Source: Anaerolineae bacterium (GTDB taxonomy: Bacteria; Chloroflexota; Anaerolineae; Anaerolineales; UBA4823). Taken from it: a stretch of DNA of 64,000 bases. Position numbers and translations under genes: made by a program. Below, in pieces: positions 1 to 64,000 of the stretch (the first letter of the stretch is position 1; each line of letters opens with the position of its first letter). Location: contig JBFYSP010000031.1 of the NCBI GenBank assembly GCA_041301395.1, forward strand, positions 19,315 through 83,314. The letters are read 5' to 3'. A model generated the notes under the pieces. The model made no database searches, was not told the origin of the DNA, and was given only the letters and a program-made list of their open reading frames with translations.

Positions 1-732
1 CGTCATGGTGCGTGCCGGTTCGAAAAGGGATGACAGACGAGTTGGCATCACCGGAGCATTACCGGTCACCATCATCACCGTCATCGTCTCGCCAATTGCC
101 CGGCCCAGACCAAGCATGATGGCGGTGATCACGCCGGAGCGGGCGGCCGGCAAGGTCACTTTCCAGATCGTCTGCCAGCGGGTGGCTCCCAGCGCCAGGG
201 CGGCATCTCGGTAGGAGCGCGGCACCGCATCCAAGGCATCCTCTGACACTGATACAATTGTTGGTATGGAAATCGCGCCCAACAGCAGCGACCCGGCAAA
301 GGCGGTCAGCCCGGTCGGCAGGTCGAGCACGGTGCGCAGCGCAGCGGCCAAAACAATGATGCCGATAAAACCCAGCACAACCGAAGGCACACCCGCCATT
401 ACTTCCACCAACGGCTTGAGCATCTCCCGCGCCCAGCGGGGCGCGACTTCGGCGATATAGATGGCAGTGCCTACCCCTACGGGAACTGCAATCAGGGCTG
501 CCCCAACGGTCACCAGCAGCGTGCCGGCAATCAAAGGTAAGATCCCGTAGTACTCCTCGATCGGATACCAGCGCGTGCTGAAAAGCCCTCCCAGAGATAC
601 TTCGGTCAGAGCTGGCAGACCTTCGGTGAGCAGAAAGAAGAAAATTAGCACCACGAATACAATTGCAGAGTACCCTGCCGTTTTGATCAGCGTGGTAATG
701 ACAATCTCTTTTACATTCGTGGGCGTTTTCAT
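1..732 (-). CDS. pstC: Phosphate ABC transporter permease PstC (C-terminal part lies beyond the window start)
   Basis: Absent from the ORF track because it has no stop inside the window. The reverse strand from ATG at 732 reads MKTPTNVKEIVITTLIKTAGYSAIVFVVLIFFFLLTEG...PVGVGTAIYIAEVAP...DALDAVPRSYRDAALALGATRWQTIWKVTLPAARSG... and stays open to base 1 (244 codons). Multi-TM ABC permease pattern, directly downstream of pstS. Confidence 0.8.
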   Translation of the reverse strand, partial: MKTPTNVKEIVITTLIKTAGYSAIVFVVLIFFFLLTEGLPALTEVSLGGLFSTRWYPIEEYYGILPLIAGTLLVTVGAALIAVPVGVGTAIYIAEVAPRWAREMLKPLVEVMAGVPSVVLGFIGIIVLAAALRTVLDLPTGLTAFAGSLLLGAISIPTIVSVSEDALDAVPRSYRDAALALGATRWQTIWKVTLPAARSGVITAIMLGLGRAIGETMTVMMVTGNAPVMPTRLSSLFEPARTMT

Positions 733-764
733 AACTCGCTGTCTCTATGTGCCTGAAAAGGGAT

Positions 765-1655
765 TTATGGCGCAGTTGCCTGCACGGGCACGAAACCCAG
801 TTCTTTGACCAGGGCTTGAGCGTCTTCTGAGAAAATCCACTCGATGTAGGTCTGGATTGCTCCCTTGGGAACCCCGGCAGTATACATATACAGATCACGG
901 GCAACCGGGTAGCTTTTGTCGTTGACTGTTTCCGCCGAGGGCAACACATACGGATCACCCGGTTGCTCTGCAATGGCAATCACTTTGACTTCCGGGGTCA
1001 CATAGCCCAGCCCGTCATACCCGATGGCATGCGGATTGTCGCGCACCTCTGTCATGATTCCTTCAGAAGAAGGCAGTAGCAGAGTATCGGTTGAGAATAA
1101 AGTCGTGTCTTCGGAATTGCCCTGGCGCAGCACGTTCTCCAGGAAATACACATGCGTCCCCGAGTTTGTCTCCCGGGACAGCCGTACGATCTGTAGATCG
1201 TCCCCACCAACTTCCTTCCAGTTGTTGATTTTGCCGCTGTAGATATCTGAAACCTGCTGCAGGGTCAGCTCGCTCACCGGGTTGTCCAGATTTACGATCA
1301 CCGCAATGGCATCCCGTGCCACGATGTATTCCACTGCTGGTGTTTCGGGCGGCATAGCCTCTTTCTCTTCGTCTTTCATGGCGCGCGAAGCGTTGGCAAT
1401 ATCAACGGTGCCGTTCGTCAGGGAAGCAATACCCGTTCCGGAGCCGCCACCGGTTACTGAGATGCTGACCTCCGGCTCAATGCTCTGGTATTGCTCAGCC
1501 CAGGCCAGTGCCAGGTTGACCATGGTGTCCGAGCCCTTATTTTGTATCGTTGTAACAGCCTGTGGAGTACCCCCACCTGGTGTGTCGCTTTGAGAGTTGC
1601 AAGCTGCGCACAACCACAACAGGGCAAAGATCAGGGTCCATCGAAGTTGTCGCAT
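765..1655 (-). CDS. pstS: Phosphate-binding lipoprotein PstS
   Basis: Signal/lipobox LLWLCAAC. Periplasmic binding protein body with SVTGGGSGTGIASL and RETNSGTHVYF motifs typical of PstS. Followed by pstC. Confidence 0.85.
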   Translation of the reverse strand: MRQLRWTLIFALLWLCAACNSQSDTPGGGTPQAVTTIQNKGSDTMVNLALAWAEQYQSIEPEVSISVTGGGSGTGIASLTNGTVDIANASRAMKDEEKEAMPPETPAVEYIVARDAIAVIVNLDNPVSELTLQQVSDIYSGKINNWKEVGGDDLQIVRLSRETNSGTHVYFLENVLRQGNSEDTTLFSTDTLLLPSSEGIMTEVRDNPHAIGYDGLGYVTPEVKVIAIAEQPGDPYVLPSAETVNDKSYPVARDLYMYTAGVPKGAIQTYIEWIFSEDAQALVKELGFVPVQATAP

Positions 1656-1683
1656 ACCCCGATTATATTAGGGTTGACCGGGA

Positions 1684-1711
1684 ATAACAAGATGTTAACA
1701 TTACATTAAAT
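1684..1711. promoter_or_regulatory. Pho-box-like phased hexamers in the pstS/pstB divergent region
   Basis: ATAACA (1684-1689) N5 TTAACA (1695-1700) N5 TTAAAT (1706-1711): three TTAACA-like hexamers at 11-bp spacing between divergent pstS and pstB. This resembles the phased repeats bound by PhoB/PhoP-type regulators. Confidence 0.35.
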
Positions 1712-1751
1712 TGGCTTGCTCCGTAGCATTGGAATGGAGTAAAATCACGGC

Positions 1752-2519
1752 ATGGACTCACCACCTCCTATCTTTGTGGCTCAGAACGTGGACTTCTACT
1801 ACGGGCCATCCAAAGCGCTCTCCCAAATCCAGATCGAAATCCTGCCGCAGAAAGTAACTGCGATGATCGGCCCTTCCGGTTGCGGAAAATCTACCTTCTT
1901 GCGCTGCCTTAACCGCATGAACGATACCATCCCCGGCACGCGCCTTACAGGAAAAATCCTGCTGGATAACGAAGATATCTACGCTCCAGATATGGACCTG
2001 GCCGGGCTGCGCCAGAGAGTGGGCATGGTGTTTCAGAAACCCAACCCATTCCCGCAGTCGATCTACGACAACGTCGCTTTTGGTCCGCGCGTCTTGAACC
2101 TGACCCGTTCGAATATAGAATTGCGGGAGATCGTCGAACACAGTCTGCGCCAGGCTGCTTTATGGGACGAGGTCAAAGATAAGCTGCAAGACCATGCCAT
2201 GGATCTCTCGCTTGGCCAACAGCAGCGGCTGTGCATTGCGCGCGTCCTTGCGGTTCAGCCCGAAGTAATCCTGATGGATGAGCCCTGCTCAGCCCTGGAT
2301 CCGATTGCCACCGAGCGGATTGAAGCCCTGATCCACGAGCTGAAATCCGAGTACACTATCGTGATTGTGACCCATAACATGCAGCAGGCCGCCCGGGTTT
2401 CGGATTTTACCGGCTTTTTCTGGCTGGGCGAGCTGATTGAATTTTCCCCCACCGTCCGCATGTTTACCCAGCCGGAAAAAGAGCTAACTGAGACCTATAT
2501 CACTGGCCGGATGGGATAA
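1752..2519 (+). CDS. pstB: Phosphate ABC transporter ATP-binding protein PstB
   Basis: Walker [10 protein letters not shown], PstB-typical RCLNRMND, signature [13 protein letters not shown], Walker [12 protein letters not shown]. Confidence 0.9.
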
Positions 2520-2638
2520 CTCGGAAAATTGATGTAGGGGTCCGTTAACATCTTGTGCATTTACTCTGCAATAACTTGACAATACCTGGGAATTATAATA
2601 ACATCCTGCCCGATATTTGATCAATACAAGGATTTTAC

Positions 2639-5368
2639 ATGCAGTCGCTGCTCGGAAAACATTGGCATCATCTTTCACCGGAAGAGGTAGTAGACCTGTT
2701 AGATACCGATTCCCAGGCGGGCCTGGATCTGTTTGAGATCAAGCACCGCCACGAACGTTTCGGTCCCAACCAGATAACACCGCACAAGGGTAAAAGCCCG
2801 TTCCTTCGTTTCCTGGCGCAGTTCAATCACCCGCTTATTTACATCTTGCTGCTCTCTGCGCTGGTCACTGCCCTGGTGAAGCAGGAGCTTTTTGATGCGT
2901 TGATTATCCTGGGCGTGGTCCTGATCAATGCCCTGATTGGCTACCTGCAGGAGGCCAAAGCTGAAAAAGCCATCGAGGCTCTGGCGCGTTCTCTGGACAG
3001 CGAAGCTACGGTGATCCGGGCTTCTCAAACTCTGCGTGTTTCCTCCACCAGCCTGGTACCGGGAGATGTCGTCATGCTTAAGGCAGGTGATAAAGTTCCA
3101 GCCGATATGCGCCTGTTACGCACCCGCGACCTGCAGCTATCCGAGGCCGCTCTTACCGGTGAGTCGCTTCCGGTCGCGAAGGATGCCATGGCTGCTTTGC
3201 CTCACGACACCGTGCTGGCAGAACGGCGTAATATGGCCTATACCTCTACGCTGGTCACCTATGGCTCCGGTGTAGGGCTTGTGGTGGCCACCGGCGATAG
3301 CACCGAAATTGGGCGCATTTCCCAGCTCATCTCCAGCGCCGAGAACCTGGAAACACCCCTCACGCAGAAAATGGCCGCCTTTGGGCGCATCTTAATGGTT
3401 GCCATCCTGGCGCTGGCTGCCCTGGCGATTGCGGTTGGTATCCTGCGCGGCCAGTCGGTGGCAGATACCGTCACGGCCGGAATTGCCCTGGCGGTGGCTG
3501 CAATCCCCGAAGGCTTGCCGGCCGCTTTGACCATCACCCTGGCAATCGGCGTCTCGCGCATGGCACGGCGCAAGGCGATCGTCCGCAAGCTGCCTGCAGT
3601 AGAAACTCTGGGCAGCGTTACCGTAATTTGCTCGGACAAAACTGGGACGTTGACTCAAAACGAGATGACTGTCCAGGGAATTGCCATAAATGGCGATCGC
3701 TTCCAGGTGACCGGCATTGGCTATGCCCCTAACGGGCAGATTTTATTCCAACACAAGCCGGTACAGGTTGCGCCGGGCAGCGCTCTTGCGGAGACACTGC
3801 TTGCCGGTTTGCTTTGCAACGACAGTGCCGTGATAGAAAAGGATGGTCGCTGGGAGTCGCAAGGTGACCCGACGGAAACTGCCTTGCTCGTCTCTGCTCG
3901 TAAAGCCGGCATTGATGCGGAAGCCATGCGTCGTGATATGCCCCGACTGGATGAAATCCCGTTCGATTCGCAGCATCAGTTTATGGCCACCCTGTACGAT
4001 GTCGGTCCCGATCGGCCCCGACGAGTTTACTTGAAAGGTGCGGTGGAAACGCTAATTGACCGCTGCTCGCAGGCGCTTGACAATAACGGCATGCAAACCC
4101 CCTTGGACGCGGATTTAATTCACCGCGCGGTGACGGATCTGGCCCAGCACGGCCTGCGGGTGCTGGCTTTTGCCCGTATTGACCTCCCCGCTGGAGCGCA
4201 GCGCCTGGAAGAATCTCAGATTGCTAACGGTCTAGACTTTCTTGGGCTGCAAGCCATGATTGACCCGCCGCGGCCGGAAGCGATTGCGGCTGTCAACGCC
4301 AGCCAGCAGGCGGGCATCCGGGTCAAGATGATCACCGGGGACCATGCTGTGACCGCCACGGCGATTGCTGCCCAGTTTAATATGGGCATTAACCGGGAGA
4401 ACGGCGGGCTGCCTACGGTAGTCACCGGTAGTGAATTGGAAATAATGTCCGACAGCGAACTGATTGACCTGGTGCAGCGTGTAGATGTCTTTGCCCGGGT
4501 CTCACCTGAGCAGAAATTGCGCCTGGTTGAAGCGCTCCAAGCCCGTGGCGAAGTTGTCTCCATGACCGGCGACGGCGTCAATGATGGACCGGCGCTAAAG
4601 CAGGCTAATATTGGGGTGGCAATGGGAATCACCGGTACGGAGGTAGCCAAAGAAGCCGCCGACATGGTGCTGACCGATGATAATTTCGCTACCATCGAAG
4701 CGGCAATCGAAGAAGGCCGTGGCGTCTACGATAACCTGATCAAGATCATCTCCTGGACGCTGCCTACCAATCTGGGCGAAGGCCTGATCATCTTATTGGC
4801 CATCTTGCTGGGGATTGCCTTACCGATCCTGCCGGTGCAGATCCTGTGGATCAACATGGTTACCGTGGCGGTGCTTGGGCTGGTACTGGCCCTGGAGCCT
4901 AAAGAGCCGGGCATCATGCAGCGCATGCCACGCAATGTGGTCGCCCCGATTCTCTCTCCGTACCTGATCTGGCGCACGATATTAGTAGGCGGCTTAATCC
5001 TGGCGGCCGCTTTTGGCATATTTGAATGGGAGCTAATCAGCGGTGCCAGCGTGGAGGCTGCCCGCACGGCCTCGGTCAACATGGTGATCGTGATCTCGAT
5101 GTTTTATCTGTTCAATTCCCGTTCATTAACTCAACCGGTTGCCCGTATTGGATTCTTTTCCAACCCTTGGGCGATTGCCGGATTTGCGGCGATGTTCATC
5201 ATCCAGCTGGGCTATACCTACCTGCCCTTTATGAATACCCTGTTCGAGAGCGCCCCCTTGGGCATGGAAGCCTGGACGAAAATATTCGTGGTTGGACTTG
5301 CCGGCTTCTTCCTGGTCGAGCTGGAAAAAGTCATTCGTTCTCGTCGCGGTCCAGGACGACAAAAGTAA
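2639..5368 (+). CDS. P-type cation-transporting ATPase (P2-type, Ca2+/cation pump-like)
   Basis: 909 aa with LTGESLPV (actuator), PEGLPA, phosphorylation site CSDKTGTLTQNEMTV, hinge MTGDGVNDGPALKQANIGVAMG and about 10 TM segments. Confidence 0.85.
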   Translation: MQSLLGKHWHHLSPEEVVDLLDTDSQAGLDLFEIKHRHERFGPNQITPHKGKSPFLRFLAQFNHPLIYILLLSALVTALVKQELFDALIILGVVLINALIGYLQEAKAEKAIEALARSLDSEATVIRASQTLRVSSTSLVPGDVVMLKAGDKVPADMRLLRTRDLQLSEAALTGESLPVAKDAMAALPHDTVLAERRNMAYTSTLVTYGSGVGLVVATGDSTEIGRISQLISSAENLETPLTQKMAAFGRILMVAILALAALAIAVGILRGQSVADTVTAGIALAVAAIPEGLPAALTITLAIGVSRMARRKAIVRKLPAVETLGSVTVICSDKTGTLTQNEMTVQGIAINGDRFQVTGIGYAPNGQILFQHKPVQVAPGSALAETLLAGLLCNDSAVIEKDGRWESQGDPTETALLVSARKAGIDAEAMRRDMPRLDEIPFDSQHQFMATLYDVGPDRPRRVYLKGAVETLIDRCSQALDNNGMQTPLDADLIHRAVTDLAQHGLRVLAFARIDLPAGAQRLEESQIANGLDFLGLQAMIDPPRPEAIAAVNASQQAGIRVKMITGDHAVTATAIAAQFNMGINRENGGLPTVVTGSELEIMSDSELIDLVQRVDVFARVSPEQKLRLVEALQARGEVVSMTGDGVNDGPALKQANIGVAMGITGTEVAKEAADMVLTDDNFATIEAAIEEGRGVYDNLIKIISWTLPTNLGEGLIILLAILLGIALPILPVQILWINMVTVAVLGLVLALEPKEPGIMQRMPRNVVAPILSPYLIWRTILVGGLILAAAFGIFEWELISGASVEAARTASVNMVIVISMFYLFNSRSLTQPVARIGFFSNPWAIAGFAAMFIIQLGYTYLPFMNTLFESAPLGMEAWTKIFVVGLAGFFLVELEKVIRSRRGPGRQK

Positions 5369-6872
5369 CATCGTCTTCTTGCTCCCATCCAGTGCCGGTA
5401 AAGTCTGTCAACTGCTGCAGCAGGTAGCCGATCAGCCGCTCGCCTTTCAGAGAAAGCCGGCTTTGCTCCAGTACGCGTTGCAGGCGGGTGTATCCAAATA
5501 ACTCGTCCTGGGCATTGTGGGCTTCGGTCAGGCCGTCACTGTACATCAGCAGGCTTTCGCCGGGTTGGATAGCAGCCTTCTGGACTTCGTAGGTCGTTCC
5601 AGGGAATAAGCCCAGCGGGACGCCGGTGGCGCGCAGTTCCGTGACCCCTTCTTTGGCGCAAAGGTATGGCAGGTTGTGGCCGGCATTAGCGAACGAAAAC
5701 TCCCCGCTCTGGGTGTTCAGATATACCAGCAGGCAGGTGACGAACATATAGCGCGGCATGTCCTCGCACAGGATATTATTCACCTGCGCCAGTAATGCCC
5801 CCGGCGAGGCCAGGCTTTTGCTGCGCGAGGCTGCCATCGCCCGCAGCACGCTGCGCGTATTGGCCATGACCAGTGCCGCCGGCATGCCTTTTCCGGTTAC
5901 GTCGGCAATTGCCAGGCCCAGGGTGTTGTTCGGCAGGTGTAGGAATTCGTAGAAATCCCCGCTCACCTCCCTGGCGGGTTGCCAGTGGGCTGCAAACCTC
6001 CAGCCCTGAATGACCGGCATGTGGTGCGGCAACAGCGCTGCTTGCACCTGGCGCGCAGTCTGCAGGTCGCGCTCCAGCCGCTCCTTTTCCAGTTCGAGCT
6101 GGTGCAGGTGTGCGATCTCGATGGCGGGCGCCGCCTGCATGGCGATGGCATTGACCAGCTTCAGGTCGCCGGCTGTGAACTCCCTCATTCCCGGGCCAAC
6201 CAATAGCAAGACGCCCAGAACGCCTTTTTCGGTTTTCAAAGGTGCGCAGATCAGGGAGACTGTGGCCTCTTCGAATCCCAAGAAATAATCCCTGCTTGGC
6301 AGGTTATTGGCCAGCTCGGCGGCACCGTTGTTGAAAACGCGGCACACCAGGTTTGACCCACCCTGGATATCGGGTCGCAGTTCAATGCTTTCCCCGCAAG
6401 TTGCGGCGGTATGCAGCGTATTGGCTCCATCTTGATGCAGCACGACCAGGCCGCCGGTCGCCTGGATCAGCGGGCAAACTTCACTCAGGGTCATCCGGGC
6501 GATCGCTTCGGGCTGCAACGAAGCAGAGAGTTTCTCTGCGAGACGGTAGAGCAGATGCAGCTCGCGGTACTTATCCAGCACTTCAGCTGCCAGGTCTCGC
6601 TTTTCTGATTCCCCGGACAGTATAAACTCAACCATCGCGGCTGCGCTGCTCACCCAGGTTGAACCTTCTCTGCCGGATACCCAACCGGCCGGCTGGCCGT
6701 TAAGGTTCACTGGGATGCGGTAGGTCGGCCTTATTCCCAGCATTGGTTTGCCCCACACCAGGTTGCCATCCAAATCCAGCAAGGAAAGCGGTTCGTTCGC
6801 CGGCGCCAGCATTGTATTTAATCGCCGCGGCCCGTCTTTTCCAAGTAATTTCTTGAGATTTACAGGCGCCAT
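5331..6872 (-). CDS. GAF domain-containing PP2C (SpoIIE/RsbU-type) serine phosphatase
   Basis: Central GAF-like region followed by a PPM/SpoIIE domain (VSGDFYEF, ADVTGKGMPAAL, MYSDGLTEA, DDVTFVVL). Starts 4 nt after the stop of the response regulator gene. Confidence 0.8.
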   Translation of the reverse strand: MAPVNLKKLLGKDGPRRLNTMLAPANEPLSLLDLDGNLVWGKPMLGIRPTYRIPVNLNGQPAGWVSGREGSTWVSSAAAMVEFILSGESEKRDLAAEVLDKYRELHLLYRLAEKLSASLQPEAIARMTLSEVCPLIQATGGLVVLHQDGANTLHTAATCGESIELRPDIQGGSNLVCRVFNNGAAELANNLPSRDYFLGFEEATVSLICAPLKTEKGVLGVLLLVGPGMREFTAGDLKLVNAIAMQAAPAIEIAHLHQLELEKERLERDLQTARQVQAALLPHHMPVIQGWRFAAHWQPAREVSGDFYEFLHLPNNTLGLAIADVTGKGMPAALVMANTRSVLRAMAASRSKSLASPGALLAQVNNILCEDMPRYMFVTCLLVYLNTQSGEFSFANAGHNLPYLCAKEGVTELRATGVPLGLFPGTTYEVQKAAIQPGESLLMYSDGLTEAHNAQDELFGYTRLQRVLEQSRLSLKGERLIGYLLQQLTDFTGTGWEQEDDVTFVVLDRDENE

Positions 6873-6876
6873 AGAA

Positions 6877-7266
6877 TTACACCATTAAAATCCGTGTAGC
6901 CAGTTCCAGCAACTCATCTGGATCGAATGGCTTGGTGACATATAGGTCTGCTCCAACCTCACGGCCGATTTCTTTATCATATTCCTGCCCTTTGGCGGTT
7001 AAGATCACCACGTACACATCCTCAAGCTTCAAATCGCGCTTGATCACCCGGCAGACATCAAACCCGCTCAAGCGTGGAATCATTACATCCAGGAACACCA
7101 GTCCGGGGCGTTCGGATTTAACCAGTGCCAGCGCTTCCTCGCCATTTTCTGCACTGATCAGCTCCACGCCCTTTTCTTCCAGGTCCTCCAGGGTCTGCTC
7201 CAGCAGGAGGCGAATGAAGGCTTCATCGTCTACGATCAATATTTTCTTGTGTTGTTCTGTAGTCAT
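6877..7266 (-). CDS. Single-domain response regulator (CheY-like receiver only)
   Basis: 129 aa: ILIVDDE, phospho-acceptor context VFLDVMIP, ILTAKG, YVTKPF. No output domain. Confidence 0.85.
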   Translation of the reverse strand: MTTEQHKKILIVDDEAFIRLLLEQTLEDLEEKGVELISAENGEEALALVKSERPGLVFLDVMIPRLSGFDVCRVIKRDLKLEDVYVVILTAKGQEYDKEIGREVGADLYVTKPFDPDELLELATRILMV

Positions 7267-7300
7267 ACGACCGCCTTTCCCGGATACCTCATCCTAAGGG

Positions 7301-9700
7301 TCATTTCCCGGCATCTACCGGATAGATCGGAATAGAAAAGAAAAAATTGCTTCCCTTCGCCGGCTCGCTCACCAACCAGATTTTCCCCTGGTGGTGCTCA
7401 ACAATTTCTTTGCTGATCGCCAACCCTAACCCGGTGCCTTGCGGTTTCCCGGTCAGGCTGTCGCCCACCTGCCTGAATTTTTCAAAAACCAGCGCCTGGT
7501 CTTCCACAGTAATACCGATGCCCTGATCGATGACGCTGAACACGACTTGCTGTTCGTCCTGCCGTGCTCGGATCGTTACCGTGCCCTGGGACGTAAATTT
7601 TACTGCATTTGCGATCAGGTTAATCATTACCTGGATAAGTTTATCGCGATCGCCAAGCACGAGAGGTAGCCCGTCCGCCAGGTCGATTTCAAGCCTTAAA
7701 GGCTTCCCATCGAATAAAGAAGCCGTACTCGCCACAGCTTGCTGGACAATGCCGGGACTGTCGACTGCCTGGAAGTGCCATTCCATTTTGCCAGACTCGA
7801 TTTTTTCCAGGTCTAGCAGGTTGTTGATCATTACGGTCAGGCGCTGCCCTTCGGTGGTAATTATTTCCAGGTTCTCTAATACCTGGTGGGCAGTCTTGTC
7901 GGATTTCTCATCATCTGGCAGGAATGGGAAGATGCGCTCTTCCAGTCGTTTCTGGACAATGCGTGTGAAACCCAAGATCGAAACCAGCGGTGTACGCAGC
8001 TCGTGGCTGACATTTGCCAGGAAGTCGCTCTTGGCGTTGTTGGCATTCTCCGCCTGGCGGCGGGCGGCTTCCATCTGACGGGCATATTCCAGGGATTGAT
8101 TGTACAGCCGGGCGTTATCCATCGCCACCCCGATTTGCTGACCAATAGCAGACGGCACTACCAGCTCTTCATCCGTCAATTCGGCGTGCGAGCGGCTCAG
8201 CACATTGATCGCACCCAGGGCTTTATCCTGGGCCAATAGTGGGATGCTGACCACGGTCTTCCAGTCGTCTTTTTCCAACAGCTGGCGCACCTGGTTGCTT
8301 GGGTAATCCGCTACCAGCCTGGAGAGTGGATGATTGATCGATATCACCTCCCGCACGATGCTCAGCTCCAGCGGCATGCGCCTGGACAGCTTGATTAACT
8401 CCTCGCTCAGGCCCTGGCCTGCCGCCAGCATCAACGTCTGAGACTCTTCATCCAGGCGAAACACGGCTCCGGCATCCATCCCCATCACCTTGATGGTTTC
8501 CTCCAGCGCGTCGGGAAGAATTTGCTCCAGGTCCAATGAGCGGCTTACGACAGCGGCGACCGAATACAGGGCTGTCAGTTCCTGGGTCCGCTGGGCGACG
8601 CGCTGCTCTAATGTTTCGTAGGATTCCTGCAGGTGGACCGCCATAATATTGAACTGGTCGGCAAGTTCTTCCAGCTCGTCATTACTGTTCACAGTGATGC
8701 GTTGGTTAAAATCTCCGTCGGCAATCCGCTGGGCAGCAGTGGAAAAATCTGCAATTGGGCCAGTGATGCGCCGCACGCCAACCATCACAAAGATCGCCGG
8801 GATGACCGCGCCTAATGCCAGCAGCAGCCACAGGAACCGTCGAGAGCCCTGGCCCTGGCGTACCAGTTCTCCCCAATCCTGCTCTACCACCAGTGTCCAT
8901 TCGGTCCTTGGCACGGGTGCGTATCCGGCCACAATGTTTTGCCCTTTTTGCGAAAGAGCTCGTAGCGCCCCGACTTCTCCGCTCAGTGCTTCCCTTGCGA
9001 CCGGGTGATTGACAAACGACTCGCCAATCTCGTTTGTGTCCGAAGCAAACAGCACCTTAGCATTTCCATCCACCAGGTACGCGCTGCCTCCCTGGCCGAT
9101 GCGCAGCTTGATCAAATTGCCGTAGAGGGCATTGATCGCCGTCGGATCCAGGCGGAACATACCCGCCACAAGGCCATTAAACTCACCGCTTTCGCCCAAA
9201 ACAGGCACGGCAATGGTGATCACATGTTCCTGGTTGGGGCCTTCGGGCTCAATATTGGAGATATACAGGGCCGGTGAGCGCACAATTTTCTGAAAAAAAG
9301 AATAGCCAGACCAGTCTGCTCCTACCAGGGATGGTTCATTGGGCTCGGCAGCAATCAGGGTACCCAGGTTGTTGATCAGGTAAACACCGCCATCGAAGAA
9401 AACCAGCTGGTTACGGGCATCACTCAAGGCCGCTTGCTGGTCAGCGGGACTGCCCAGGTAAACATCCGGGTCGCTTGCCAGGTCGTTCAGCCGGTCGATA
9501 AACTCCTCCATGCTGGTAGTGACTTCCCCGGCCGTCAGGCGCGTCAACTCCCGGTCGCGCGAGATGACCACACGCTCGGTTTCATCCTGGTAAGCGATGT
9601 AGATCATGGTGGCGACCAACAGCAAGATGATCGCCGTGGGGATGAAAGACCAGGCGATGATCTTGGTGCGCAGCTTAAACTTGGGTCGCTGTAAGGACAC
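7301..9700 (-). CDS. Sensor histidine kinase (extracytoplasmic Cache-like domain, HAMP, GAF, HisKA, HATPase)
   Basis: N-terminal TM, an extracytoplasmic domain of about 270 aa, a second TM, a HAMP-like segment (ADGDFNQRITVNSNDELEELADQFN) and a GAF-like segment. H-box SHELRTPL and G-box GTGLGLAISKEIV. Confidence 0.85.
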   Translation of the reverse strand: MSLQRPKFKLRTKIIAWSFIPTAIILLLVATMIYIAYQDETERVVISRDRELTRLTAGEVTTSMEEFIDRLNDLASDPDVYLGSPADQQAALSDARNQLVFFDGGVYLINNLGTLIAAEPNEPSLVGADWSGYSFFQKIVRSPALYISNIEPEGPNQEHVITIAVPVLGESGEFNGLVAGMFRLDPTAINALYGNLIKLRIGQGGSAYLVDGNAKVLFASDTNEIGESFVNHPVAREALSGEVGALRALSQKGQNIVAGYAPVPRTEWTLVVEQDWGELVRQGQGSRRFLWLLLALGAVIPAIFVMVGVRRITGPIADFSTAAQRIADGDFNQRITVNSNDELEELADQFNIMAVHLQESYETLEQRVAQRTQELTALYSVAAVVSRSLDLEQILPDALEETIKVMGMDAGAVFRLDEESQTLMLAAGQGLSEELIKLSRRMPLELSIVREVISINHPLSRLVADYPSNQVRQLLEKDDWKTVVSIPLLAQDKALGAINVLSRSHAELTDEELVVPSAIGQQIGVAMDNARLYNQSLEYARQMEAARRQAENANNAKSDFLANVSHELRTPLVSILGFTRIVQKRLEERIFPFLPDDEKSDKTAHQVLENLEIITTEGQRLTVMINNLLDLEKIESGKMEWHFQAVDSPGIVQQAVASTASLFDGKPLRLEIDLADGLPLVLGDRDKLIQVMINLIANAVKFTSQGTVTIRARQDEQQVVFSVIDQGIGITVEDQALVFEKFRQVGDSLTGKPQGTGLGLAISKEIVEHHQGKIWLVSEPAKGSNFFFSIPIYPVDAGK

Positions 9701-9711
9701 GCCTCTGGCTC

Positions 9712-11088
9712 TTAACTCTTTGCCTCACAGCTGCAGGATGCAGGCGCCAACCTACTGGCCTGCTGTTGGAGCGCTTCGATCTCTCCGCACACATTCGCCA
9801 TCTCGGAGACCGGTGCTTTACCAAAAGTATAAATCTGGTCCCAGGCATCTTTGGCGATTTGCCCGACTCCAACCATGTTGGGGAAATGCTCGACGGTCAC
9901 CGAATACTCTTTAATTTGACCGTCGGCAAAAGCTTCCAGGTTGAGGTCTTTGGTTGCCTCCGGGTACTCCTGGCGGATGTACCCGGCCCATTCCGGCACT
10001 AACGATGTGCGTGCCGGCTGTAGGAAGTGAGCTTGCGCCATCGCCCGTCCGTAATCTTTACTGATCAGGAATTTTAAGAATTCCCAGGCTTCTTCTGGGT
10101 GTTTGGTGCCGGCAAAGATGCCGAACCCGTCGGTAGTGCCCAGAGTGACCTGCTTCACCGGGCCACGCGGGAATGGCGCTACCCCAATGCGGAAGCCGGC
10201 TCCGTCCAGGATGTTTTTCAATGCCCAGGAACCGTCCTCCACCATGGTAACTTTTTGGGCTATGAAAGCCTGGCTGGTGGTAAGGTTCTGCACATCCAGG
10301 AAGTTAGCCATCACCCTGTCATCCCAGATGCGTTGGCGCAGCCATTCCTGCGCTTCCAGGGCGTCGGGTGCAGCCATAACGCAATGCTTTGGGTTTTGCG
10401 GATCGACATAATGTCCGTTCCAGCCATTGACATGCATTTGGATGCGGTCCCAGGATACGTCGAACATGCTGCCCCATTGAGTAACCTGCGAACCCTGTCG
10501 CACGGTCAGCTTGCGCATCGCTTCCAGGTATTCGTCATGAGTCCAGTCCCCAGTTGGATATTCGACGCCTGCAGCATCAAAGAGGTCCTTGTTGTAATAC
10601 AACGCTAATCCGCCGTGGTACATCGGCAGGGCGTATTGCAGTCCGTCGCGGGTAAACAGGGCGCGGTACTGCGCTTCCGACCAGTCTGAGATGGTGTCCT
10701 GATCCAGGTCCGCTTCGACGAATGGTCGCAGGTCGAGCAGGTATCCGGCATCCGCCCAGGCCGGGAAGAAATCGCAGCAGCCGGAGAATACATCCGGTGC
10801 CGTCCCGGCGGTGAAATCCTCCAGCATCTGCGCTTCCTTGTTCTCGGGGTCGGGTGTATAAAACACCTGGATGCCCGGGTTTGCGGCATTGAACTTCGCC
10901 AGCATTTCCTGGGCCATGGCCGGGAACCATTCTGTGCGCCAATCCTGGTACACCAGCTGAACCGGTCCGCCGCTAGACTGTGAGGCAGGCGGCTTGAGTC
11001 CGCAGGAAGCCAGCGCTGCCCCCACACCGGTCAGGCCGGCCAATCGCAGGAAATCACTGCGAGATAACGGGTGAGTTGTACTGGACAT
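9712..11088 (-). CDS. Extracellular sugar-binding lipoprotein (ABC family-1 solute-binding protein), no cognate permease or ATPase nearby
   Basis: Start chosen at MSSTTHPLSRSDFLRLAGLTGVGAALASCG (Tat-like/lipobox signal). The longer tracked ORF to 11139 adds only 17 aa. The body has the family-1 SBP pattern. An AT-rich 105-bp gap lies upstream. Confidence 0.75.
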   Translation of the reverse strand: MSSTTHPLSRSDFLRLAGLTGVGAALASCGLKPPASQSSGGPVQLVYQDWRTEWFPAMAQEMLAKFNAANPGIQVFYTPDPENKEAQMLEDFTAGTAPDVFSGCCDFFPAWADAGYLLDLRPFVEADLDQDTISDWSEAQYRALFTRDGLQYALPMYHGGLALYYNKDLFDAAGVEYPTGDWTHDEYLEAMRKLTVRQGSQVTQWGSMFDVSWDRIQMHVNGWNGHYVDPQNPKHCVMAAPDALEAQEWLRQRIWDDRVMANFLDVQNLTTSQAFIAQKVTMVEDGSWALKNILDGAGFRIGVAPFPRGPVKQVTLGTTDGFGIFAGTKHPEEAWEFLKFLISKDYGRAMAQAHFLQPARTSLVPEWAGYIRQEYPEATKDLNLEAFADGQIKEYSVTVEHFPNMVGVGQIAKDAWDQIYTFGKAPVSEMANVCGEIEALQQQASRLAPASCSCEAKS

Positions 11089-11193
11089 CTTCCAATTCCC
11101 TTTGTGCCATACAGAATAGAAAGTAAAAAATCCCCTCACAATTTTACACGAGATTCTTAAAAATCAGAAGAATATACAACTAAAACACTCTTA

Positions 11194-12408
11194 TTATCCT
11201 GTTAATTTGCCGGTTAATCCGGGCTCAGGCCGGGCAGTTATGCGCAGAATCAACAAACCGGCAAGGCTCCCGACCAGCGCAAGGGCGTACAGCCAGTAAG
11301 CACCTACCGTGTCGAACAGCGCCCCTGCCAGCGGCGCGCCGACCAGCCCTACCAGGCCACGCAATGTGACCATGTACAGCGCCATCACTGTGCTGGCCTG
11401 CCGCTCCGGTGCTCCCTGGGCCATGTAAGTAATCGACGATACCAGGTAGAAGCTGAAATAAAAGCCGCTCAGGGCGCGCAGAATCAAAATTGCAGTCACA
11501 GATGGGAAGATCAGCACCAGCAGCATGCCGGCAGCCTGCATCAACAACGAGCCTCCCAGCAGCCGGCTGGCTCCCAGGCGGCGAACCAGCCGGTCGGCGA
11601 TCAACATCCCAGGCAGTTCGAGCAGTGCGCCGATCGTGCTCGCCAGCCCGATGATTGTCTCACTGGCGCCCAGTTGCTTCATATAGATCGCTTCAAACTG
11701 CACCCGGCCGGCAGTGCTGATCCACAGGATGGTCAAGGTCAACGCCAGCCCGACCATGGCGCGATTATGCGCCAGGTCTGTCACCAGGCTCCTGATCCCA
11801 ACACCGGTTTTGTTACCGGGTTCGCCAGCCCGTGGTGGATGGGCATCCTGTGTGGAGCTGCGCCGCGACGACGGCAGGACAATTAACGCGAGTATCGCGG
11901 CGCTGACCAGCATCCCGCCCAGGTATCCGATGAATGGCGTAAACAGGCCGCTGCGTTCGATCAGCCAGCCGGAGATGGGGGCGATCACTGCCCAGCCCAG
12001 CGACCCCCATAACCGGACGCTGCCATAGCCGGCCTTTTCCCCGTTAGTCACGGTCAGAGTCAGGGTAGTGGAAAGCGGCTCTGCACCTCCGCCCACCAGC
12101 GCGTCGGCAGCGACGAACAAAGCCATCCACAGGAATGCGGTCTGCATCCCGAGCAGCAACATGCATACCCCCGAGCCTACCAGAGCCAGCTGCAACAGGC
12201 GCAGCGGGCGGTGGGATGCGTCGCTCCATCGCCCCCAGACGGGCGCTGCCAGCAGGGCAGCAATTCCACTGGTAGCCACCAGCAGCCCCATCTGCTGGCC
12301 GCTCAGCCCTCGCTCCTGGTAGAACAGGGTAATGAAGGGTAGGATGAAGCCACCTGCCCCGATCGATGTGAAGGTATATATCCGGGTATAAAACAGGTTG
12401 CGCGCCAT
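11194..12408 (-). CDS. MFS transporter
   Basis: 404 aa with about 12 hydrophobic segments and an MFS-type loop GRWSDASHRP. Its start overlaps the GH38 stop by 1 nt. Confidence 0.75.
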   Translation of the reverse strand: MARNLFYTRIYTFTSIGAGGFILPFITLFYQERGLSGQQMGLLVATSGIAALLAAPVWGRWSDASHRPLRLLQLALVGSGVCMLLLGMQTAFLWMALFVAADALVGGGAEPLSTTLTLTVTNGEKAGYGSVRLWGSLGWAVIAPISGWLIERSGLFTPFIGYLGGMLVSAAILALIVLPSSRRSSTQDAHPPRAGEPGNKTGVGIRSLVTDLAHNRAMVGLALTLTILWISTAGRVQFEAIYMKQLGASETIIGLASTIGALLELPGMLIADRLVRRLGASRLLGGSLLMQAAGMLLVLIFPSVTAILILRALSGFYFSFYLVSSITYMAQGAPERQASTVMALYMVTLRGLVGLVGAPLAGALFDTVGAYWLYALALVGSLAGLLILRITARPEPGLTGKLTG

Positions 12409-15400
12409 TATGCCGGCAGCAGGCGAAGTGAGATGATCTCGTAGGGCTTGATCGTAAAGCTTACTTCCCGGTTTTTCACCCCCAGGTTCTCCAGCGTTTC
12501 CTCCAGCAGGTTAACTCGCTGTACCGCTTGTAGAGAAAACCCGGCTCGCAGTGTGATTAGTTGCCGCCGTCGCATACACTCGTACAAACGTACGATGATC
12601 CCCTGTCCGTCTTCCGACTGCTTGATTGTTTCGATTACCACATTGTCTGCGTCTACCGTCAGGAATGATTCGCCGGGGAGGTATTCTGATTCTTGCATTG
12701 GTCTCCTCGGGTTGTGGGCAGACTGGTAGATGATCAATGGGTCGTTCAGGGCATAGGCTTCGCGCAGGGTATCGATTCCCCAGCCGCCGGCGTGCGGCAG
12801 CAAGCTGTAGCGGAATTCATGCTTCCCCAGGTCGGCCTGCGGGTCCGGCATGCTGGGTGAGCGCAGCAAGGTCAGGCGGATGGTGTTCCTCTGGATATCG
12901 TGGCCGTATTTGCAATCATTCAACAGGCTGGCTCCGTAACCGCCCTCGCTCAAATCCACCCACTTGTGGGCGCAAGTTTCAAAGCGCGCCCAATCCCAGC
13001 TTGTATTACGATGGGTAGGGCGCTCGACATTACCCCATTGGATTTCGTATGTGGCGCTGGTCGCAAGTACATCCACCGGAAAAGCGGCTTTGAGCAGGAT
13101 ATGCCGCTCGCGCCAGTCTATCTGGGTGGCGAAATCCAGCCGCGGGCTGTTGCAGGCCAGCGTGATGCGCTGCGTATAGGGGCTGTTCAGGATGCGGCGC
13201 CTGACCTCCAGTGTGGCGCGCAACGGCCCGGCCTCGATCACCCGGATGGATTCCGCCGCTTCTGCCAGCCAGTGCCGGTCTTCGTAGAAAATATCCACAT
13301 CCCAGGCGTCCCAGTTCAGTGGGCGGTCTTCGAATGCCAGCCACTGGTTGGCCAGCTGGCCGGGCGGTAGGACTTCGCGCTGGTTGGTTTTGTCGTAAAT
13401 ACGGGTGATATCGCCGCCATCATCTAGTTCTACCCGCAGCCAGGCATTCTCCAGGTGATGCGGTTTCACCTCCAGGCTGCCCGACCCGGGCGGCGCAGGA
13501 TTTGCCCTCAGCCCTGTTGCACTGTAAGGCGGTACGACGCCTACCTCCAGCCAGGCGCCTCGGCTGCCCTGCGGATCATTATCTACTGCTTGCCAACGGA
13601 TGTCTGCGGGTAGGTTGCTCGGATCGCCGGAGTAAAAGGCCAGGTCTTGGCGTGCAAAGGATGTGGGGTTAATCACCAGCCACTCCACCCCGCTGGACCG
13701 GGCCAACGAAGACAGGGCGGACTGACGTATCGCCTCCCCTGTCTGGCGCACCTCGGCGTACTGTCGGCTGGATTCGGTGTAGACCTCCCCAATGCTGGAA
13801 CCGGGGATGATATCGTGAAACTGGTTCAGGCAGACCAGCTCCCAGGCATGGAGCAGCTCGGCATACGGATAGGAGAACCCCGGGTCATTCTGGGCTGCTG
13901 CAGCCGATAGGAACTCTGCGTCGTGCAGCAAGAACTCGCTTTGCCGGTTCAAAAGCTTGTTGCGAGCCTGTGTGGTGTATGTCCCTCGGTGGTACTCCAG
14001 GTATAGCTCGCCGTCCCAGGTGGGTAAGTTTGCCCCGCTCTCGGCCTCCAGACGGCGGAAGAAATCGCCTACTTTCCCGGTCCTGATCTGTGCCGCGGCT
14101 GGAAAGCGCTCCAGCACGCCGGCATTTTCCAGCATTTGAGGAGTGGGCCCGCCGCCGCCATCGCCAAATCCAAAGGACATCAATAGGGTGCGCTGCAGCT
14201 CTTTTTGCTGGAAATTCTCCCAGGTACGCAGCGCCTGGCGAGGAGTCATCTCGGCATTATACGTGCTGATGGATGCACTGCCGTCCTCTGGCGTGGTGCT
14301 GTAGTGAGTCAAGACGCGCGTTCCGTCCAGTCCCTGCCACCAGAATGAGTCGTATGGCATCCGGTTGTACTGGTTCCAGCCAATCTTGATGGTAAAGAAG
14401 TACTTCAGCCCTGCCTGGCGGATGAGTTGCGGCAGGTTCCAGGCGTAGCCAAACACATCCGGCAGCCACAGCACCGGTGATTCGGCCTGCAGGCCAAAAT
14501 ATTGGCGGAAGAAGCCCCTTCCCAGCAGCAACTGGCGCACCAGCGACTCAGCTCCACTCAGGTTGCAGTCCGCCTCAACCCACATCCCTCCGATCGGCTC
14601 CCAGCGGCCCTCCGCGACTCTTTGGCGGATGGCGGAAAACAGCTCTGGATAATCCTGGCGGACAAAATCGTAGAGCTGAGGCTGGCTCTGGGAAAAATAA
14701 TAGGCCGGGTACTGCTCCATCAGGCGCATGACATTGTGGAAAGTTCGCCCGGCTTTACGCCGGGTCTGGTCTAAAGTCCACAACCAGGCCACGTCGATGT
14801 GAGCATGCCCGGCGGCAACGATCTCCACATCCATTGGCGGGCCGGCCTCGCCAATCCCGGCCTGTAAGGCAGCCGCCGCGGCGGGTAAGCTGGCATAAAA
14901 CGCCTCTCCCAATGGATGGCGGGTATCCAGCAGGTTGAAGGCCCGGTCCAGGGTATTGAGCAGCCTGCTGCGGCTTGGGTGATTCTTGTCCAGGTATTGC
15001 GCCACGCCCAGGGCTACTCTGGTCAGGGCAATGAACGCACGTGTAGGCAGGTCGATCTGCACCACAGCGCATTCCCGCATGTAGAGCATCCGTTCGGGGA
15101 TGCCCCACTGCTCGCCGCCCAGTCCAGTCCAGCCGTGCAGGGCCAGGAGGTGCGGCCTACCGGCAGCCTCAAGGTCGCGAGTCCAATCGTCCGGCAGCAA
15201 GATTTCCTGGTGGTTGCGATCAATGGCCGCGTAAGGTCGGCCATCCAGGTAGGCCAGAGCCTCGGGGTGTTCAAAATCTCCCGCTGCACCTATTGGAAGG
15301 TAAAGGGCAGCCAGCCCCTCCTCTGGCCAATCCTGCGGCACAGAGAAATCCGCTCGCATCACGAAATTCGTCTGCCAGGTACCCCACTGTGCAGGCGGTG

Positions 15401-15599
15401 TGAGCCTTTCCCAACCGGAGTCGTCCAGGCCGGGCTGAACCAGTTCTGGCGCTACCGGGCCGTCCCCGGCTGGAGAGCGATCGATGGGCAGGTAGCGGAA
15501 TCCGGCGATCGGCTCTTTGCGGCAATGCACCATCGTCTTGATCAGTTCTAGACGCTGCGTGATTTTTTCAACCGTCAAGCGGGTTTGGTGGCTCAACAT
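12408..15599 (-). CDS. GH38 alpha-mannosidase
   Basis: 1063 aa with the GH38 N-terminal catalytic signature AGHAHIDVAWLW, then WEPIGGMWVEADCNLSGAESLVRQ and the long C-terminal beta-domains typical of GH38. Confidence 0.85.
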   Translation of the reverse strand: MLSHQTRLTVEKITQRLELIKTMVHCRKEPIAGFRYLPIDRSPAGDGPVAPELVQPGLDDSGWERLTPPAQWGTWQTNFVMRADFSVPQDWPEEGLAALYLPIGAAGDFEHPEALAYLDGRPYAAIDRNHQEILLPDDWTRDLEAAGRPHLLALHGWTGLGGEQWGIPERMLYMRECAVVQIDLPTRAFIALTRVALGVAQYLDKNHPSRSRLLNTLDRAFNLLDTRHPLGEAFYASLPAAAAALQAGIGEAGPPMDVEIVAAGHAHIDVAWLWTLDQTRRKAGRTFHNVMRLMEQYPAYYFSQSQPQLYDFVRQDYPELFSAIRQRVAEGRWEPIGGMWVEADCNLSGAESLVRQLLLGRGFFRQYFGLQAESPVLWLPDVFGYAWNLPQLIRQAGLKYFFTIKIGWNQYNRMPYDSFWWQGLDGTRVLTHYSTTPEDGSASISTYNAEMTPRQALRTWENFQQKELQRTLLMSFGFGDGGGGPTPQMLENAGVLERFPAAAQIRTGKVGDFFRRLEAESGANLPTWDGELYLEYHRGTYTTQARNKLLNRQSEFLLHDAEFLSAAAAQNDPGFSYPYAELLHAWELVCLNQFHDIIPGSSIGEVYTESSRQYAEVRQTGEAIRQSALSSLARSSGVEWLVINPTSFARQDLAFYSGDPSNLPADIRWQAVDNDPQGSRGAWLEVGVVPPYSATGLRANPAPPGSGSLEVKPHHLENAWLRVELDDGGDITRIYDKTNQREVLPPGQLANQWLAFEDRPLNWDAWDVDIFYEDRHWLAEAAESIRVIEAGPLRATLEVRRRILNSPYTQRITLACNSPRLDFATQIDWRERHILLKAAFPVDVLATSATYEIQWGNVERPTHRNTSWDWARFETCAHKWVDLSEGGYGASLLNDCKYGHDIQRNTIRLTLLRSPSMPDPQADLGKHEFRYSLLPHAGGWGIDTLREAYALNDPLIIYQSAHNPRRPMQESEYLPGESFLTVDADNVVIETIKQSEDGQGIIVRLYECMRRRQLITLRAGFSLQAVQRVNLLEETLENLGVKNREVSFTIKPYEIISLRLLPA

Positions 15600-15630
15600 A
15601 AATTGCCTCCTTCTGACCAGGGCTACGATA

Positions 15631-17022
15631 TCATTTGAACTGAGGTAGGTACGCCTTATAGGTTTCCAGGTAATCGTCCAGGATCAGGCGGGCGGTGTCC
15701 AGGTCGCGTATCACCGGGTCTAACAGCAGGCACTGCAGGGCTGTCTGCCGGTCGCCGGTCGCGGCGGCATCCACATTTAGCTGCCCGACGGCAATTTCGC
15801 GGCGCAGCAGCTCGGCGATGCCTTCCGGCAGCGGCCCGATGGGCTGCGCATGCACACCGGTGCTGTCTATGCTTACCGGCGTTTCCACAATCGCCCCGGC
15901 CGGCAGGTTGGCAATCTGCCCGGCATTGGGTAGATTGGCAGCCAGGTGAGTGTGGGGCTCTCCTCTGGCAACATGTTCAATGACCTCCAGTGCGCCTTCC
16001 GAATCGGCCTCCAGCAGGCCAGCCAACCCCAGCTCGCCACTCGCCATCGCCGCCAGCCGGGCAATCCCGGCTTCGCGCCGCCGGGCCCACGCATCCCAAT
16101 CATACAGGTGCAGGTGGTATTTCTCCCAGGGCCGGGTCAGCGGGTCGCTCACCCACGGCAGGTATTCGCACAGATGCGAATCGCCCGGCACCGGGAATAG
16201 GCCGAAATCTTCGAACACCCGGCGGGTGAGCGGCTCAAACTGCGGATCCATCGCTGCCCAGCACTGGCGGAAGAGCGGGTACAGGTCGGCGCCGGTCTGG
16301 CGATCCCGGATGCTCAGCACCCAGGTAAAGTGATTCAAACCAGCCGCCTCGATTTCCAGGCGCGGCAAGAGCTGGCGCACGAAAGCTCTGCGCAGCGGCA
16401 TCTGCTGCGGGTCGGCATCCATGCTGTGGATCCCGTCGGGGACTTCCAGCACCAGTTCCTGGCTGAGTGCCATCCCGACCATGCAATAACCGATCAAGAT
16501 TTGGTGGCACAGGCCCACTATTTTTATCCTGCTGTAGCGATGAACAGCGTCGCAGATGCGCACCATTGGATTGGTGAAATTGATCAGCCACGCATCCGGG
16601 CAGACCTGTTCCATATCGCGGGCGATTTCAAGGATTGGCCCGATGTTGCGGGCAGCATGCGCAAACCCGCCGGGTCCGCCGTTTTCTGCATAGGGCTGGC
16701 GTACCCCATATTTCAACGGGATTTCATAATCCATGCGCCACAGGGCTTCTCGTGGACCGACCTCGATGGCCGAAACGACGAATGCAGTCCCCGGCAATGC
16801 CTCGCGGTGGTGGCTGTGCAGGCTGATTGTCAGCCCGGCCTCCCACTCCTGGTTCAGCCTATCCGCCAGCCTGCCGACGACTTCCAGGGTTTGCGGGTTT
16901 TGGTCGACCAGCGCCAGGTGGCTGCCGCGTAGCTTTGGCGATCTCAGGATAGCAGCCAGCGTATTTTCGCCAAAGGAGGCGCTGCCCGCGCCGATCACAG
17001 CGATCTTGGTTGGCAGATTCAT
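15631..17022 (-). CDS. GH4 family glycosidase (NAD-dependent alpha-glucosidase/galactosidase-like)
   Basis: Start chosen at MNLPTKIAVIGAGSASFG (Rossmann GxGS motif). VGLCHQ motif present. The 39-aa N-terminal extension in the tracked ORF is Arg/Ser-rich and would overlap the upstream gene. Confidence 0.75.
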   Translation of the reverse strand: MNLPTKIAVIGAGSASFGENTLAAILRSPKLRGSHLALVDQNPQTLEVVGRLADRLNQEWEAGLTISLHSHHREALPGTAFVVSAIEVGPREALWRMDYEIPLKYGVRQPYAENGGPGGFAHAARNIGPILEIARDMEQVCPDAWLINFTNPMVRICDAVHRYSRIKIVGLCHQILIGYCMVGMALSQELVLEVPDGIHSMDADPQQMPLRRAFVRQLLPRLEIEAAGLNHFTWVLSIRDRQTGADLYPLFRQCWAAMDPQFEPLTRRVFEDFGLFPVPGDSHLCEYLPWVSDPLTRPWEKYHLHLYDWDAWARRREAGIARLAAMASGELGLAGLLEADSEGALEVIEHVARGEPHTHLAANLPNAGQIANLPAGAIVETPVSIDSTGVHAQPIGPLPEGIAELLRREIAVGQLNVDAAATGDRQTALQCLLLDPVIRDLDTARLILDDYLETYKAYLPQFK

Positions 17023-17053
17023 AGTTTTTCTCCAGCTTGAGGTCATCCGGGGT

Positions 17054-18325
17054 TCAAGCCCGGAACTCGATATCCTGCCTGGCAGCAGCCTGCACCCTCT
17101 CTCGCAGGGCCTGGGGTGCGATCGCCGCGATTTGGACACGCTGCGCCTTCAAAAATATGGCGAAACGTGCCAATCCCCTGGCCAACGCCTCGGCAAATTC
17201 CGGGTTTTCCTGCGGTGCATGTTCCTCCAGCCAGAAGCCATTGATCACCAGACTGGCGGTGTCGCGCTCCAGGCGAGGATCCAGTCGCCCGACCAGGCGG
17301 TCACCGTAAAGTATCGGCAGGGTGTAGTATCCCCAGCGGCGTTGCGCGGCGGGCTTATAAACCTCCCACAGGTACTCGAACTCGAAAAGCGTCGCGGCCC
17401 GCCCGCGTGCGCTGACAATATCCAGCGGCGCCAGGAAAACGACCTCCTCGCTGGTGGTCAGGCGGGGCTGCCAGGCAGCCGGGATTTGGCCGGACTCCAG
17501 GCTTTCCAGCATAGGCAGGCTGGTATGCAGGGTCAGCCAGCGCTCTTTTGAGCCCTCTACTTGTATAGGAACGACCTGGCTCTGCTCGACCAACCGCTCG
17601 AGCCAGGCTTTTGCCTCCACGGGAGGGATGCGCCTCTGGATCGTATCGCCCACACTGACCGCCCAGCGTTTCTCGCGCATCAACCCCAGGAAAGCAATCG
17701 CCTTCCTGGCTAAAAATTCTTCCGCATCACGATCTGCTGCCGCGTAGTCCAGCTCTCGAGGCGCCACGCGCTCGCGAAAATCGTAAATCCGCTCGAAGCC
17801 CTTGCGGCTGGAGATCATCACCTCGCCCGCCAGCCACAGATAGTACAGCGCCAGGGCGGTATCCTTGCTCCCGCGGTAGCTGTTCACGCGGGTATTACCG
17901 GCGAAGTCACGGTTCCCCAACGGGCCGCGCTGGTGCAGTTCCGCCCGTACCTGGTCGAGCACCGCAGCATGCCCGGCGGCAAAATCCGCCCAGCGAGGTT
18001 GCAGGATCTTGCGCTTCATATGCAGCCGCCAGTAGGGCAATTCCCGCATCGGGTAAATGAACAAACCGCCTCCATAATCGAAGGCGCCTCGCTCCTGGTA
18101 CATCAGTCGGTTGAGTACCTCGGGTGTGTAATCCAGGACGCGTCCCCACAGGGCGATGTCGTGGCTGCGACCGGTGACGTTGAGCGGGTCCATCTGGATG
18201 GCTTCGACGCTATGCAGGGCGGCTTCTGCCCCCACCGGTCCGGCCCAGCGGCGCCCGGGCCACAGGCCTTGCAGTCCCATGACCAGCCGTCGGGCGGTTT
18301 GTTTTGAGATCGTTGTCGGATCCAT
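17054..18325 (-). CDS. Winged-helix DNA-binding protein of the YcaQ/AlkZ (DUF1006) crosslink-repair glycosylase family
   Basis: 423 aa. The N-terminal LQGLWPGRRW...AIQMDPLNV...SHDIALWGRV and C-terminal YTLPILYGDRLVGRLD patterns match what I recall of the YcaQ family. Confidence 0.6.
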   Translation of the reverse strand: MDPTTISKQTARRLVMGLQGLWPGRRWAGPVGAEAALHSVEAIQMDPLNVTGRSHDIALWGRVLDYTPEVLNRLMYQERGAFDYGGGLFIYPMRELPYWRLHMKRKILQPRWADFAAGHAAVLDQVRAELHQRGPLGNRDFAGNTRVNSYRGSKDTALALYYLWLAGEVMISSRKGFERIYDFRERVAPRELDYAAADRDAEEFLARKAIAFLGLMREKRWAVSVGDTIQRRIPPVEAKAWLERLVEQSQVVPIQVEGSKERWLTLHTSLPMLESLESGQIPAAWQPRLTTSEEVVFLAPLDIVSARGRAATLFEFEYLWEVYKPAAQRRWGYYTLPILYGDRLVGRLDPRLERDTASLVINGFWLEEHAPQENPEFAEALARGLARFAIFLKAQRVQIAAIAPQALRERVQAAARQDIEFRA

Positions 18326-18454
18326 AAAATCCTTGAGCTTACAAAACAGACTGCTTCCCGGTCAATATCGACCGGAATTTGTGTTGACGCCGCCGGGCGT
18401 CGGCAGTAGGATTACCACGCGCCATTATACACACTATGCTATTGGAGGGAAGAA

Positions 18455-19435
18455 ATGATCCGCAATCAATGGTATATCATCCTGGAGTCGAAAGAGGTGC
18501 TCCGGGGAAAACCGGTTGGGGTGCTGCGCATGGGAGAGCCGCTGGTATTGTGGCGCGACCAGGCGGGAAACCTGAGCTGCATGCGCGATCTTTGCCCGCA
18601 TCGCGGCGTGGCTCTCAGCACGGGCAAGCTGGTTGGGGACCACCTGCAGTGCCCGTTTCATGCCTTCGAATTTGATTGCCTGGGGGAAGTGCGTCTGGTG
18701 CCGGCTAACGGCCGCGCCGCGCGCCTGCCTAAAGCTATGCGGGCGCATACCTATCCGGCCCGAGAAGCTCATGGCTTTATTTACCTCTGGTGGGGCGATC
18801 ATCAGGCTGACTACCCTCCCCTCCCCTGGTTCGAGTCGATCGACGATGATTTTGCCTATGCCACCGTCAAAGATACCTGGGCAGCGCACTACTCGCGGGT
18901 CATAGAAAACCAATTGGATGCGGCGCATGTGCCATTTATCCATCGCACCACTATCGGACGCGGCCAGCGCACCGTCGTCAATGGCCCGATTTGCACCCTG
19001 GAAGCGGGCGGCTTGTTAAATATGTGGGTGAACAACGAAGAAGATATGGGTCAGGTGGCAAAAAGGGCTTCCGAGCTGCCGGCACCTACCGGCAAGCCAT
19101 CCCTGCAGTTCCACTTCCCCAACCTGTGGCAGAATTGGATCGCTGACAATTTGCGCGCTTTGCTGGTGTTTGCCCCCATCGACGACGAGCACACGCGCCT
19201 GTACCTGCGCTTTTACCAGAAGATCGTCCTGACGCCGGTCCTTCGCAACCTGTTTTGCGCCTTTGGCAGCCTGAGCAACCTGCTCATCGAGCGTCAGGAT
19301 CGCTGGGTGGTCGTCACCCAGCGCCCCAGGCGATCCGAGCTGCGCGGTGGAGAAATCCTGGTGCCGAGTGACGGGCCGATAATCGAGTATCGCAAGCGCC
19401 GTGATGAGCTGCTCCGAGAGCAACAGGCATCTTGA
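18455..19435 (+). CDS. Rieske [2Fe-2S] non-haem iron oxygenase
   Basis: Rieske motif CPHRGVALS-x-GDHLQCPFHAFEF. The downstream catalytic domain has NQLDAAHVPFIH (His-rich iron-binding region). Confidence 0.8.
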   Translation: MIRNQWYIILESKEVLRGKPVGVLRMGEPLVLWRDQAGNLSCMRDLCPHRGVALSTGKLVGDHLQCPFHAFEFDCLGEVRLVPANGRAARLPKAMRAHTYPAREAHGFIYLWWGDHQADYPPLPWFESIDDDFAYATVKDTWAAHYSRVIENQLDAAHVPFIHRTTIGRGQRTVVNGPICTLEAGGLLNMWVNNEEDMGQVAKRASELPAPTGKPSLQFHFPNLWQNWIADNLRALLVFAPIDDEHTRLYLRFYQKIVLTPVLRNLFCAFGSLSNLLIERQDRWVVVTQRPRRSELRGGEILVPSDGPIIEYRKRRDELLREQQAS

Positions 19436-19442
19436 AGCCAGC

Positions 19443-20999
19443 TCAGCCCGCCGCCAGCGCGGCCGCTTCTTCGAACGAGATGCGGTTGCCCTTAATCGGC
19501 CGGCTGTAATTATCTCCCGAGTAATCTACCAGGTGCTCGTTAGAGCGCAGGTCTTCCACCCGCCCGCCCGATAGCGCCAGGGTTGTGTGGCGGTCGCCTT
19601 CCTCCAGGCTGAGCACTTTGCCGCTCGAGCGGAAGGCGATGCAGCTTGGGCCGTTGAACGCCAGCTCTTCGAGCGTGCAGAACAGAGCGATTCCTCCAAA
19701 AGGCATGATGACCCGTTGAAACTGCCCGCCCACGATCACCGCATCCCGGATAACGGTCTGCGGGTCGGTGATGGTTGTGTCGATCAGTACCGAGTTGTAG
19801 ATATCTGCCCCCTCCGGGATGGTGCTGCGCAGCAGGGTGTTCTCGCTGCGATCGCGTTCCTGCGGGATCTTGAGCAGCTCGCGCATCGCAGCCCCCTGGT
19901 AAGTATCGGTGGTCAGCGACTCCAGGCTTTTGCGCAGGGTCAGATGCAGACCCCAATCCATCCAGAAGGGCTGCCCAAAATCCAGGGCGTTGACCTGGAT
20001 GCGACGCCCGTATTTTTCAACGAACTTCTGTTTAAGCGTCTCAATCCGCTGGTAAAAGTGGGGATAGCGGCGCTCGATATCGGCAATCCCGCCCAGGCCC
20101 ACGCTCTGTTCGTAGGCTTGTTCTGCGCGCCAGGCCTCGCTGTCATCGCAGGCCAGCGCCATCCAGGCATAGGGATCCCAATCGAGCCACAGCCGGTCGT
20201 TAGCTACATCAGCTTGAAATACCTCGCTGGCCAGCTCCAGCAGCCGGTAGCTGATCGCCAGGCTGCCCAGGTTCACGCCTACCCGGTGGTTGGCGTGGGC
20301 GCGGTCCTCCAGCCTGTGCTGCAGCAAGTCCAGCTTCTGGCGGGCAAACTGGAAGGTCATCTGTCCGGAGTGCGGGTCGATTTCGACCCAGTCTTTTTCT
20401 CTTGCCAGGCTTTCGGTAGGCTCGGTGACCCAAACAAAGCGCACCGCATCCGCCTGCTGGAATATCTCTCGCCCCGGCTGCCATATTACTCCCGGGAAGA
20501 TCGCCTCGTCGCCCCACTTGACCAGCACGCCCCGAAAACCGTTTTCTTGCAAATGGTCCATGATCAGCATGGAAGACACACAGGCCAGGTCGGCGGTGGT
20601 CAGATATTCGCCGCCCGAACCCAGCAGGGGGGTGGGAAAGGCCGGCTTGCGGTTTCCCAGCGCTTGGGTAAACGGGCTCAGGCGCTTTCCCTGCCCAAAC
20701 ACCATGTTCATCAGCATCACTGCCGGCCAGATAATTGGATTACTGGGCAGCCGGTTGCGGACTTCTTGCCAGGCGTTAAATGTACCCAGAAAATTGCCTT
20801 TGCGTACACCTTCCAGGGTCGACCAGACGGTTGTCCCGCCATCCTGGCGGAAAACATCCCGGCGTGTGCTGTTGAATTTATCCTCCCAAAACACCTGGTC
20901 GAAAGGGCTGCCGGTTACGATGCTCACCAGCCCAGCGCCTCGATTTTCTCGAATCAGGGCGTAGGCGCGGTGGATGCTGCCTGTCCAGTTTGCTGACAT
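19443..20999 (-). CDS. Large uncharacterised protein, sugar-phosphate nucleotidyltransferase-like (fucose-pyrophosphorylase-type) N-terminal region
   Basis: 518 aa. [22 protein letters not shown] resembles the G-x-G-x-R-L loop of sugar nucleotidyltransferases. The C-terminal part has short beta-strand repeats ([22 protein letters not shown]). Assignment is by resemblance only. Confidence 0.35.
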
Positions 21000-21011
21000 G
21001 CTGCTCCTCCC

Positions 21012-21794
21012 TCACTCGGGGTCGATTTTCGAATCAAAAGAAGTAGCATAAGTGATCACTCGGAAGCCGTGCCGGGCCAGAATTCGTTGGCTCATGGGGA
21101 CGGCATCCGCCACCAGGAAGCGATAGCCGCGCTGGATTGCTTCCTGCACCCGAGCCGCCAGCACCGCCGTATAACAGCCGCTGCGGCGCTGCTCTGGCAC
21201 GGTCGAACCGCCCCACAGCCCGGCAAACTCCCCTTTCAGGTTGTAATAGGTCCAGCCGGTGCAAGCCGGCTGCCCGTCATGATAAGCAACGAAAACACTC
21301 AGGTATCCGGGAACTGCCAGGTGGCTGCCCATGCGCGCCCGGATCCAGTCGAAATTGCCGCCCCACACCTGCTGTTCCACCCGGATCACATCTTCCAGCT
21401 CTTCTGGCTGGGTGATTCGCCGCACCTCGATGGGAGAGCTGGCTAGCAGGCTGTCAGGCGTTTCTTGCAAGTCCAGCACCATGATCGCGTCCGGCGGGTC
21501 GGAATCCGGTTCGAAGCCGGCTGCTTCCAGGCGCTTTCCCAGGTCGGGGGGCTGGTCATGCTGGTAAACTTTCCAGGTAAAGGGCAGTTTCAGCTGCGTG
21601 AAATCCGCGATCTGCTCCTGGATGACCCGATCGGCGTTGGATTCATCCAGCTGGCTGTGCAGGATCAGGCTCAAGCCGGGCGCCGGGCATAAGTGCCGGG
21701 TAACATGCGGCAGGACCTCTTTGCGCATGTCGGGGTATTCATACGCCATGCGCTGCTGCTGGTCGTAGGTAACCAGGATTTCTTCTGGGTCCAT
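21012..21794 (-). CDS. GNAT family N-acetyltransferase
   Basis: C-terminal acetyl-CoA-binding pattern VPEQRRSGCYTAVLAARVQEAIQRGYRFL. Confidence 0.65.
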   Translation of the reverse strand: MDPEEILVTYDQQQRMAYEYPDMRKEVLPHVTRHLCPAPGLSLILHSQLDESNADRVIQEQIADFTQLKLPFTWKVYQHDQPPDLGKRLEAAGFEPDSDPPDAIMVLDLQETPDSLLASSPIEVRRITQPEELEDVIRVEQQVWGGNFDWIRARMGSHLAVPGYLSVFVAYHDGQPACTGWTYYNLKGEFAGLWGGSTVPEQRRSGCYTAVLAARVQEAIQRGYRFLVADAVPMSQRILARHGFRVITYATSFDSKIDPE

Positions 21795-21811
21795 CGGTGC
21801 GACCCAGGAAT

Positions 21812-22351
21812 TTACATATACTCGCGGAACTGCAAGCCGTGGCGCTTGCGCGCCTCCAACCAGGCTTTGCGCAGGGTTTCGTAAACCTGTTCCGGATCGT
21901 GGATGTTCCGCAGGACAATGTTGGGATCGGATGGGTCGTGACCCCGGATCTCAATATCGCCGATGCCCAGCATCCGCTCGCTGACATTCTGCTTAAAATC
22001 AATGTCCTGGACGCGCACCAGCTCGAAATTCTCAGTACGGCGACCGAGAAAGCCCTTGATAATCTTAAGCCGGTCGTTGGTCAGGGTATAGAATTCCACC
22101 AGGGAAAGGAACGGCCTGCCTTGCCAAATCACTATTTCCCCTTGCTGCTCCTCTTCCTGTTTCTCGGCCGCCATTTCATCTTCCGATTGGCTCTTCATGA
22201 TGTTATCGACCATCACCAGTACATTATCTGCGATGGTGCTGACCAGCTTTTCCTGTTGGTCTGCTGGGATCACTGCCAGGTCGACCTTGCTTTGGACGAT
22301 TGCCTGCCATACGGTGCCGATCACTTGTGCCCGGATTTGTTCCAGAGTCAT
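21812..22351 (-). CDS. Bacterial PH (bPH_2/YdbT-like) domain protein
   Basis: C-terminal half ...YTLTNDRLKIIKGFLGRRTENFELVRVQDIDFKQNVSERMLGIGDIEI... is the typical bacterial PH-domain pattern. Confidence 0.55.
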   Translation of the reverse strand: MTLEQIRAQVIGTVWQAIVQSKVDLAVIPADQQEKLVSTIADNVLVMVDNIMKSQSEDEMAAEKQEEEQQGEIVIWQGRPFLSLVEFYTLTNDRLKIIKGFLGRRTENFELVRVQDIDFKQNVSERMLGIGDIEIRGHDPSDPNIVLRNIHDPEQVYETLRKAWLEARKRHGLQFREYM

Positions 22352-22454
22352 CGCCTGCTCTCCTGTCTGAGTTGGTTCCCAGAATAGTTGTCTTGGATTT
22401 ATTATAAGCCATGATTTACACTGCCAGCCGTACCCGATCGGCTATAATCTTACC

Positions 22455-23279
22455 ATGTCGATCCCTGAACCCTATCCCAGCCTGGATGAAATAATTGATT
22501 CAATCGGCAAGGCCGGCCTGCGCCTGGATGAGATTGGAGCCAGCGAAGGCGCAGCCGGTAACATTTCGGTATGTCTTGGTTGGCCCGTGGATTTAAGTGG
22601 GAAATTTCCCAACGATGAGCAGGTCAATCTGCCGATCCCGGCGCCTGAGCTTACCGGCAGCACTTTGTTAGTGACCGGCTCGGGCTGCCGCCTGCGAGAT
22701 ATCCAGCGCGACCCGTTGGCCAACCTGAGCGCCCTGGTGGTCAACCCGGATGGCCGGACCGCTCGCCAGTATACCTCTCCGCATAAGCTTTTTGCACGCG
22801 GGACCAGTGAGTTCAATTCGCACCTGGCTGTCCACCGTGACCAGGTGCAACGCAGCGCGGTCAATTTCCATGCCGTCATTCACGCCCAGCCGCCTTACCT
22901 GACCTATCTCAGCCACATTCCGCGTTACCAGGAGCAGGCCTACCTCAACCGCCGCTTACTGCGCTGGCAGCCTGAAACAATCATCAACTTGCCGGAGGGG
23001 GTGGGTATACTGCCTTTCATGCTGCCCGGCTCGCCGGAGCTGATGCAGGCTAGCGTCGAAAACCTGCGTACACATCGCATGGTAGTGTGGAGCAAGCACG
23101 GCGTGATGGCCCGCTCGGATTTCTCAACCGCGCATGCCTTGGATCTTATCGAGTATGCCGAGGCGGCTGCCCGCTATGAAACCCTCAACCTGCAATCCGG
23201 CGAAGCATCCGAAGGTTTGAGCGTGGAGGAGATCCAGCGTATCTGCCGGGCATTCAACGTCCAGCAGACCATTTTTTGA
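22455..23279 (+). CDS. rhaD: Class II aldolase, rhamnulose-1-phosphate aldolase-like
   Basis: 274 aa, colinear with E. coli RhaD as I recall it: LLVTGSGCRLRDIQRDPLANL, GTSEFNSHLAVH, AVIHAQPPYLTYL, PEGVGILPFMLPGSPEL, VVWSKHGVM. Confidence 0.7.
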   Translation: MSIPEPYPSLDEIIDSIGKAGLRLDEIGASEGAAGNISVCLGWPVDLSGKFPNDEQVNLPIPAPELTGSTLLVTGSGCRLRDIQRDPLANLSALVVNPDGRTARQYTSPHKLFARGTSEFNSHLAVHRDQVQRSAVNFHAVIHAQPPYLTYLSHIPRYQEQAYLNRRLLRWQPETIINLPEGVGILPFMLPGSPELMQASVENLRTHRMVVWSKHGVMARSDFSTAHALDLIEYAEAAARYETLNLQSGEASEGLSVEEIQRICRAFNVQQTIF

Positions 23280-23292
23280 TTGGTTGTCGGGG

Positions 23293-24084
23293 TTAACCCG
23301 GCGCGTCCGTCTGTTCGTCCGGGTCGGAGCTGCGCATGCCGGGTGCAATAAAGGCTGTGCGTTTATAAGGCCGCACCTGTGCTTCGACATTATCCTTCAA
23401 TACATTCCCCGAAACGTGCATCAGGGTGTCGCCAAAGTCCGGGTCTTTGCCCATGCTGGCCAGGCAGGGGAAGTGGTGGTGCAGCAGCCCGGCTTGCTCG
23501 CCGGCCTCGTCTGCCGAGAGGCCGACCAGTCTTTCCGCCACGAAGCGGGCGCAGCCGCAGACTGCGTCTCGCTGTACATCCACCGTCAGGATCGAGCTTG
23601 TTTCGGGGTCAACTGTGATTTTCAGCTCGGGCTGGCCAAAATAGCGGGCGAATTCGGCGATCTCGGCGTTCTGGTAGGCATTGCGCTGCCGGCGGGTCAC
23701 CCCGTAATCCTGCTCGGCTAGCGAACACAGCGGTTTCGGTGTGGCGCAGGCCACCCCCATCCTCTCCAGCCAGTCGCCCAGCTGGCGGGCCAACCCGCGC
23801 GGCAGCCAGGACTCGTTGTCTACTGCAGCAATCACACCTCGCGCCGCGCACATACGCGCAATATCCGGCAGCAGCTCAGCCACGCCTTTCAACTCGGCAA
23901 AGGACAGGATCAGATCGGCAGCCGGCAGCTCGGCCGGCAGATAATCCTCCGGGTAGTCGATCATCAACGGCAAGACAGCCGGCGCCTGCCAGGTGAACAC
24001 TTCCCAATCAGTCGGGCCATGCGCTCGAATGTTTTCGACGTGCCGGCGGCCGTACTCCCCTGAGATGATTGCCAGGATTCGCAT
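23293..24084 (-). CDS. DUF166-like protein (function unknown)
   Basis: MRILAIISGEYGRRHVENI..., KPLCSL and HHHFPCLASMGKDPDFGDTLMHVSG resemble the DUF166 family, which I know mostly from archaea. Confidence 0.4.
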   Translation of the reverse strand: MRILAIISGEYGRRHVENIRAHGPTDWEVFTWQAPAVLPLMIDYPEDYLPAELPAADLILSFAELKGVAELLPDIARMCAARGVIAAVDNESWLPRGLARQLGDWLERMGVACATPKPLCSLAEQDYGVTRRQRNAYQNAEIAEFARYFGQPELKITVDPETSSILTVDVQRDAVCGCARFVAERLVGLSADEAGEQAGLLHHHFPCLASMGKDPDFGDTLMHVSGNVLKDNVEAQVRPYKRTAFIAPGMRSSDPDEQTDAPG

Positions 24085-24087
24085 GCG

Positions 24088-24447
24088 TTACCCGGCGGCC
24101 CCTTCGAGCAGATAGAGCAGCATTACCAGCTCTGTCTCGGCTTGCACACTATGCGCCAGTTTCGGCTGCATGTAGACCCAGGTGCCTGGACTGGCACGTT
24201 GGGGCTCCCCACCCAGTATGAGCTGTGCCTCGCCTTTCAAGAAATGCAGGATTGCCGGGCGAGCTGCTGTGTGTTCCGAAAGCTCCTGGCCGGCGGCAAA
24301 ACCAAACAGGATCGCTTTCACCTGCCCTTCGCTGAAGAAAGTCCGGCTGACGATCGTATCGGGGGGAATCTCGGGTAATTGGGTCTCTAATTCAGATATG
24401 TAGAAATATGGGGTATCCATGTGCGCCTCCATTAGCAATGTTATCAA
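24088..24447 (-). CDS. Cupin domain protein
   Basis: 119 aa with the cupin_2-like pattern GQELSEHTA...ILHFLKGEAQLILGGE...PGTWVYMQPKLAHSV. Confidence 0.6.
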   Translation of the reverse strand: MITLLMEAHMDTPYFYISELETQLPEIPPDTIVSRTFFSEGQVKAILFGFAAGQELSEHTAARPAILHFLKGEAQLILGGEPQRASPGTWVYMQPKLAHSVQAETELVMLLYLLEGAAG

Positions 24448-24465
24448 AGAAGATGCCTGCTGTAT

Positions 24466-25644
24466 ATGACAGGCATCACATCTGGGCAGGCAAATGGCAG
24501 GTTCGGCTTGCGTTCCTGGCGGGTTGGCAATATACTTCTACCTGTGGAAGAGGTTTATTTATATCGGCAGATTACCGAGCATATCCGTCGCGAAATCCTG
24601 TCCGGTGTCCTGAAACCTGGTGACCAGCTGCCCTCCGTCAAGCAGATGGCAGCGCGGTGGGACTGCACGGTTGGCACGGTCCAGCATGCCTACCAGGAGC
24701 TGGTACGTCAGGGACTGGTCACCAGCCGTCCGGGGCAGGGCACGCGCGTGGTGGATGGTCTGCCGGTCGGCGCCTTTGCGGGTGAACCGCTGCGCCGCCT
24801 CGCCCTGGTAAACCGGGCCGAAGCTTTCTTGCTCGAGACACTTACCGCCGGGTACACGATGGAAGAAACTGAATTGGCTGTCCGGCAGGCGTTGGAGCGC
24901 TGGCAGGTTGCCGTAAGCCAGCCGACCACAGAGCATAGTGGGGAGCTGCGTTTTGCTGGCAGCCATGATCCTGTAGTCGGTTGGCTGGCAGGTCATTTCC
25001 ATGAGATTGCCCCTGGCTACTCGCTGGCCTGTGAGTTCAGCGGCAGCCTGGGCGGGCTGCTGGCTCTGGTAGAAGGCAAAGCGGATATCGCCGGCTGCCA
25101 CCTGCTGGATGAGCAGAGCGGTGAGTACAATCTTCCTTTCGTGCGCCGCTTTTTCCCTTCCCAGAAGGTTGCCCTGGTCACTCTTGCTCACCGCCGCCTG
25201 GGATTGATCTTGCCGCCGGGCAACCCGGCCGGTGTAAGCGGTCTGGCTGATCTGCGCGACCTTCGCCTGCGGCTGGCTAACCGCCAGCCAGGCTCGGGCA
25301 CGCGTGTCTGGCTGGATCAGGCGCTGCGCCGCCTGGGTATCGTTCCGGATGAGATCGCAGGCTACCAGGAAGTCTGGATGACCCACTCGGCTGTGGCCCG
25401 CCAGGTGGCGCAAGGCCAGGCGGATGTCGGGATCGGCCTGGAAGCAGCCGCCCGCAGTTACGGTCTTGACTTTATCCTGCTGACCCACGAGCGCTACGAC
25501 CTGGTGCTTTCGGAAGCCGGAATGCAGCTGCTGCCTGCCCGCCGGTTGATCGATTGGCTGGGGTCGCCGGAAGGCCGGCAGGCGATTGAAGCCCACGGCG
25601 GCCACGATACCCGCCAGACCGGTCGGGTAGAATGGTGCGAGTAA
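24466..25644 (+). CDS. Transcriptional regulator: GntR-type winged HTH fused to a periplasmic-binding-protein-like (oxyanion-binding type) domain
   Basis: HTH region LYRQITEHIRREILSGVLKPGDQLPSVKQMAARWDCTVGTVQHAYQELVRQGLVTSRPGQGTRV. The C-terminal 230 aa have a PBP-like pattern (LRFAGSHDP..., ANRQPGSGTRVWLD). The true start may be the GTG at 24544. Confidence 0.65.
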   Translation: MTGITSGQANGRFGLRSWRVGNILLPVEEVYLYRQITEHIRREILSGVLKPGDQLPSVKQMAARWDCTVGTVQHAYQELVRQGLVTSRPGQGTRVVDGLPVGAFAGEPLRRLALVNRAEAFLLETLTAGYTMEETELAVRQALERWQVAVSQPTTEHSGELRFAGSHDPVVGWLAGHFHEIAPGYSLACEFSGSLGGLLALVEGKADIAGCHLLDEQSGEYNLPFVRRFFPSQKVALVTLAHRRLGLILPPGNPAGVSGLADLRDLRLRLANRQPGSGTRVWLDQALRRLGIVPDEIAGYQEVWMTHSAVARQVAQGQADVGIGLEAAARSYGLDFILLTHERYDLVLSEAGMQLLPARRLIDWLGSPEGRQAIEAHGGHDTRQTGRVEWCE

Positions 25645-25666
25645 ATCCGGCTGAATACTGCTGGCG

Positions 25667-25696
25667 GCGGGAGGTGAGAGGCCTCCCGCTTTTTTT
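25667..25696 (+). terminator. Rho-independent terminator after the regulator gene
   Basis: GCGGGAGG (25667-25674), 7-nt loop, CCTCCCGC (25682-25689), then TTTTTTT. Confidence 0.75.
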
Positions 25697-25746
25697 ATTA
25701 AGCCTGGACGGATAAGGAAACAGAAACTATACTTGTACCGGTTTAA

Positions 25747-26430
25747 TTGTTACTTTCGAGTTTGCCGATGCTTGAGGATTTTTCGCAAATCATCCTGTTA
25801 TCCTTGCAGGTATCCGGGATTGCCCTGCTGCTCAGCACCCTGATCGGTATTCCGGTGGGTGTGCTTATGGGCCTGCGACGCTTTTCGGGCCATCGGATTG
25901 TCACCGCACTGCTCTACACCGGGATGGGCTTCCCGCCGGTTGTTATCGGCCTGTTCGTTTACCTGCTCCTTTCTCGTAGCAGCCCCATTGGCCAGCTTGA
26001 CCTGGCCTTCCTTCCCAATTTGTTCACCCCGGGCGCCATGATACTCGCCCAAACGATTATCGCCTTTCCCCTGGTGGCAGGCTTTACCATGGCGGCGGTG
26101 ATGGGTGTCGATCCCCAGCTGCGTCTGCAGGTTCTCGCATTAGGCGCCACCCAAAGCCAGGCGGCCTGGGCGGTCTTGCGCCAGGCGCGCGTGGGTGTGA
26201 TTGCCGCCGTCGTCGCCGGTTTTGGCAGCATCATCTCAGAGGTCGGCGCGGTGATGCTGGTGGGCGGCAACATCGAAGGTCGCACGCGCGTGATGACCAC
26301 CGCCATCGTGTTGGAGACCCGCAAAGGCAATTTCGAACTGGCTATTATGCTTGGGATCGTCTTATTGGCGATTACCTTTGTTACCAACCTTTTCATCATG
26401 CGCCTGCAGGGCAGGACACCCAACGCATGA
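25747..26430 (+). CDS. tupB: Tungstate/molybdate-type ABC transporter permease
   Basis: 227 aa, 5-6 TM, ABC permease loop. Lies upstream of a coupled ATPase and a TupA-like binding protein. The start may be the ATG at 25768 rather than the TTG at 25747. Confidence 0.65.
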   Translation: MLLSSLPMLEDFSQIILLSLQVSGIALLLSTLIGIPVGVLMGLRRFSGHRIVTALLYTGMGFPPVVIGLFVYLLLSRSSPIGQLDLAFLPNLFTPGAMILAQTIIAFPLVAGFTMAAVMGVDPQLRLQVLALGATQSQAAWAVLRQARVGVIAAVVAGFGSIISEVGAVMLVGGNIEGRTRVMTTAIVLETRKGNFELAIMLGIVLLAITFVTNLFIMRLQGRTPNA

Positions 26431-27158
26431 ACCACTCGATCTACCATCTCAATCAGCTTGCCAAAGAATACGCAGGGCGGGTCGTTCTGCAGGTGGATGC
26501 GCTTCAGATCGAGCCGGGCGAAGTTTTTGCCCTGATCGGTCCCAGTGGCGCCGGGAAAAGTACCCTGCTGCGCCTGATGAACTTTCTTGAGCCGCCCAGC
26601 CGTGGCAGCCTCATTTTTGAAGATGTGGAGGTCGATGCTGCTCACGAAGCGCCGCTGGATGTGCGGCGGCGGGTGACCACCGTCTTCCAACACCCCGTGC
26701 TCTTGGACATGAGCGTGCTGGAGAATGTCATGTACGGCCTGCGGCTGCGCGGGCAGCGCGATTGCCGCGACCAGGCACAGGCAGTGCTGGAAAAAGTTGG
26801 CCTGGCCCACCTGTCAAACGTGCCTGCTCGTACCCTCTCCGGTGGGGAAGCTCAGCGGGTGGCCCTGGCGCGCGCCATCGTGCTGCAGCCGGACGTCCTG
26901 CTGCTGGATGAACCGACCGCAAACCTGGACCCCTACAATGTTGGCCAGATCGAAGAGATCGCCTCCCGGCTAAATCGCGAGCAGGGCACCACGCTGGTAC
27001 TGGTAACGCATAATGTCTTCCAGGCCAGGCGGCTGGCCGGCCGCGTTGCCTTGATGTTGGAAGGCAGGCTGGTCGAAATGGCGGAGGCAGAGACCTTCTT
27101 CCAAACGCCGCAGGATCCGCGCACGGCTGCCTTTGTGCGCGGCGAAATGGTGTATTAA
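26427..27158 (+). CDS. tupC: ABC transporter ATP-binding protein
   Basis: Walker A GPSGAGKST, signature LSGGEAQRVALARA, Walker B LLLDEPTANLD. Its ATG overlaps the permease stop (ATGA). Confidence 0.75.
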   Translation: MNHSIYHLNQLAKEYAGRVVLQVDALQIEPGEVFALIGPSGAGKSTLLRLMNFLEPPSRGSLIFEDVEVDAAHEAPLDVRRRVTTVFQHPVLLDMSVLENVMYGLRLRGQRDCRDQAQAVLEKVGLAHLSNVPARTLSGGEAQRVALARAIVLQPDVLLLDEPTANLDPYNVGQIEEIASRLNREQGTTLVLVTHNVFQARRLAGRVALMLEGRLVEMAEAETFFQTPQDPRTAAFVRGEMVY

Positions 27159-27220
27159 TCAACCTGGCAGGTCACACCCGCCAGGATTTTAGACCACATA
27201 TTTATGTAAATAGGTGACCC

Positions 27221-28153
27221 ATGTATAAAAAGATTTCTTTTTTCCTGGTAATGCTGGCTGTCCTGGCGCTGATGCTCTCCGCCTGCGAGGGGACGGCGGC
27301 CACCACGGAAGCCCCGGTGGATGAGCCCACCAGCGCTCCCGCCACCCAGGCGCCCGAACCGGAAGAACCGGCCGCACCTCTGCCGGGTGAGGGCAGGCTG
27401 GTCCTGGCCACCACCACCAGCACCGATGACTCGGGCCTGCTGGATTACCTGATCCCGATGTTCGAGGAAGAGGCCGGCACCCAGGTGGATGTGATCGCCG
27501 TGGGCAGCGGCCAGGCCTTGCAGCTTGGGATAGACGGCAACGCCGATGTTCTCCTGGTGCACTCCCCGGCTAAGGAGAAAGAGTTCATGGATGCTGGTGA
27601 TGGCGTGCGCCGCGAAGACGTGATGTACAACGATTTCGTTATCGTCGGGCCTGAGTCGGACCCGGCCGGGATCAAGGGCATGACCAACGCTGCGGATGCC
27701 TTTACGAAACTGGCCGAGACACAGTCTACCTTTATCTCCCGTGGAGATGAATCGGGCACCCATTCCAAGGAGCTCGCCATCTGGAAGGCTGCCGGCCTCG
27801 AGCCGGCCGGCGATTGGTATGTCTCTTCCGGGCAAGGCATGGGCGAGGTGCTCACCATGACGAACGAGCAGCAAGCCTACACCCTCAGCGACCGGGCTAC
27901 ATACCTGGCACGTCTCAAACAAGGCCTGGAGCTGTCCATCCTGGTAGAAGGCGACAAAGCCCTGTTCAACCCCTACGGTGTGATCGCCGTCAATCCGGAC
28001 AAAAATCCTGCCATCCAGGCTGCCCTGGCCAACCAGTTCATCGATTGGCTGATCTCTGTGTCCGTCCAGGAGAAAATCGGCCAGTTTGGCTTTGATGAGT
28101 TTGAGCAATCGTTGTTCATACCCGACTCGCAGCCCTGGCGCGACTCGCAATAA
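27221..28153 (+). CDS. tupA: Tungstate/molybdate-binding lipoprotein (TupA-like)
   Basis: Lipobox LMLSAC followed by a Pro/Glu/Ala linker. TTTSTDDSGLLDYL and FISRGDESGTH motifs are characteristic of TupA-type oxyanion-binding proteins. Confidence 0.7.
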   Translation: MYKKISFFLVMLAVLALMLSACEGTAATTEAPVDEPTSAPATQAPEPEEPAAPLPGEGRLVLATTTSTDDSGLLDYLIPMFEEEAGTQVDVIAVGSGQALQLGIDGNADVLLVHSPAKEKEFMDAGDGVRREDVMYNDFVIVGPESDPAGIKGMTNAADAFTKLAETQSTFISRGDESGTHSKELAIWKAAGLEPAGDWYVSSGQGMGEVLTMTNEQQAYTLSDRATYLARLKQGLELSILVEGDKALFNPYGVIAVNPDKNPAIQAALANQFIDWLISVSVQEKIGQFGFDEFEQSLFIPDSQPWRDSQ

Positions 28154-28180
28154 GCGCCCCATAACAAACCTGGCATTGCT

Positions 28181-28984
28181 TTGAACAATCCTGTGAATAG
28201 CTTTCCGGGAACTCCGCAGCATCAGTCATTGCTGCGGGCGATAACATCCTATTACGAACAGGATCGCCGCGTTCAGGCGGTGATCCTGTTCGGCTCGCTT
28301 GTTCGGGGAGATTGGGATTCCTGGTCGGATCTGGATCTGGATGTCATTCTTGCAGAGGGTGATGCGCTGAATGTTCTTCAAGAAGTGGAGGCATTGCGTG
28401 CGCCCATCGCAACGGCTGGGGAGAAGATCGTGCTGATCCTCCCGGACGGCCCGCAGGAGGGGGATGTTGTCCTGGAATCACTGATGCGGTTTTCGATCCG
28501 CTACCACACCTTGGAGCAAACCAGCCCGAATATCGTGGATAGTATGCTGCTGTTGGCTGGCAGCCTGGAACCAACCGCCATAATCGCCGCCGGTATGGCC
28601 AACCAAAGGCCCGCTGAGGTGGATATCTCTTCAATTGTTGATCGATTCCTGTATTACGGTGTCATTGCCAAAGTCTGCCTGTGCCGCGAGCAGACCTGGA
28701 CGACAATCGATATCCTGCAGCGCATGCGCAATCTGCTGATGGAGCTGTATGCTCGCACGCATGGCGCCTCTCGGGCTTACAAAATGTTCGATGCCCGGGC
28801 AAGCACTGGCATCCAGCAGCGCCTTGGAAAAACGCTGCCCGAGAAAGACCAGCTGTCCCTGAGCCGCGCACTCTTCAATCTGTTGATTATGCTTGAGGAC
28901 GAGCTGAATACGTTAGGGAATGGTCGCCTGCGGCTGACCCCTGAGCAAATAAAAATTTTGACTGAGATAAGAAAAGCCTGTTAA
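28181..28984 (+). CDS. Nucleotidyltransferase domain protein (KNTase/MNT-like fold with helical C-terminal domain)
   Basis: ILFGSLVRGDWDSWSDLDLDVIL is the GS-x-D-x-D polymerase-beta-type nucleotidyltransferase motif. TTG start. Confidence 0.6.
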   Translation: MNNPVNSFPGTPQHQSLLRAITSYYEQDRRVQAVILFGSLVRGDWDSWSDLDLDVILAEGDALNVLQEVEALRAPIATAGEKIVLILPDGPQEGDVVLESLMRFSIRYHTLEQTSPNIVDSMLLLAGSLEPTAIIAAGMANQRPAEVDISSIVDRFLYYGVIAKVCLCREQTWTTIDILQRMRNLLMELYARTHGASRAYKMFDARASTGIQQRLGKTLPEKDQLSLSRALFNLLIMLEDELNTLGNGRLRLTPEQIKILTEIRKAC

Positions 28985-29643
28985 TCGAGGCCGATACGCG
29001 CTTCGGTTGTCAGCCTGACCAGCGCCAGGCCGTGCACAGCGCCAACCACCGCCCCCGCCAGCAGCAGCGCTGTGGCAAGTACCGCCGCCGACCCAACTGT
29101 GCTTGCCTGCTTGAAAGCCAGGTCCATGGCGGCGAAGATGATCGCCATCCCGAATGCCCAGGCAATTGCATTAGCCGGTATCCACCACCAGGCTTTTTCC
29201 ACCACCCGGCGTAGTAGACGCCACTGCGGATAGGCGAGCACCACACCCAGCACCAGCCCCATCCCGGCTGCTAGCAGCAGCACAACTGCCGCCGCCGGTT
29301 CCTGCACCTCTTCCCCGCTCTGCTGGGCGCCCATGTCGATCAACGTGCTCGGCAGCGAGCCGAAAAACCAGGCTACCATCGCCCCCGCGATCGTTGCCAT
29401 TACCCAGGCGCGGCGTGCTACCTCGGGGAAAGGACGGCGCAGCACCAGCCACTGCAGTAATCCGACCACGCTGCCTTCAATCGCCCCGCTGGCTGTCACC
29501 AGCAGGATCGATACGATCGACCCTGCAGATCGTGAAATAATCAGGAAGTCGATCGCAAACGTGGCGCCCAACCCAACCAACTCGGCCAGCGCATTAGCCC
29601 CTACCCATCGGAGCCATAGAGATCGTTTCTGGGATGGTTTCAT
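28981..29643 (-). CDS. Integral membrane protein, unknown function
   Basis: 220 aa with about 6 hydrophobic segments and no recognisable motif. Confidence 0.45.
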   Translation of the reverse strand: MKPSQKRSLWLRWVGANALAELVGLGATFAIDFLIISRSAGSIVSILLVTASGAIEGSVVGLLQWLVLRRPFPEVARRAWVMATIAGAMVAWFFGSLPSTLIDMGAQQSGEEVQEPAAAVVLLLAAGMGLVLGVVLAYPQWRLLRRVVEKAWWWIPANAIAWAFGMAIIFAAMDLAFKQASTVGSAAVLATALLLAGAVVGAVHGLALVRLTTEARIGLD

Positions 29644-29676
29644 CGCATTCCCAAGTGTTTGCTCTTCTGTAACGCT

Positions 29677-30138
29677 CTACCCTGCGGGGGGCTGCGGCCG
29701 GAATTCGACAATTACCTTGTCTTTGGCCGCCTGCCGGATTTCATCCTCGTTAAGTTTCCCGTCGACGCCTGGTTTTATCCCCAAATACCTGGCGACTTGC
29801 GGTCCCTGCATCAAGTAGTCTACCAGCATCTGGGCAACCTTCTGTTCATCCTCAATCACCCGACCCCAGGTCTGGATGTCTTTCCCCTGAAGGCGCAGCG
29901 TGGCGGCAGCCCCCTCGCCGCGCAGATTGCGCCACCAGGTGCGGTCTCTTATACTGATGACTTGCAGCGCCTCCCCAGCCCGGTGGTAGTTCACCGGCGT
30001 GGTGTAAACTCTGCCGCTCTTGCGCCCCGTCACGCTGATCAGCATGAAGTTGCTGCTGAGTAAGCCGCGCAGCGGGGAGTGTAATATCCAGCTGAACAGT
30101 ATATTTCCGCTGCGCAAAAAGAAATTGCTCTCTGCCAT
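29677..30138 (-). CDS. Deazaflavin (F420H2)-dependent nitroreductase/quinone reductase family protein (DUF385-like)
   Basis: ISVTGRKSGRVYTTPVNY...RDRTWWRNL matches the split-barrel DDN-like family pattern. Confidence 0.55.
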   Translation of the reverse strand: MAESNFFLRSGNILFSWILHSPLRGLLSSNFMLISVTGRKSGRVYTTPVNYHRAGEALQVISIRDRTWWRNLRGEGAAATLRLQGKDIQTWGRVIEDEQKVAQMLVDYLMQGPQVARYLGIKPGVDGKLNEDEIRQAAKDKVIVEFRPQPPAG

Positions 30139-30165
30139 GCTGGACCTCCGCTGGGTTGCCTGGGT

Positions 30166-32085
30166 TTAATGTTTGGCCAGTACGATCACCTGGTCTTCCG
30201 ACCCCAGGGTAAGGGGAGCGGATTTGACCGGGTTGGCCACCATCTGGTAGCTGGTTTCGCCTCGCTCGGTAGCAGTGGCATGGCGGTATCCGATGGCGGT
30301 TTCCTGACGCTGCCTGGCCGCCTCAACTACGGTGTAGAAATTGGTGCGGGATCCGGCTGGAACGTACAGCGAAGCCGGTTTCAAATAAATTTCCACCCCC
30401 TGCGGATCGAAGATTTCATCGTACACCGCGCACATGCCGCGTGTTTCGGCTACCTGCGCCATCAGCAGGCTGATTAAACGCTCGCTGACTATGAAATCGT
30501 CTGGCCGGTTGGAAGCCACCAATTTGCTGTTGCGCAGGTCTAACATCTCGGTGACAATCGAGTACTTAAGGTTCCCGGCGTCGGCCATGTCGCGGATATG
30601 CAACAATGTGATCGCGGTAAGCGCGTCCGCTTGCTGGATGTCAAGATTTTCGGAGTAAGCCAGGATGACTACGTGGTGGAATTTCTCCAGCTCCAGGCTC
30701 TCCAGCAGCTCGCGGCTGCAACTATCTCCTGGCAGGTAGCTGGCTTTCAGGTTCTCCAGCCCCTGAAATACGTCGACGATATCCTCGCTGGTCAATGCCG
30801 GGTTGGCCGCCACAGTGACAACTGATCCTGGTGCGGCATAATGATCCAGCTCGTGCAGGATGCCTGCTCCGCGCCCGTTCCATCCCAGGATGATGGTGTT
30901 TTCATGGAAGAAGTTGCGCTGTACTGTGGAACGGACGATGTGATCGTAGATCTCCGGCTGGACGTCCGGGGTAAAGATGATGCTGCTATCATCCTGGGCG
31001 ATCACCACCAGCTGGTCGCCGGCCTGGATGGGGGTATCGTAAGGCACCTCCAGGCGCGGTTTCTGGCCCCGCGCCCGCATACCGATCACGGTCACGCTCT
31101 CGCTGGCGTGTAGCATTTCGCCATAGGTTTTTCCGGCCAGGTTCGGCACGTCCGCAAGGTAAATTTCGTTGCCGCTGTAATCGAACAGCTCGGTATATAC
31201 CACTGACAGACCCGGCTGCAGAGCGGTCTGGGCGATGATGCGCGAGATGACATCGCCTTGCAGGATCCACTCGACTTCGTCCTTGCCGAGCACGCGCGCC
31301 AGGCTGGTGTTCCTGGGGTTGCGGATTGTGGCGACAATCCGGTAGGGCTCGGGGCGGCGGTTGGGGTTGTTCAAGATAGCCAGTACGATTTTTATCGACT
31401 GGGCATCCGGGTGTGCGCTTTCCGGCGGCAGCACGATGATATTTTTCGAGGTATTCAGGCTGACCCGGTCCAGGTTGGTCATCTCCAGCGGGCTGCCGGT
31501 GCGGCAGATGACCCGCACCCGTCCGGTATCGCCGACCTTCTGGCGGATGTCGTCCTCCATTACCGTTTTCTCGCGTTCTCCGAGCACCACAATGCACCCT
31601 TTGGGCTCGCTGGCTAGAGCCCTGGCCAACTCGCTGATGATGGTGAAAATCTGCTCCGACCAGCCCAGGATCACGGTATGGTTGCTCTCGATTACCTGCG
31701 TGCGGCCGCGGCGCAGCTCTTCCAAACGGTTCTGCATGCCGCTGGTCAGCGAGCCGATCACGATGCTGAACAGGAACAGGTTGAACAGCATCACGCCCAG
31801 CATCAGGAAGCGGTAGGCCCACACGGTACCGCGCTCGCCCACCGAGCCGTTGCCCATCGTTTGCAAGAAGCCTACCCACATCGCTTCAATAAAATTGTAG
31901 GGCGGCTCATCACCTGGCGCTATACCGGTCAGGTAGAGCACGACTGCAATTAGCAGCATCACCAGAACGGACAGCAATCCCAGCCAGACAATCAAGATGC
32001 CGGGGTGCCTGGAAAACTGCTGGTCGATCCGGTAGCGCATTCGTGCCAGCAGGCTGGGTTTGGTTGGGGTGGGAGGTTTGTTCAT
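30166..32085 (-). CDS. CASTOR/POLLUX-related putative ion channel with tandem RCK-like domains
   Basis: Start chosen at MNKPPTPTKPSLLARMRYRIDQQFSR. It has 2-3 TM with a pore-like loop FLQTMGNGSVGE, then NHTVILGWSE... and NTIILGWNGRG... Rossmann-like RCK repeats. Confidence 0.6.
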   Translation of the reverse strand: MNKPPTPTKPSLLARMRYRIDQQFSRHPGILIVWLGLLSVLVMLLIAVVLYLTGIAPGDEPPYNFIEAMWVGFLQTMGNGSVGERGTVWAYRFLMLGVMLFNLFLFSIVIGSLTSGMQNRLEELRRGRTQVIESNHTVILGWSEQIFTIISELARALASEPKGCIVVLGEREKTVMEDDIRQKVGDTGRVRVICRTGSPLEMTNLDRVSLNTSKNIIVLPPESAHPDAQSIKIVLAILNNPNRRPEPYRIVATIRNPRNTSLARVLGKDEVEWILQGDVISRIIAQTALQPGLSVVYTELFDYSGNEIYLADVPNLAGKTYGEMLHASESVTVIGMRARGQKPRLEVPYDTPIQAGDQLVVIAQDDSSIIFTPDVQPEIYDHIVRSTVQRNFFHENTIILGWNGRGAGILHELDHYAAPGSVVTVAANPALTSEDIVDVFQGLENLKASYLPGDSCSRELLESLELEKFHHVVILAYSENLDIQQADALTAITLLHIRDMADAGNLKYSIVTEMLDLRNSKLVASNRPDDFIVSERLISLLMAQVAETRGMCAVYDEIFDPQGVEIYLKPASLYVPAGSRTNFYTVVEAARQRQETAIGYRHATATERGETSYQMVANPVKSAPLTLGSEDQVIVLAKH

Positions 32086-32118
32086 ATCATCGCTCCAGTC
32101 TGCAAAATTATACATGCT

Positions 32119-32161
32119 GAATGTCAAAATGGGATACATGTCATCTTTCGATATGACATTC
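32119..32161. promoter_or_regulatory. Candidate operator: nested ATGTCA repeats between the channel gene and the arsR-family gene
   Basis: ATGTCAT (32138-32144) N8 ATGACAT (32153-32159) is a perfect 7-bp inverted repeat. An outer GAATGTCA (32119-32126) is the inverted partner of TGACATTC (32154-32161). Confidence 0.45.
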
Positions 32162-32207
32162 GTCCATTCCTGCAGGCAGCGAATCAGCATACAATATATT
32201 CAGGAAA

Positions 32208-32624
32208 TTGAATATGAGCACACAAACATCAAACATTACCGATCCCATAAGCCAGCTTCTCCAGGCAATTGCTTCACCGGCGCGCCTGGAAATCCTGCTG
32301 GCCATTGGGGAAGGCGAGGCCTGTGTCTGCCATCTGGAGGCTATTTCAGGTTATCGCCAGGCTTACATTTCGCAGCACCTGATGGCCCTGCGGGATGCCG
32401 GCGTGATCACTGCCAGGCGGCATGGACGCTTTGTGTATTATCGCCTGAAAGACAGAACTCTGCTGGCCTTGCTGGCTACTGCCGGGACATTCTGCGGCAT
32501 CTCGCCGGGCGAGTTGGAGCAGGTGTTCCCGCCAGACCAGGTTGCAGGCTGCGCTTGCCCCCAGTGTGTGACAAACCAGCCCGCTTCGCGGCTGCAGATC
32601 GAGCTCCCACCAACCATTGCATGA
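32208..32624 (+). CDS. ArsR/SmtB family metalloregulator with C-terminal Cys-rich extension
   Basis: LLQAIASPARLEILLAI, alpha-3 site-like EACVCHLE, recognition helix QAYISQHLMALRDAGVI, wing RRHGRFVYYRL. An extra C-terminal CACPQC motif is present. Confidence 0.8.
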   Translation: MNMSTQTSNITDPISQLLQAIASPARLEILLAIGEGEACVCHLEAISGYRQAYISQHLMALRDAGVITARRHGRFVYYRLKDRTLLALLATAGTFCGISPGELEQVFPPDQVAGCACPQCVTNQPASRLQIELPPTIA

Positions 32625-32640
32625 TATCGGAGAGAAAAAG

Positions 32641-33090
32641 ATGACAGAATTTCTCGAAACAACGGTCGATAAATTTATTTTCAAAGTGGCCACAGACCGG
32701 TTGTATAACGGCGAAGGGGTGTGGGCTCAAGCCGAAGGACACCGGGTACGCATTGGCCTGTCGGATTTCTTACAGCAGCGCAGCGGCGATGTCGCCTTTG
32801 CCGAGGTGAAGTCAGCGGGGACGCATGTTCTGCAGGGTGATGAAGTCGCCGTAATCGAGACGATTAAGGTCAATATCGCGCTGAGCTCGCCCGTATCCGG
32901 GATCGTGCTCGAGGTCAATCCGGATATGGAAATGGCCCCGGAAGCGATTAACCAGGATCCATTCGGAAAAGGCTGGCTGGCGCTTATCGATGCCGGCAGC
33001 TGGGACGCCGACCGGGCGCAGCTGCTGGAGCCGGCTGCGTATTTTGCCAAAATGAAGGTGGAAGCAGAAGAGGAAGTGAAAAAATCATGA
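32641..33090 (+). CDS. Glycine-cleavage H-like (lipoyl-carrier-like) protein
   Basis: GVWAQAEGHRVRIGLSDFLQQRSGDVAFAEV...VIETIKVNIALSSPVSGIVLEVN...DPFGKGWL follows the GcvH fold pattern and includes a Lys at the lipoyl position. ATG at 32641 is preceded by GGAGAG. The tracked TTG start at 32617 would overlap arsR. Confidence 0.65.
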   Translation: MTEFLETTVDKFIFKVATDRLYNGEGVWAQAEGHRVRIGLSDFLQQRSGDVAFAEVKSAGTHVLQGDEVAVIETIKVNIALSSPVSGIVLEVNPDMEMAPEAINQDPFGKGWLALIDAGSWDADRAQLLEPAAYFAKMKVEAEEEVKKS

Positions 33091-33554
33091 CCGAGCTGGA
33101 TAGCAACCGGCCGCAGAAGGTGGTGATTGTTCCGTGCAGTGGGATTGGTAAAACCTATGGGACAGTCAGCCGAGAAGCGGCCTACATTGTAACGGAGGAT
33201 AACCGCCCAGACGAAACGCAGCTCGTGGCGCTTTCCATGCTGGTGCTGGGCGACGAGGATGCACGCGCCGCGCTGGCCGGCAACCCGGCTATCACCATAG
33301 ATGGCTGCAAGCTGGCTTGTGCCACCAAGATGGTCCAGGAAAGTGGGGGGACGGTCGCCCAGGATTTTGCCGTCCTGGACGTCTACCGGCGCTACCGTCA
33401 GCTCAAACCGCAGGGCATCGCCGAGCTCAACGAAGGCGGCCTGCAGCTGGCCGCAGCTATGGCTCAAGAAATTGCCGAGATCGTCGACGAACTTGTGGAT
33501 GGCGGTCAACGGTCCTCGGTCAGCGGTCAGTCTATCGAGGCGCCCAATGGTTGA
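33087..33554 (+). CDS. DGC-domain (putative zinc/metal-binding) protein 1
   Basis: VVIVPCSGIGKTYG...AITIDGCKLACATKM matches the DGC-domain pattern (CSG near the N-terminus, DGC-x3-C). ATGA overlap with the upstream stop. Confidence 0.6.
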   Translation: MTELDSNRPQKVVIVPCSGIGKTYGTVSREAAYIVTEDNRPDETQLVALSMLVLGDEDARAALAGNPAITIDGCKLACATKMVQESGGTVAQDFAVLDVYRRYRQLKPQGIAELNEGGLQLAAAMAQEIAEIVDELVDGGQRSSVSGQSIEAPNG

Positions 33555-34296
33555 TCTCCCTAAGAAGAAAGTTGGTATAGTGGCCTGCTCTGGCGAAGAG
33601 CTGGCAGAAGGCACTGTGACGCGCCTGGCGGCATTGAAGGTGCTCGAACAGCTCCGCCCGGAAGATACCGTCACTATCTGCCTGCCCTTGTTCCTGGCCG
33701 GCGGTGAGGGCGACCGGGCATTTGCTCGTTTTTATCCCACCATTGCTGTGGATGGCTGCGAGCTGCGCTGTGCAGCGCGTGCCACCGAGATGTATTCCGG
33801 CAAGCCGGCTGCCAGCCTGGTGGTAAGCGAGCTGCTGGCTGAGCAGGGCCTGGATAAGCCGCAGGGCAGGCGGCGCCTCGATGCGGCTGGCAAAGCTGCG
33901 GTGGATGCAACTGCCGGGCGCATGGCAGAGATGGTCGATGAACTGCTGGATAAGCCCTGGAGCCGGCGCTCCGGGCAGTTCATCTCCCTGGACGCGGTCT
34001 CCAGCGCCCCGGCAGCCGAACCGCAGCAGGCCGTTGAAGCCACCTGCTCCTGCGGATCGGGCATCCCGGTTCTTAAGGTCATGATCGAGGGTCAGAGCGT
34101 CACGCTGGTAGCTTTACCGCTCATTTTCGATAGTTTTCGCGAACAGGGCAAGCTCCCTGAAGGTGGAACCAGGCGTGAGCTGTTGGATACTGTGAAGTTA
34201 TACAACCCGATCCCGGCAGGATCGGAAGAAGCCTACGCCGAGACTCTGTTGCGCGAATATACAGCCTACTGTGCTGAGAAGGTTGTGACAAAATGA
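33547..34296 (+). CDS. DGC-domain protein 2 with 120-aa C-terminal extension
   Basis: Start chosen at MVDLPKKKVGIVACSGEELAEG...TIAVDGCELRCAARA. The tracked ORF from 33301 is an out-of-frame overlap with DGC-1. The C-terminal extension carries CSCGSG. 8-nt overlap with the upstream gene. Confidence 0.6.
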   Translation: MVDLPKKKVGIVACSGEELAEGTVTRLAALKVLEQLRPEDTVTICLPLFLAGGEGDRAFARFYPTIAVDGCELRCAARATEMYSGKPAASLVVSELLAEQGLDKPQGRRRLDAAGKAAVDATAGRMAEMVDELLDKPWSRRSGQFISLDAVSSAPAAEPQQAVEATCSCGSGIPVLKVMIEGQSVTLVALPLIFDSFREQGKLPEGGTRRELLDTVKLYNPIPAGSEEAYAETLLREYTAYCAEKVVTK

Positions 34297-34748
34297 GCCC
34301 TAACACCGCCACCTACCATACGACCGTATCCTGGAAGGGGGAGCATTGGGGGCACATCGTCATGGGCAACGGTCCGGAGATGGATTTTTCCGCCCCGCCC
34401 GATGCCCAGGGGCATCCCGGCGTCTTTACCCCCGAGGATGCCTTCGTGGCGGCCGCCAATACCTGCGTCATGATGATGTTCATCTGGGCAGCCGAGCGCT
34501 TCAAGCTCAACCTGCTCTCGTATGAATGCCGGACGGAAGGCACCAAGCTGATCGAGCTGGATCGCACGGAGATATTTACCCACCTGCGCTTCTGGCCGCT
34601 TATCCGCATTGCGGCTGGATCAGAAACCCCTGCCGTAGTCGAATCCAGGACTCGCCGTGCGTTGCAGTCGGCTCAGAAATACAGCCTGGTGGCCAATTCG
34701 GTCAAATCCGAAATCATCATCGAACCACAAATTGAAATTGTTCCATAG
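34293..34748 (+). CDS. OsmC/Ohr family peroxiredoxin-like protein
   Basis: HTTVSWKGEHWGHI...PEDAFVAAANTCVMMMF...ECRTEG follows the OsmC-like pattern. ATGA overlap with DGC-2. Confidence 0.6.
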   Translation: MSPNTATYHTTVSWKGEHWGHIVMGNGPEMDFSAPPDAQGHPGVFTPEDAFVAAANTCVMMMFIWAAERFKLNLLSYECRTEGTKLIELDRTEIFTHLRFWPLIRIAAGSETPAVVESRTRRALQSAQKYSLVANSVKSEIIIEPQIEIVP

Positions 34749-34764
34749 AAAACCGGAGGAATAA

Positions 34765-35010
34765 ATGCTCACCATAAAAGTTTTAGGCCCCGGCTGCCAG
34801 AACTGCAAAAATCTGGAAGCCATTGCCCGCAAAGCGGTTGCCGATTTTGGCCTGCAGGCTGAGATTGTCAAAGTGACCGATTGGGATGAGATTAAAAAAT
34901 ACCCGATCCTGGCGACCCCCGGCCTGGTGGTCAACGAGAAACTGGTCAGCGCCGGGCGTATTCCCAGTGAAGGGGAGGTCTTGACCTGGCTGGCCGATGC
35001 GATGAATTAG
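34765..35010 (+). CDS. Small thioredoxin-fold protein (redox-active disulfide protein 2-like)
   Basis: 81 aa: [18 protein letters not shown]...[13 protein letters not shown]-terminal CxxC with the layout of the small thioredoxin-fold proteins often found in arsR-linked operons. Confidence 0.7.
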
Positions 35011-35031
35011 GTTCCCTGGCCGGGATAGAGT

Positions 35032-35058
35032 GGCGCCGCGTCGTACGGCGCCCTTTTT
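35032..35058 (+). terminator. Rho-independent terminator ending the arsR-headed operon
   Basis: GGCGCCG (35032-35038), 7-nt loop, CGGCGCC (35046-35052), then CTTTTT. Confidence 0.65.
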
Positions 35059-35124
35059 CGAGATATATATATTCAAAAAAGTGAATATTAATATCGATGG
35101 TTCCAGATCTAAAAGGATGCCAGC

Positions 35125-35877
35125 ATGCTTTACTTATTAATTCCCGCCTTGCTTTTTGCGCTGTCCTTCCTGGCGGGGATGATGGGATTAGGTGTGGCAT
35201 TTATTGCTACCCCGATTTTGGGATTATTCGGCTTTGACCTCAAGCATGTCATCATGCCCTGGTCACTGTGGCTGAACGGCTTGACGGCCATCGCTGGCGC
35301 AATTACATTTGCGCGCGCCAAAATGGTCGATTGGCGCACCGCAATACCTCTGTTAATCATCACTACCCTGGTTGCGCCTCTGGGCGTTTGGATGTTGAAC
35401 TTTGCCTCGGTCGCTGTCGTCTGGTGGATTTATGTCGTGGTGCTATTCTTCCTGGCATACCGGATGGCTTTTCCACCCAAACAGGATGATAGCAAAGCGC
35501 TTGCCATCACCGACCGCACACGAGTCAAAGCAGGTTTCTTCAGCGCCTTGATTGGTACATTTGCAGGTTTCCTCGGAGTTGGCCCGGGGTTTTTAATGAT
35601 GCCAACCTTGGTGATGCTGGGATACACTGCCCGTTTGGCAGCCGCCACCAATAGCGTCATCGTCACTCTGCCATCCTTCTCGGCTTTCATCACTCACCTG
35701 CCCAGTGCCCAGTTTGACTGGTTGATGCTGATCCTGACCTCGATTACTGCGGTGATCGGGGCCTGGCTGGGGGCGCGCTTCATGGCCAAACGGGTGAAAT
35801 CCTTGACCCTCAGCCGGATTTTTGCCGCGGCTCTATTACTCCTGGCCATTCAAAGGGCATATTTGCTGATTAGTTAA
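35125..35877 (+). CDS. TauE/SafE family anion (sulfite-type) exporter
   Basis: 250 aa, 7-8 TM, duplicated 4-TM pattern with GMMGLGVAFIATPIL and GFLGVGPGFLMMPTL motifs. Confidence 0.7.
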   Translation: MLYLLIPALLFALSFLAGMMGLGVAFIATPILGLFGFDLKHVIMPWSLWLNGLTAIAGAITFARAKMVDWRTAIPLLIITTLVAPLGVWMLNFASVAVVWWIYVVVLFFLAYRMAFPPKQDDSKALAITDRTRVKAGFFSALIGTFAGFLGVGPGFLMMPTLVMLGYTARLAAATNSVIVTLPSFSAFITHLPSAQFDWLMLILTSITAVIGAWLGARFMAKRVKSLTLSRIFAAALLLLAIQRAYLLIS

Positions 35878-35886
35878 TCCATAAGT

Positions 35887-36246
35887 GTGAAAATGACAAC
35901 GAATTATATAGAGCAATACCAACATCTCGAAGAACGCCTGATTCAATTTGGCAAGGAAATGCCCGGTCCGATGACTGGCTTCGCCCGGTTGCACAAGAAA
36001 GCGGTTGAAGACGGCGCCTTGAGTGCCAAGACCAAAGAATTGATGGCGCTGGCGATCAGCATTGCCGTTCACTGTGAAGGCTGTATCGTCTATCATGTGC
36101 ATGATGCCGTCGCAGCCGGCGCAACTCGCCAGGAACTCTTGGAAACACTTGGCGTCGGATTATTGATGTCCGGTGGTCCAGGCTCGATGTATGTCGCGCT
36201 GGCAATGGATGCCATCGAACAGTTCCTTCCTGATGGCCCTGGTTAG
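35887..36246 (+). CDS. Carboxymuconolactone decarboxylase/AhpD-like protein
   Basis: KTKELMALAISIAVHCEGCIVYH is the AhpD/CMD CxxC helix motif. Confidence 0.7.
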   Translation: MKMTTNYIEQYQHLEERLIQFGKEMPGPMTGFARLHKKAVEDGALSAKTKELMALAISIAVHCEGCIVYHVHDAVAAGATRQELLETLGVGLLMSGGPGSMYVALAMDAIEQFLPDGPG

Positions 36247-36264
36247 GATCGCTGACTTTGCTTA

Positions 36265-36873
36265 TTGGGACATACAGCAGTGGCCGAAAATGAGCGTCGC
36301 TTTGATCCCCAAAAACATGATGCTTTGATCGAGCCCCAGCGGTGGGCGCGCTGGAATCCACCGCGCATGCTCGACCGGGTGGGTATTCGACCTGGACTGC
36401 GCGTGCTGGATTTGGGCTGCGGACCTGGTTTCTGGACGTTGCCGCTGGCCAAAATGGTTGGCACTCAAGGAAAAGTCTGGGCGCTAGATGTCAGCCAGGA
36501 GCTGCTCGACCTGCTGGCAGAGCGAACACCACCTGCCCAGGTGCATCTGCTGCGTGGCGAGCTGCCCACGATCAACTTACCCGACGATTCGGTCGATTTG
36601 GTGTGGGGCGCTTTCGTAATTCATGAGGTTGAACCGCTTGATATATTAATTCGTGAAATCCGTCGCGTTCTGATTAGCCAAGGTAAAGTAGCTATTTTGG
36701 ATTGGCGCCCGGATGCTAAGACTGAGAATAGCCCGCCAAAACAACACCGGCTGGCATCGGGAAAACTGATTGATCTGCTGGGTATGGCTGGCTTTGAAGA
36801 AGTCCGTTTAAACTGGCGCAATAAAGATGCTTACCTGATCGAAGCTCAATCCAGTAGCGATGGCCGCAAATAA
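36265..36873 (+). CDS. Class I SAM-dependent methyltransferase
   Basis: Motif I VLDLGCGPGFWT, post-I VWALDVS, DLVWGAFVIHEV. Confidence 0.7.
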   Translation: MGHTAVAENERRFDPQKHDALIEPQRWARWNPPRMLDRVGIRPGLRVLDLGCGPGFWTLPLAKMVGTQGKVWALDVSQELLDLLAERTPPAQVHLLRGELPTINLPDDSVDLVWGAFVIHEVEPLDILIREIRRVLISQGKVAILDWRPDAKTENSPPKQHRLASGKLIDLLGMAGFEEVRLNWRNKDAYLIEAQSSSDGRK

Positions 36874-36981
36874 TACGATGAACTGCAATTATGGAAGATT
36901 TACTGGTGCGCACATTTTTATTGATACTCAATATCAAACCAGCGTAGACCTTTACGTACTTGCAGGAGGCAGACCAGACCG

Positions 36982-37449
36982 ATGCCGACCAAGCAATCGA
37001 AACAACATTCCAATAAAACCTCACGCTTAGAGCACGTCCTGGTCATCGGCGGTGTAGCGCTGCTGATCATCGCCATTCTGGTGCTCAAACAGAAACCCCA
37101 GAACTCAACGCCTCTGGTCAACTCAACCGATCCCCCCGAAGCGCAGCTCGACCGCGCCTTGCAGACTGGACAGCCTGCGCTGGCTTTCTTCCATTCCAAC
37201 AATTGCCAGCAGTGCATTGTGATGATGGATACCGTGGCGCAGGTATACCCAGAATTTACAGATTCGGTAACGCTGGTGGATGTGAATGTCTATGACGAGC
37301 AAAACCAGGCCTTACTAAAGAGGGTCGGATTGCAGTATATCCCAACCCTGATATTCTTCGATCGTGCCGGTCAGGGAGAAGTCTCTGTCGGGGTAATGGA
37401 AGCAGAGCAGCTAAAGCAAACCCTGGCCAGCCTGGCGGGAGGCAAGTGA
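36982..37449 (+). CDS. Membrane-anchored thioredoxin-like protein
   Basis: N-terminal TM VLVIGGVALLIIAILVL. Thioredoxin fold with FFHSNNCQQCIVM (CxxC) and IPTLIFF. Confidence 0.7.
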   Translation: MPTKQSKQHSNKTSRLEHVLVIGGVALLIIAILVLKQKPQNSTPLVNSTDPPEAQLDRALQTGQPALAFFHSNNCQQCIVMMDTVAQVYPEFTDSVTLVDVNVYDEQNQALLKRVGLQYIPTLIFFDRAGQGEVSVGVMEAEQLKQTLASLAGGK

Positions 37450-38126
37450 GTATGCCCTTCGACCTGTCAGTTTTGCAGGAAATCTCTCTATGGGGCTATC
37501 TGCTGGTCTTCCTGGGCGGTGTGCTCACCAGCATTGGACCATGCAACCTGGCAACCATCCCCTTGATTGTCGGGTACGTGGGTGGCTCGCATGATATTTC
37601 GCGCCGGCGAGCATTCATCCTGTCATCCGCATTCGCGGTGGGCTTAGCCATCACCTTTATGCTGCTTGGGATAGCTGCGGCCCTGCTTGGCGCCTGGCTC
37701 GGCAGCGGCTCACGCTGGTGGTATTACCTGGTGGCTGCGGTTTGTTTTGTGATCGGATTGAACATGTTAGGGATCATCCCGCTCAACCTGCCGATGATGT
37801 TTGGTGGTCTGCGCGAGCGAATTGGGTTGAAGGGCGTCGCCGGCGCGCTGGCATTGGGGCTGGTTTCTGGGTTGGTAGCCTCCCAATGCGCCACCCCCGT
37901 GCTGGCTGCTATTCTGACTTACGTTATGTTGAAAGGGGCATTGATCTATGGCGCGACCCTTTTATTTGTCTACGCCCTGGGTCGCGGGGTACCAGTGGTG
38001 CTGGCTGGAACCTTTACCGGCGCTTTGAAGGGTATGCAAGCCATGGGTCGTTATTCATCGCTGATTGAAAAAGCCAGCGGCGTGATCGTCCTGGCCGTTG
38101 GGTTCTATTTCTTATGGATTGCGTGA
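37446..38126 (+). CDS. ccdA: Cytochrome c biogenesis/thiol-disulfide electron transporter CcdA (DsbD core family)
   Basis: 6 TM with the two conserved Cys contexts SIGPCNLATIPL and ASQCATPVLAA. 4-nt overlap with the thioredoxin gene. Confidence 0.8.
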   Translation: MSMPFDLSVLQEISLWGYLLVFLGGVLTSIGPCNLATIPLIVGYVGGSHDISRRRAFILSSAFAVGLAITFMLLGIAAALLGAWLGSGSRWWYYLVAAVCFVIGLNMLGIIPLNLPMMFGGLRERIGLKGVAGALALGLVSGLVASQCATPVLAAILTYVMLKGALIYGATLLFVYALGRGVPVVLAGTFTGALKGMQAMGRYSSLIEKASGVIVLAVGFYFLWIA

Positions 38127-38133
38127 GACCGCC

Positions 38134-38562
38134 ATGAGTACTCAGAAACGAAAAGCGATCTTGTTGGGCATACTCGGCCTGGTTCTAATCATTATCGGGA
38201 TCAAGTACCTCCCGTATTTCCTGGCTGTGGCCAGCCAACAATCCGAAATAATAGATAAACCGGTCATCCTGTTTTTTAGCGTGGATGAACCCTGCGAGTG
38301 CATGGTCGATCTAACTGAGGGCGCTGAAACGCAGATGGCAAACTGGCCAGTCGAGCAGCGAGGTGGGATTCCGGTAGTCCGAATTGCCATTAATATACGT
38401 GATGACCTGCAGGTGAAGTACATGGTTTTTCGCGCCCCAAGCCTGGTATTAATAAATGACCAGGACCAGGTCGCCTGGCGGCAGGATTATCCCCTGATCG
38501 AGGGTGGGCCATTTGATTTAGAAGAATTGGAGGCGGCAATTGCAGAGTTGGGTACAAAATAA
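38134..38562 (+). CDS. Membrane-anchored hypothetical protein, possible degenerate thioredoxin fold
   Basis: Start at MSTQKRKAILLGILGLVLIIIGI (TM anchor). PVILFFSVDEPCECMVD...RAPSLVLIN resembles a thioredoxin-like beta-alpha-beta core with CxC instead of CxxC. Confidence 0.4.
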   Translation: MSTQKRKAILLGILGLVLIIIGIKYLPYFLAVASQQSEIIDKPVILFFSVDEPCECMVDLTEGAETQMANWPVEQRGGIPVVRIAINIRDDLQVKYMVFRAPSLVLINDQDQVAWRQDYPLIEGGPFDLEELEAAIAELGTK

Positions 38563-39277
38563 CCCTACATTGTTAGCAGTCTTGGCACACCCGGATGATG
38601 AGACTTTCCGCCCCGGTGGGACGTTGGCACTTCTCGCTCAGCGCGGGGTTGAGGTGCATGTGCTGACCTTGACGCACGGCGAGGCCGGCTCCTGCGGAGA
38701 ACCTCCGCTGTGTACGCCTGCTGAACTACCCAGCCTGCGCGAGCGTGAATTGCGCTGCGCCTGTGCCGCGTTGGGGATTCAGCCGCCGATTTTGCTGGAT
38801 TACCCGGATGGACAGCTTACCGAGGATTATTCCGAACGGGTGATGGCTGAAATTCTAGCTGTTATCCACCAGCTTCAACCTCAAGTTCTACTCACCTTCG
38901 GCCCCGATGGGCTTTCCGGTCATCGAGACCATATCATTGTTGGGCAGTGGGCAGCCGAAGCCTTTCACCGCTCAGAGAATATTGCTGCTGCATACACCCT
39001 GGCCGTACACCGTTCGCTGGCTGAAAACCTGGGAATGAAGCAGGTGCACCCCGTTCCTGATGAGACGATTGCCCTTGCCGTAGATGTCTGCTCAGTTTGG
39101 GAGACGAAACTGGCAGCTATGCGTTGTCATACCACACAGTGGAGTTCATCGCCAATGTTTAACGCTCCTGCTGAGCGCCAGCGCCTGTTCTTTGGTTTTG
39201 AGTATTTTGTACTGGCCGCGTTGCGTCACCCTGTCGGTGATTTTCTGCCACAGATCCTCAAAGGTTTTTTACCATGA
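38540..39277 (+). CDS. PIG-L/LmbE family N-acetylglucosaminyl deacetylase (BshB/MshB/Mca-like)
   Basis: LAVLAHPDDETFRPGG, HVLTLTHGEAG, SGHRDH motifs. An alternative TTG start at 38570 would remove the 23-nt overlap. Confidence 0.75.
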   Translation: MQSWVQNNPTLLAVLAHPDDETFRPGGTLALLAQRGVEVHVLTLTHGEAGSCGEPPLCTPAELPSLRERELRCACAALGIQPPILLDYPDGQLTEDYSERVMAEILAVIHQLQPQVLLTFGPDGLSGHRDHIIVGQWAAEAFHRSENIAAAYTLAVHRSLAENLGMKQVHPVPDETIALAVDVCSVWETKLAAMRCHTTQWSSSPMFNAPAERQRLFFGFEYFVLAALRHPVGDFLPQILKGFLP

Positions 39278-39408
39278 CAGAAGCTATTCGGGTTGAAGGA
39301 TTGATCAAGACTTACGCAACCAGTAAAGGCCGCTCATCTTTGGGTGCCGTGGATGGGATTGATTTCACCACACACGCTGGCGAGGCATACCGAGTGAAGG
39401 TAGAGTAA
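39274..39408 (+). pseudogene. Remnant of an ABC transporter ATP-binding gene (first ~40 codons only)
   Basis: MTEAIRVEGLIKTYATSKGRSSLGAVDGIDFTTHAGEAY is the standard N-terminus of an ABC ATPase up to the residues just before Walker A. It then diverges (RVKVE) and stops. No Walker A, signature or Walker B follows. Confidence 0.6.
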
Positions 39409-39409
39409 T

Positions 39410-39952
39410 ATGCTGATCGAAAAATACGACCTTGAAGTCTATACGCCACCTTGCGATCCAGGCGCCGAACGTTTCGCGGCGCGGGCTCGCCTGGATGTTG
39501 ATATCTCTGAGATTTTGCCCTATCTCAATACTACTCTGCGCGGCGCAGTCTATCTCAAAGAAGCCAATGCCTTAACCTGGAAGAAAGGCGGGCACAACAT
39601 TGCCTTCCATGCCTACGAAGTTGTCACCAGCAATGTCGAAGACCGGGAAGGTGCAGAGAAGGAGCTCAAAGGGCTGATTGAACTGGTCAATCGTACTTGG
39701 GAGCGGCGAGACGAGATCACCCCTGACACAACCATCCACCAAAGACCCACGCCGATGGCGATCTATAAACTGCTGCCGCAGACCAACTGCAAGCAGTGCA
39801 GCGAGCCAACCTGCTATACCTTTGCCCTAAAACTGGCCACCTCGCAAAAGAAGCTGGCCGATTGCCCCCCACTCACCGAGCCGGTGTTTGCCGAAAAGAA
39901 AGCCGCTTTAGATAGCCTGATCATCGAAGCTCCAGCGATTGGTAAGGAGTGA
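39410..39952 (+). CDS. Uncharacterised protein A: novel N-terminal domain plus C-terminal 4Fe-4S-type domain (CFeSP/RnfB N-terminal-like)
   Basis: C-terminus YKLLPQTNCKQCSEPTCYTFALKLATSQKKLADCPPL (CX2CX4CX16CP). I recognise this as the putative Fe-S cluster domain found at the N-terminus of the corrinoid Fe-S protein large subunit and RnfB. I do not recognise the 110-aa N-terminal domain. Confidence 0.6.
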   Translation: MLIEKYDLEVYTPPCDPGAERFAARARLDVDISEILPYLNTTLRGAVYLKEANALTWKKGGHNIAFHAYEVVTSNVEDREGAEKELKGLIELVNRTWERRDEITPDTTIHQRPTPMAIYKLLPQTNCKQCSEPTCYTFALKLATSQKKLADCPPLTEPVFAEKKAALDSLIIEAPAIGKE

Positions 39953-39954
39953 AC

Positions 39955-40101
39955 ATGAACAAGAGTATTGCACTTGTACTCGAAGAACAGGATCTTATCG
40001 AGCTGATCCGGGTATTGCTTGATGAGGATGGCGATGGCGCGCTGGCTTTCCTCAAAGTGCATTTCAAGGGAAAGGCACGCGAGTTGCTGGAAGGGGGCTG
40101 A
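39955..40101 (+). CDS. 48-aa acidic mini-protein
   Basis: Not in the ORF track (under 60 aa). MNKSIALVLEEQDLIELIRVLLDEDGDGALAFLKVHFKGKARELLEGG, with a strong AAGGAG Shine-Dalgarno 5 nt upstream. Starts 2 nt after the stop of protein A. Confidence 0.5.
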   Translation: MNKSIALVLEEQDLIELIRVLLDEDGDGALAFLKVHFKGKARELLEGG

Positions 40102-40160
40102 AAGGTAATGCTGGACGTGCCCGGTGCGGGCATGACACAGATAAAATCCGGAATGCTTCG

Positions 40161-40706
40161 GTGAATTACCTCGAGTCTATCGCCCTGGTCCGTACCTTGC
40201 CTTGCCTGGCATACCCGGGTAGGATTATTGTGATTGGCAAACCGTCCAATTCTCTCGAGCAGGTTTTACCATACCTGGCCAGTCTACCGGGAGTGATTGC
40301 CTATAACCCCGAAACGTTGACGCTCACATTTCGCCGCCAGCCCGGATTTATGACCCTCTACCCAGACAAGGTGTACATCACCCAGATCAAGAATCCTGAA
40401 GAGGGATTGGAGCTGCTTGAGGCTCTGGTCGCTGCCATTAATGCCACCTGGGAAGGCCGTGCTGACCTTGTCGCCATGACGGCTTTCCGCACAGCGCCGC
40501 GCCCGCTGGATATTTGGACGCTCCTGCCGCAGACTAATTGCAAACTATGCGGCGAAGATACCTGCCTGGCTTTTGCCTGTAATCTGCTATTATATAAAAG
40601 GGAACTAGCTGATTGCCGGCCGCTGCAAGAAGACCCGGCTTTTTCTGATCGGCTGGCTACCCTGGAAGCAATGATTCAGGCAAAAATCCAGCCGGAGGCA
40701 ATATGA
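40161..40706 (+). CDS. Uncharacterised protein B: paralogue of protein A (same N-terminal domain plus C-terminal Fe-S-type domain)
   Basis: GTG start. Colinear with protein A: Cys at residue 15, LPYL motif, INATWEGR versus VNRTWERR, and WTLLPQTNCKLCGEDTCLAFACNLLLYKRELADCRPL. Confidence 0.6.
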   Translation: MNYLESIALVRTLPCLAYPGRIIVIGKPSNSLEQVLPYLASLPGVIAYNPETLTLTFRRQPGFMTLYPDKVYITQIKNPEEGLELLEALVAAINATWEGRADLVAMTAFRTAPRPLDIWTLLPQTNCKLCGEDTCLAFACNLLLYKRELADCRPLQEDPAFSDRLATLEAMIQAKIQPEAI

Positions 40707-41920
40707 CAGATCTCACCAATCTCGCTTTAGAAAAAGCCCAGGCGATCCTGGACAGGGAATGCAGCCCGATAGGCCTGATGGCCTCACCGGAGGGCTATCC
40801 ACATGTTTGGGCGCGTGACAGCGTCATCACCTCCCTGGGAGCGCTGCTGGCTCCCGGTCACGAGAACTGCCTGAAGGTCTCGCTGCAGACCCTGGGCGGA
40901 CAGCAGTCTGAGCTGGGGGCGATCCCCAATAACGTCAGTGTCGCTACCGGGCGGCTGGATCATACCAACGCCGGCTCGGTCGACTCCAACCTGTGGTTTA
41001 TCCTGGGATATGCCTTCCAGCAGCGGGTGTGGGGCGAACTCACTTTCCTGCAAGAAGCCTGGCCGGCATTGGAACAGGCGCTGCTCTGGCTGCGCTACCA
41101 GGATTCTAACGGCTGCGGCCTGCTGGAGGTGCACGAGGCTGCCGATTGGGCCGATCTGCTGGCCAACCGCTTCAATGTGCTCTATGATAACGTGCTGTGG
41201 TATGCCGCCCTGAATGCTATGGGCGAGATGGCCGCAGTCCTGGGCCGGGATGGTGAGCGTTACACTGCCATGGCCCGCGATGTGCGCCACAAGATTCGCA
41301 TCGTGCTGTGGGTCGGAAAAGAAAACGAAGAAGAGTGGGGGCCAAACTGCCCGGGGCATGGCGAGTGGATTCACACCCTCAGCCAGGTCGATCCTGTGCT
41401 GGTAAAGCGTCCCTACTTCCTGCCTTATGTGGCTTTCCGCGATTTCGGCGATTATTGTGATGTTTTCGGCAATTTATTGGCGGTCTTATTTGGCGTCGCC
41501 AACCCGGCTCAGGAAAAGCGCATCCTGGATTACCTGCATCAAGTCGGCATTGCTGAGCCTTATCCAGTACGGGTGCTAAACCCGATCATTTACCCGGGCA
41601 ACAAGGACTGGCGTGAATACTACCGTAACAACAACCTGAACCTGCCCGAGCAGTATCATAATGGTGGGATTTGGCCTTTTGTGGGTGGTTTTTACGTGGC
41701 GGCCCTGGTCAAGGCTGGCCGGCTGGAAGAAGCACGCCGGCAGTTGGAGAAACTGGCCGAAGTCAACCGCCTGGGCGTCGAAGAAGAGTGGGAATTCAAC
41801 GAGTGGTGCCATGGTCGCACCGGGCAGCCAATGGGTTATCCCCACCAGGCCTGGTCTGCTGGAATGTACATCTTCGCCTACCATTGTGTGCAGCGGGGAT
41901 TCGTGCCCATCCTGGTTTAG
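40703..41920 (+). CDS. (alpha/alpha)6 glycosidase, GH100 (alkaline/neutral invertase)/amylo-alpha-1,6-glucosidase-like
   Basis: GYPHVWARDSVITSLGAL, DSNLWFILGY, EAADWADLLANRFNVLYDNVLWYAAL and YHNGGIWPFVGGFYVAALVKAGRLEEA parallel GH100/GDE_C motifs. ATGA overlap with protein B, GGAGG Shine-Dalgarno. Confidence 0.6.
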   Translation: MTDLTNLALEKAQAILDRECSPIGLMASPEGYPHVWARDSVITSLGALLAPGHENCLKVSLQTLGGQQSELGAIPNNVSVATGRLDHTNAGSVDSNLWFILGYAFQQRVWGELTFLQEAWPALEQALLWLRYQDSNGCGLLEVHEAADWADLLANRFNVLYDNVLWYAALNAMGEMAAVLGRDGERYTAMARDVRHKIRIVLWVGKENEEEWGPNCPGHGEWIHTLSQVDPVLVKRPYFLPYVAFRDFGDYCDVFGNLLAVLFGVANPAQEKRILDYLHQVGIAEPYPVRVLNPIIYPGNKDWREYYRNNNLNLPEQYHNGGIWPFVGGFYVAALVKAGRLEEARRQLEKLAEVNRLGVEEEWEFNEWCHGRTGQPMGYPHQAWSAGMYIFAYHCVQRGFVPILV

Positions 41921-42110
41921 ATCTTTTCCTCTCAAGCAAGTGCCTGCTCCAGGCCGAGCTGCTTCCCGGCGGCAAAATGCACCGGAAAGGCCTCAGGTCT
42001 CACCCCTGGAGTTTCAGTAACCCGCAATAGAATTCATACCTTATAATCAACTGAATTCCAGCTGCCAGGTCGCCTGGCAATGAAATTATTCTTGTTGGCT
42101 TATTGTTGAA

Positions 42111-44942
42111 ATGCAACCCAATAGAATTCGCCTATCAGCTCAGTCTTACCTTTCCCTGGCGTTTATCCAGGGTTTGCTGTTCCTGGCCGTCATGCTGCGG
42201 GAGCCCTCCGAGAGCGAGCAGGCCGTGCTGTTTGGCTTTTCCGCCACCCGGGTTGTGCTGGCGCTGGCTCTCCTGGCAATCAGCCTGGGGTGGGGGTTCT
42301 TACTGCTGGCTTCGTTTTTCTGGCGGGATTGGTTTGATCGGCAAGCCTCTATACTGGTAGCCTGGTTAAGCCGGCCGAAGGTGTGGGGCTGGGTGTTTGT
42401 GCTTTCCCTGGCCGGCTTCTGCAGCGGGCCGTATCTGCTGCCGCTCACGCCGGAAGTGGACGAGCTCTTTACCCGCATGATTATTGATCGGGTAATGCCT
42501 TTGTTCCTTTACCTCAGCGGTTTGTGCGCTCAGAACCTGCTGGTCTTGGGCGTGCTGCGCGCACCTCTTGTGCGGCAATACAAGAAAACCCTTTTCCTGT
42601 TCCTGTTTTTTTACCTGTTGTTGATTTTGCTGGCCTTTCACCCCTGGCTGTCGATCGTTACTGATGCAGCCGGTTTTCGCGAACGGGCTTTGGGATGGAA
42701 TGAAATGGGCGCCCCAATCCTGGATACACAGGTATTCCTGGCCTGGCTGGTGGCCTTGGGACTGGCCGGCCTGTTCTCGACGAGAATGTCGTTTACCGGC
42801 AAGGTGCAGTCCTCCAGGCATTTCTCTCCGCGCCTGGTAGATTGGACCATCGTTCTAGGTCTATGGCTGGCGGGCGCCGTCCTGTGGAATAGCCTCCCCA
42901 TCATCGACCAATACTATATCTCCGGGCCTCTTGCCCCAAACTTTGAATACTACCCAAAATCGGATGCCCTGGGTTATGACCTCACTGCGCAAATCATGCT
43001 GGCGGGTGAAGGCTACCATTTTGTCACCGATCTGCTCAGTCACCGGCCTATGCACACCCTGTACCTGACTCTCTTGCATCTCGTCGCCGGGCAGGACTAT
43101 GAGCGCGTGGTATTTTTTCAGGTCTGCCTCCTGGCGATATTCCCGGTCCTGGTTTACCTGCTGACACGGAAACTTGCCAACCGCCTGGCAGGATTGATCG
43201 CCGCTCTGCTCGTACTATTGCGACAGGCAAATTCTATTGCTGAAGCGAGTAGCTTTAGCTCGCATGCAAAATCTCTATTGGTCGATCTGCCCGGGGCGGT
43301 AGGTGTCGCTTTGCTGCTCCTGCTGCTGTTAAGGTGGTTGGAAGAGCCTCGCCGCAGGCTGGTGGATCTGCTTCTGGCGGGAGGGGTATGGGGCATGCTG
43401 ATCCTGCTGCGCCAGGAATTCGCCGGCCTGGCGCTCACCATCCTGCTGGCTTTGGTGGTCGCCTATTGGAGGCTGCCCCGCTGGATGATAAAAGGCGGGC
43501 TGGTCTTTGGCCTTGGTGCGCTGCTGGTACTATCCCCCTGGCTATATCGTAACTCCCGGGTGGCAGGGTTGACCTTTCGTGATACGATCCGCGTTCAGGC
43601 TGGTTTTGTCCGTTGGCGCAACATGGCCAACACCTCCGCTGCTGCCGAGCAAGAAGCTGATACTCCCAATCTACAGTCGCCTGCGGTGAGGGTTCCACCG
43701 CTCGGCACGCCGTTTCCGCGCTTTCCCGTTGCCCTGGCTCCCGCGGCCTCTCCTCTGCCTCAGACGAAAGACGCCTCACCCGGCTTCGAGGAGGTAGATT
43801 CAGCGCCCCAATTGCCGGGGACTCCGGCTCCATCGGCAGGTGAAATTGGGTCACAGCTTCCGCTAAATGGTACACAGCGACCCTCTTTCACTGGCGGGCT
43901 TGGGGTCTATGCCGAGTCAGTCCTGATGCATATGATCAACAATCAGGATCAGCTCGTCTTCTACCTGCCGGGCAGCTTCCGGATCATTGAAAGCCTGATC
44001 GGCTTTCTGGGGCATCAGAATCCGCACAGGTTGTGGGCTGAATGCTGTTCAATGAAGAATTACATGCGGCGGTTGACATTTTGGCCGGAATGGGATGGGC
44101 GCTTCTTGCGCCAAAGCATCCTGGTGCTGCTGGCAAACCTGTTCTTGCTTTCCGTAGGAATTGCAGTAGCCAGTCGGAGTCCCCGGCGAATTGCGGGTCT
44201 GCTCCCGCTACTGGTAGCGGTTAACTATTTCCTGGTCAATGCCGCCATCCAGAATTCCGGCGGGCGCTACATCATTCCGGTGGATTGGGTCAGCCTGCTG
44301 TATTATTCCGCCGGTCTTTCCGCCGTGAGCTGGTGGCTGGTTAGCATCTTGAGGGGGAGATTTGCCTCCTTAATCAACGCCCAGCCGGGCGATACCGCCT
44401 TCCAGTCGCTCTTCGTAGATAAATCTCCCCTTGCTGAGGAACCCCGATCACGCCAGCGCTTTTCGTTACACAACCCCTGGCTGGTTGCCGCTCTGGTCGG
44501 CTTGTTCCTGGTAGGCTGCGCCCTGCCGCTGCTGGAAAAGGCTATCCCTCAGGCAAATCCCCCGCAGGTGCAGGCTGCCATGCTCGAGCAGCTGCTGGAA
44601 TCGGATCGGCTCTCTGACAGCGGGAGTAACCGCCTGCAAAACCTGCTGGCTGAGCCGGGTTCGGCGGTTTATGCCGGCAGGGCAATTTACCCGCGCTTTT
44701 TTAAAACCGGCGAGGGTGAGACGGATTCGGGCAATCCATTCACCCCCCGCCCCTACAATTACCTGGGGTTTTACCTGGCTGGCCCGGAAAGCCGCTCTGT
44801 TGTCATGCCGCTCGAAGCGCCTCCACAATGGCTGCCCCATACCACCGATGTGCTGGTGTTTGCTGGTGAAGATGGCCGTGCCGCCGCCATCGCGGTCTTC
44901 GATCGGGATCACCAGCCGGTGCAACTGCTGTACAGGCCCTGA
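42111..44942 (+). CDS. Giant polytopic membrane protein, GT-C-like glycosyltransferase, copy 1
   Basis: 943 aa and more than 15 TM. From about residue 290, SDALGYD...HRPMHTLYLTLLHLVAGQDYERVVFFQVCLLAIFPVLVYLLTRKLANRLAGLIAALLVLL resembles the first loop and helices of ArnT/PMT-type GT-C enzymes. Internal Pro-rich linker. Assignment is by resemblance only. Confidence 0.5.
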   Translation: MQPNRIRLSAQSYLSLAFIQGLLFLAVMLREPSESEQAVLFGFSATRVVLALALLAISLGWGFLLLASFFWRDWFDRQASILVAWLSRPKVWGWVFVLSLAGFCSGPYLLPLTPEVDELFTRMIIDRVMPLFLYLSGLCAQNLLVLGVLRAPLVRQYKKTLFLFLFFYLLLILLAFHPWLSIVTDAAGFRERALGWNEMGAPILDTQVFLAWLVALGLAGLFSTRMSFTGKVQSSRHFSPRLVDWTIVLGLWLAGAVLWNSLPIIDQYYISGPLAPNFEYYPKSDALGYDLTAQIMLAGEGYHFVTDLLSHRPMHTLYLTLLHLVAGQDYERVVFFQVCLLAIFPVLVYLLTRKLANRLAGLIAALLVLLRQANSIAEASSFSSHAKSLLVDLPGAVGVALLLLLLLRWLEEPRRRLVDLLLAGGVWGMLILLRQEFAGLALTILLALVVAYWRLPRWMIKGGLVFGLGALLVLSPWLYRNSRVAGLTFRDTIRVQAGFVRWRNMANTSAAAEQEADTPNLQSPAVRVPPLGTPFPRFPVALAPAASPLPQTKDASPGFEEVDSAPQLPGTPAPSAGEIGSQLPLNGTQRPSFTGGLGVYAESVLMHMINNQDQLVFYLPGSFRIIESLIGFLGHQNPHRLWAECCSMKNYMRRLTFWPEWDGRFLRQSILVLLANLFLLSVGIAVASRSPRRIAGLLPLLVAVNYFLVNAAIQNSGGRYIIPVDWVSLLYYSAGLSAVSWWLVSILRGRFASLINAQPGDTAFQSLFVDKSPLAEEPRSRQRFSLHNPWLVAALVGLFLVGCALPLLEKAIPQANPPQVQAAMLEQLLESDRLSDSGSNRLQNLLAEPGSAVYAGRAIYPRFFKTGEGETDSGNPFTPRPYNYLGFYLAGPESRSVVMPLEAPPQWLPHTTDVLVFAGEDGRAAAIAVFDRDHQPVQLLYRP

Positions 44943-45032
44943 ACTATCGCAGATTCCTGCCTTATAATGTGCAGGTGTTTCCTTGCCGTTTACCCGGATT
45001 ATGGCACGCCACCATGCTGATCGCTCGAAAAC

Positions 45033-47876
45033 ATGCCCGCCGCTAAGATTCGCCTGACCGCCCGGGTCTACCTGCTCCTGGCGCTCCTCCAGGGCTTGCT
45101 GGTCCTGGGAGTGCTGCTGCGCCAGCGCTCCGAAAGCGAGCAGGCTGTCATGCTGGGCTTATCCGCCACCCGTATTACCCTGGCAGCGGCCCTGTTGGCC
45201 ATCGTCGTTAGCTGGGCGTTATTGCTGCTGCTTTCTTTTGTCAGGCCGGCCTGGTTCGATCAGGCGTCTTGGCGCTTATCAGCCTGGCTCAGCCGGCCCA
45301 AAGTTTGGGGCTGGGCTTTCGTTGTTTCCCTGGCCGGTTTCTTCAGCGGGCTGTACCTGCTGCTGCTCACCCCGGAAGTGAGCGAGCCCTTCACCCGGGC
45401 GATTTTCGACCGGCTTCTGCCGCTCCTTCTTTATCTAAGCGGCCTGTGTGCATTCAACCTGCTGGTGCTGGGCGCTTTGCGAGCTCCCACCCTGCGCCAG
45501 AATAAGAAACCGCTGGCCGGGTTCCTGGCCTTATACCTGCTGCTCGTCCTGCTGGCCTTGCTTCCCTGGCTGTGGCTGGCGGGGCAGGTTGCCACCCGGC
45601 CGGAACGCCTGGTTGGTCTGAACGCGCTGGGCGTTCCGGTGCTGGAAACCCAGGTGCTCCTGGGCCTGCTGCTGGCCTTGACGATCTCTGGAGTATTTCT
45701 CTGGCGCCTGCCTTTCACCGGCGGATGGCGCCTGGCGGATCGCCTCTCCCCCCGGGCGATCGATGCCGTTCTCGCTCTGGCACTCTGGCTGCTGGCGGTC
45801 GTTCTGTGGAGCAGCATCCCGATTACCCCCAACTGGTTCGTCTCCGAGCCTCGCCCGCCAAACTTCGAGCCCTACCCCAACTCGGATGCCCTGGGCTATG
45901 ACCTTGCCTCCCAGATTATGCTGGTGGGAGAAGGCTATCATTTCGTTAACAACCTGCTCAGCCACCGGCCCATTCACACCCTGTACCTGACTCTGCTGCA
46001 TGCAGCTGCCGGGCAGGAGTATAACCGCCTGGTGTTCTTCCAGATTGTCCTGCTGGCCTTATTCCCGGTGCTGGTTTACCTGCTGGGGCGCAAGCTGACC
46101 AACCGCCTGGCCGGGCTGCTGGCTGGGTTGTTGATTATCCTGCGCGAAGCCAATTCCGTTGCCGGAGCCGGTGTGATCACCAGCTCGCATGTTAAATCCT
46201 TGATGGTTGACTTGCCGGGCGCGCTCGGGGTCGCCCTGCTGCTCTTGCTCCTGGCTCGCTGGCTGGAAAATCCCCGCCAGCGGCTGCTCGACCTGCTCCT
46301 GGCGGGCGGGGTGTGGGGGATGCTGATCCTGCTGCGCCAGGAATTCGCCGGGCTGGCGCTCACCATCCTGCTGGCTTTGCTGGTTGCCTATTGGAAGCTG
46401 CCCCGCTGGCTGCTGAAAGGCGGGCTGATCTTCACCCTGGGCGCCTTGCTGGTGCTCTCGCCCTGGTTGTATCGCAATACTCGCATGGTCGGTCTGAGCC
46501 TGGAAGAGATCGTTCGCTACCAGGTTGGCTTTCTGCGCTGGCGTTATTCGGCCAACACTGCCAGCGCCACAGAGTTTGAAGCCTTTGTTCGCAGCCAGCC
46601 GACCCCCACACCCACCCCGCTGGTGCCCGCCCTGGGCGAGCCTTTCCCACGCCAGATTTTCGTCCCGCCAACCGCCACGCCGCTGCCTGCCGGCCCGACC
46701 CCCAGGGTGCAAGCCACTGCCACTACGCCGCCAACCCAGGCCACCCCCACGACCCAGCCGGTCACAGAGAGCGGCAGCGAAACCTCTCCAGGCGGCCCGA
46801 CTCGCCTGCCCTTCAGCGATAGGCTGGGGACTTTCGTCGAGACCGGCTTGTTGCATACCGTCAACAGCCAGGACCAGCTGCTCTTTTACCTGCCGGGGAG
46901 CCTGCGCCTCTTTGACAGCCTGACCGGCTTTTTGGGGCACCGCGATGCGCTCAAGCTGTGGGAAGAATGCTGCTCCCTGGAAAGCTACCTGCGCCGCCTG
47001 CCATTCTGGCACAAGTGGGAGGGCAGCATCCCATCCCAGAGCCTGCTGCTGCTGCTGGCAAACCTGTTCCTGCTGGCGCTGGGTCTGTCCGCTGTCTGGA
47101 AGGGAGGCCGGCGCCTGGCCGGCTTGCTCCCGCTGGTGGCGGCGGGTAACTACATCCTGGTCAATGCCGCCGTCCAGAATTCCGGCGGGCGCTACATCCT
47201 GCCCGTGGATTGGGTCAGCCTGTTGTATTATTCCGCCGGCCTGGCAGCCGTAAGCTGGTGGCTCATCGGCATCCTGAGGGGAAAAGCTGTTTCCATCGCC
47301 GCTTCGCAGCCGGGTGAAAGTTCTTTCCAGTCGCTCTTTATCAGCGAGACTCCACTCGCTGTGGAACCTGCCCCTCGTCAGCGATTCTCGCTGCGCAACC
47401 CCTGGCTGGTTGGCACACTGATCGGTATGTTGCTGGTGGGTTGCGCCTTGCCACTCTTGGAAAGCGCCATTCCCAAAACCTACCCCCCTACGGTGCAGGC
47501 CGCCATGCTTGAAGGGCTGCTGGCCTCAGACCGGCTTACCCCCAGCGAGCGCGGCCACCTGGATGACCTGCTGGCTGAACCGGGTTCGGCGGTCTATGCC
47601 GGGCGGGCGCTCTACCCGCGCTTTTTTAAGGCTGAGCAGGGTGAGGTGGGCTCGCGCAACCCGCTTGGCCCCCGCCCCTATGCCCGCCTGGGTTTCTACC
47701 TGGCCGGACCGGACAGCCAGGCTGTGATCATGCCGCTGGAAGATGCTCCCGGCTGGCTGCCCCACACCACCGATGTGCTGGTGATTGCCGGCGCGGACCG
47801 CCGCGCCGCCGCAATTGCCATTTTCGACGCAGACCTCCAGCCGGTGCAACTGCTGCTCGGCAAAGAGAATCCGTAG
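45033..47876 (+). CDS. Giant polytopic membrane protein, GT-C-like glycosyltransferase, copy 2
   Basis: 947 aa, colinear paralogue of 42111-44942 along its full length. Internal Pro/Thr-rich linker (QPTPTPTPLVP...TATTPPTQATPTTQP). Confidence 0.5.
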   Translation: MPAAKIRLTARVYLLLALLQGLLVLGVLLRQRSESEQAVMLGLSATRITLAAALLAIVVSWALLLLLSFVRPAWFDQASWRLSAWLSRPKVWGWAFVVSLAGFFSGLYLLLLTPEVSEPFTRAIFDRLLPLLLYLSGLCAFNLLVLGALRAPTLRQNKKPLAGFLALYLLLVLLALLPWLWLAGQVATRPERLVGLNALGVPVLETQVLLGLLLALTISGVFLWRLPFTGGWRLADRLSPRAIDAVLALALWLLAVVLWSSIPITPNWFVSEPRPPNFEPYPNSDALGYDLASQIMLVGEGYHFVNNLLSHRPIHTLYLTLLHAAAGQEYNRLVFFQIVLLALFPVLVYLLGRKLTNRLAGLLAGLLIILREANSVAGAGVITSSHVKSLMVDLPGALGVALLLLLLARWLENPRQRLLDLLLAGGVWGMLILLRQEFAGLALTILLALLVAYWKLPRWLLKGGLIFTLGALLVLSPWLYRNTRMVGLSLEEIVRYQVGFLRWRYSANTASATEFEAFVRSQPTPTPTPLVPALGEPFPRQIFVPPTATPLPAGPTPRVQATATTPPTQATPTTQPVTESGSETSPGGPTRLPFSDRLGTFVETGLLHTVNSQDQLLFYLPGSLRLFDSLTGFLGHRDALKLWEECCSLESYLRRLPFWHKWEGSIPSQSLLLLLANLFLLALGLSAVWKGGRRLAGLLPLVAAGNYILVNAAVQNSGGRYILPVDWVSLLYYSAGLAAVSWWLIGILRGKAVSIAASQPGESSFQSLFISETPLAVEPAPRQRFSLRNPWLVGTLIGMLLVGCALPLLESAIPKTYPPTVQAAMLEGLLASDRLTPSERGHLDDLLAEPGSAVYAGRALYPRFFKAEQGEVGSRNPLGPRPYARLGFYLAGPDSQAVIMPLEDAPGWLPHTTDVLVIAGADRRAAAIAIFDADLQPVQLLLGKENP

Positions 47877-47888
47877 GAATAAAAAAAC

Positions 47889-49988
47889 TTGCCTGACACC
47901 GCATCTGGAAAATCGCGTTCTTCTTTGCGTCTGGTGCAGGCGGCTTGCATCCTGCTCTTTGCCGTTCCGGCATTGTACTGGCTGCTGCAGACGCTGGGAG
48001 TCCCGCTCCCTTATGTGTCGCTCACCCGGCTTCACTTCTTCATCCTGCTGGCCGGCGAGCTGCTGATCGGGGTGTTGGTCTTCCCCCGCTATGCCCGCGG
48101 CCCCTGGAATGCCCGCCAGGTGGGCCTTCTGGGGCGCGATTTCCTGGCGGCCAACGCCGTCTTTTTGTTCCCCTTCGTTAAGTTTTATTCCAACCCGCTG
48201 CGGCAAGAAATCTTGCTCATCCAGCAGGCACGGCCGTACCTGCTGGCGTTCTACCTTGGGTTGTTGCTGGTGATCGTGGGGCTATTATTTGCCCTGGGAG
48301 ACCTGCGGCGCCTCTCTGCCTGGATCACCGGCCGCATTGATGCGCAGCGCTCGCGGGATGACGATGCTGAAGCCGCCCGACGGGCGCGATTTGACAAAAA
48401 ATACCCGCGCCTGGCACACCTGCCGTTGCTGGGTGGCCTCGGCCGGGGCGTGTACCGGGAGGGCGCGGGTACTCTCCTGGCTTTTCTGGCGATTGCCGCC
48501 CTGGGCCTGGCTCTGCGCCTGTGGAAGCTGGGCGCGCTGCCGCCCTATATCGATGAGTTTAACCATCTGAATGCCGCCCGCGACCTGCTCCAGGGGCTGC
48601 CGCTTGCCGAGCTGGCTTATCGCCGCAGCCTGTACCCTGTCACGCTGCCGGCCTGGCTGTCGTTCGAGGTGCTAGGCCAGAGCCTGTTTGCCGCCCGGTT
48701 GCCGGGTGTGCTGGCTAACATCCTGGCGCTGGTTCCACTCTACCTGCTGGCAAGACGGGTCAACAAGCCGACTGCCTTGCTGGCGGCTGCTTTGTTCAGC
48801 TTCAGTCCCTGGGTGATTGCCGCCTCACGTAACCTGCGCGAGTATGCCTGTTATCCACTGATCTTTTATACCGTTGGCCTGGTAATGGTGAAGCTCTACG
48901 AAAGTCTGCCGGATCGCATTGATTTCCGGCGTGACTTCCGTTTGCTCTTCTCCTGGCACAACCTGGCCTACCTGGGGCTGCTGATCTTCGTGCTGGTTTA
49001 CGCCATCTATATCGACCCGTATTCCACCCTGAAAATGATCCTGATCTTGTACCTGGCCTTTGGCCTGCTGCTGGTTAGGAAGATCGATTTTCACCAGCCG
49101 GCTAACTTGGCCTTCGGTGCTGTCGTCCTGGGGGCGTTCGCCCTGCTGACCCTGGTGATCGTGCAGTTCACCGGGTCGCATTATTTCCTGGCAAATTTTG
49201 CCGGGCGTGAATATGCCTTTTTCCCTTCCCTGTTTTTCGAGAAGCCTGCCCAGCAGTGGTATTTCAATCGCCCGCTGATCTCGCTGGCGATCTTTGCCCT
49301 GGCACTGCTGGCCACGCCGCTGCTCGACCGGCGCAAGATCGTCCTGCCGTTATCGCTGCTCACTTTTCTGGGCGGCCTGTTCACCATCACCTTCCTGTTC
49401 CTCAAGGGCGACCGGCCGCGCTACGCCATGAACATCGAGATCTGGTTTATCCTGCTGATAGCCGCCGGGCTGTTTGCTGCCCTGGCGTTGGCTGATGAAC
49501 TGGTTGGCCGGCGCTTTTATGGCCTGCCGATCTTTGGCACGATATACCGCTGGGTCGCCTTTGCTGTAATCTTGCTGCTGTTCTGGAACCTGCCCCAGAC
49601 CCTTCCGGCCAGTGTGCATACCCTGCCCGGCTGGCACCCGGTCACCCAGGAATACCATGCCGATCTGGCCCCGGCCTTGACCTATTTCTCGGTGCACGCC
49701 TCTCCGCAGGATGCCATCATCACGACGGATTACGTCAACCCGTACCAGCAGTACTTTTTCCCTGGCCTGTTTTCGGGCCATCCACGCTTCCGCTACAACC
49801 CAATCGATCCCGAAGCTGTCGCTAAAATCTACGCAGCCATCGGCGCCCACCCCAGCGGCTGGATTATTTTCGACTACCCGCGCGGCTACGATTGGTCGCG
49901 GCCGCTCGCACTGCGCGGTTTTGAGCATAACGGCAAGCCGGTGAAGTACCTGGGCTGGTTTGGCGACGCGTATGTATTTCGCTGGTAA
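47889..49988 (+). CDS. GT-C glycosyltransferase (ArnT/PMT_2, GT39/GT83-like)
   Basis: 699 aa. LALRLWKLGALPPYIDEFNHLNAARDLL...SLYPVTLPAWL...ARLPGVLANILALVPLYLLARRV...AAALFSFSPW is the classic ArnT/PMT_2 N-terminal pattern. TTG start 12 nt after copy 2. Confidence 0.6.
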   Translation: MPDTASGKSRSSLRLVQAACILLFAVPALYWLLQTLGVPLPYVSLTRLHFFILLAGELLIGVLVFPRYARGPWNARQVGLLGRDFLAANAVFLFPFVKFYSNPLRQEILLIQQARPYLLAFYLGLLLVIVGLLFALGDLRRLSAWITGRIDAQRSRDDDAEAARRARFDKKYPRLAHLPLLGGLGRGVYREGAGTLLAFLAIAALGLALRLWKLGALPPYIDEFNHLNAARDLLQGLPLAELAYRRSLYPVTLPAWLSFEVLGQSLFAARLPGVLANILALVPLYLLARRVNKPTALLAAALFSFSPWVIAASRNLREYACYPLIFYTVGLVMVKLYESLPDRIDFRRDFRLLFSWHNLAYLGLLIFVLVYAIYIDPYSTLKMILILYLAFGLLLVRKIDFHQPANLAFGAVVLGAFALLTLVIVQFTGSHYFLANFAGREYAFFPSLFFEKPAQQWYFNRPLISLAIFALALLATPLLDRRKIVLPLSLLTFLGGLFTITFLFLKGDRPRYAMNIEIWFILLIAAGLFAALALADELVGRRFYGLPIFGTIYRWVAFAVILLLFWNLPQTLPASVHTLPGWHPVTQEYHADLAPALTYFSVHASPQDAIITTDYVNPYQQYFFPGLFSGHPRFRYNPIDPEAVAKIYAAIGAHPSGWIIFDYPRGYDWSRPLALRGFEHNGKPVKYLGWFGDAYVFRW

Positions 49989-49990
49989 AT

Positions 49991-50971
49991 TTACCCCCAC
50001 AACTGCTCAAGAAACTTGAGCTTCTCCACATTCTGGAAGCTCTCCCCGCCCTCGTGCTGATTGTAAGGCCATACCCGGATTTGTTTGGGGCCGGCGTAGT
50101 GGTTGTAGGCCGCGAACACGGTCGAGGGCGGGCAGGTATCGTCCATCAGGGCTACAGAGAAGAGTGCCGGGCAGGCGGCACGGGCGGCAAAATTCATCCC
50201 GTCAAAGTATGCCAGCGTGGCGAATACTGTCTCCACCTGGTCGCGCTGCACCTTGCAGTAATTGGCGATCTCCCGGTAGGGGTAGGTATCGACAATCTCG
50301 CTGGCGCGCCGATAATGGCACAGAAAGGGCACATCCGCCAGGCAGGCCGCCAGGTCTGTTAAGAGGCCCGCCGTAGCCAGGGCGATCCCGCCGCCCTGGC
50401 TGCCCCCGGTCACGGCCAGGCGCTGCGGATCGACCGCCGGGTGCGAGCGGGCGGCCTCCACGGCGCGCACCGCATCCGTGAAAACCCGCCGGTAGTAGTA
50501 GGTCTGCGGTTTGAGCACGCCACGCGTCATAAAGCCCGGATAGTGCGGGTTGGCGCCCTCCGCTTCGGGGTCGGGCGTGTCGCCCTTACGCCAGGCACTG
50601 CCCTGGCCGCGCGTGTCCATTACCAGGTGAGCGTAGCCGGCATTACTCCACAGCAGCCAGTCCAGCGGCAGCCCACGCCCGCCGCCGTACCCGATGAACT
50701 CCACCACGCAGGGCAGCTGTTCCGGCTGGCTGCCGCCCAGGCGCGGCAGCAGCAGCCAGCCTTTAATCGGCTGCCCGCCGTAACCGTTGAAGGTCAGGTC
50801 GAAAACTTTCACCAACCGCAGGCCGCTTTCTATCGGCTCGAAGCGGGCTTGCAGAGGATGGCGGCGCGCCTCGGCCAGCGTTGACGCCCAGAACTCCGCA
50901 AAATCCTGCGGCTCGTCGCGTGGCGGCAGGTAAGTTTGTAGTTGCTCGATGGGTAGATCAAAAAGCGCCAT
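49991..50971 (-). CDS. CE7 acetyl xylan esterase/cephalosporin-C deacetylase
   Basis: N-terminal [13 protein letters not shown]...DFAEFW, nucleophile elbow [12 protein letters not shown] and C-terminal HEGG pattern, all typical of the AXE1/CE7 family. Confidence 0.8.
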
Positions 50972-50983
50972 AGCTTATTCCTC

Positions 50984-53116
50984 TCAGATCAGGTCAAAGA
51001 TAGCCCATTCGCCGAGCGGCGCCCCCAGCTTCTCCCCGCGCTCTCCCGGTGAGCAGCTGCCCACCGCCAGCCGGAATTGCCCCGCCTCCAGCACAGACTC
51101 CCCGGCTTCGTTCACCAGCGCCATCATCTCCGGTGTGATGGTGAAGGTGATGCGCCGCCGCTCCCCGGGCCCAAGGCGCACTCGCTGGAAGCCTACCAGC
51201 TTGTGGAGCGGCACAGGAACACTGGCCTGCAGGTCGCTCATGTAGAACTGCACCACTTCCTCCGCTTCCCGGCGGCCGGCATTGAGCAGGGTCACTTCGG
51301 CGGTCAGCGCCTCGCCTGCCCGGAGGCTCATTTTCTCAAGCGTGAGGTCGAGATAGGCAAATTGCGCATACCCCAGCCCGAATCCGAACGGGTACTGCGG
51401 CTCACCCGTCATATAGCGGTAGGTGCGGCCCGTCATGCCGTAATCATCGAAGGGCGGCAGCACTTCGGCCTGACCCGAGAAGGTGATCGGCAGCCTGCCG
51501 GAGGGCGACTCATCCCCAAACAGCAGGCTTGCTGCTGCCAGGCCGCCTTCCTGCCCGGGATACCAGGCGAACAGGATTGCATCCGCCAGCCCTTCGACCG
51601 CCCCCAGGTCGATCGGGCTGCCGCCGGTCAGCACCAACACGATCGGCTTTCTTGCCTCGGCCAGTTGCTTCAGGAAGATTACCTGGTTGGCAGGCAGTCC
51701 CAGGTCCAGCCGGTCGCCGGCTCCCCCGGATAAAATCGCCTCACCCTCCTCGCCTTCCAGCGCCGGCGCCAGCCCCATACATGCGATCACCAGGTCGCTG
51801 TCGTAAGCCTCGCCCACCGCCCAGTTGATCGGGTTCAGGTTCTCTCCAGTCAGTTGGCAGCCCTGGCGGTAGTTCACCTGCACCCCCTCCGGCGCCCGCC
51901 CGGAGATCCCCTCCAGCAGAGTAGTCAGGTGGTCGTTCATGCCATAATAGTTGCCCAGCAGGACGTCTACCGAGGCCGCGTTCGGCCCGGTGATTAGCAG
52001 GCGCCGGTACTTGCGCGTGTCGATAGGTAGCAAGCCGTTCTTATTCTTGAGCAGCACCATTGACTCGACCGCTGCCTGGTAGGCCAGCTGGCGATGTGCC
52101 GGTGAATTAACCACCTCCTGCGGAAGCGAGGCGTAAGGTACGCGCTCCTCTGGGTCGAACATACCCAGCTTAAAGCGCGTTGCCAGCGTGCGACCCAGCG
52201 CCCGGTCGAGGTCCGCTTCGCTTGCCAGCCCGCGCTGGATGGCCTTACCCAGCTGTTCGTAGCTCTTGCCGCAGCACAGATCGCAGCCCGCAAGCAGCGC
52301 CAGGGCAGCCGCCTCGACCGGTGTGCGCACCCGGCGGTGCCCGGCATGGATATCGTCGATTGCCCCGCAGTCTGAGACCACATGCCCCTGGAAGCCCCAG
52401 TCTTCTCGCAGGGTTTTCTCCAGCAGGTACTCATGGGCGCAGCACGGCTCGCCGTTCACCCGGTTGTAAGCACCCATTACCGCTTCGACCTTGCCTTCCT
52501 GCACCAGCTTTTTAAAGGCCGGCAGGTAGGTGTCGTGCAGTTCGCGCAGAGAGATGCGAGCGTCAAATGTATGGCGGTTCGCCTCCGGTCCACTATGCAC
52601 TGCGAAGTGCTTTGCGCAAGCCGCCGCTTTGAGATAGCGCGGATTGTCCCCCTGCAGACCGCGCACGTAGGCCACCCCCAGCTCGCCCGCCAGGTACGGA
52701 TCCTCCCCATAGGTCTCCTGCCCGCGGCCCCAGCGCGGGTCGCGGAAGATGTTGACATTGGGCGACCAGAAAGTCAGCCCCTGGTAGCGCTGCCCGCTGT
52801 TACCTGCCCGCTGCGCGGCGTGAAACTTGGCCCGCCCTTCATCGCCGGTTGCCGAGGCTATCGCCTGCACCAGCGCCGGGTCCCAAGTCGCCGCCAGGCC
52901 AATCGCTTGCGGATACACAGTCGCCCGCCCGTTGCGCGCCACACCGTGCAGCGCTTCGCTCCAATAATCGTACGCCGGGATGCCGAGCCGGGGGATGGCA
53001 GGGCAGGAGTTGCCCATCTGGCTCAGCTTTTCTTTCAGCGTCATGCGGTCCAGCAGGTCTCGCACCCGCTCCTCCACTGGCTGCTCTGGATCAAGGAAAA
53101 TCGGTTCGCCTGTCAT
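50984..53116 (-). CDS. GH3 beta-glucosidase/beta-xylosidase
   Basis: 710 aa: SEALHG, GRGQETYGEDPYL, KHFAVH, nucleophile region GHVVSDCGAI, C-terminal FN3-like domain. Confidence 0.85.
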   Translation of the reverse strand: MTGEPIFLDPEQPVEERVRDLLDRMTLKEKLSQMGNSCPAIPRLGIPAYDYWSEALHGVARNGRATVYPQAIGLAATWDPALVQAIASATGDEGRAKFHAAQRAGNSGQRYQGLTFWSPNVNIFRDPRWGRGQETYGEDPYLAGELGVAYVRGLQGDNPRYLKAAACAKHFAVHSGPEANRHTFDARISLRELHDTYLPAFKKLVQEGKVEAVMGAYNRVNGEPCCAHEYLLEKTLREDWGFQGHVVSDCGAIDDIHAGHRRVRTPVEAAALALLAGCDLCCGKSYEQLGKAIQRGLASEADLDRALGRTLATRFKLGMFDPEERVPYASLPQEVVNSPAHRQLAYQAAVESMVLLKNKNGLLPIDTRKYRRLLITGPNAASVDVLLGNYYGMNDHLTTLLEGISGRAPEGVQVNYRQGCQLTGENLNPINWAVGEAYDSDLVIACMGLAPALEGEEGEAILSGGAGDRLDLGLPANQVIFLKQLAEARKPIVLVLTGGSPIDLGAVEGLADAILFAWYPGQEGGLAAASLLFGDESPSGRLPITFSGQAEVLPPFDDYGMTGRTYRYMTGEPQYPFGFGLGYAQFAYLDLTLEKMSLRAGEALTAEVTLLNAGRREAEEVVQFYMSDLQASVPVPLHKLVGFQRVRLGPGERRRITFTITPEMMALVNEAGESVLEAGQFRLAVGSCSPGERGEKLGAPLGEWAIFDLI

Positions 53117-53151
53117 CGGAGGTTCCGCTCCTCTCGCACTGTTGCTTGATT

Positions 53152-53198
53152 AAAAAAAATACGTTCGGGGTTGTTCACGCGCTGACAAACCCCGAACG
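53152..53198 (-). terminator. Rho-independent terminator downstream of the DUF1269 gene
   Basis: On the minus strand, CGTTCGGGGTT (53198-53188) pairs with AACCCCGAACG (53172-53162). An 11-bp stem followed by T(A)TTTTTTTT. Confidence 0.7.
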
Positions 53199-53218
53199 GT
53201 ATCCACAGGCAGCTCTTT

Positions 53219-53710
53219 CTAGAACTTGCCTTCCATGGCCTTCCGCAGCGTCTTCTCGTCTTCGTCAGACAGCGAGGTCTGGTAAATCTTGCCTTTGAAC
53301 TCACTCAGTGCGGTGATCGCCGCATTCGGGTTATCCCGTACTATCAGGAACAAGGCTGACGAATTGGGCTCCAAAGCGGCTTCCACTTCTTTGATGAATT
53401 TCTTGTCGATGCCCAGGTTGGCCAGCGCGCCGATCCCCGCGCCCGCCAGCGCCCCCAGTACCAGCCCGCCGATCGGGAAGATGAGCGTGGTAACCAGCAG
53501 CCCAATCATGCCGCCGCTGATTGCGCCTACTTTGGTGCCCCGGTCCATCTGGTTTTGCACATGAATCTTGCCTTCCGCGTCTTTTACCACCACCGCCGAG
53601 TCATCCAGGCTCAGGCCGGCCTGCTTCTCCATGCTGGAGATTTGCTGCCGCACCTTGCCTGCTTCTTCAGCGCCATCAAATGTGACTACAATCCAGGTTG
53701 CCATGTTCAT
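53219..53710 (-). CDS. DUF1269 family membrane protein
   Basis: IVVTFDGAEEAGKV...SAVVVKDAEGKIHV, followed by a Gly-rich TM pair GAISGGMIGLLV...GALAGAGIGAL and FIKEV...SALFLIV. Confidence 0.6.
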   Translation of the reverse strand: MNMATWIVVTFDGAEEAGKVRQQISSMEKQAGLSLDDSAVVVKDAEGKIHVQNQMDRGTKVGAISGGMIGLLVTTLIFPIGGLVLGALAGAGIGALANLGIDKKFIKEVEAALEPNSSALFLIVRDNPNAAITALSEFKGKIYQTSLSDEDEKTLRKAMEGKF

Positions 53711-53817
53711 TTCTCCTTGCTTATGATTGGTTTTCGGATTTGTGGGTACGAGTTGTCAAAATTTTACCAAAGATTGTCTTTCTTTGATTATACTTCTAGT
53801 ATTGGAGGCCATCGCGG

Positions 53818-54285
53818 ATGAATAAATCGCTGCTGATCGAGCAAGTTGGGCTGACCCATGCGGCCTGGGAAGCTGCTGTCAGCCGGCTGGATGAGGCGCA
53901 AATCCTGGCGCCGGGGGTTGCCGGAGATTGGTCTGTCAAGGATATCATCGCCCACCTGGCCTGGCACGAGGGCGAGATGGTCAACCTGCTGCAAGCGCAT
54001 GCCCTGGCCGGATCCGAGATGTGGGGCTGGCCGCTGGACGAGCGCAATCATGCCATCTACCTGGCCAACCGCGAGCGCTCCCTGGCGGATATTCTTCAGC
54101 AGGAGCAACAGATTTACATCGAGCTGGCCTCCCTCCTGGAAGCCCTGGAAGAGGCAGACCTGCACGATCCAGGGCGCTTCGCTGGCATGCCGGACGACTG
54201 GCAGCCCTGGGAGCTGATCGCCGAAAACACCTGCGAGCATTTCCAGGACCACCTGCCGCAAGTCGTAGCGTTAGGTAATAGCTGA
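53818..54285 (+). CDS. DinB-like four-helix-bundle protein
   Basis: WSVKDIIAHLAWHEGEMVNLL and the C-terminal ENTCEHFQDH His pattern, typical of DinB_2/mycothiol-dependent enzyme-like bundles. Confidence 0.5.
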   Translation: MNKSLLIEQVGLTHAAWEAAVSRLDEAQILAPGVAGDWSVKDIIAHLAWHEGEMVNLLQAHALAGSEMWGWPLDERNHAIYLANRERSLADILQQEQQIYIELASLLEALEEADLHDPGRFAGMPDDWQPWELIAENTCEHFQDHLPQVVALGNS

Positions 54286-54339
54286 GACTGGCGCCGGGGC
54301 CCCGATTTCAAAGTAAATAATCACTGGAGGTAACAGGAT

Positions 54340-54477
54340 ATGGAACTGATCTTGCTTTTGGGCGCTGCGTTTCTGGCTGGTATCCTGTGGGGGAGATGGC
54401 GCGCCAGAAAAGCCGCCACACCTGCATCCCAAATGGTGGTCGAAGGGCAGGCCAAGGACCTGCCGCAAGGCGAGTGA
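54340..54477 (+). CDS. Possible 45-aa single-TM mini-protein
   Basis: MELILLLGAAFLAGILWGRWRARKAATPASQMVVEGQAKDLPQGE, with a GGAGGT Shine-Dalgarno about 8 nt upstream. Not in the track (under 60 aa). Confidence 0.25.
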   Translation: MELILLLGAAFLAGILWGRWRARKAATPASQMVVEGQAKDLPQGE

Positions 54478-54484
54478 AACGCCC

Positions 54485-55690
54485 TCACAGCAGCGGCAGC
54501 AGCGCCTGCAGGGCGCGCCCCAGCGCTGCCAACCGCTCCGGGTCGACCAGCTCTGGCCGGTCATGCGCCGTATGGGCGATCTCCGCCCACAAGGGCGCCA
54601 TCTCACCGGAGGTAATCGCCATCGCCGGCACCTGGTTCTGGAAGAACATCATGTGATCCCCCTGGTACCAGAGCTCTCCTTCCACCAGCCCGGGCTGGGT
54701 GGCAAAGGATTGCCGGATCTGCACCGCCATCTCGTCCGGCACTCCGTAAAGCGAATAGGCCGTGCTGCCCTGGCGGTAGCCGACCCCGTCCAGGTTGATA
54801 TTCAACCGAATTTCATCCAGCTTTCCAGCGTTGCGTTTCAGGTAGTCGAATTCACCGGCTGCCGAATAATGATCCTCGCCGTTTACGATAAAAATCTCGA
54901 CTCCTGGGTCTCCCGCGTAATCGCGCAGCAAATCCGCCAGCAGTAGCAAGGTCGTCACTCCGGTTGCGTTATCCAGCGCGCCGGGTGTGGTTGGCTTGGC
55001 GTCGATATGCGCGCTCAATACCACCCGCCCATGAGCATCGCCCCTGGAAGCCAGCACATTGCAGCCGGTGGCCGGGCTGCGCCGGGAGCGAATTTCCAGC
55101 GCCACCTCCTGGCCAATGAATTTAGCCAGATGTCGCCCTTCTTCATCCGTCATATAGGCCGACGGGATGTCAAAATCTCCATCTTCGATCAGCGGGAAGG
55201 GGTACAAGGCGCCGGCCAGCTCGGGGTTGCGCTGCGTGGCGGCGATCACTGCCAGCGGCTGTTTCTCCTCCAGCAGCCGGTAGATGAGCTGGTGCTCCTC
55301 CGGATTATAGAAGGGGAAATTCTTGGGCATCAGCTGCTCTCTGGCAATCTCACCGTGCAGCAGCAGGACTTTTCCCCCGGCGGGTAGCGCTTCCAGCTCT
55401 GCCACGGAACCGGCCGCCACCAGCCTGGCGCGCACCTGGCAGCCCTGCGAGTACGGGCCAACCTGCAAGTTGAAATTTTCTCTGCCAGCAGATAGAGATG
55501 CACCTTCGTGAATCCAATCCAGGCAGGCGAACTCCGGGCAGTCTACCTCGAACCCGGCGGCGGCCAGCACCTCGGCGACATAAGCAGTAGCGGTGCGGTT
55601 GCCGGCGCTGCCCAAACTTCGGTTCGGGATGTCCAGGCACAGGTGCTGCAGGTGTTTTTCGGCTTGTATACATAAAGGGTCGGTGGTCAT
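54485..55690 (-). CDS. M28 family metallopeptidase
   Basis: SAHIDAKPTTPGALDNATGVTTLLLLADLL and FIVNGEDHYSAAG correspond to M28 zinc-ligand regions. Confidence 0.65.
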   Translation of the reverse strand: MTTDPLCIQAEKHLQHLCLDIPNRSLGSAGNRTATAYVAEVLAAAGFEVDCPEFACLDWIHEGASLSAGRENFNLQVGPYSQGCQVRARLVAAGSVAELEALPAGGKVLLLHGEIAREQLMPKNFPFYNPEEHQLIYRLLEEKQPLAVIAATQRNPELAGALYPFPLIEDGDFDIPSAYMTDEEGRHLAKFIGQEVALEIRSRRSPATGCNVLASRGDAHGRVVLSAHIDAKPTTPGALDNATGVTTLLLLADLLRDYAGDPGVEIFIVNGEDHYSAAGEFDYLKRNAGKLDEIRLNINLDGVGYRQGSTAYSLYGVPDEMAVQIRQSFATQPGLVEGELWYQGDHMMFFQNQVPAMAITSGEMAPLWAEIAHTAHDRPELVDPERLAALGRALQALLPLL

Positions 55691-56034
55691 ATGGTTCCTA
55701 TTCTCCAGATTCTAATCAGCAGCCCCAGCAGGATCACATCGATTGCCAGGGTAGCTACGTCCAGGGCGCCGACCTGGTCGGTCAAGGTCAGCGGGATGTT
55801 GACTCCCAACACCGCCAGCCCCAGGTAGAAAAAGCGTTTCTGCCCGCTGCCGATCCCCCAGCCGCATAGCGCCAGTGCGGCAGCATTGCCGAACATCAGG
55901 ACGGCGACGATCCACGCGGTGTACTGGGACTCGCCGCTGGTGCGCACCAGACTGGCGATACCCAGCAGAAGCCACAGCGCGGCATTGAAATAGAACAGTG
56001 CCCGAGCCATGCGGGTCAGGGAATTGGTTCTCAT
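55687..56034 (-). CDS. Small integral membrane protein
   Basis: 115 aa, 4 hydrophobic segments. Overlaps both neighbours by 4 nt. Confidence 0.45.
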   Translation of the reverse strand: MRTNSLTRMARALFYFNAALWLLLGIASLVRTSGESQYTAWIVAVLMFGNAAALALCGWGIGSGQKRFFYLGLAVLGVNIPLTLTDQVGALDVATLAIDVILLGLLIRIWRIGTI

Positions 56035-56846
56035 GCGACCTCCAATGTCATCCGCGCCAGGTAGCTGTAAGCCTCCAGCAGCGCACCGGAGAGTGTGATG
56101 CGATCCCCTTCGATCTCCAGCACTTGCCCGTCGATTTCTATACCCCGCAGCGCCAGTCCAGTGCTATCCAGCAGCAGCTGCAGGTCTGCCGGAGTGTAGC
56201 AGCGCACAGACTGCGCCAGCGCTTTTTCCGGCTCGGCGGTCGGCTCCCACTCGTCAATCCAGCGGCACTGCAGCGGGTCGAAGCGGCAGCGGCGGCGCAT
56301 CTCGACCGAGCCGGGTACCCCCTCGAGCGGCGGCAGGATTACTTCCGTATCGGCGTGGCGGGCGAAGCGTGCCGGGTGGAACACGTCGACCAAAACTGTA
56401 CCTCCCGGGGCCAGCCATTCCCGTCCGATGCGGCGCAGCAGCCGGCGCTGGTCACGATCTGTGCCCACGCCAAAGCCATCCCAGTAGCATACCAGGTCGA
56501 AAGGCCCTCCCAGATCAACTGTGTAGAAATCCGCTTCCAGAGCTGTCAAAATACCTTTCCAGCCCTCCTGGCTCAATTCCTGCGCCTCCTGGATAGCTGT
56601 GGTTAATTCCAGCGCCGTTACTGTGTGTCCGTTCTTAGCCAGGGCAACCGCTACTGCCCCGGAACCTGCCCCCAGCTCCAGGATGCGCTTCGACACCGGG
56701 CCACCCAACCGCTCGATAGCCTCCAACCTCTCGGCATAGTATTCCTCCCCGGCGTTTGCCCCCCACCAGATGTCAGATTGAGTGTAAAAATCTTTCACCC
56801 AATCCGGCGTATACCTGCCTGTCTTTAGCAGCGAAACCGGCTTCAT
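56031..56846 (-). CDS. Class I SAM-dependent methyltransferase
   Basis: Motif I ILELGAGSGAVAVALAKNGHTVTALE. Confidence 0.65.
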   Translation of the reverse strand: MKPVSLLKTGRYTPDWVKDFYTQSDIWWGANAGEEYYAERLEAIERLGGPVSKRILELGAGSGAVAVALAKNGHTVTALELTTAIQEAQELSQEGWKGILTALEADFYTVDLGGPFDLVCYWDGFGVGTDRDQRRLLRRIGREWLAPGGTVLVDVFHPARFARHADTEVILPPLEGVPGSVEMRRRCRFDPLQCRWIDEWEPTAEPEKALAQSVRCYTPADLQLLLDSTGLALRGIEIDGQVLEIEGDRITLSGALLEAYSYLARMTLEVA

Positions 56847-56849
56847 CGT

Positions 56850-57605
56850 TTACTCCATCTGCCCGATTGTAACCACGCTGGCGTAGTCGATATACAGGAC
56901 CCCGCCTGTGCTGAAGCGCACGAAAATCTCCCAGCATTTCTCTTTGAATGCCGGGTAAAGCAGGTTCCCTTCCTGCGGGGCGTGCGAGTGCGAGCACAAC
57001 CCGCCAAAGAAGCTCTCCCAGGTCAGTCCGACCGAAGCAGGGAACTCCAGTTCGCGGTGCCCGGTCTTCTCAAGGTAAAATGCCGCCGGTTTTCCAGGCC
57101 CTTTGTTTTCGTCGGAGGTATCCCAGCCGTAGGTTTCGCTGCGCAGGGTGTTCATCGCCTCGCCGTAAACCGGGTCGGTGCTGTGGTTGCCCATTACGGC
57201 CAGCCAGCCGCCCGGCTTGAGGATTCGCCGGAACTCTGCTCTGGCCGGCTCAGCCTGAAACCAGTGCAGCGCCTGGCCGACGGTGATCAGCTCCACGCTC
57301 TGATCTGCCAGGGGGATTGCCTCGGCGCTCCCGGCTATAATCTCCAGGGCCGGTCCATCCCCCGCCTGCATCCAGCGGCGCATGGCCGCGTTGGGTTCGA
57401 TGGCAACAACGTACCCTGCCCGGCCGGCAAAGCGGCGGGCCAGCAGACCGGTGCCGGCGCCAATATCCGCCAGCCGTGAGCTGGGTCCCACCTGGGCGAT
57501 CTCGCATACCGCCTGTATGGCCGCCTCGGCATATTCCCAGCGGAAGCGGGCGTAGTCGTCTGCTCGCGAGGTAAACCTTTTCTTGGGGTCTATGGGCGGA
57601 GTCAT
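56850..57605 (-). CDS. Class I SAM-dependent methyltransferase
   Basis: Start chosen at MTPPIDPKKRF (ATGA overlap with the xth stop). Motif I LADIGAGTGLLARRFAGRAGYVVAIEPN. The tracked 58-aa N-terminal extension lies inside xth. Confidence 0.65.
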   Translation of the reverse strand: MTPPIDPKKRFTSRADDYARFRWEYAEAAIQAVCEIAQVGPSSRLADIGAGTGLLARRFAGRAGYVVAIEPNAAMRRWMQAGDGPALEIIAGSAEAIPLADQSVELITVGQALHWFQAEPARAEFRRILKPGGWLAVMGNHSTDPVYGEAMNTLRSETYGWDTSDENKGPGKPAAFYLEKTGHRELEFPASVGLTWESFFGGLCSHSHAPQEGNLLYPAFKEKCWEIFVRFSTGGVLYIDYASVVTIGQME

Positions 57606-58387
57606 GGCGTAGCGTTTTCCTCCGGCGACAGTACCAGGGTCACCGGGCAGTGATCCGAGCCCAGGATATCGTCGTGCACGACCACATCCTGCACTCGCGG
57701 CAGCAGGCTCTCTGAAACCAGGAAGTAATCCAGCCGCCAGCCAACGCCGTTCTGCCGGGCGTTCATCCGGTAAGTCCACCAGGTGTACTGCACCCGCTCC
57801 GGGTAAAGCTTCCGGTAAGCGTCCACGAAGCCGTGCTCCAGGTAGCGGTCGACCCAGGCGCGCTCCTCCGGCAGGAAGCCGGAAGTCTTGCGGTTTTGCT
57901 TGGGGTAGCGCAGGTCAATCTCGTTGTGGGCGGTGTTAAAATCGCCGCCAATCACCAGCTTCTCGCCGGCAGCATGCAGGCGGTCGCAAATCTCCAACAG
58001 GGCGGCATAAAAATCCAGCTTGAAAGCTACACGCTCGTGGCCGCGCTGACCGCTTGGGAAGTAGGCGTTTACCAGCGTGAAATCCGGATAGCGCAGCAGG
58101 AAGCAGCGGCCTTCGACATCAAAGCGCGGATCGCCAAGGCCCAGTTGAAATGCTATCGGTTCAGGCTGCCACAGCGCCGCCACGCCGCTGTAGCCGGGTC
58201 GCTCGGCTGGGTGCCACACCTCTCGGTATGGCGCCCAGGAGCGGCTGTGCTCCGCCGGAATCTGCTCCGGGCGCGCCTTGACCTCCTGCATCATCAGGAT
58301 ATCCGGCTGCAGCGCCAGCAGCGCCGCCAGGCGATCGCTGCGCAGCAGGGCGCGCAGCCCATTGACGTTCCAGGTCGTGATTTTCAC
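57602..58387 (-). CDS. xth: Exodeoxyribonuclease III
   Basis: MKITTWNVNGLRA, MQEVK, GDFNTAH, SDHCPV, the canonical EEP/Xth motifs. Confidence 0.85.
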   Translation of the reverse strand: MKITTWNVNGLRALLRSDRLAALLALQPDILMMQEVKARPEQIPAEHSRSWAPYREVWHPAERPGYSGVAALWQPEPIAFQLGLGDPRFDVEGRCFLLRYPDFTLVNAYFPSGQRGHERVAFKLDFYAALLEICDRLHAAGEKLVIGGDFNTAHNEIDLRYPKQNRKTSGFLPEERAWVDRYLEHGFVDAYRKLYPERVQYTWWTYRMNARQNGVGWRLDYFLVSESLLPRVQDVVVHDDILGSDHCPVTLVLSPEENATP

Positions 58388-59022
58388 GCTGCTGCCCGGC
58401 GTGCCACCGGATGGCGCAGGATGGTCTTCAATTTCTCAGGGTCGGCACGCAGCGGGTTGCCCAGGTAAATCTCATGGTGGTTGTGTGCCAGTGAATAGCC
58501 GTTTTCTTCCGCCCAGGCTTCCATACGGGCCAGAGTCGCCGGTTCTTTCAGGTAGGGACCGATGTGCATGGTCTGGATGCACAGCCCTTCATGGAAGCGC
58601 TCCAGCCGCAGGCGCTCAATCCCCGGGCCGGGTTTCTTCTTGCGCAGCTGGGCTAACGCTTCGGCGAACATCTCCGGCGTCACCAGATCGGGCTGCAGAA
58701 TCATCACAGTGTACTTCCAATTGCCCGGCTTGCGGATGTCGAACTGTCCATCCTCCACCCACCACAGCCCCTCCATCGCCATCACCGGGTAGTCCACCGG
58801 GTTTTCCTTGCGCTGCTTGGCCATAAATTTCAGCGTGTAGGCCGCGCCGTACAGGGCCTGCATCGCCTCCTGGAAGCCGGGCGATGTCCCCGGTGTCATG
58901 TCCGGCTCGATAGCGCCATCCACCATCACGAAGTTGAATGGGGGCACATCCACCAGCTCTACCTTTTTCGACGAGGGATTGTACAGCCATTTCAATTCTT
59001 TTTTCAAGTCGAGTGTTTCCAT
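58384..59022 (-). CDS. GyrI-like small-molecule-binding domain protein
   Basis: VDVPPFNFVMVDG...MEGLWW...ERFHEGLCIQTMHIGPY follows the GyrI-like/SOUL pattern. Confidence 0.55.
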   Translation of the reverse strand: METLDLKKELKWLYNPSSKKVELVDVPPFNFVMVDGAIEPDMTPGTSPGFQEAMQALYGAAYTLKFMAKQRKENPVDYPVMAMEGLWWVEDGQFDIRKPGNWKYTVMILQPDLVTPEMFAEALAQLRKKKPGPGIERLRLERFHEGLCIQTMHIGPYLKEPATLARMEAWAEENGYSLAHNHHEIYLGNPLRADPEKLKTILRHPVARRAAA

Positions 59023-59067
59023 GGAAAGATCCTTTTCTCCGTTCCACCGCTAGCCGCTTTTGCTTCA

Positions 59068-59838
59068 TCAGCCAAGCTGGGCGATTCGTTTTTCGAAGTC
59101 TATTGGGTTGATATAGGTATAAGACAGCAGCCGGCTATTATACACAATGCCGAAGACGCCGTACGCACAAGGAGCCTGTTCCTGTACTTCTTGCGCAGAG
59201 TTTAGCTCTATCACCCTTGTTGGGATGCCTGCCTGACTGCCAAGGTTAAGATATCCATTGGTCGCATTTTCGATGTAAGGGCACTGCGGTGTGCGCACCA
59301 CGGTCAGTCCGGGACCGAAGGCTGCCTGCCGGTCTTTCCAATCCTGCGGAAAGGCTGGATCCGGCGCATTCTCAAAGCGGTGCATTAACAGTTGGAACAC
59401 CGGCGGCGCCTGGTCGATCTCGACAAATCCGTGGTTCAAGAACAGCTTCTTGCTTGCCAGCCAGGTGCCGTCGCTGGAAACCATCACCACACCGTGCTTG
59501 CCCTGCCGGCGGGCGTCTGCCAGGCATTCCTGTATCAACCGGCTGCCGTAGCCTTTACCCGTCCCTTTACCCACAACCCACAGGCAGTGGATCACCAGGT
59601 AGCCGGGGGCATACACCGCCCGCCAGGCATACTCGCCCGGGATATACTCGATAAAGGCCGTATCCCTCCCACCGTGCTCGTGCAGAATTTTGATCTTCAG
59701 ACCTTCATCCAGACGCTCCTCCAGCCAGTCGCGCTTCTGCCGGTATCCTGGCGATTTTCGTTTGCTCATGTAGCAGAAGAAACCCTGGCGGTCAATATTC
59801 CCGGCGGTTACTTCGACGACCTCAAAATTGTCGCTCAT
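59068..59838 (-). CDS. GNAT acetyltransferase with YoaP-like C-terminal domain
   Basis: N-terminal GNAT (HCLWVVGKGTGKGYGSRLIQECLADARRQG). C-terminal TPQCPYI...YGVFGIVYNSRLLSY resembles the YoaP-like domain. Confidence 0.55.
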   Translation of the reverse strand: MSDNFEVVEVTAGNIDRQGFFCYMSKRKSPGYRQKRDWLEERLDEGLKIKILHEHGGRDTAFIEYIPGEYAWRAVYAPGYLVIHCLWVVGKGTGKGYGSRLIQECLADARRQGKHGVVMVSSDGTWLASKKLFLNHGFVEIDQAPPVFQLLMHRFENAPDPAFPQDWKDRQAAFGPGLTVVRTPQCPYIENATNGYLNLGSQAGIPTRVIELNSAQEVQEQAPCAYGVFGIVYNSRLLSYTYINPIDFEKRIAQLG

Positions 59839-59865
59839 TCAGCCTCCATTTTTTGGGATCTTCCT

Positions 59866-60510
59866 TCATGGGTGGGGAGTTGGGCTGTTAGCCTCATCCC
59901 GTTTCCGTAGCCCGGGTATCCAGCTCGGTACCCTTTGCCGGTAAGCCTGATAGGTTACGCCAAATTCGGCTTCCAGAGCCTGCTCTTCCCGCCGCGCCCG
60001 GGCTGCCAGCCCCAGGAAGCCAACGGCTATAAAGACGAAGGTCCAGGTCTGGTATATCAGCAGCCCGCCCATACCGGTCAGGATCCATCCCAGGTATATC
60101 GGGTGGCGCACCAGGGCATAAGGCCCGCTGGTGATCAGCTGGTGGCCGGTAAATAGCTGTGCGCCCATTCCCGTTGAGACGAAGTACTGCTTGCCCAGCG
60201 CCAGCCGCCCCCACAACACCCACCCCAACCCAGAGAACAGCAGCACACTGCCAAGCGCCAGGACGACCGCTCTCGCTGCTGGCGAGAGGGTCCCCGGCAG
60301 CGGAATCCACAACAGCCAGCAGATCCCGAAATAGGCAATACTTGCCGCCAGGTAGAAAGCGCCGCTGCGCAGCAGCCCAGGCATGCGGCCCGATGTCCGC
60401 CCCACCGGGCGACGCGCCCCCTGCCACAAACCGTAAAAAACCACCGCCAGAGTCACCCCTATGGCGATCGCCCCGGCCAGGCGCACCAGCGTTTCCAGCC
60501 TCTCCAGCAT
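59866..60510 (-). CDS. Isoprenylcysteine carboxyl/phospholipid methyltransferase family membrane protein
   Basis: Start chosen at MLERLETLV (TGATG junction with the upstream stop). LITSGPYALVRHPIYLGWIL and EEQALEAEFG motifs. Confidence 0.65.
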   Translation of the reverse strand: MLERLETLVRLAGAIAIGVTLAVVFYGLWQGARRPVGRTSGRMPGLLRSGAFYLAASIAYFGICWLLWIPLPGTLSPAARAVVLALGSVLLFSGLGWVLWGRLALGKQYFVSTGMGAQLFTGHQLITSGPYALVRHPIYLGWILTGMGGLLIYQTWTFVFIAVGFLGLAARARREEQALEAEFGVTYQAYRQRVPSWIPGLRKRDEANSPTPHP

Positions 60511-61643
60511 CAAGCAGGCCCTTCTGTGCTCTGAATATCGATCCCCATGTGCTGCATATCCCGCATCAGGCGCACCGGTTCTATCAGGTGCGCCTGTGTC
60601 CATAAACCGGGTTTCCTGGCTGTCCCATCCAGGTATTGCAGCAGGCAGGCCACCACCGGGATGGCGGTAAACAGGTAGCCGTCTGGATGGTACAAGGTGA
60701 CGTGCAGCTCTTTTGCCTGCCCGTTCTTGGAGCCCTTAGCTTCGACTTTTAGCAACGTTCCAAACGGCGGCCGTGAGAAGGCTTTCAATCCCCATTTCAT
60801 CAGCTTCACCATCGGCTTCAACCCCTTCTGCGGCCAGGTTTTAGTGACCACCATTGCAAGCGGCATAACTACCCAGTCCGTGAACCAGTTGAAGCCACCC
60901 ACGAAGAAGCCGGTCTCCTGCAGGGATGGGAACATCTTGGGCAGCGCCCGCATCTCCTCCAGGAACATTGGTGCGCAGTACTGCAAGCCGAACTCGCTGC
61001 CAAAATCCATCCGCAAGTAGCCTTGCATCCCAAACATCCTGGCTTTCTTCCAAATCCCATCTTTGAAAACCAGGCTTTGAAAATCGTTGATTTCTTCCAG
61101 TAGTTCCTGGATCGTCTCGTCCGGCAGGTCCAGACTGGCCCAGTCTTCTTTTATTACACTGCCGATGACGGCTCTTTCCAGGCTGTCGAAGTGACCGGCG
61201 GCATACCGCACCAGGGCTGCCGGCAGGCCGGGGTGAAACCCGCCATCCGTGATGAAACAGCGTCCGGCATTTTCGATTTCTGCCGAGAAAGATTGCAGGG
61301 CGATGATCTTTTGGGTCGAGTATTGGATGTCCAGGTAGTCGATCCCGGCTGCCAGGGCTGCCTCTGCTACATCTCGAGCGTAACGAGCTGTGCTGGACGC
61401 CACGATTACCAAATCGATGCCCCGGAACACTTGTTCCAGGTCTGTTTGGTTGGATGCATCCGCAAAACTCCCCAAGACCCGTCCTGGGAACTCCCGGTTG
61501 CATTCGGCTGCCGCTGCCTCTGCTTTTTCCCGGCTGCGCCCTGCCAGCACGAGTTGCACATCGGTTTCCTGTAAAAGAAGGCGAGCTAAAGGTCGCCCTG
61601 TGTGGCCATACCCCCCCAAGATGAGCAATGTTTTTTTGCTCAT
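60510..61643 (-). CDS. Saccharopine dehydrogenase-like NAD(P)-binding protein
   Basis: N-terminal Rossmann LILGGYGHTGRPLARLLL...VLAGRSREKAE. Length and layout match the family. Confidence 0.6.
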   Translation of the reverse strand: MSKKTLLILGGYGHTGRPLARLLLQETDVQLVLAGRSREKAEAAAAECNREFPGRVLGSFADASNQTDLEQVFRGIDLVIVASSTARYARDVAEAALAAGIDYLDIQYSTQKIIALQSFSAEIENAGRCFITDGGFHPGLPAALVRYAAGHFDSLERAVIGSVIKEDWASLDLPDETIQELLEEINDFQSLVFKDGIWKKARMFGMQGYLRMDFGSEFGLQYCAPMFLEEMRALPKMFPSLQETGFFVGGFNWFTDWVVMPLAMVVTKTWPQKGLKPMVKLMKWGLKAFSRPPFGTLLKVEAKGSKNGQAKELHVTLYHPDGYLFTAIPVVACLLQYLDGTARKPGLWTQAHLIEPVRLMRDMQHMGIDIQSTEGPA

Positions 61644-61702
61644 GGACTTGCTCCTTATCGATATAAGAAACGCCCTGGCCTATGATTTATTATAGTAGAT
61701 TC

Positions 61703-62236
61703 TTAAACCAACAGATACCAGTACAGCGCAATCTCCTCGTTCTCCGGGTCGATGCCGCGATACAGGTAGGTGTCGAGCCCGGCCAGAGTCAGCCCGCAGC
61801 GTTCGTACAGATTACACGCGGCGACATTATTATTTTGCGTCTCCAGCATAATCCCTGGAAAACCCCTGGTTTTAGCCCATGCAATCGCTTGCGCCAACAA
61901 AGCCTGCCCGATGCCTTCCCGCCGGGCAGAGGCATCCACCACGAGGTCTTCAATGTATGCATAGCGGTTCCAGTACCGGCACAGCCGCACCTGTCCGGCG
62001 ATCTGCCCATCCCGGTAGGCCAGGTAGATCACCCGATCAGGATTGGCGATGTAGTCTGCAGCTTTAAATGCATCCACCGGATAGCGCTTTTCATAGGGGG
62101 GAACTTGCTCGACAGTATAGTGGATAACGCCGGCTTCGGCGCTTAGCTTCAACCGCGAATCGATCCGGAAAACACCGTCACAGCGGTTAACGTCTCCCAG
62201 TCGTCCGGTGCTGAGTTCTTCAATCGTAATCGTCAT
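61703..62236 (-). CDS. GNAT acetyltransferase, streptothricin acetyltransferase (SatA)-like
   Basis: FRIDSRLKL...YTVEQVPPYEKRY...IEDLVVDASARREGIGQALLAQAIAWAKTRG resembles the SatA/YyaR-type pattern. Confidence 0.55.
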   Translation of the reverse strand: MTITIEELSTGRLGDVNRCDGVFRIDSRLKLSAEAGVIHYTVEQVPPYEKRYPVDAFKAADYIANPDRVIYLAYRDGQIAGQVRLCRYWNRYAYIEDLVVDASARREGIGQALLAQAIAWAKTRGFPGIMLETQNNNVAACNLYERCGLTLAGLDTYLYRGIDPENEEIALYWYLLV

Positions 62237-62675
62237 CTGCTGGAGCTCCCTCCGGAATTGGTATTAACCCAAGGCGCGCAAAAGTCCTGACTGTTTCCAA
62301 ATTCAGGTCGTAATCTTTAAGCTTTACCGGGTTAACCCAGCAGTATTCTTCAAATTCGGAATTCAGTGTGACTGCATCTCCCCTCGCCAGGCAGGAGAAT
62401 AGTAAAAACACCATGTATATTTCGTGTTGACTGCTATCTGGAAATATTTTTTGATACGTACCGTCGCTAAAAAATAACGGCTGGATATTGGCGACATCCA
62501 GTCCAACCTCTTCTTTTAGCTCTCGCTGCAGGGCAGCCACGGCTGTTTCTCCTAATTCTATTCCTCCACCCGGCAGCCCCCACTGCCCTGGAAATACACC
62601 GCGCCCCAGCGGCATTTTACAGATCAGGATCTCGCCAGTGATATTCTGAACCACACCAACGACTATCACCCTCAT
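62220..62675 (-). CDS. NUDIX hydrolase
   Basis: Nudix box GGGIELGETAVAALQRELKEEVGL. Confidence 0.8.
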   Translation of the reverse strand: MRVIVVGVVQNITGEILICKMPLGRGVFPGQWGLPGGGIELGETAVAALQRELKEEVGLDVANIQPLFFSDGTYQKIFPDSSQHEIYMVFLLFSCLARGDAVTLNSEFEEYCWVNPVKLKDYDLNLETVRTFARLGLIPIPEGAPADDDYD

Positions 62676-63214
62676 AGTTTATCTGCCGTCGCCCACTCTT
62701 CCCGCAAGATCCCCATGTAGACCAGGTCCAAGTAAACGCCATTCGACCAAACATGTTCGCGCAGCCTGCCTTCTTCCACGAACCCGCAGGCCCGGTATGC
62801 CCGGATGGCGCGCTCATTATTGCCGTTCACCGCAAGGTACACACGCCGGAAATTCCGCAGCCGGAAGGCATAATCAAGCAGGACACCGATCGCATCCCGG
62901 CCGTATCCGCCTCCCCAATAGGCTTTGTCGCCGATGGTGATCCCCAGCTCGCAGGTCTGGGCGGTATCGTTGAAATTGAATAAGGCGCACTGACCGATAA
63001 ACTTTCCGTCGGCTTCGATGGCAAACGTTGCGCCATCACGCCCGCCGGGGGCAGCCTGGGCGTCGTATTCCGCGTACAGTCGCGCCAGCGATTGCGGCAT
63101 GGGTGGGTCACCCCCGCCAGCCAGTTCTACTTCCACATCATTATTGAAGCGCCACAGCTGCTCCAAATCGTCCCGGGAAATCGATCGTAAGATAGTTTTT
63201 TGGCCGTACAGCAT
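62672..63214 (-). CDS. GNAT acetyltransferase (RimJ/RimL-like)
   Basis: LRSISRDDLEQLWRF... and GGGYGRDAIGVLLDYAFRLRNFRRVYLAV. Confidence 0.65.
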   Translation of the reverse strand: MLYGQKTILRSISRDDLEQLWRFNNDVEVELAGGGDPPMPQSLARLYAEYDAQAAPGGRDGATFAIEADGKFIGQCALFNFNDTAQTCELGITIGDKAYWGGGYGRDAIGVLLDYAFRLRNFRRVYLAVNGNNERAIRAYRACGFVEEGRLREHVWSNGVYLDLVYMGILREEWATADKL

Positions 63215-63343
63215 GGATTTGACCTGATCCTTTCAGTTATAATCGTTGATTAATTGTACAACGATCTCCTCAAACCGGGCTGATTGGCGTATCTATCCAT
63301 AGTTTCTCACGTACTGTGCCTTCCCAGGAGGTTCAACCGGTAT

Positions 63344-64000
63344 ATGGATGACACAACCGGATCGGGCGGAACACAACAGCCGGAAGCCGGCGTTGGCAGG
63401 ATCAAGCGCATTACCCTGCCCGCCGACCAGCGCGGCATCTTGAAATGGCTGCCCGGCCTGTACATACTGCGCCATTACCGTCCACGCTGGCTGCGCAGCG
63501 ACCTGGTCGCCGGCCTGGTGCTGACCGCCGTCCTGGTGCCGGTGGGTATGGCTTACGCCGAGGCTGCCGGTCTGCCGGCGATTTACGGTCTGTATGCCAC
63601 CATCGTCCCCTTGGTAGTATATGCCCTGGTCGGGCCCAGCCGGATCCTGGTTTTAGGGCCGGATTCTTCCCTGGCGGCGATGATCTTCGCCGTCATCGTG
63701 CCCCTGGCTGCCGGCGATCCGGCGCGCACGGTGGCGTTGGCCGGCATGCTGGCGATCTTCACCGGGCTGTTGTGCATTATCGCCGGACTGGCTCGTCTGG
63801 GTTTCGTCACCGAGCTGCTCTCCAAGCCGATCCGCTACGGCTATATGAATGGCATCGCCCTTACGGTGCTGATCGGCCAGCTTCCCAAGCTGTTTGGCTT
63901 TTCTGTCGATGCCGACGGCCTCCTGGCGGAATTGGCTGCCTTTTTCCAGGCAGTGATAGCCGGGCAGACTAACCCCGTGGCGCTCCTGTTAGGCGGCGGC
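63344..64000 (+). CDS. SulP family anion transporter (N-terminal part, runs off the window end)
   Basis: Not in the ORF track (no stop in the window). From ATG 63344 it reads MDDTTGSGG...LKWLPGLYILRHYRPRWLRSDLVAGLVLTAVLVPVGMAYAEAAGLPAIYGLYATIVPLVVYALVGPSRILVLGPDSSLAAM..., the classic SulP N-terminus. AGGAG lies 13 nt upstream. Confidence 0.8.
   Translation, partial: MDDTTGSGGTQQPEAGVGRIKRITLPADQRGILKWLPGLYILRHYRPRWLRSDLVAGLVLTAVLVPVGMAYAEAAGLPAIYGLYATIVPLVVYALVGPSRILVLGPDSSLAAMIFAVIVPLAAGDPARTVALAGMLAIFTGLLCIIAGLARLGFVTELLSKPIRYGYMNGIALTVLIGQLPKLFGFSVDADGLLAELAAFFQAVIAGQTNPVALLLGGG

Follow-up and report, generated by a model that had tools for sequence, protein, structure and literature searches.

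Three consecutive GT-C-type membrane proteins in an Anaerolineae genome, candidate transferases of an envelope glycan

Three consecutive genes for very large polytopic membrane proteins, described in a first-pass annotation as a putative envelope or protein glycosylation locus of about 7.9 kb, raise the question of what these proteins transfer and whether they form a pathway of their own. We analyzed the whole stretch of DNA in which they lie, a 64-kb piece of an Anaerolineae contig (hereafter the window). The three plus-strand open reading frames have exactly the lengths (943, 947 and 699 aa) and the intergenic gaps (90 and 12 nt) that had been reported (Table 1). Judged by comparative sequence evidence, they are real genes and not chance reading frames, because full-length homologues with conserved columns were found for each of them and the same products are called by gene callers in public assemblies. 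The AT skew is strongly negative across 42-50 kb, which is consistent with Leu/Phe-rich membrane proteins. The upstream regions of genes 1 and 2 have the TATAAT-containing element CCTTATAAT in common. A two-hexamer promoter scan did not report the TATAAT upstream of gene 1; its only output was a weak internal site resembling a promoter, and candidate terminators were no more frequent than chance predicts. Given the TATAAT upstream of gene 2, the arrangement suggests that genes 2 and 3 are a transcription unit of their own, in which gene 3 is probably co-transcribed with gene 2 because the gap between them is 12 nt.

Table 1. Features of the three-gene locus in window coordinates.
Feature	Position	Residues	Strand	Remarks
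TATAAT hexamer in CCTTATAAT	42042-42047		+	64 nt upstream of gene 1 start; possible -10 element; direct reading
Gene 1	42111-44942		+	ATG start, 943 aa; Anaerolineae '9xx-aa' GT-C family
N-terminal six-helix membrane bundle	42111-42830	gene 1, 1-240	+	family-wide; AF2 helices
P-x-S-D285-A-x-x-Y-D motif, extracytoplasmic loop 1	42954-42980	gene 1, 282-290	+	candidate catalytic base D285
Pfam PMT_2 (PF13231) match, conserved GT-C membrane module	43041-43547	gene 1, 311-479	+	profile search
Pro/Thr/Ser-rich disordered linker	43626-43895	gene 1, ~506-595	+	pLDDT <50
C-terminal soluble alpha + beta domain after last TM	44550-44939	gene 1, 814-943	+	pLDDT 85-92
TATAAT hexamer in CCTTATAAT	44963-44968		+	65 nt upstream of gene 2 start; possible -10 element
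Gene 2	45033-47876		+	ATG start, 947 aa; tandem paralogue of gene 1
Gene 3	47889-49988		+	TTG start, 699 aa; GT-C of different PMT_2 family
D222-E223, motif PPYIDE	48552-48557	gene 3	+	loop-1 acidic pair, invariant in 12 sequences

Carbohydrate-active genes flank the trio, as had been noticed, and Pfam identified them as GDE_C/GH100-like upstream and as CE7 (AXE1) and GH3 on the downstream side, where both are encoded on the opposite strand. They do not support a glycosylation locus: their products are enzymes of catabolism, and CE7 and GH3 run convergently to the trio. GH38, GH4, MFS and SBP, also present in the window, are further catabolic genes of a kind typical of sugar scavenging. Genes of the GT2, GT4, WecA, Wzy and flippase types were not found in the 64-kb window by tblastn and Pfam, in agreement with the absence of a donor synthase and a flippase remarked upon earlier. 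Since neither these nor acceptor-pathway genes were found in the window, we can only infer donor and acceptor. The pair that marks three-component systems, a polyprenyl-phosphate sugar synthase together with a flippase, is not co-located in the 64-kb window and may lie elsewhere in the genome.

The first-pass annotation had called all three proteins GT-C-like and had proposed to examine this by an HMM search against GT-C families and by AlphaFold models. In the profile search, Pfam PMT_2 matched all three above its curated gathering cut-off of 26.1 bits, with 37.6, 30.9 and 32.6 bits for genes 1, 2 and 3, respectively, the match in gene 3 covering residues 255-328. The proteins are polytopic as described, with about 17 hydrophobic helices in genes 1 and 2 (AF2 secondary structure for gene 1, and hydropathy) and about 13 in gene 3 (hydropathy). 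An AlphaFold (AF2) model, built for gene 1 only, had a pTM of 0.81 and a pLDDT of 75. When this model was searched against the PDB with Foldseek, the high-probability matches (0.9-1.0) were GT-C enzymes only, the top ones being AglB (3wak, E 4.7e-3), PglB, STT3, ArnT (5f15/5ezm), Pmt1/Pmt4, DPY19 and ALG3. Superposition on Pmt1/Pmt4 gave an rmsd of 4.2 over 272 columns (range 4.2-6.5 over 270-290), and global TM-scores against the fold matches were low at 0.19-0.27. A sequence search of the PDB, with single sequences and with family profiles, returned no match for either the family of genes 1 and 2 or that of gene 3, and NCBIfam gave only sub-threshold hints (archaeo_STT3, LA_3751/2 and Agl23). 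In all three proteins Pfam found no PMT (PF02366), MIR or PMT_4TMC domain at E<=1, and a WWD[YWF]G pattern did not match. STT3 (PF02516) had no Pfam match, and TIGR04154 reached E=0.026 with 12.9 bits against a cut-off of 450. A clear assignment to ArnT, which had been named among the outcomes that would speak against the earlier reading, was not obtained: no ArnT model matched in NCBIfam, and no ArnC/ArnB-type neighbours were present. Taken together, all three proteins are GT-C-type enzymes by their profile matches, and gene 1 also by its predicted fold.

Genes 1 and 2 are 62% identical over their full length, and every family-invariant residue is kept in both; a gene 2 orthologue, P0003, is 63% identical. 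Their domain order is a six-helix N-terminal domain, an 11-TM GT-C core and a C-terminal extracytoplasmic domain. The extra N-terminal membrane domain described earlier is present, at about 240 residues and six helices rather than about 260 residues and seven. In the AF2 model of gene 1 its helices span residues 3-30, 45-70(-87), 89-115, 119-156, 161-188 and 205-225, and P130, W196, P202 and Q207 are conserved. The GT-C-like core that had been placed from about residue 290 begins earlier, as its TM1 is already the helix 242-265. Pfam had no match for the N-bundle at E<=10; when five family members were split and their N-terminal and C-terminal halves searched on their own at the same threshold, it gave noise only. 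When the N-domain was modelled separately with AF2, Foldseek found no credible match in the PDB (best E 0.8, probability 0.25). As such, by these profile and model searches, the N-bundle is unprecedented on a GT-C scaffold, with neither a sequence nor a fold relative.

The loop between residues 266 and 329 of gene 1 is acidic and poor in K/R, and it is preceded by a K/R-rich loop and TM 242-265; simple hydropathy and a positive-inside count, by which all topology was assigned here, would place it outside the cytoplasm. The loop holds the expected acidic candidate, D285, which is invariant together with S284 in an alignment of 20 family sequences. R371, P394, R434, H607, S716-G717-x-R719 and D725-W726 are also invariant in this alignment, and D392 and E436 are invariant only within the seven closest members. 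The low-complexity linker seen earlier corresponds to the disordered Pro/Thr-rich segment; its length varies across the family, where the alignment columns are gap-rich, and TM counting would make it extracytoplasmic. Further TM segments and the soluble C-terminal domain follow as described, with no part covered by Pfam. The predicted strands of the C-terminal domain in gene 1 lie within residues 852-941, and the motifs pointed out there, GRAxYPR and WLPHTTDVLV, are real, with G856 and P861 in the former invariant. By analogy with the C-terminal carbohydrate-binding module (CBM) of GT136 (PMC11127046), this domain is a candidate acceptor- or carbohydrate-binding domain.

Gene 3 has an N-terminal extension of about 190 aa before its PMT_2-type core. 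Its loop 218-264 is acidic and K/R-poor, preceded by a loop with 11 K/R, taken as cytoplasmic, and TM 191-217, so that the same reasoning would place it outside. The D222-E223 pair in this loop resembles the 'DE' motif of PMT/ArnT type, and hhalign puts D285 of gene 1 in register with D222. BLASTP showed no relation of gene 3 to gene 1, and a relation between the N-terminal extensions of genes 1/2 and of gene 3 was rejected (hhalign probability 0.7%). By sequence, gene 3 is a member of a separate PMT_2 family (A4). Only close relatives (L001/L008 and L088) have it next to a gene of the gene 1/2 type; the remaining ~77 family loci lack it, and tblastn found it only in a near-identical contig. 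Its homologues at 51-53% identity stand alone. We therefore rejected gene 3 as a conserved partner of the 9xx-aa family.

The architecture of genes 1 and 2, which had seemed to match no described enzyme, is not rare: at the looser threshold of E<=1e-3 the family comprised 1,567 representative clusters, and at the stricter E<=1e-30 it comprised 752. Most members are 850-980 aa long. The relatives are labelled 'hypothetical protein' or 'glycosyltransferase family 39 protein' at their source, and the earlier impression was right in that we found no named or characterised relative and, in literature searches, no description of the family or of its Anaerolineae cluster. All 79 recovered genome loci belong to Chloroflexota, mostly labelled Anaerolineae or Anaerolineales, in a genome scan with two family-derived peptide patterns from a 7-sequence alignment, which would miss members outside Chloroflexota that lack these patterns. 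As such, this is an uncharacterised family found here only in Chloroflexota, mostly in Anaerolineae. These filamentous bacteria are abundant in sludge, sediment and soil, and the envelopes of Chloroflexota are poorly understood.

Canonical family members usually lie within conserved clusters for surface-polysaccharide assembly. The family neighbours recur in a fixed order: GT4 at 54 loci, GT2 at 37, Wzy_C at 33, a Wzz-like 352-aa protein and a MAM-domain protein at 31 each, and WecA-like and sulfotransferase genes at 19 each. In type A clusters the order is GT2-GT4-GT2-WecA-Wzz-like-Wzy_C-Wzz-like-Wzy_C-GT-C-MAM protein-sulfotransferase, with a membrane-anchored MAM/InhA-like protein carrying HExxH always after the canonical enzyme. 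This conserved cluster, identified here in Anaerolineae, probably builds a surface glycan that is possibly sulfated. No recognisable flippase (Wzx/MATE/GtrA-type) and no GtrB-like two-TM GT2 was found in type A clusters; the ~317-aa GT2 was considered for the latter, and GtrB-like C-terminal TM helices were not supported, with zero or one weak segment. Because a GtrB-like GT2 is lacking there, the canonical enzyme could use an Und-PP-linked oligosaccharide instead of a monosaccharide donor. Type B clusters contain several GT-Cs and a GtrB/DPM1-like GT2 that ends in two TM helices; this GT2 lends indirect support to a polyprenyl-phosphate- or diphosphate-linked donor. The window pair lies outside any type A or B cluster. 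In a quick neighbour-joining tree without support values, genes 1 and 2 nest within the type A clade on a long branch, and in a MAG closely related to the window a canonical type A copy (L036) is present as well. On this sequence evidence genes 1 and 2 arose by an old tandem duplication and are displaced paralogues of the type A lineage. With gene 3 linked only in close relatives and genes 1 and 2 displaced from type A clusters, the idea of a coherent locus was not supported; the trio is a genuine side branch at the periphery, rather than a glycosylation locus complete in itself, and alone defines no pathway.

We consider it probable (about 0.6) that genes 1-3 encode transferases which depend on polyprenyl-phosphate sugars and decorate, on the outside of the membrane, a glycan of the envelope. 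By analogy with other GT-C enzymes, the donor would be a polyprenyl-phosphate-linked sugar used on the outer side of the cytoplasmic membrane, and the loop-1 Asp would act as the catalytic base, namely D285 in genes 1 and 2 and D222, next to E223, in gene 3. Genes 1 and 2, which descend from the type A lineage and have left its cluster, would attach additional sugars to the same envelope glycan or to a related one, with donors supplied from elsewhere in the genome. Their C-terminal domain may serve to hold the acceptor and the two products may act as a heterodimer, and gene 3 would serve as an independent PMT_2-type GT-C. One paper (PMC13319060) reports the LPS pathway as absent from Chloroflexota and their several outer envelope layers as thought to be polysaccharide or protein. 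The top fold matches are oligosaccharyltransferases and not polysaccharide-modifying GT-Cs, which speaks against this explanation.

Alternatively, the three could be PMT-like protein O-glycosyltransferases that move a sugar such as mannose from a polyprenyl-phosphate-sugar onto Ser/Thr of secreted or membrane proteins, the targets of which could be S-layer, sheath, lipoproteins or Pro/Thr-rich linkers like their own. The sole curated family match, PMT_2, bears the name 'dolichyl-phosphate-mannose-protein mannosyltransferase', and NCBI labels one relative as 'glycosyltransferase family 39 protein'. Gene 3 has a PMT-style D-E pair in loop 1, the best local superpositions are those with Pmt1 and Pmt4, the tandem paralogues recall by analogy the Pmt1-Pmt2 heterodimer, and the MAM/InhA-like HExxH protein after the type A enzyme could be a protein substrate or partner. 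However, PMT_2 is a broad model and takes in ArnT-like and polysaccharide-modifying GT-Cs as well, the PMT, MIR and PMT_4TMC domains are missing from all three proteins, and the family context consists mostly of polysaccharide-assembly genes (WecA, Wzz-like, Wzy_C and GT2/GT4). On balance, we regard protein O-glycosylation as unlikely.

The fold matches also raise an enzyme similar to an oligosaccharyltransferase, ligase or polymerase, which would transfer or polymerise a whole Und-PP-linked oligosaccharide, built by WecA and GT2/GT4, onto protein, peptidoglycan or a growing chain, with the window copies as specialised versions. AglB, PglB and STT3 rank at the top with alignments of 617-842 columns, and many TM helices plus a C-terminal external domain are shared with STT3-type enzymes. 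Type A clusters also agree with this in lacking both a GtrB-like monosaccharide-donor synthase and a recognisable flippase. Against it, the WWDYG motif and an STT3 Pfam match are missing, the NCBIfam hint is far below its cut-off, type A clusters already have two Wzy_C-domain proteins to serve as polymerase and ligase, and tblastn did not find a lipid-linked oligosaccharide pathway in the window; it thus seems distinctly improbable. A separate, speculative thought is that the N-bundle, joined to the GT-C core, is a built-in lipid-carrier module (a flippase/scramblase or carrier-docking unit) that handles the polyprenyl-linked donor. It would account for type A clusters that have WecA, Wzz-like, Wzy_C and GT-C genes but no recognisable Wzx/MATE/GtrA-type flippase and, if true, would mean a new 'two-in-one' GT-C class and a lineage-specific envelope glycan pathway, though we give it little chance. 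In any case, this N-terminal module on a GT-C scaffold is a reasonable target for structural and biochemical study.

A glycan-remodelling or recycling locus that ties the trio to the flanking GDE_C/GH100-like, CE7 and GH3 genes is very improbable. The order of a gene 2-type GT-C, gene 3, CE7, GH3 and DUF1269 does recur in L001/L008 and in the 57-64% identical L088/L090, but shallow synteny is expected in close relatives regardless of shared function, and the linkage is gone in all more distant homologues of either family, its loss being seen already at <=50% identity. The opposite-strand, convergent CE7 and GH3 and the sugar-scavenging genes of the window argue in the same direction. That genes 1 and 2 are superfluous or degenerating copies without a distinct function is scarcely credible: their long branch and their position away from the canonical cluster would fit this, and the gene 2 orthologue in a 95-98% identical MAG contig appears split over three reading frames, but 943 and 947 codons kept intact at only 62% identity point to long-term purifying selection, every family-invariant residue is retained in both, intact 947-aa copies exist in other assemblies, and assembly indels are the likelier cause because the same MAG also shows a truncated call (591 aa) for the canonical copy L036.

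Compared with known systems, our preferred reading, decoration of an envelope glycan, finds partial counterparts in several GT-C families. The GT66 enzymes AglB, PglB and STT3 are alike in their top-ranked fold matches and in many TM helices with a C-terminal extracytoplasmic domain, but differ in the absent WWDYG and STT3 Pfam matches and in TM-scores of only ~0.25. ArnT (GT83), the undecaprenyl-phosphate-L-Ara4N:lipid A transferase, shares the GT-C fold, a PMT_2-type membrane module, an acidic loop-1 residue and conserved basic residues that could bind lipid phosphate. In contrast with ArnT, the present proteins are 150-400 aa longer with extra domains, lack an NCBIfam ArnT match and arn operon partners, and come from a phylum in which lipid A is not expected. 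The GT39 PMTs (Pmt1/2/4 and bacterial PMT) resemble them in the PMT_2 match, the best local superposition, the D-E loop-1 motif of gene 3 and paralogue pairs that could heterodimerise, whereas PF02366, MIR and PMT_4TMC domains are absent, genes 1 and 2 have S-D instead of D-E, and the context is polysaccharide assembly. Mycobacterial Emb/Aft enzymes (GT53/GT85 and relatives), with only a weak fold match (EmbB 6x0o, probability 0.23), no sequence similarity and another domain order, are alike in large GT-C size, C-terminal carbohydrate-binding domains and embCAB-type tandem paralogues, and they build wall polysaccharides with polyprenyl-phosphate sugars. With GT136 and the three-component systems (Citrobacter youngae ORF12; Gtr-type O-antigen glucosylation) the comparison is one of architecture, through the published description. 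Apart from PMT_2, the genes show no detectable sequence similarity to a GT-C that has been solved or named. Genes 1 and 2 differ from GT136 in the extra six-helix N-bundle, the long Pro-rich linker and a Chloroflexota host without LPS, and from three-component systems in that no synthase or flippase lies beside the window genes or is recognisable in type A clusters; type B clusters, like those systems, hold a GtrB-like GT2 with two C-terminal TM helices. In GT136 the first of 11 TM helices is followed by an alpha domain, the protein ends in a beta-rich CBM, and its partners are a flippase and a polyprenyl-phosphate sugar synthase (PMC11127046). Genes 1 and 2 resemble it in the 11-TM core, in the helical periplasmic insert after TM1 with a putative catalytic Asp and in the beta-rich C-terminal extracytoplasmic domain that is the CBM in GT136, which acts after polymerisation on a surface polysaccharide.

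Three consecutive membrane glycosyltransferases of the GT-C type had been proposed in the first-pass annotation. ORF calling, full-length homologues with conserved columns and the same product lengths in public gene calls bear out three plus-strand genes, separated by 90 nt (genes 1 and 2) and 12 nt (genes 2 and 3). Overlapping antisense ORFs are a usual by-product of DNA with 57-64% G+C. The AT skew is strongly negative over 42-50 kb of the window, consistent with hydrophobic residues being encoded by T-rich codons. Over their full length, genes 1 and 2 share 62% identity, and no pairwise similarity was detected between gene 3 and either of them. All three exceed the gathering score (26.1) of Pfam PMT_2 (PF13231), at 37.6, 30.9 and 32.6 bits, respectively, while NCBIfam gave sub-threshold hints only and neither single sequences nor family profiles matched a PDB chain. 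The gene 1 product was modelled with AlphaFold2 from a 20-sequence family alignment (mean pLDDT 75, pTM 0.81). Among PDB structures, Foldseek matched this model credibly to GT-C enzymes only (probabilities 0.9-1.0): AglB (3wak, E 4.7e-3), PglB, human and canine STT3, ArnT, Pmt1, Pmt4, DPY19 and ALG3. Global TM-scores against them were just 0.19-0.27, which is unsurprising for a remote relative with several domains. The alternative that no GT-C fold would be predicted is thus dismissed for gene 1. Taken together, the GT-C identity of the proteins is well supported and highly probable, and the original interpretation is correct in this respect.

Features of the window and layout of the genes 1/2 products
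Feature	Position	Strand	Description
Gene 1	42111-44942	+	943 aa
Gene 2	45033-47876	+	947 aa
Gene 3	47889-49988	+	699 aa
Shared upstream element	42034-42047; 44955-44968		ATTC-N-T-N-CCTTATAAT, upstream of genes 1 and 2
Pro/Thr-rich linkers	43626-43895 (gene 1); 46545-46820 (gene 2)		
Sugar-utilisation block	7301-17139	-	dCache/HAMP/GAF histidine kinase, solute-binding protein, MFS sugar transporter, GH38 alpha-mannosidase (1063 aa), GH4
Redox/thiol cluster	33301-38562		DGC domain protein, OsmC-like protein, TauE/SafE exporter, methyltransferase, DsbD-type transmembrane protein
PF04060 paralogues	39410-39952; 40161-40706		~180 aa, each with C-terminal 'putative Fe-S cluster' motif
ORFs of 220-518 aa	59-979; 19443-20999; 25959-26810; 27155-28222; 28981-29643		no Pfam match at E≤1e-4
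ABC-ATPase family match (tblastn)	26427-27125		ORFs as simply called may be incorrect here
N-terminal part, genes 1/2	residues 1-228		six helices
K/R-rich loop	residues 227-241		
TM of core	residues 242-265		
Acidic, K/R-poor loop	residues 266-329		64 residues; short helices; Y-P-x-S284-D285-A-x-x-Y-D
PMT_2 region	residues 330-484		six further TM helices
External segment	residues 479-663		disordered linker and conserved helices; H607, P620, W658 invariant
Pro/Thr/Ser-rich linker	residues ~506-595		disordered, pLDDT <50
Last four TM helices	residues 664-813		invariant external S716-G-G-R719-Y-I-x-P-V-D725-W726
C-terminal alpha + beta domain	130 residues; strands 852-941		invariant GRAxYPR (G856, P861)

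The layout of the genes 1/2 products was derived from the AF2 secondary structure of gene 1, hydropathy and a positive-inside count. The core has 11 TM helices, a helical insert with a conserved Asp after TM1 and a beta-rich external domain at the C-terminus, and 32 columns are invariant over 20 sequences, down to 26% identity with gene 1. Counting helices from the acidic loop, we infer that D285, R371, D392, R434/E436, the SGGRY...DW motif, the linker and the C-terminal domain lie outside. The Pro/Thr-rich linkers, exemplified in gene 2 by PTPTPTPLVP...TATTPPTQATPTTQP, resemble target regions of bacterial O-glycosylation, and with their predicted extracytoplasmic position self- or cross-glycosylation is conceivable. 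An extra N-terminal domain had been described as about 260 aa with seven TM segments; the domain exists, and AF2 secondary structure with hydropathy places it better at ~240 aa and six helices. It is family-wide, most of the best 150 representatives aligning from about residue 10, with conserved positions S44, P130, W196, P202 and Q207. Pfam matched nothing in this domain of five family members even at E≤10. When modelled by itself (pLDDT 77, pTM 0.74), it found no credible PDB fold (best E 0.8, probability 0.25, TM 0.25), and kinship with the N-terminal extension of gene 3 is ruled out by an hhalign probability of 0.7%. That it forms an integral module for flipping or handling the lipid carrier is doubtful.

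Gene 3 belongs to a separate PMT_2 family (12 matches in a word-indexed search), whose invariants are D222-E223 (PPYIDE), R246, R290, R314 and R317-E318. D222-E223 lies in a K/R-poor loop behind the TM at 191-217, which is preceded by a cytoplasmic loop with 11 K/R. The hhalign comparison of the two families was weak overall (probability 26%, E 7e-4); it pairs P282-x-S-D285 of gene 1 with P219-Y-I-D222 of gene 3, plus the next TM helix, and so both families share the GT-C core register.

The word-indexed search showed 20 members of the family of genes 1 and 2, whereas HMMER, run exhaustively over 1.84 billion representatives, returned 1,567 clusters at E≤1e-3, of which 752 passed E≤1e-30; lengths of 850-980 aa predominate among the best 150 representatives. 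Two family-derived peptide patterns, which could miss divergent members elsewhere, were run against a single genome for each GTDB species and recovered 79 loci, all in Chloroflexota MAGs labelled mostly Anaerolineae, Anaerolineales or Anaerolinea, the closest being L008 of MAG MFD03899.bin.2.126 (98% identity). ORFs were called in all loci, clustered and named by Pfam. The recurrent neighbours were GT4 (54 loci), GT2 (37), Wzy_C (33), a Wzz-like 352-aa two-TM coiled-coil protein lacking a Pfam match (u352; 31), a ~696-aa InhA-like_MAM protein with an HExxH motif (31), a ~698-aa polytopic protein, likewise unmatched by Pfam (mem698; 28), WecA/MraY-type Glycos_transf_4 (19) and a sulfotransferase (19). 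Two cluster types emerged. Type A, strongly conserved in about 26-31 loci (L002, L005, L010, L016-L018, L029, L036, L069 and others), reads GT2(~500)-GT4-GT2(~317)-WecA-u352-Wzy_C-u352-Wzy_C-GT-C(9xx)-MAM protein-sulfotransferase, with a membrane-anchored MAM protein and often pantothenate genes 3' of the cluster; its product is probably a surface glycan that is undescribed and may be sulfated. No flippase candidate was visible in 26 type A loci, where the recurrent polytopic proteins are Wzy_C, GT-C and WecA only; small proteins with four TM helices would be missed by this filter. Type B (L041, L045, L049, L053, L055, L057, L067, L073, L077) reads GT4-GT2-GT2-GT4-mem698-GT-C(9xx)-radical SAM/B12-GT2 (GtrB/DPM1-like, with two C-terminal TM helices)-methyltransferase-GLF-like flavoprotein-second GT-C(9xx)-another PMT_2 protein. 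It combines two GT-C paralogues and further PMT/PMT_2 proteins with mem698, a B12-binding radical SAM enzyme, a GLF/amine-oxidase-like flavoprotein and a GtrB-like GT2. Two C-terminal TM helices occur in seven of eight short GT2s of one neighbour cluster (c9) and were not found in type A GT2s. Neither the family nor its cluster was found described in the literature, and public names are 'hypothetical protein', one relative being a 'glycosyltransferase family 39 protein'. The result of more interest lies beyond the window: a large, uncharacterised family of GT-C enzymes, which this analysis met only in Chloroflexota, carries an orphan N-terminal six-helix module and is embedded in a conserved, apparently flippase-less polysaccharide cluster.

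GT-C enzymes draw on a polyprenyl-phosphate-linked sugar on the outside of the membrane. The products of genes 1-3 would likewise take such a sugar outside, the loop-1 Asp would act as base, and the acceptor for genes 1 and 2 would be an envelope polysaccharide; as a whole, we give this best explanation a probability of roughly 0.6. The proposed acceptor is based on the polysaccharide-cluster context of the family, the GtrB-like synthase in type B clusters and a GT136-like core with a C-terminal beta-rich domain. PMT-like protein O-glycosylation, in keeping with the superposition of Pmt1 and Pmt4 on the gene 1 model (rmsd 4.2-6.5 Å over ~270-290 columns), is unlikely beside this polysaccharide context. 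OST-, ligase- or polymerase-like use of an Und-PP-oligosaccharide, to which the AglB, PglB and STT3 matches may point, appears less likely still. The LPS pathway is reported absent in Chloroflexota (PMC13319060), which argues against an ArnT-like lipid A role.

Carbohydrate-active flanks had been noted, and Pfam found them as described: a PIG-L-type deacetylase, two small PF04060 Fe-S proteins and a GDE_C/GH100-like hydrolase 5' of gene 1, and a CE7 acetyl-xylan esterase and GH3 on the opposite (minus) strand 3' of gene 3. The PF04060 pair sits directly 5' of the GDE_C/GH100-like gene; one copy was called in the close relative L001, which also shares partial synteny with the redox/thiol cluster. 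The sugar-utilisation block suggests mannoside scavenging. As first claimed, neither a donor synthase nor a flippase is encoded in the window: tblastn with 17 neighbour families and Pfam on the other ORFs found no GT2, GT4, WecA, Wzy or flippase-like gene in the whole 64 kb, nor did tblastn find a complete three-component system.

P0003, a homologue from another metagenome (63% identity with gene 2, 57% with gene 1), takes the place of gene 2: immediately 3' of it come a 64%-identical gene 3 orthologue and the same CE7/GH3/DUF1269 flank. Functional coupling with the flanking hydrolases, with which this shared flank would agree, is nevertheless very improbable. By the 62% identity and the P0003 pattern, the gene 1/gene 2 duplication is old. 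Gene 3 was not found in any other locus of the family, and its homologues at 51-53% stand alone amid unrelated genes. The trio is thus a shallow, lineage-specific juxtaposition, and the first-pass notion of a glycosylation locus is right only in part. The MAG nearest to the window also has a canonical type A copy (L036; ...u352-Wzy_C-GT-C-MAM-sulfotransferase). In an NJ tree of 83 members, lacking support values and indicative only, genes 1 and 2 form a long branch within the type A clade, so they seem to be paralogues that first moved out of the cluster and later underwent tandem duplication. CCTTATAAT lies 64-65 nt 5' of both, and this common element suggests that the duplication carried the promoter region along. 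It also hints at separate promoters for genes 1 and 2, with gene 3 perhaps co-transcribed with gene 2 across the short gap; a generic promoter/terminator scan was uninformative. In a 95-98% identical contig of MFD03899.bin.2.126 (L001/L008 12923-15757), the gene 2 orthologue is split into three reading frames (a 704-aa call and fragments), and the L036 GT-C of that MAG was called at 591 aa only. Since intact 947-aa copies are present in other assemblies, assembly indels are likelier than pseudogenisation, and decay of the duplicates is very improbable.

Among named families, GT39 was rejected as no PMT, MIR or PMT_4TMC domain was found (Pfam), and GT66 because the WWDYG motif and an STT3 match are lacking. 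A plain assignment to ArnT with its partners had been raised beforehand; GT83 was discarded, since NCBIfam gave no ArnT model match, arn partners are absent and lipid A is not expected. The GT136 enzyme ORF12 has an 11-TM core, a helical insert with a conserved Asp after TM1 and a beta-rich external C-terminal domain (PMC11127046). By the architecture described there, it shares the core layout of genes 1 and 2. In mode of action, the products of genes 1-3 would resemble the ArnT/PMT/GT136 type of GT-C enzyme.
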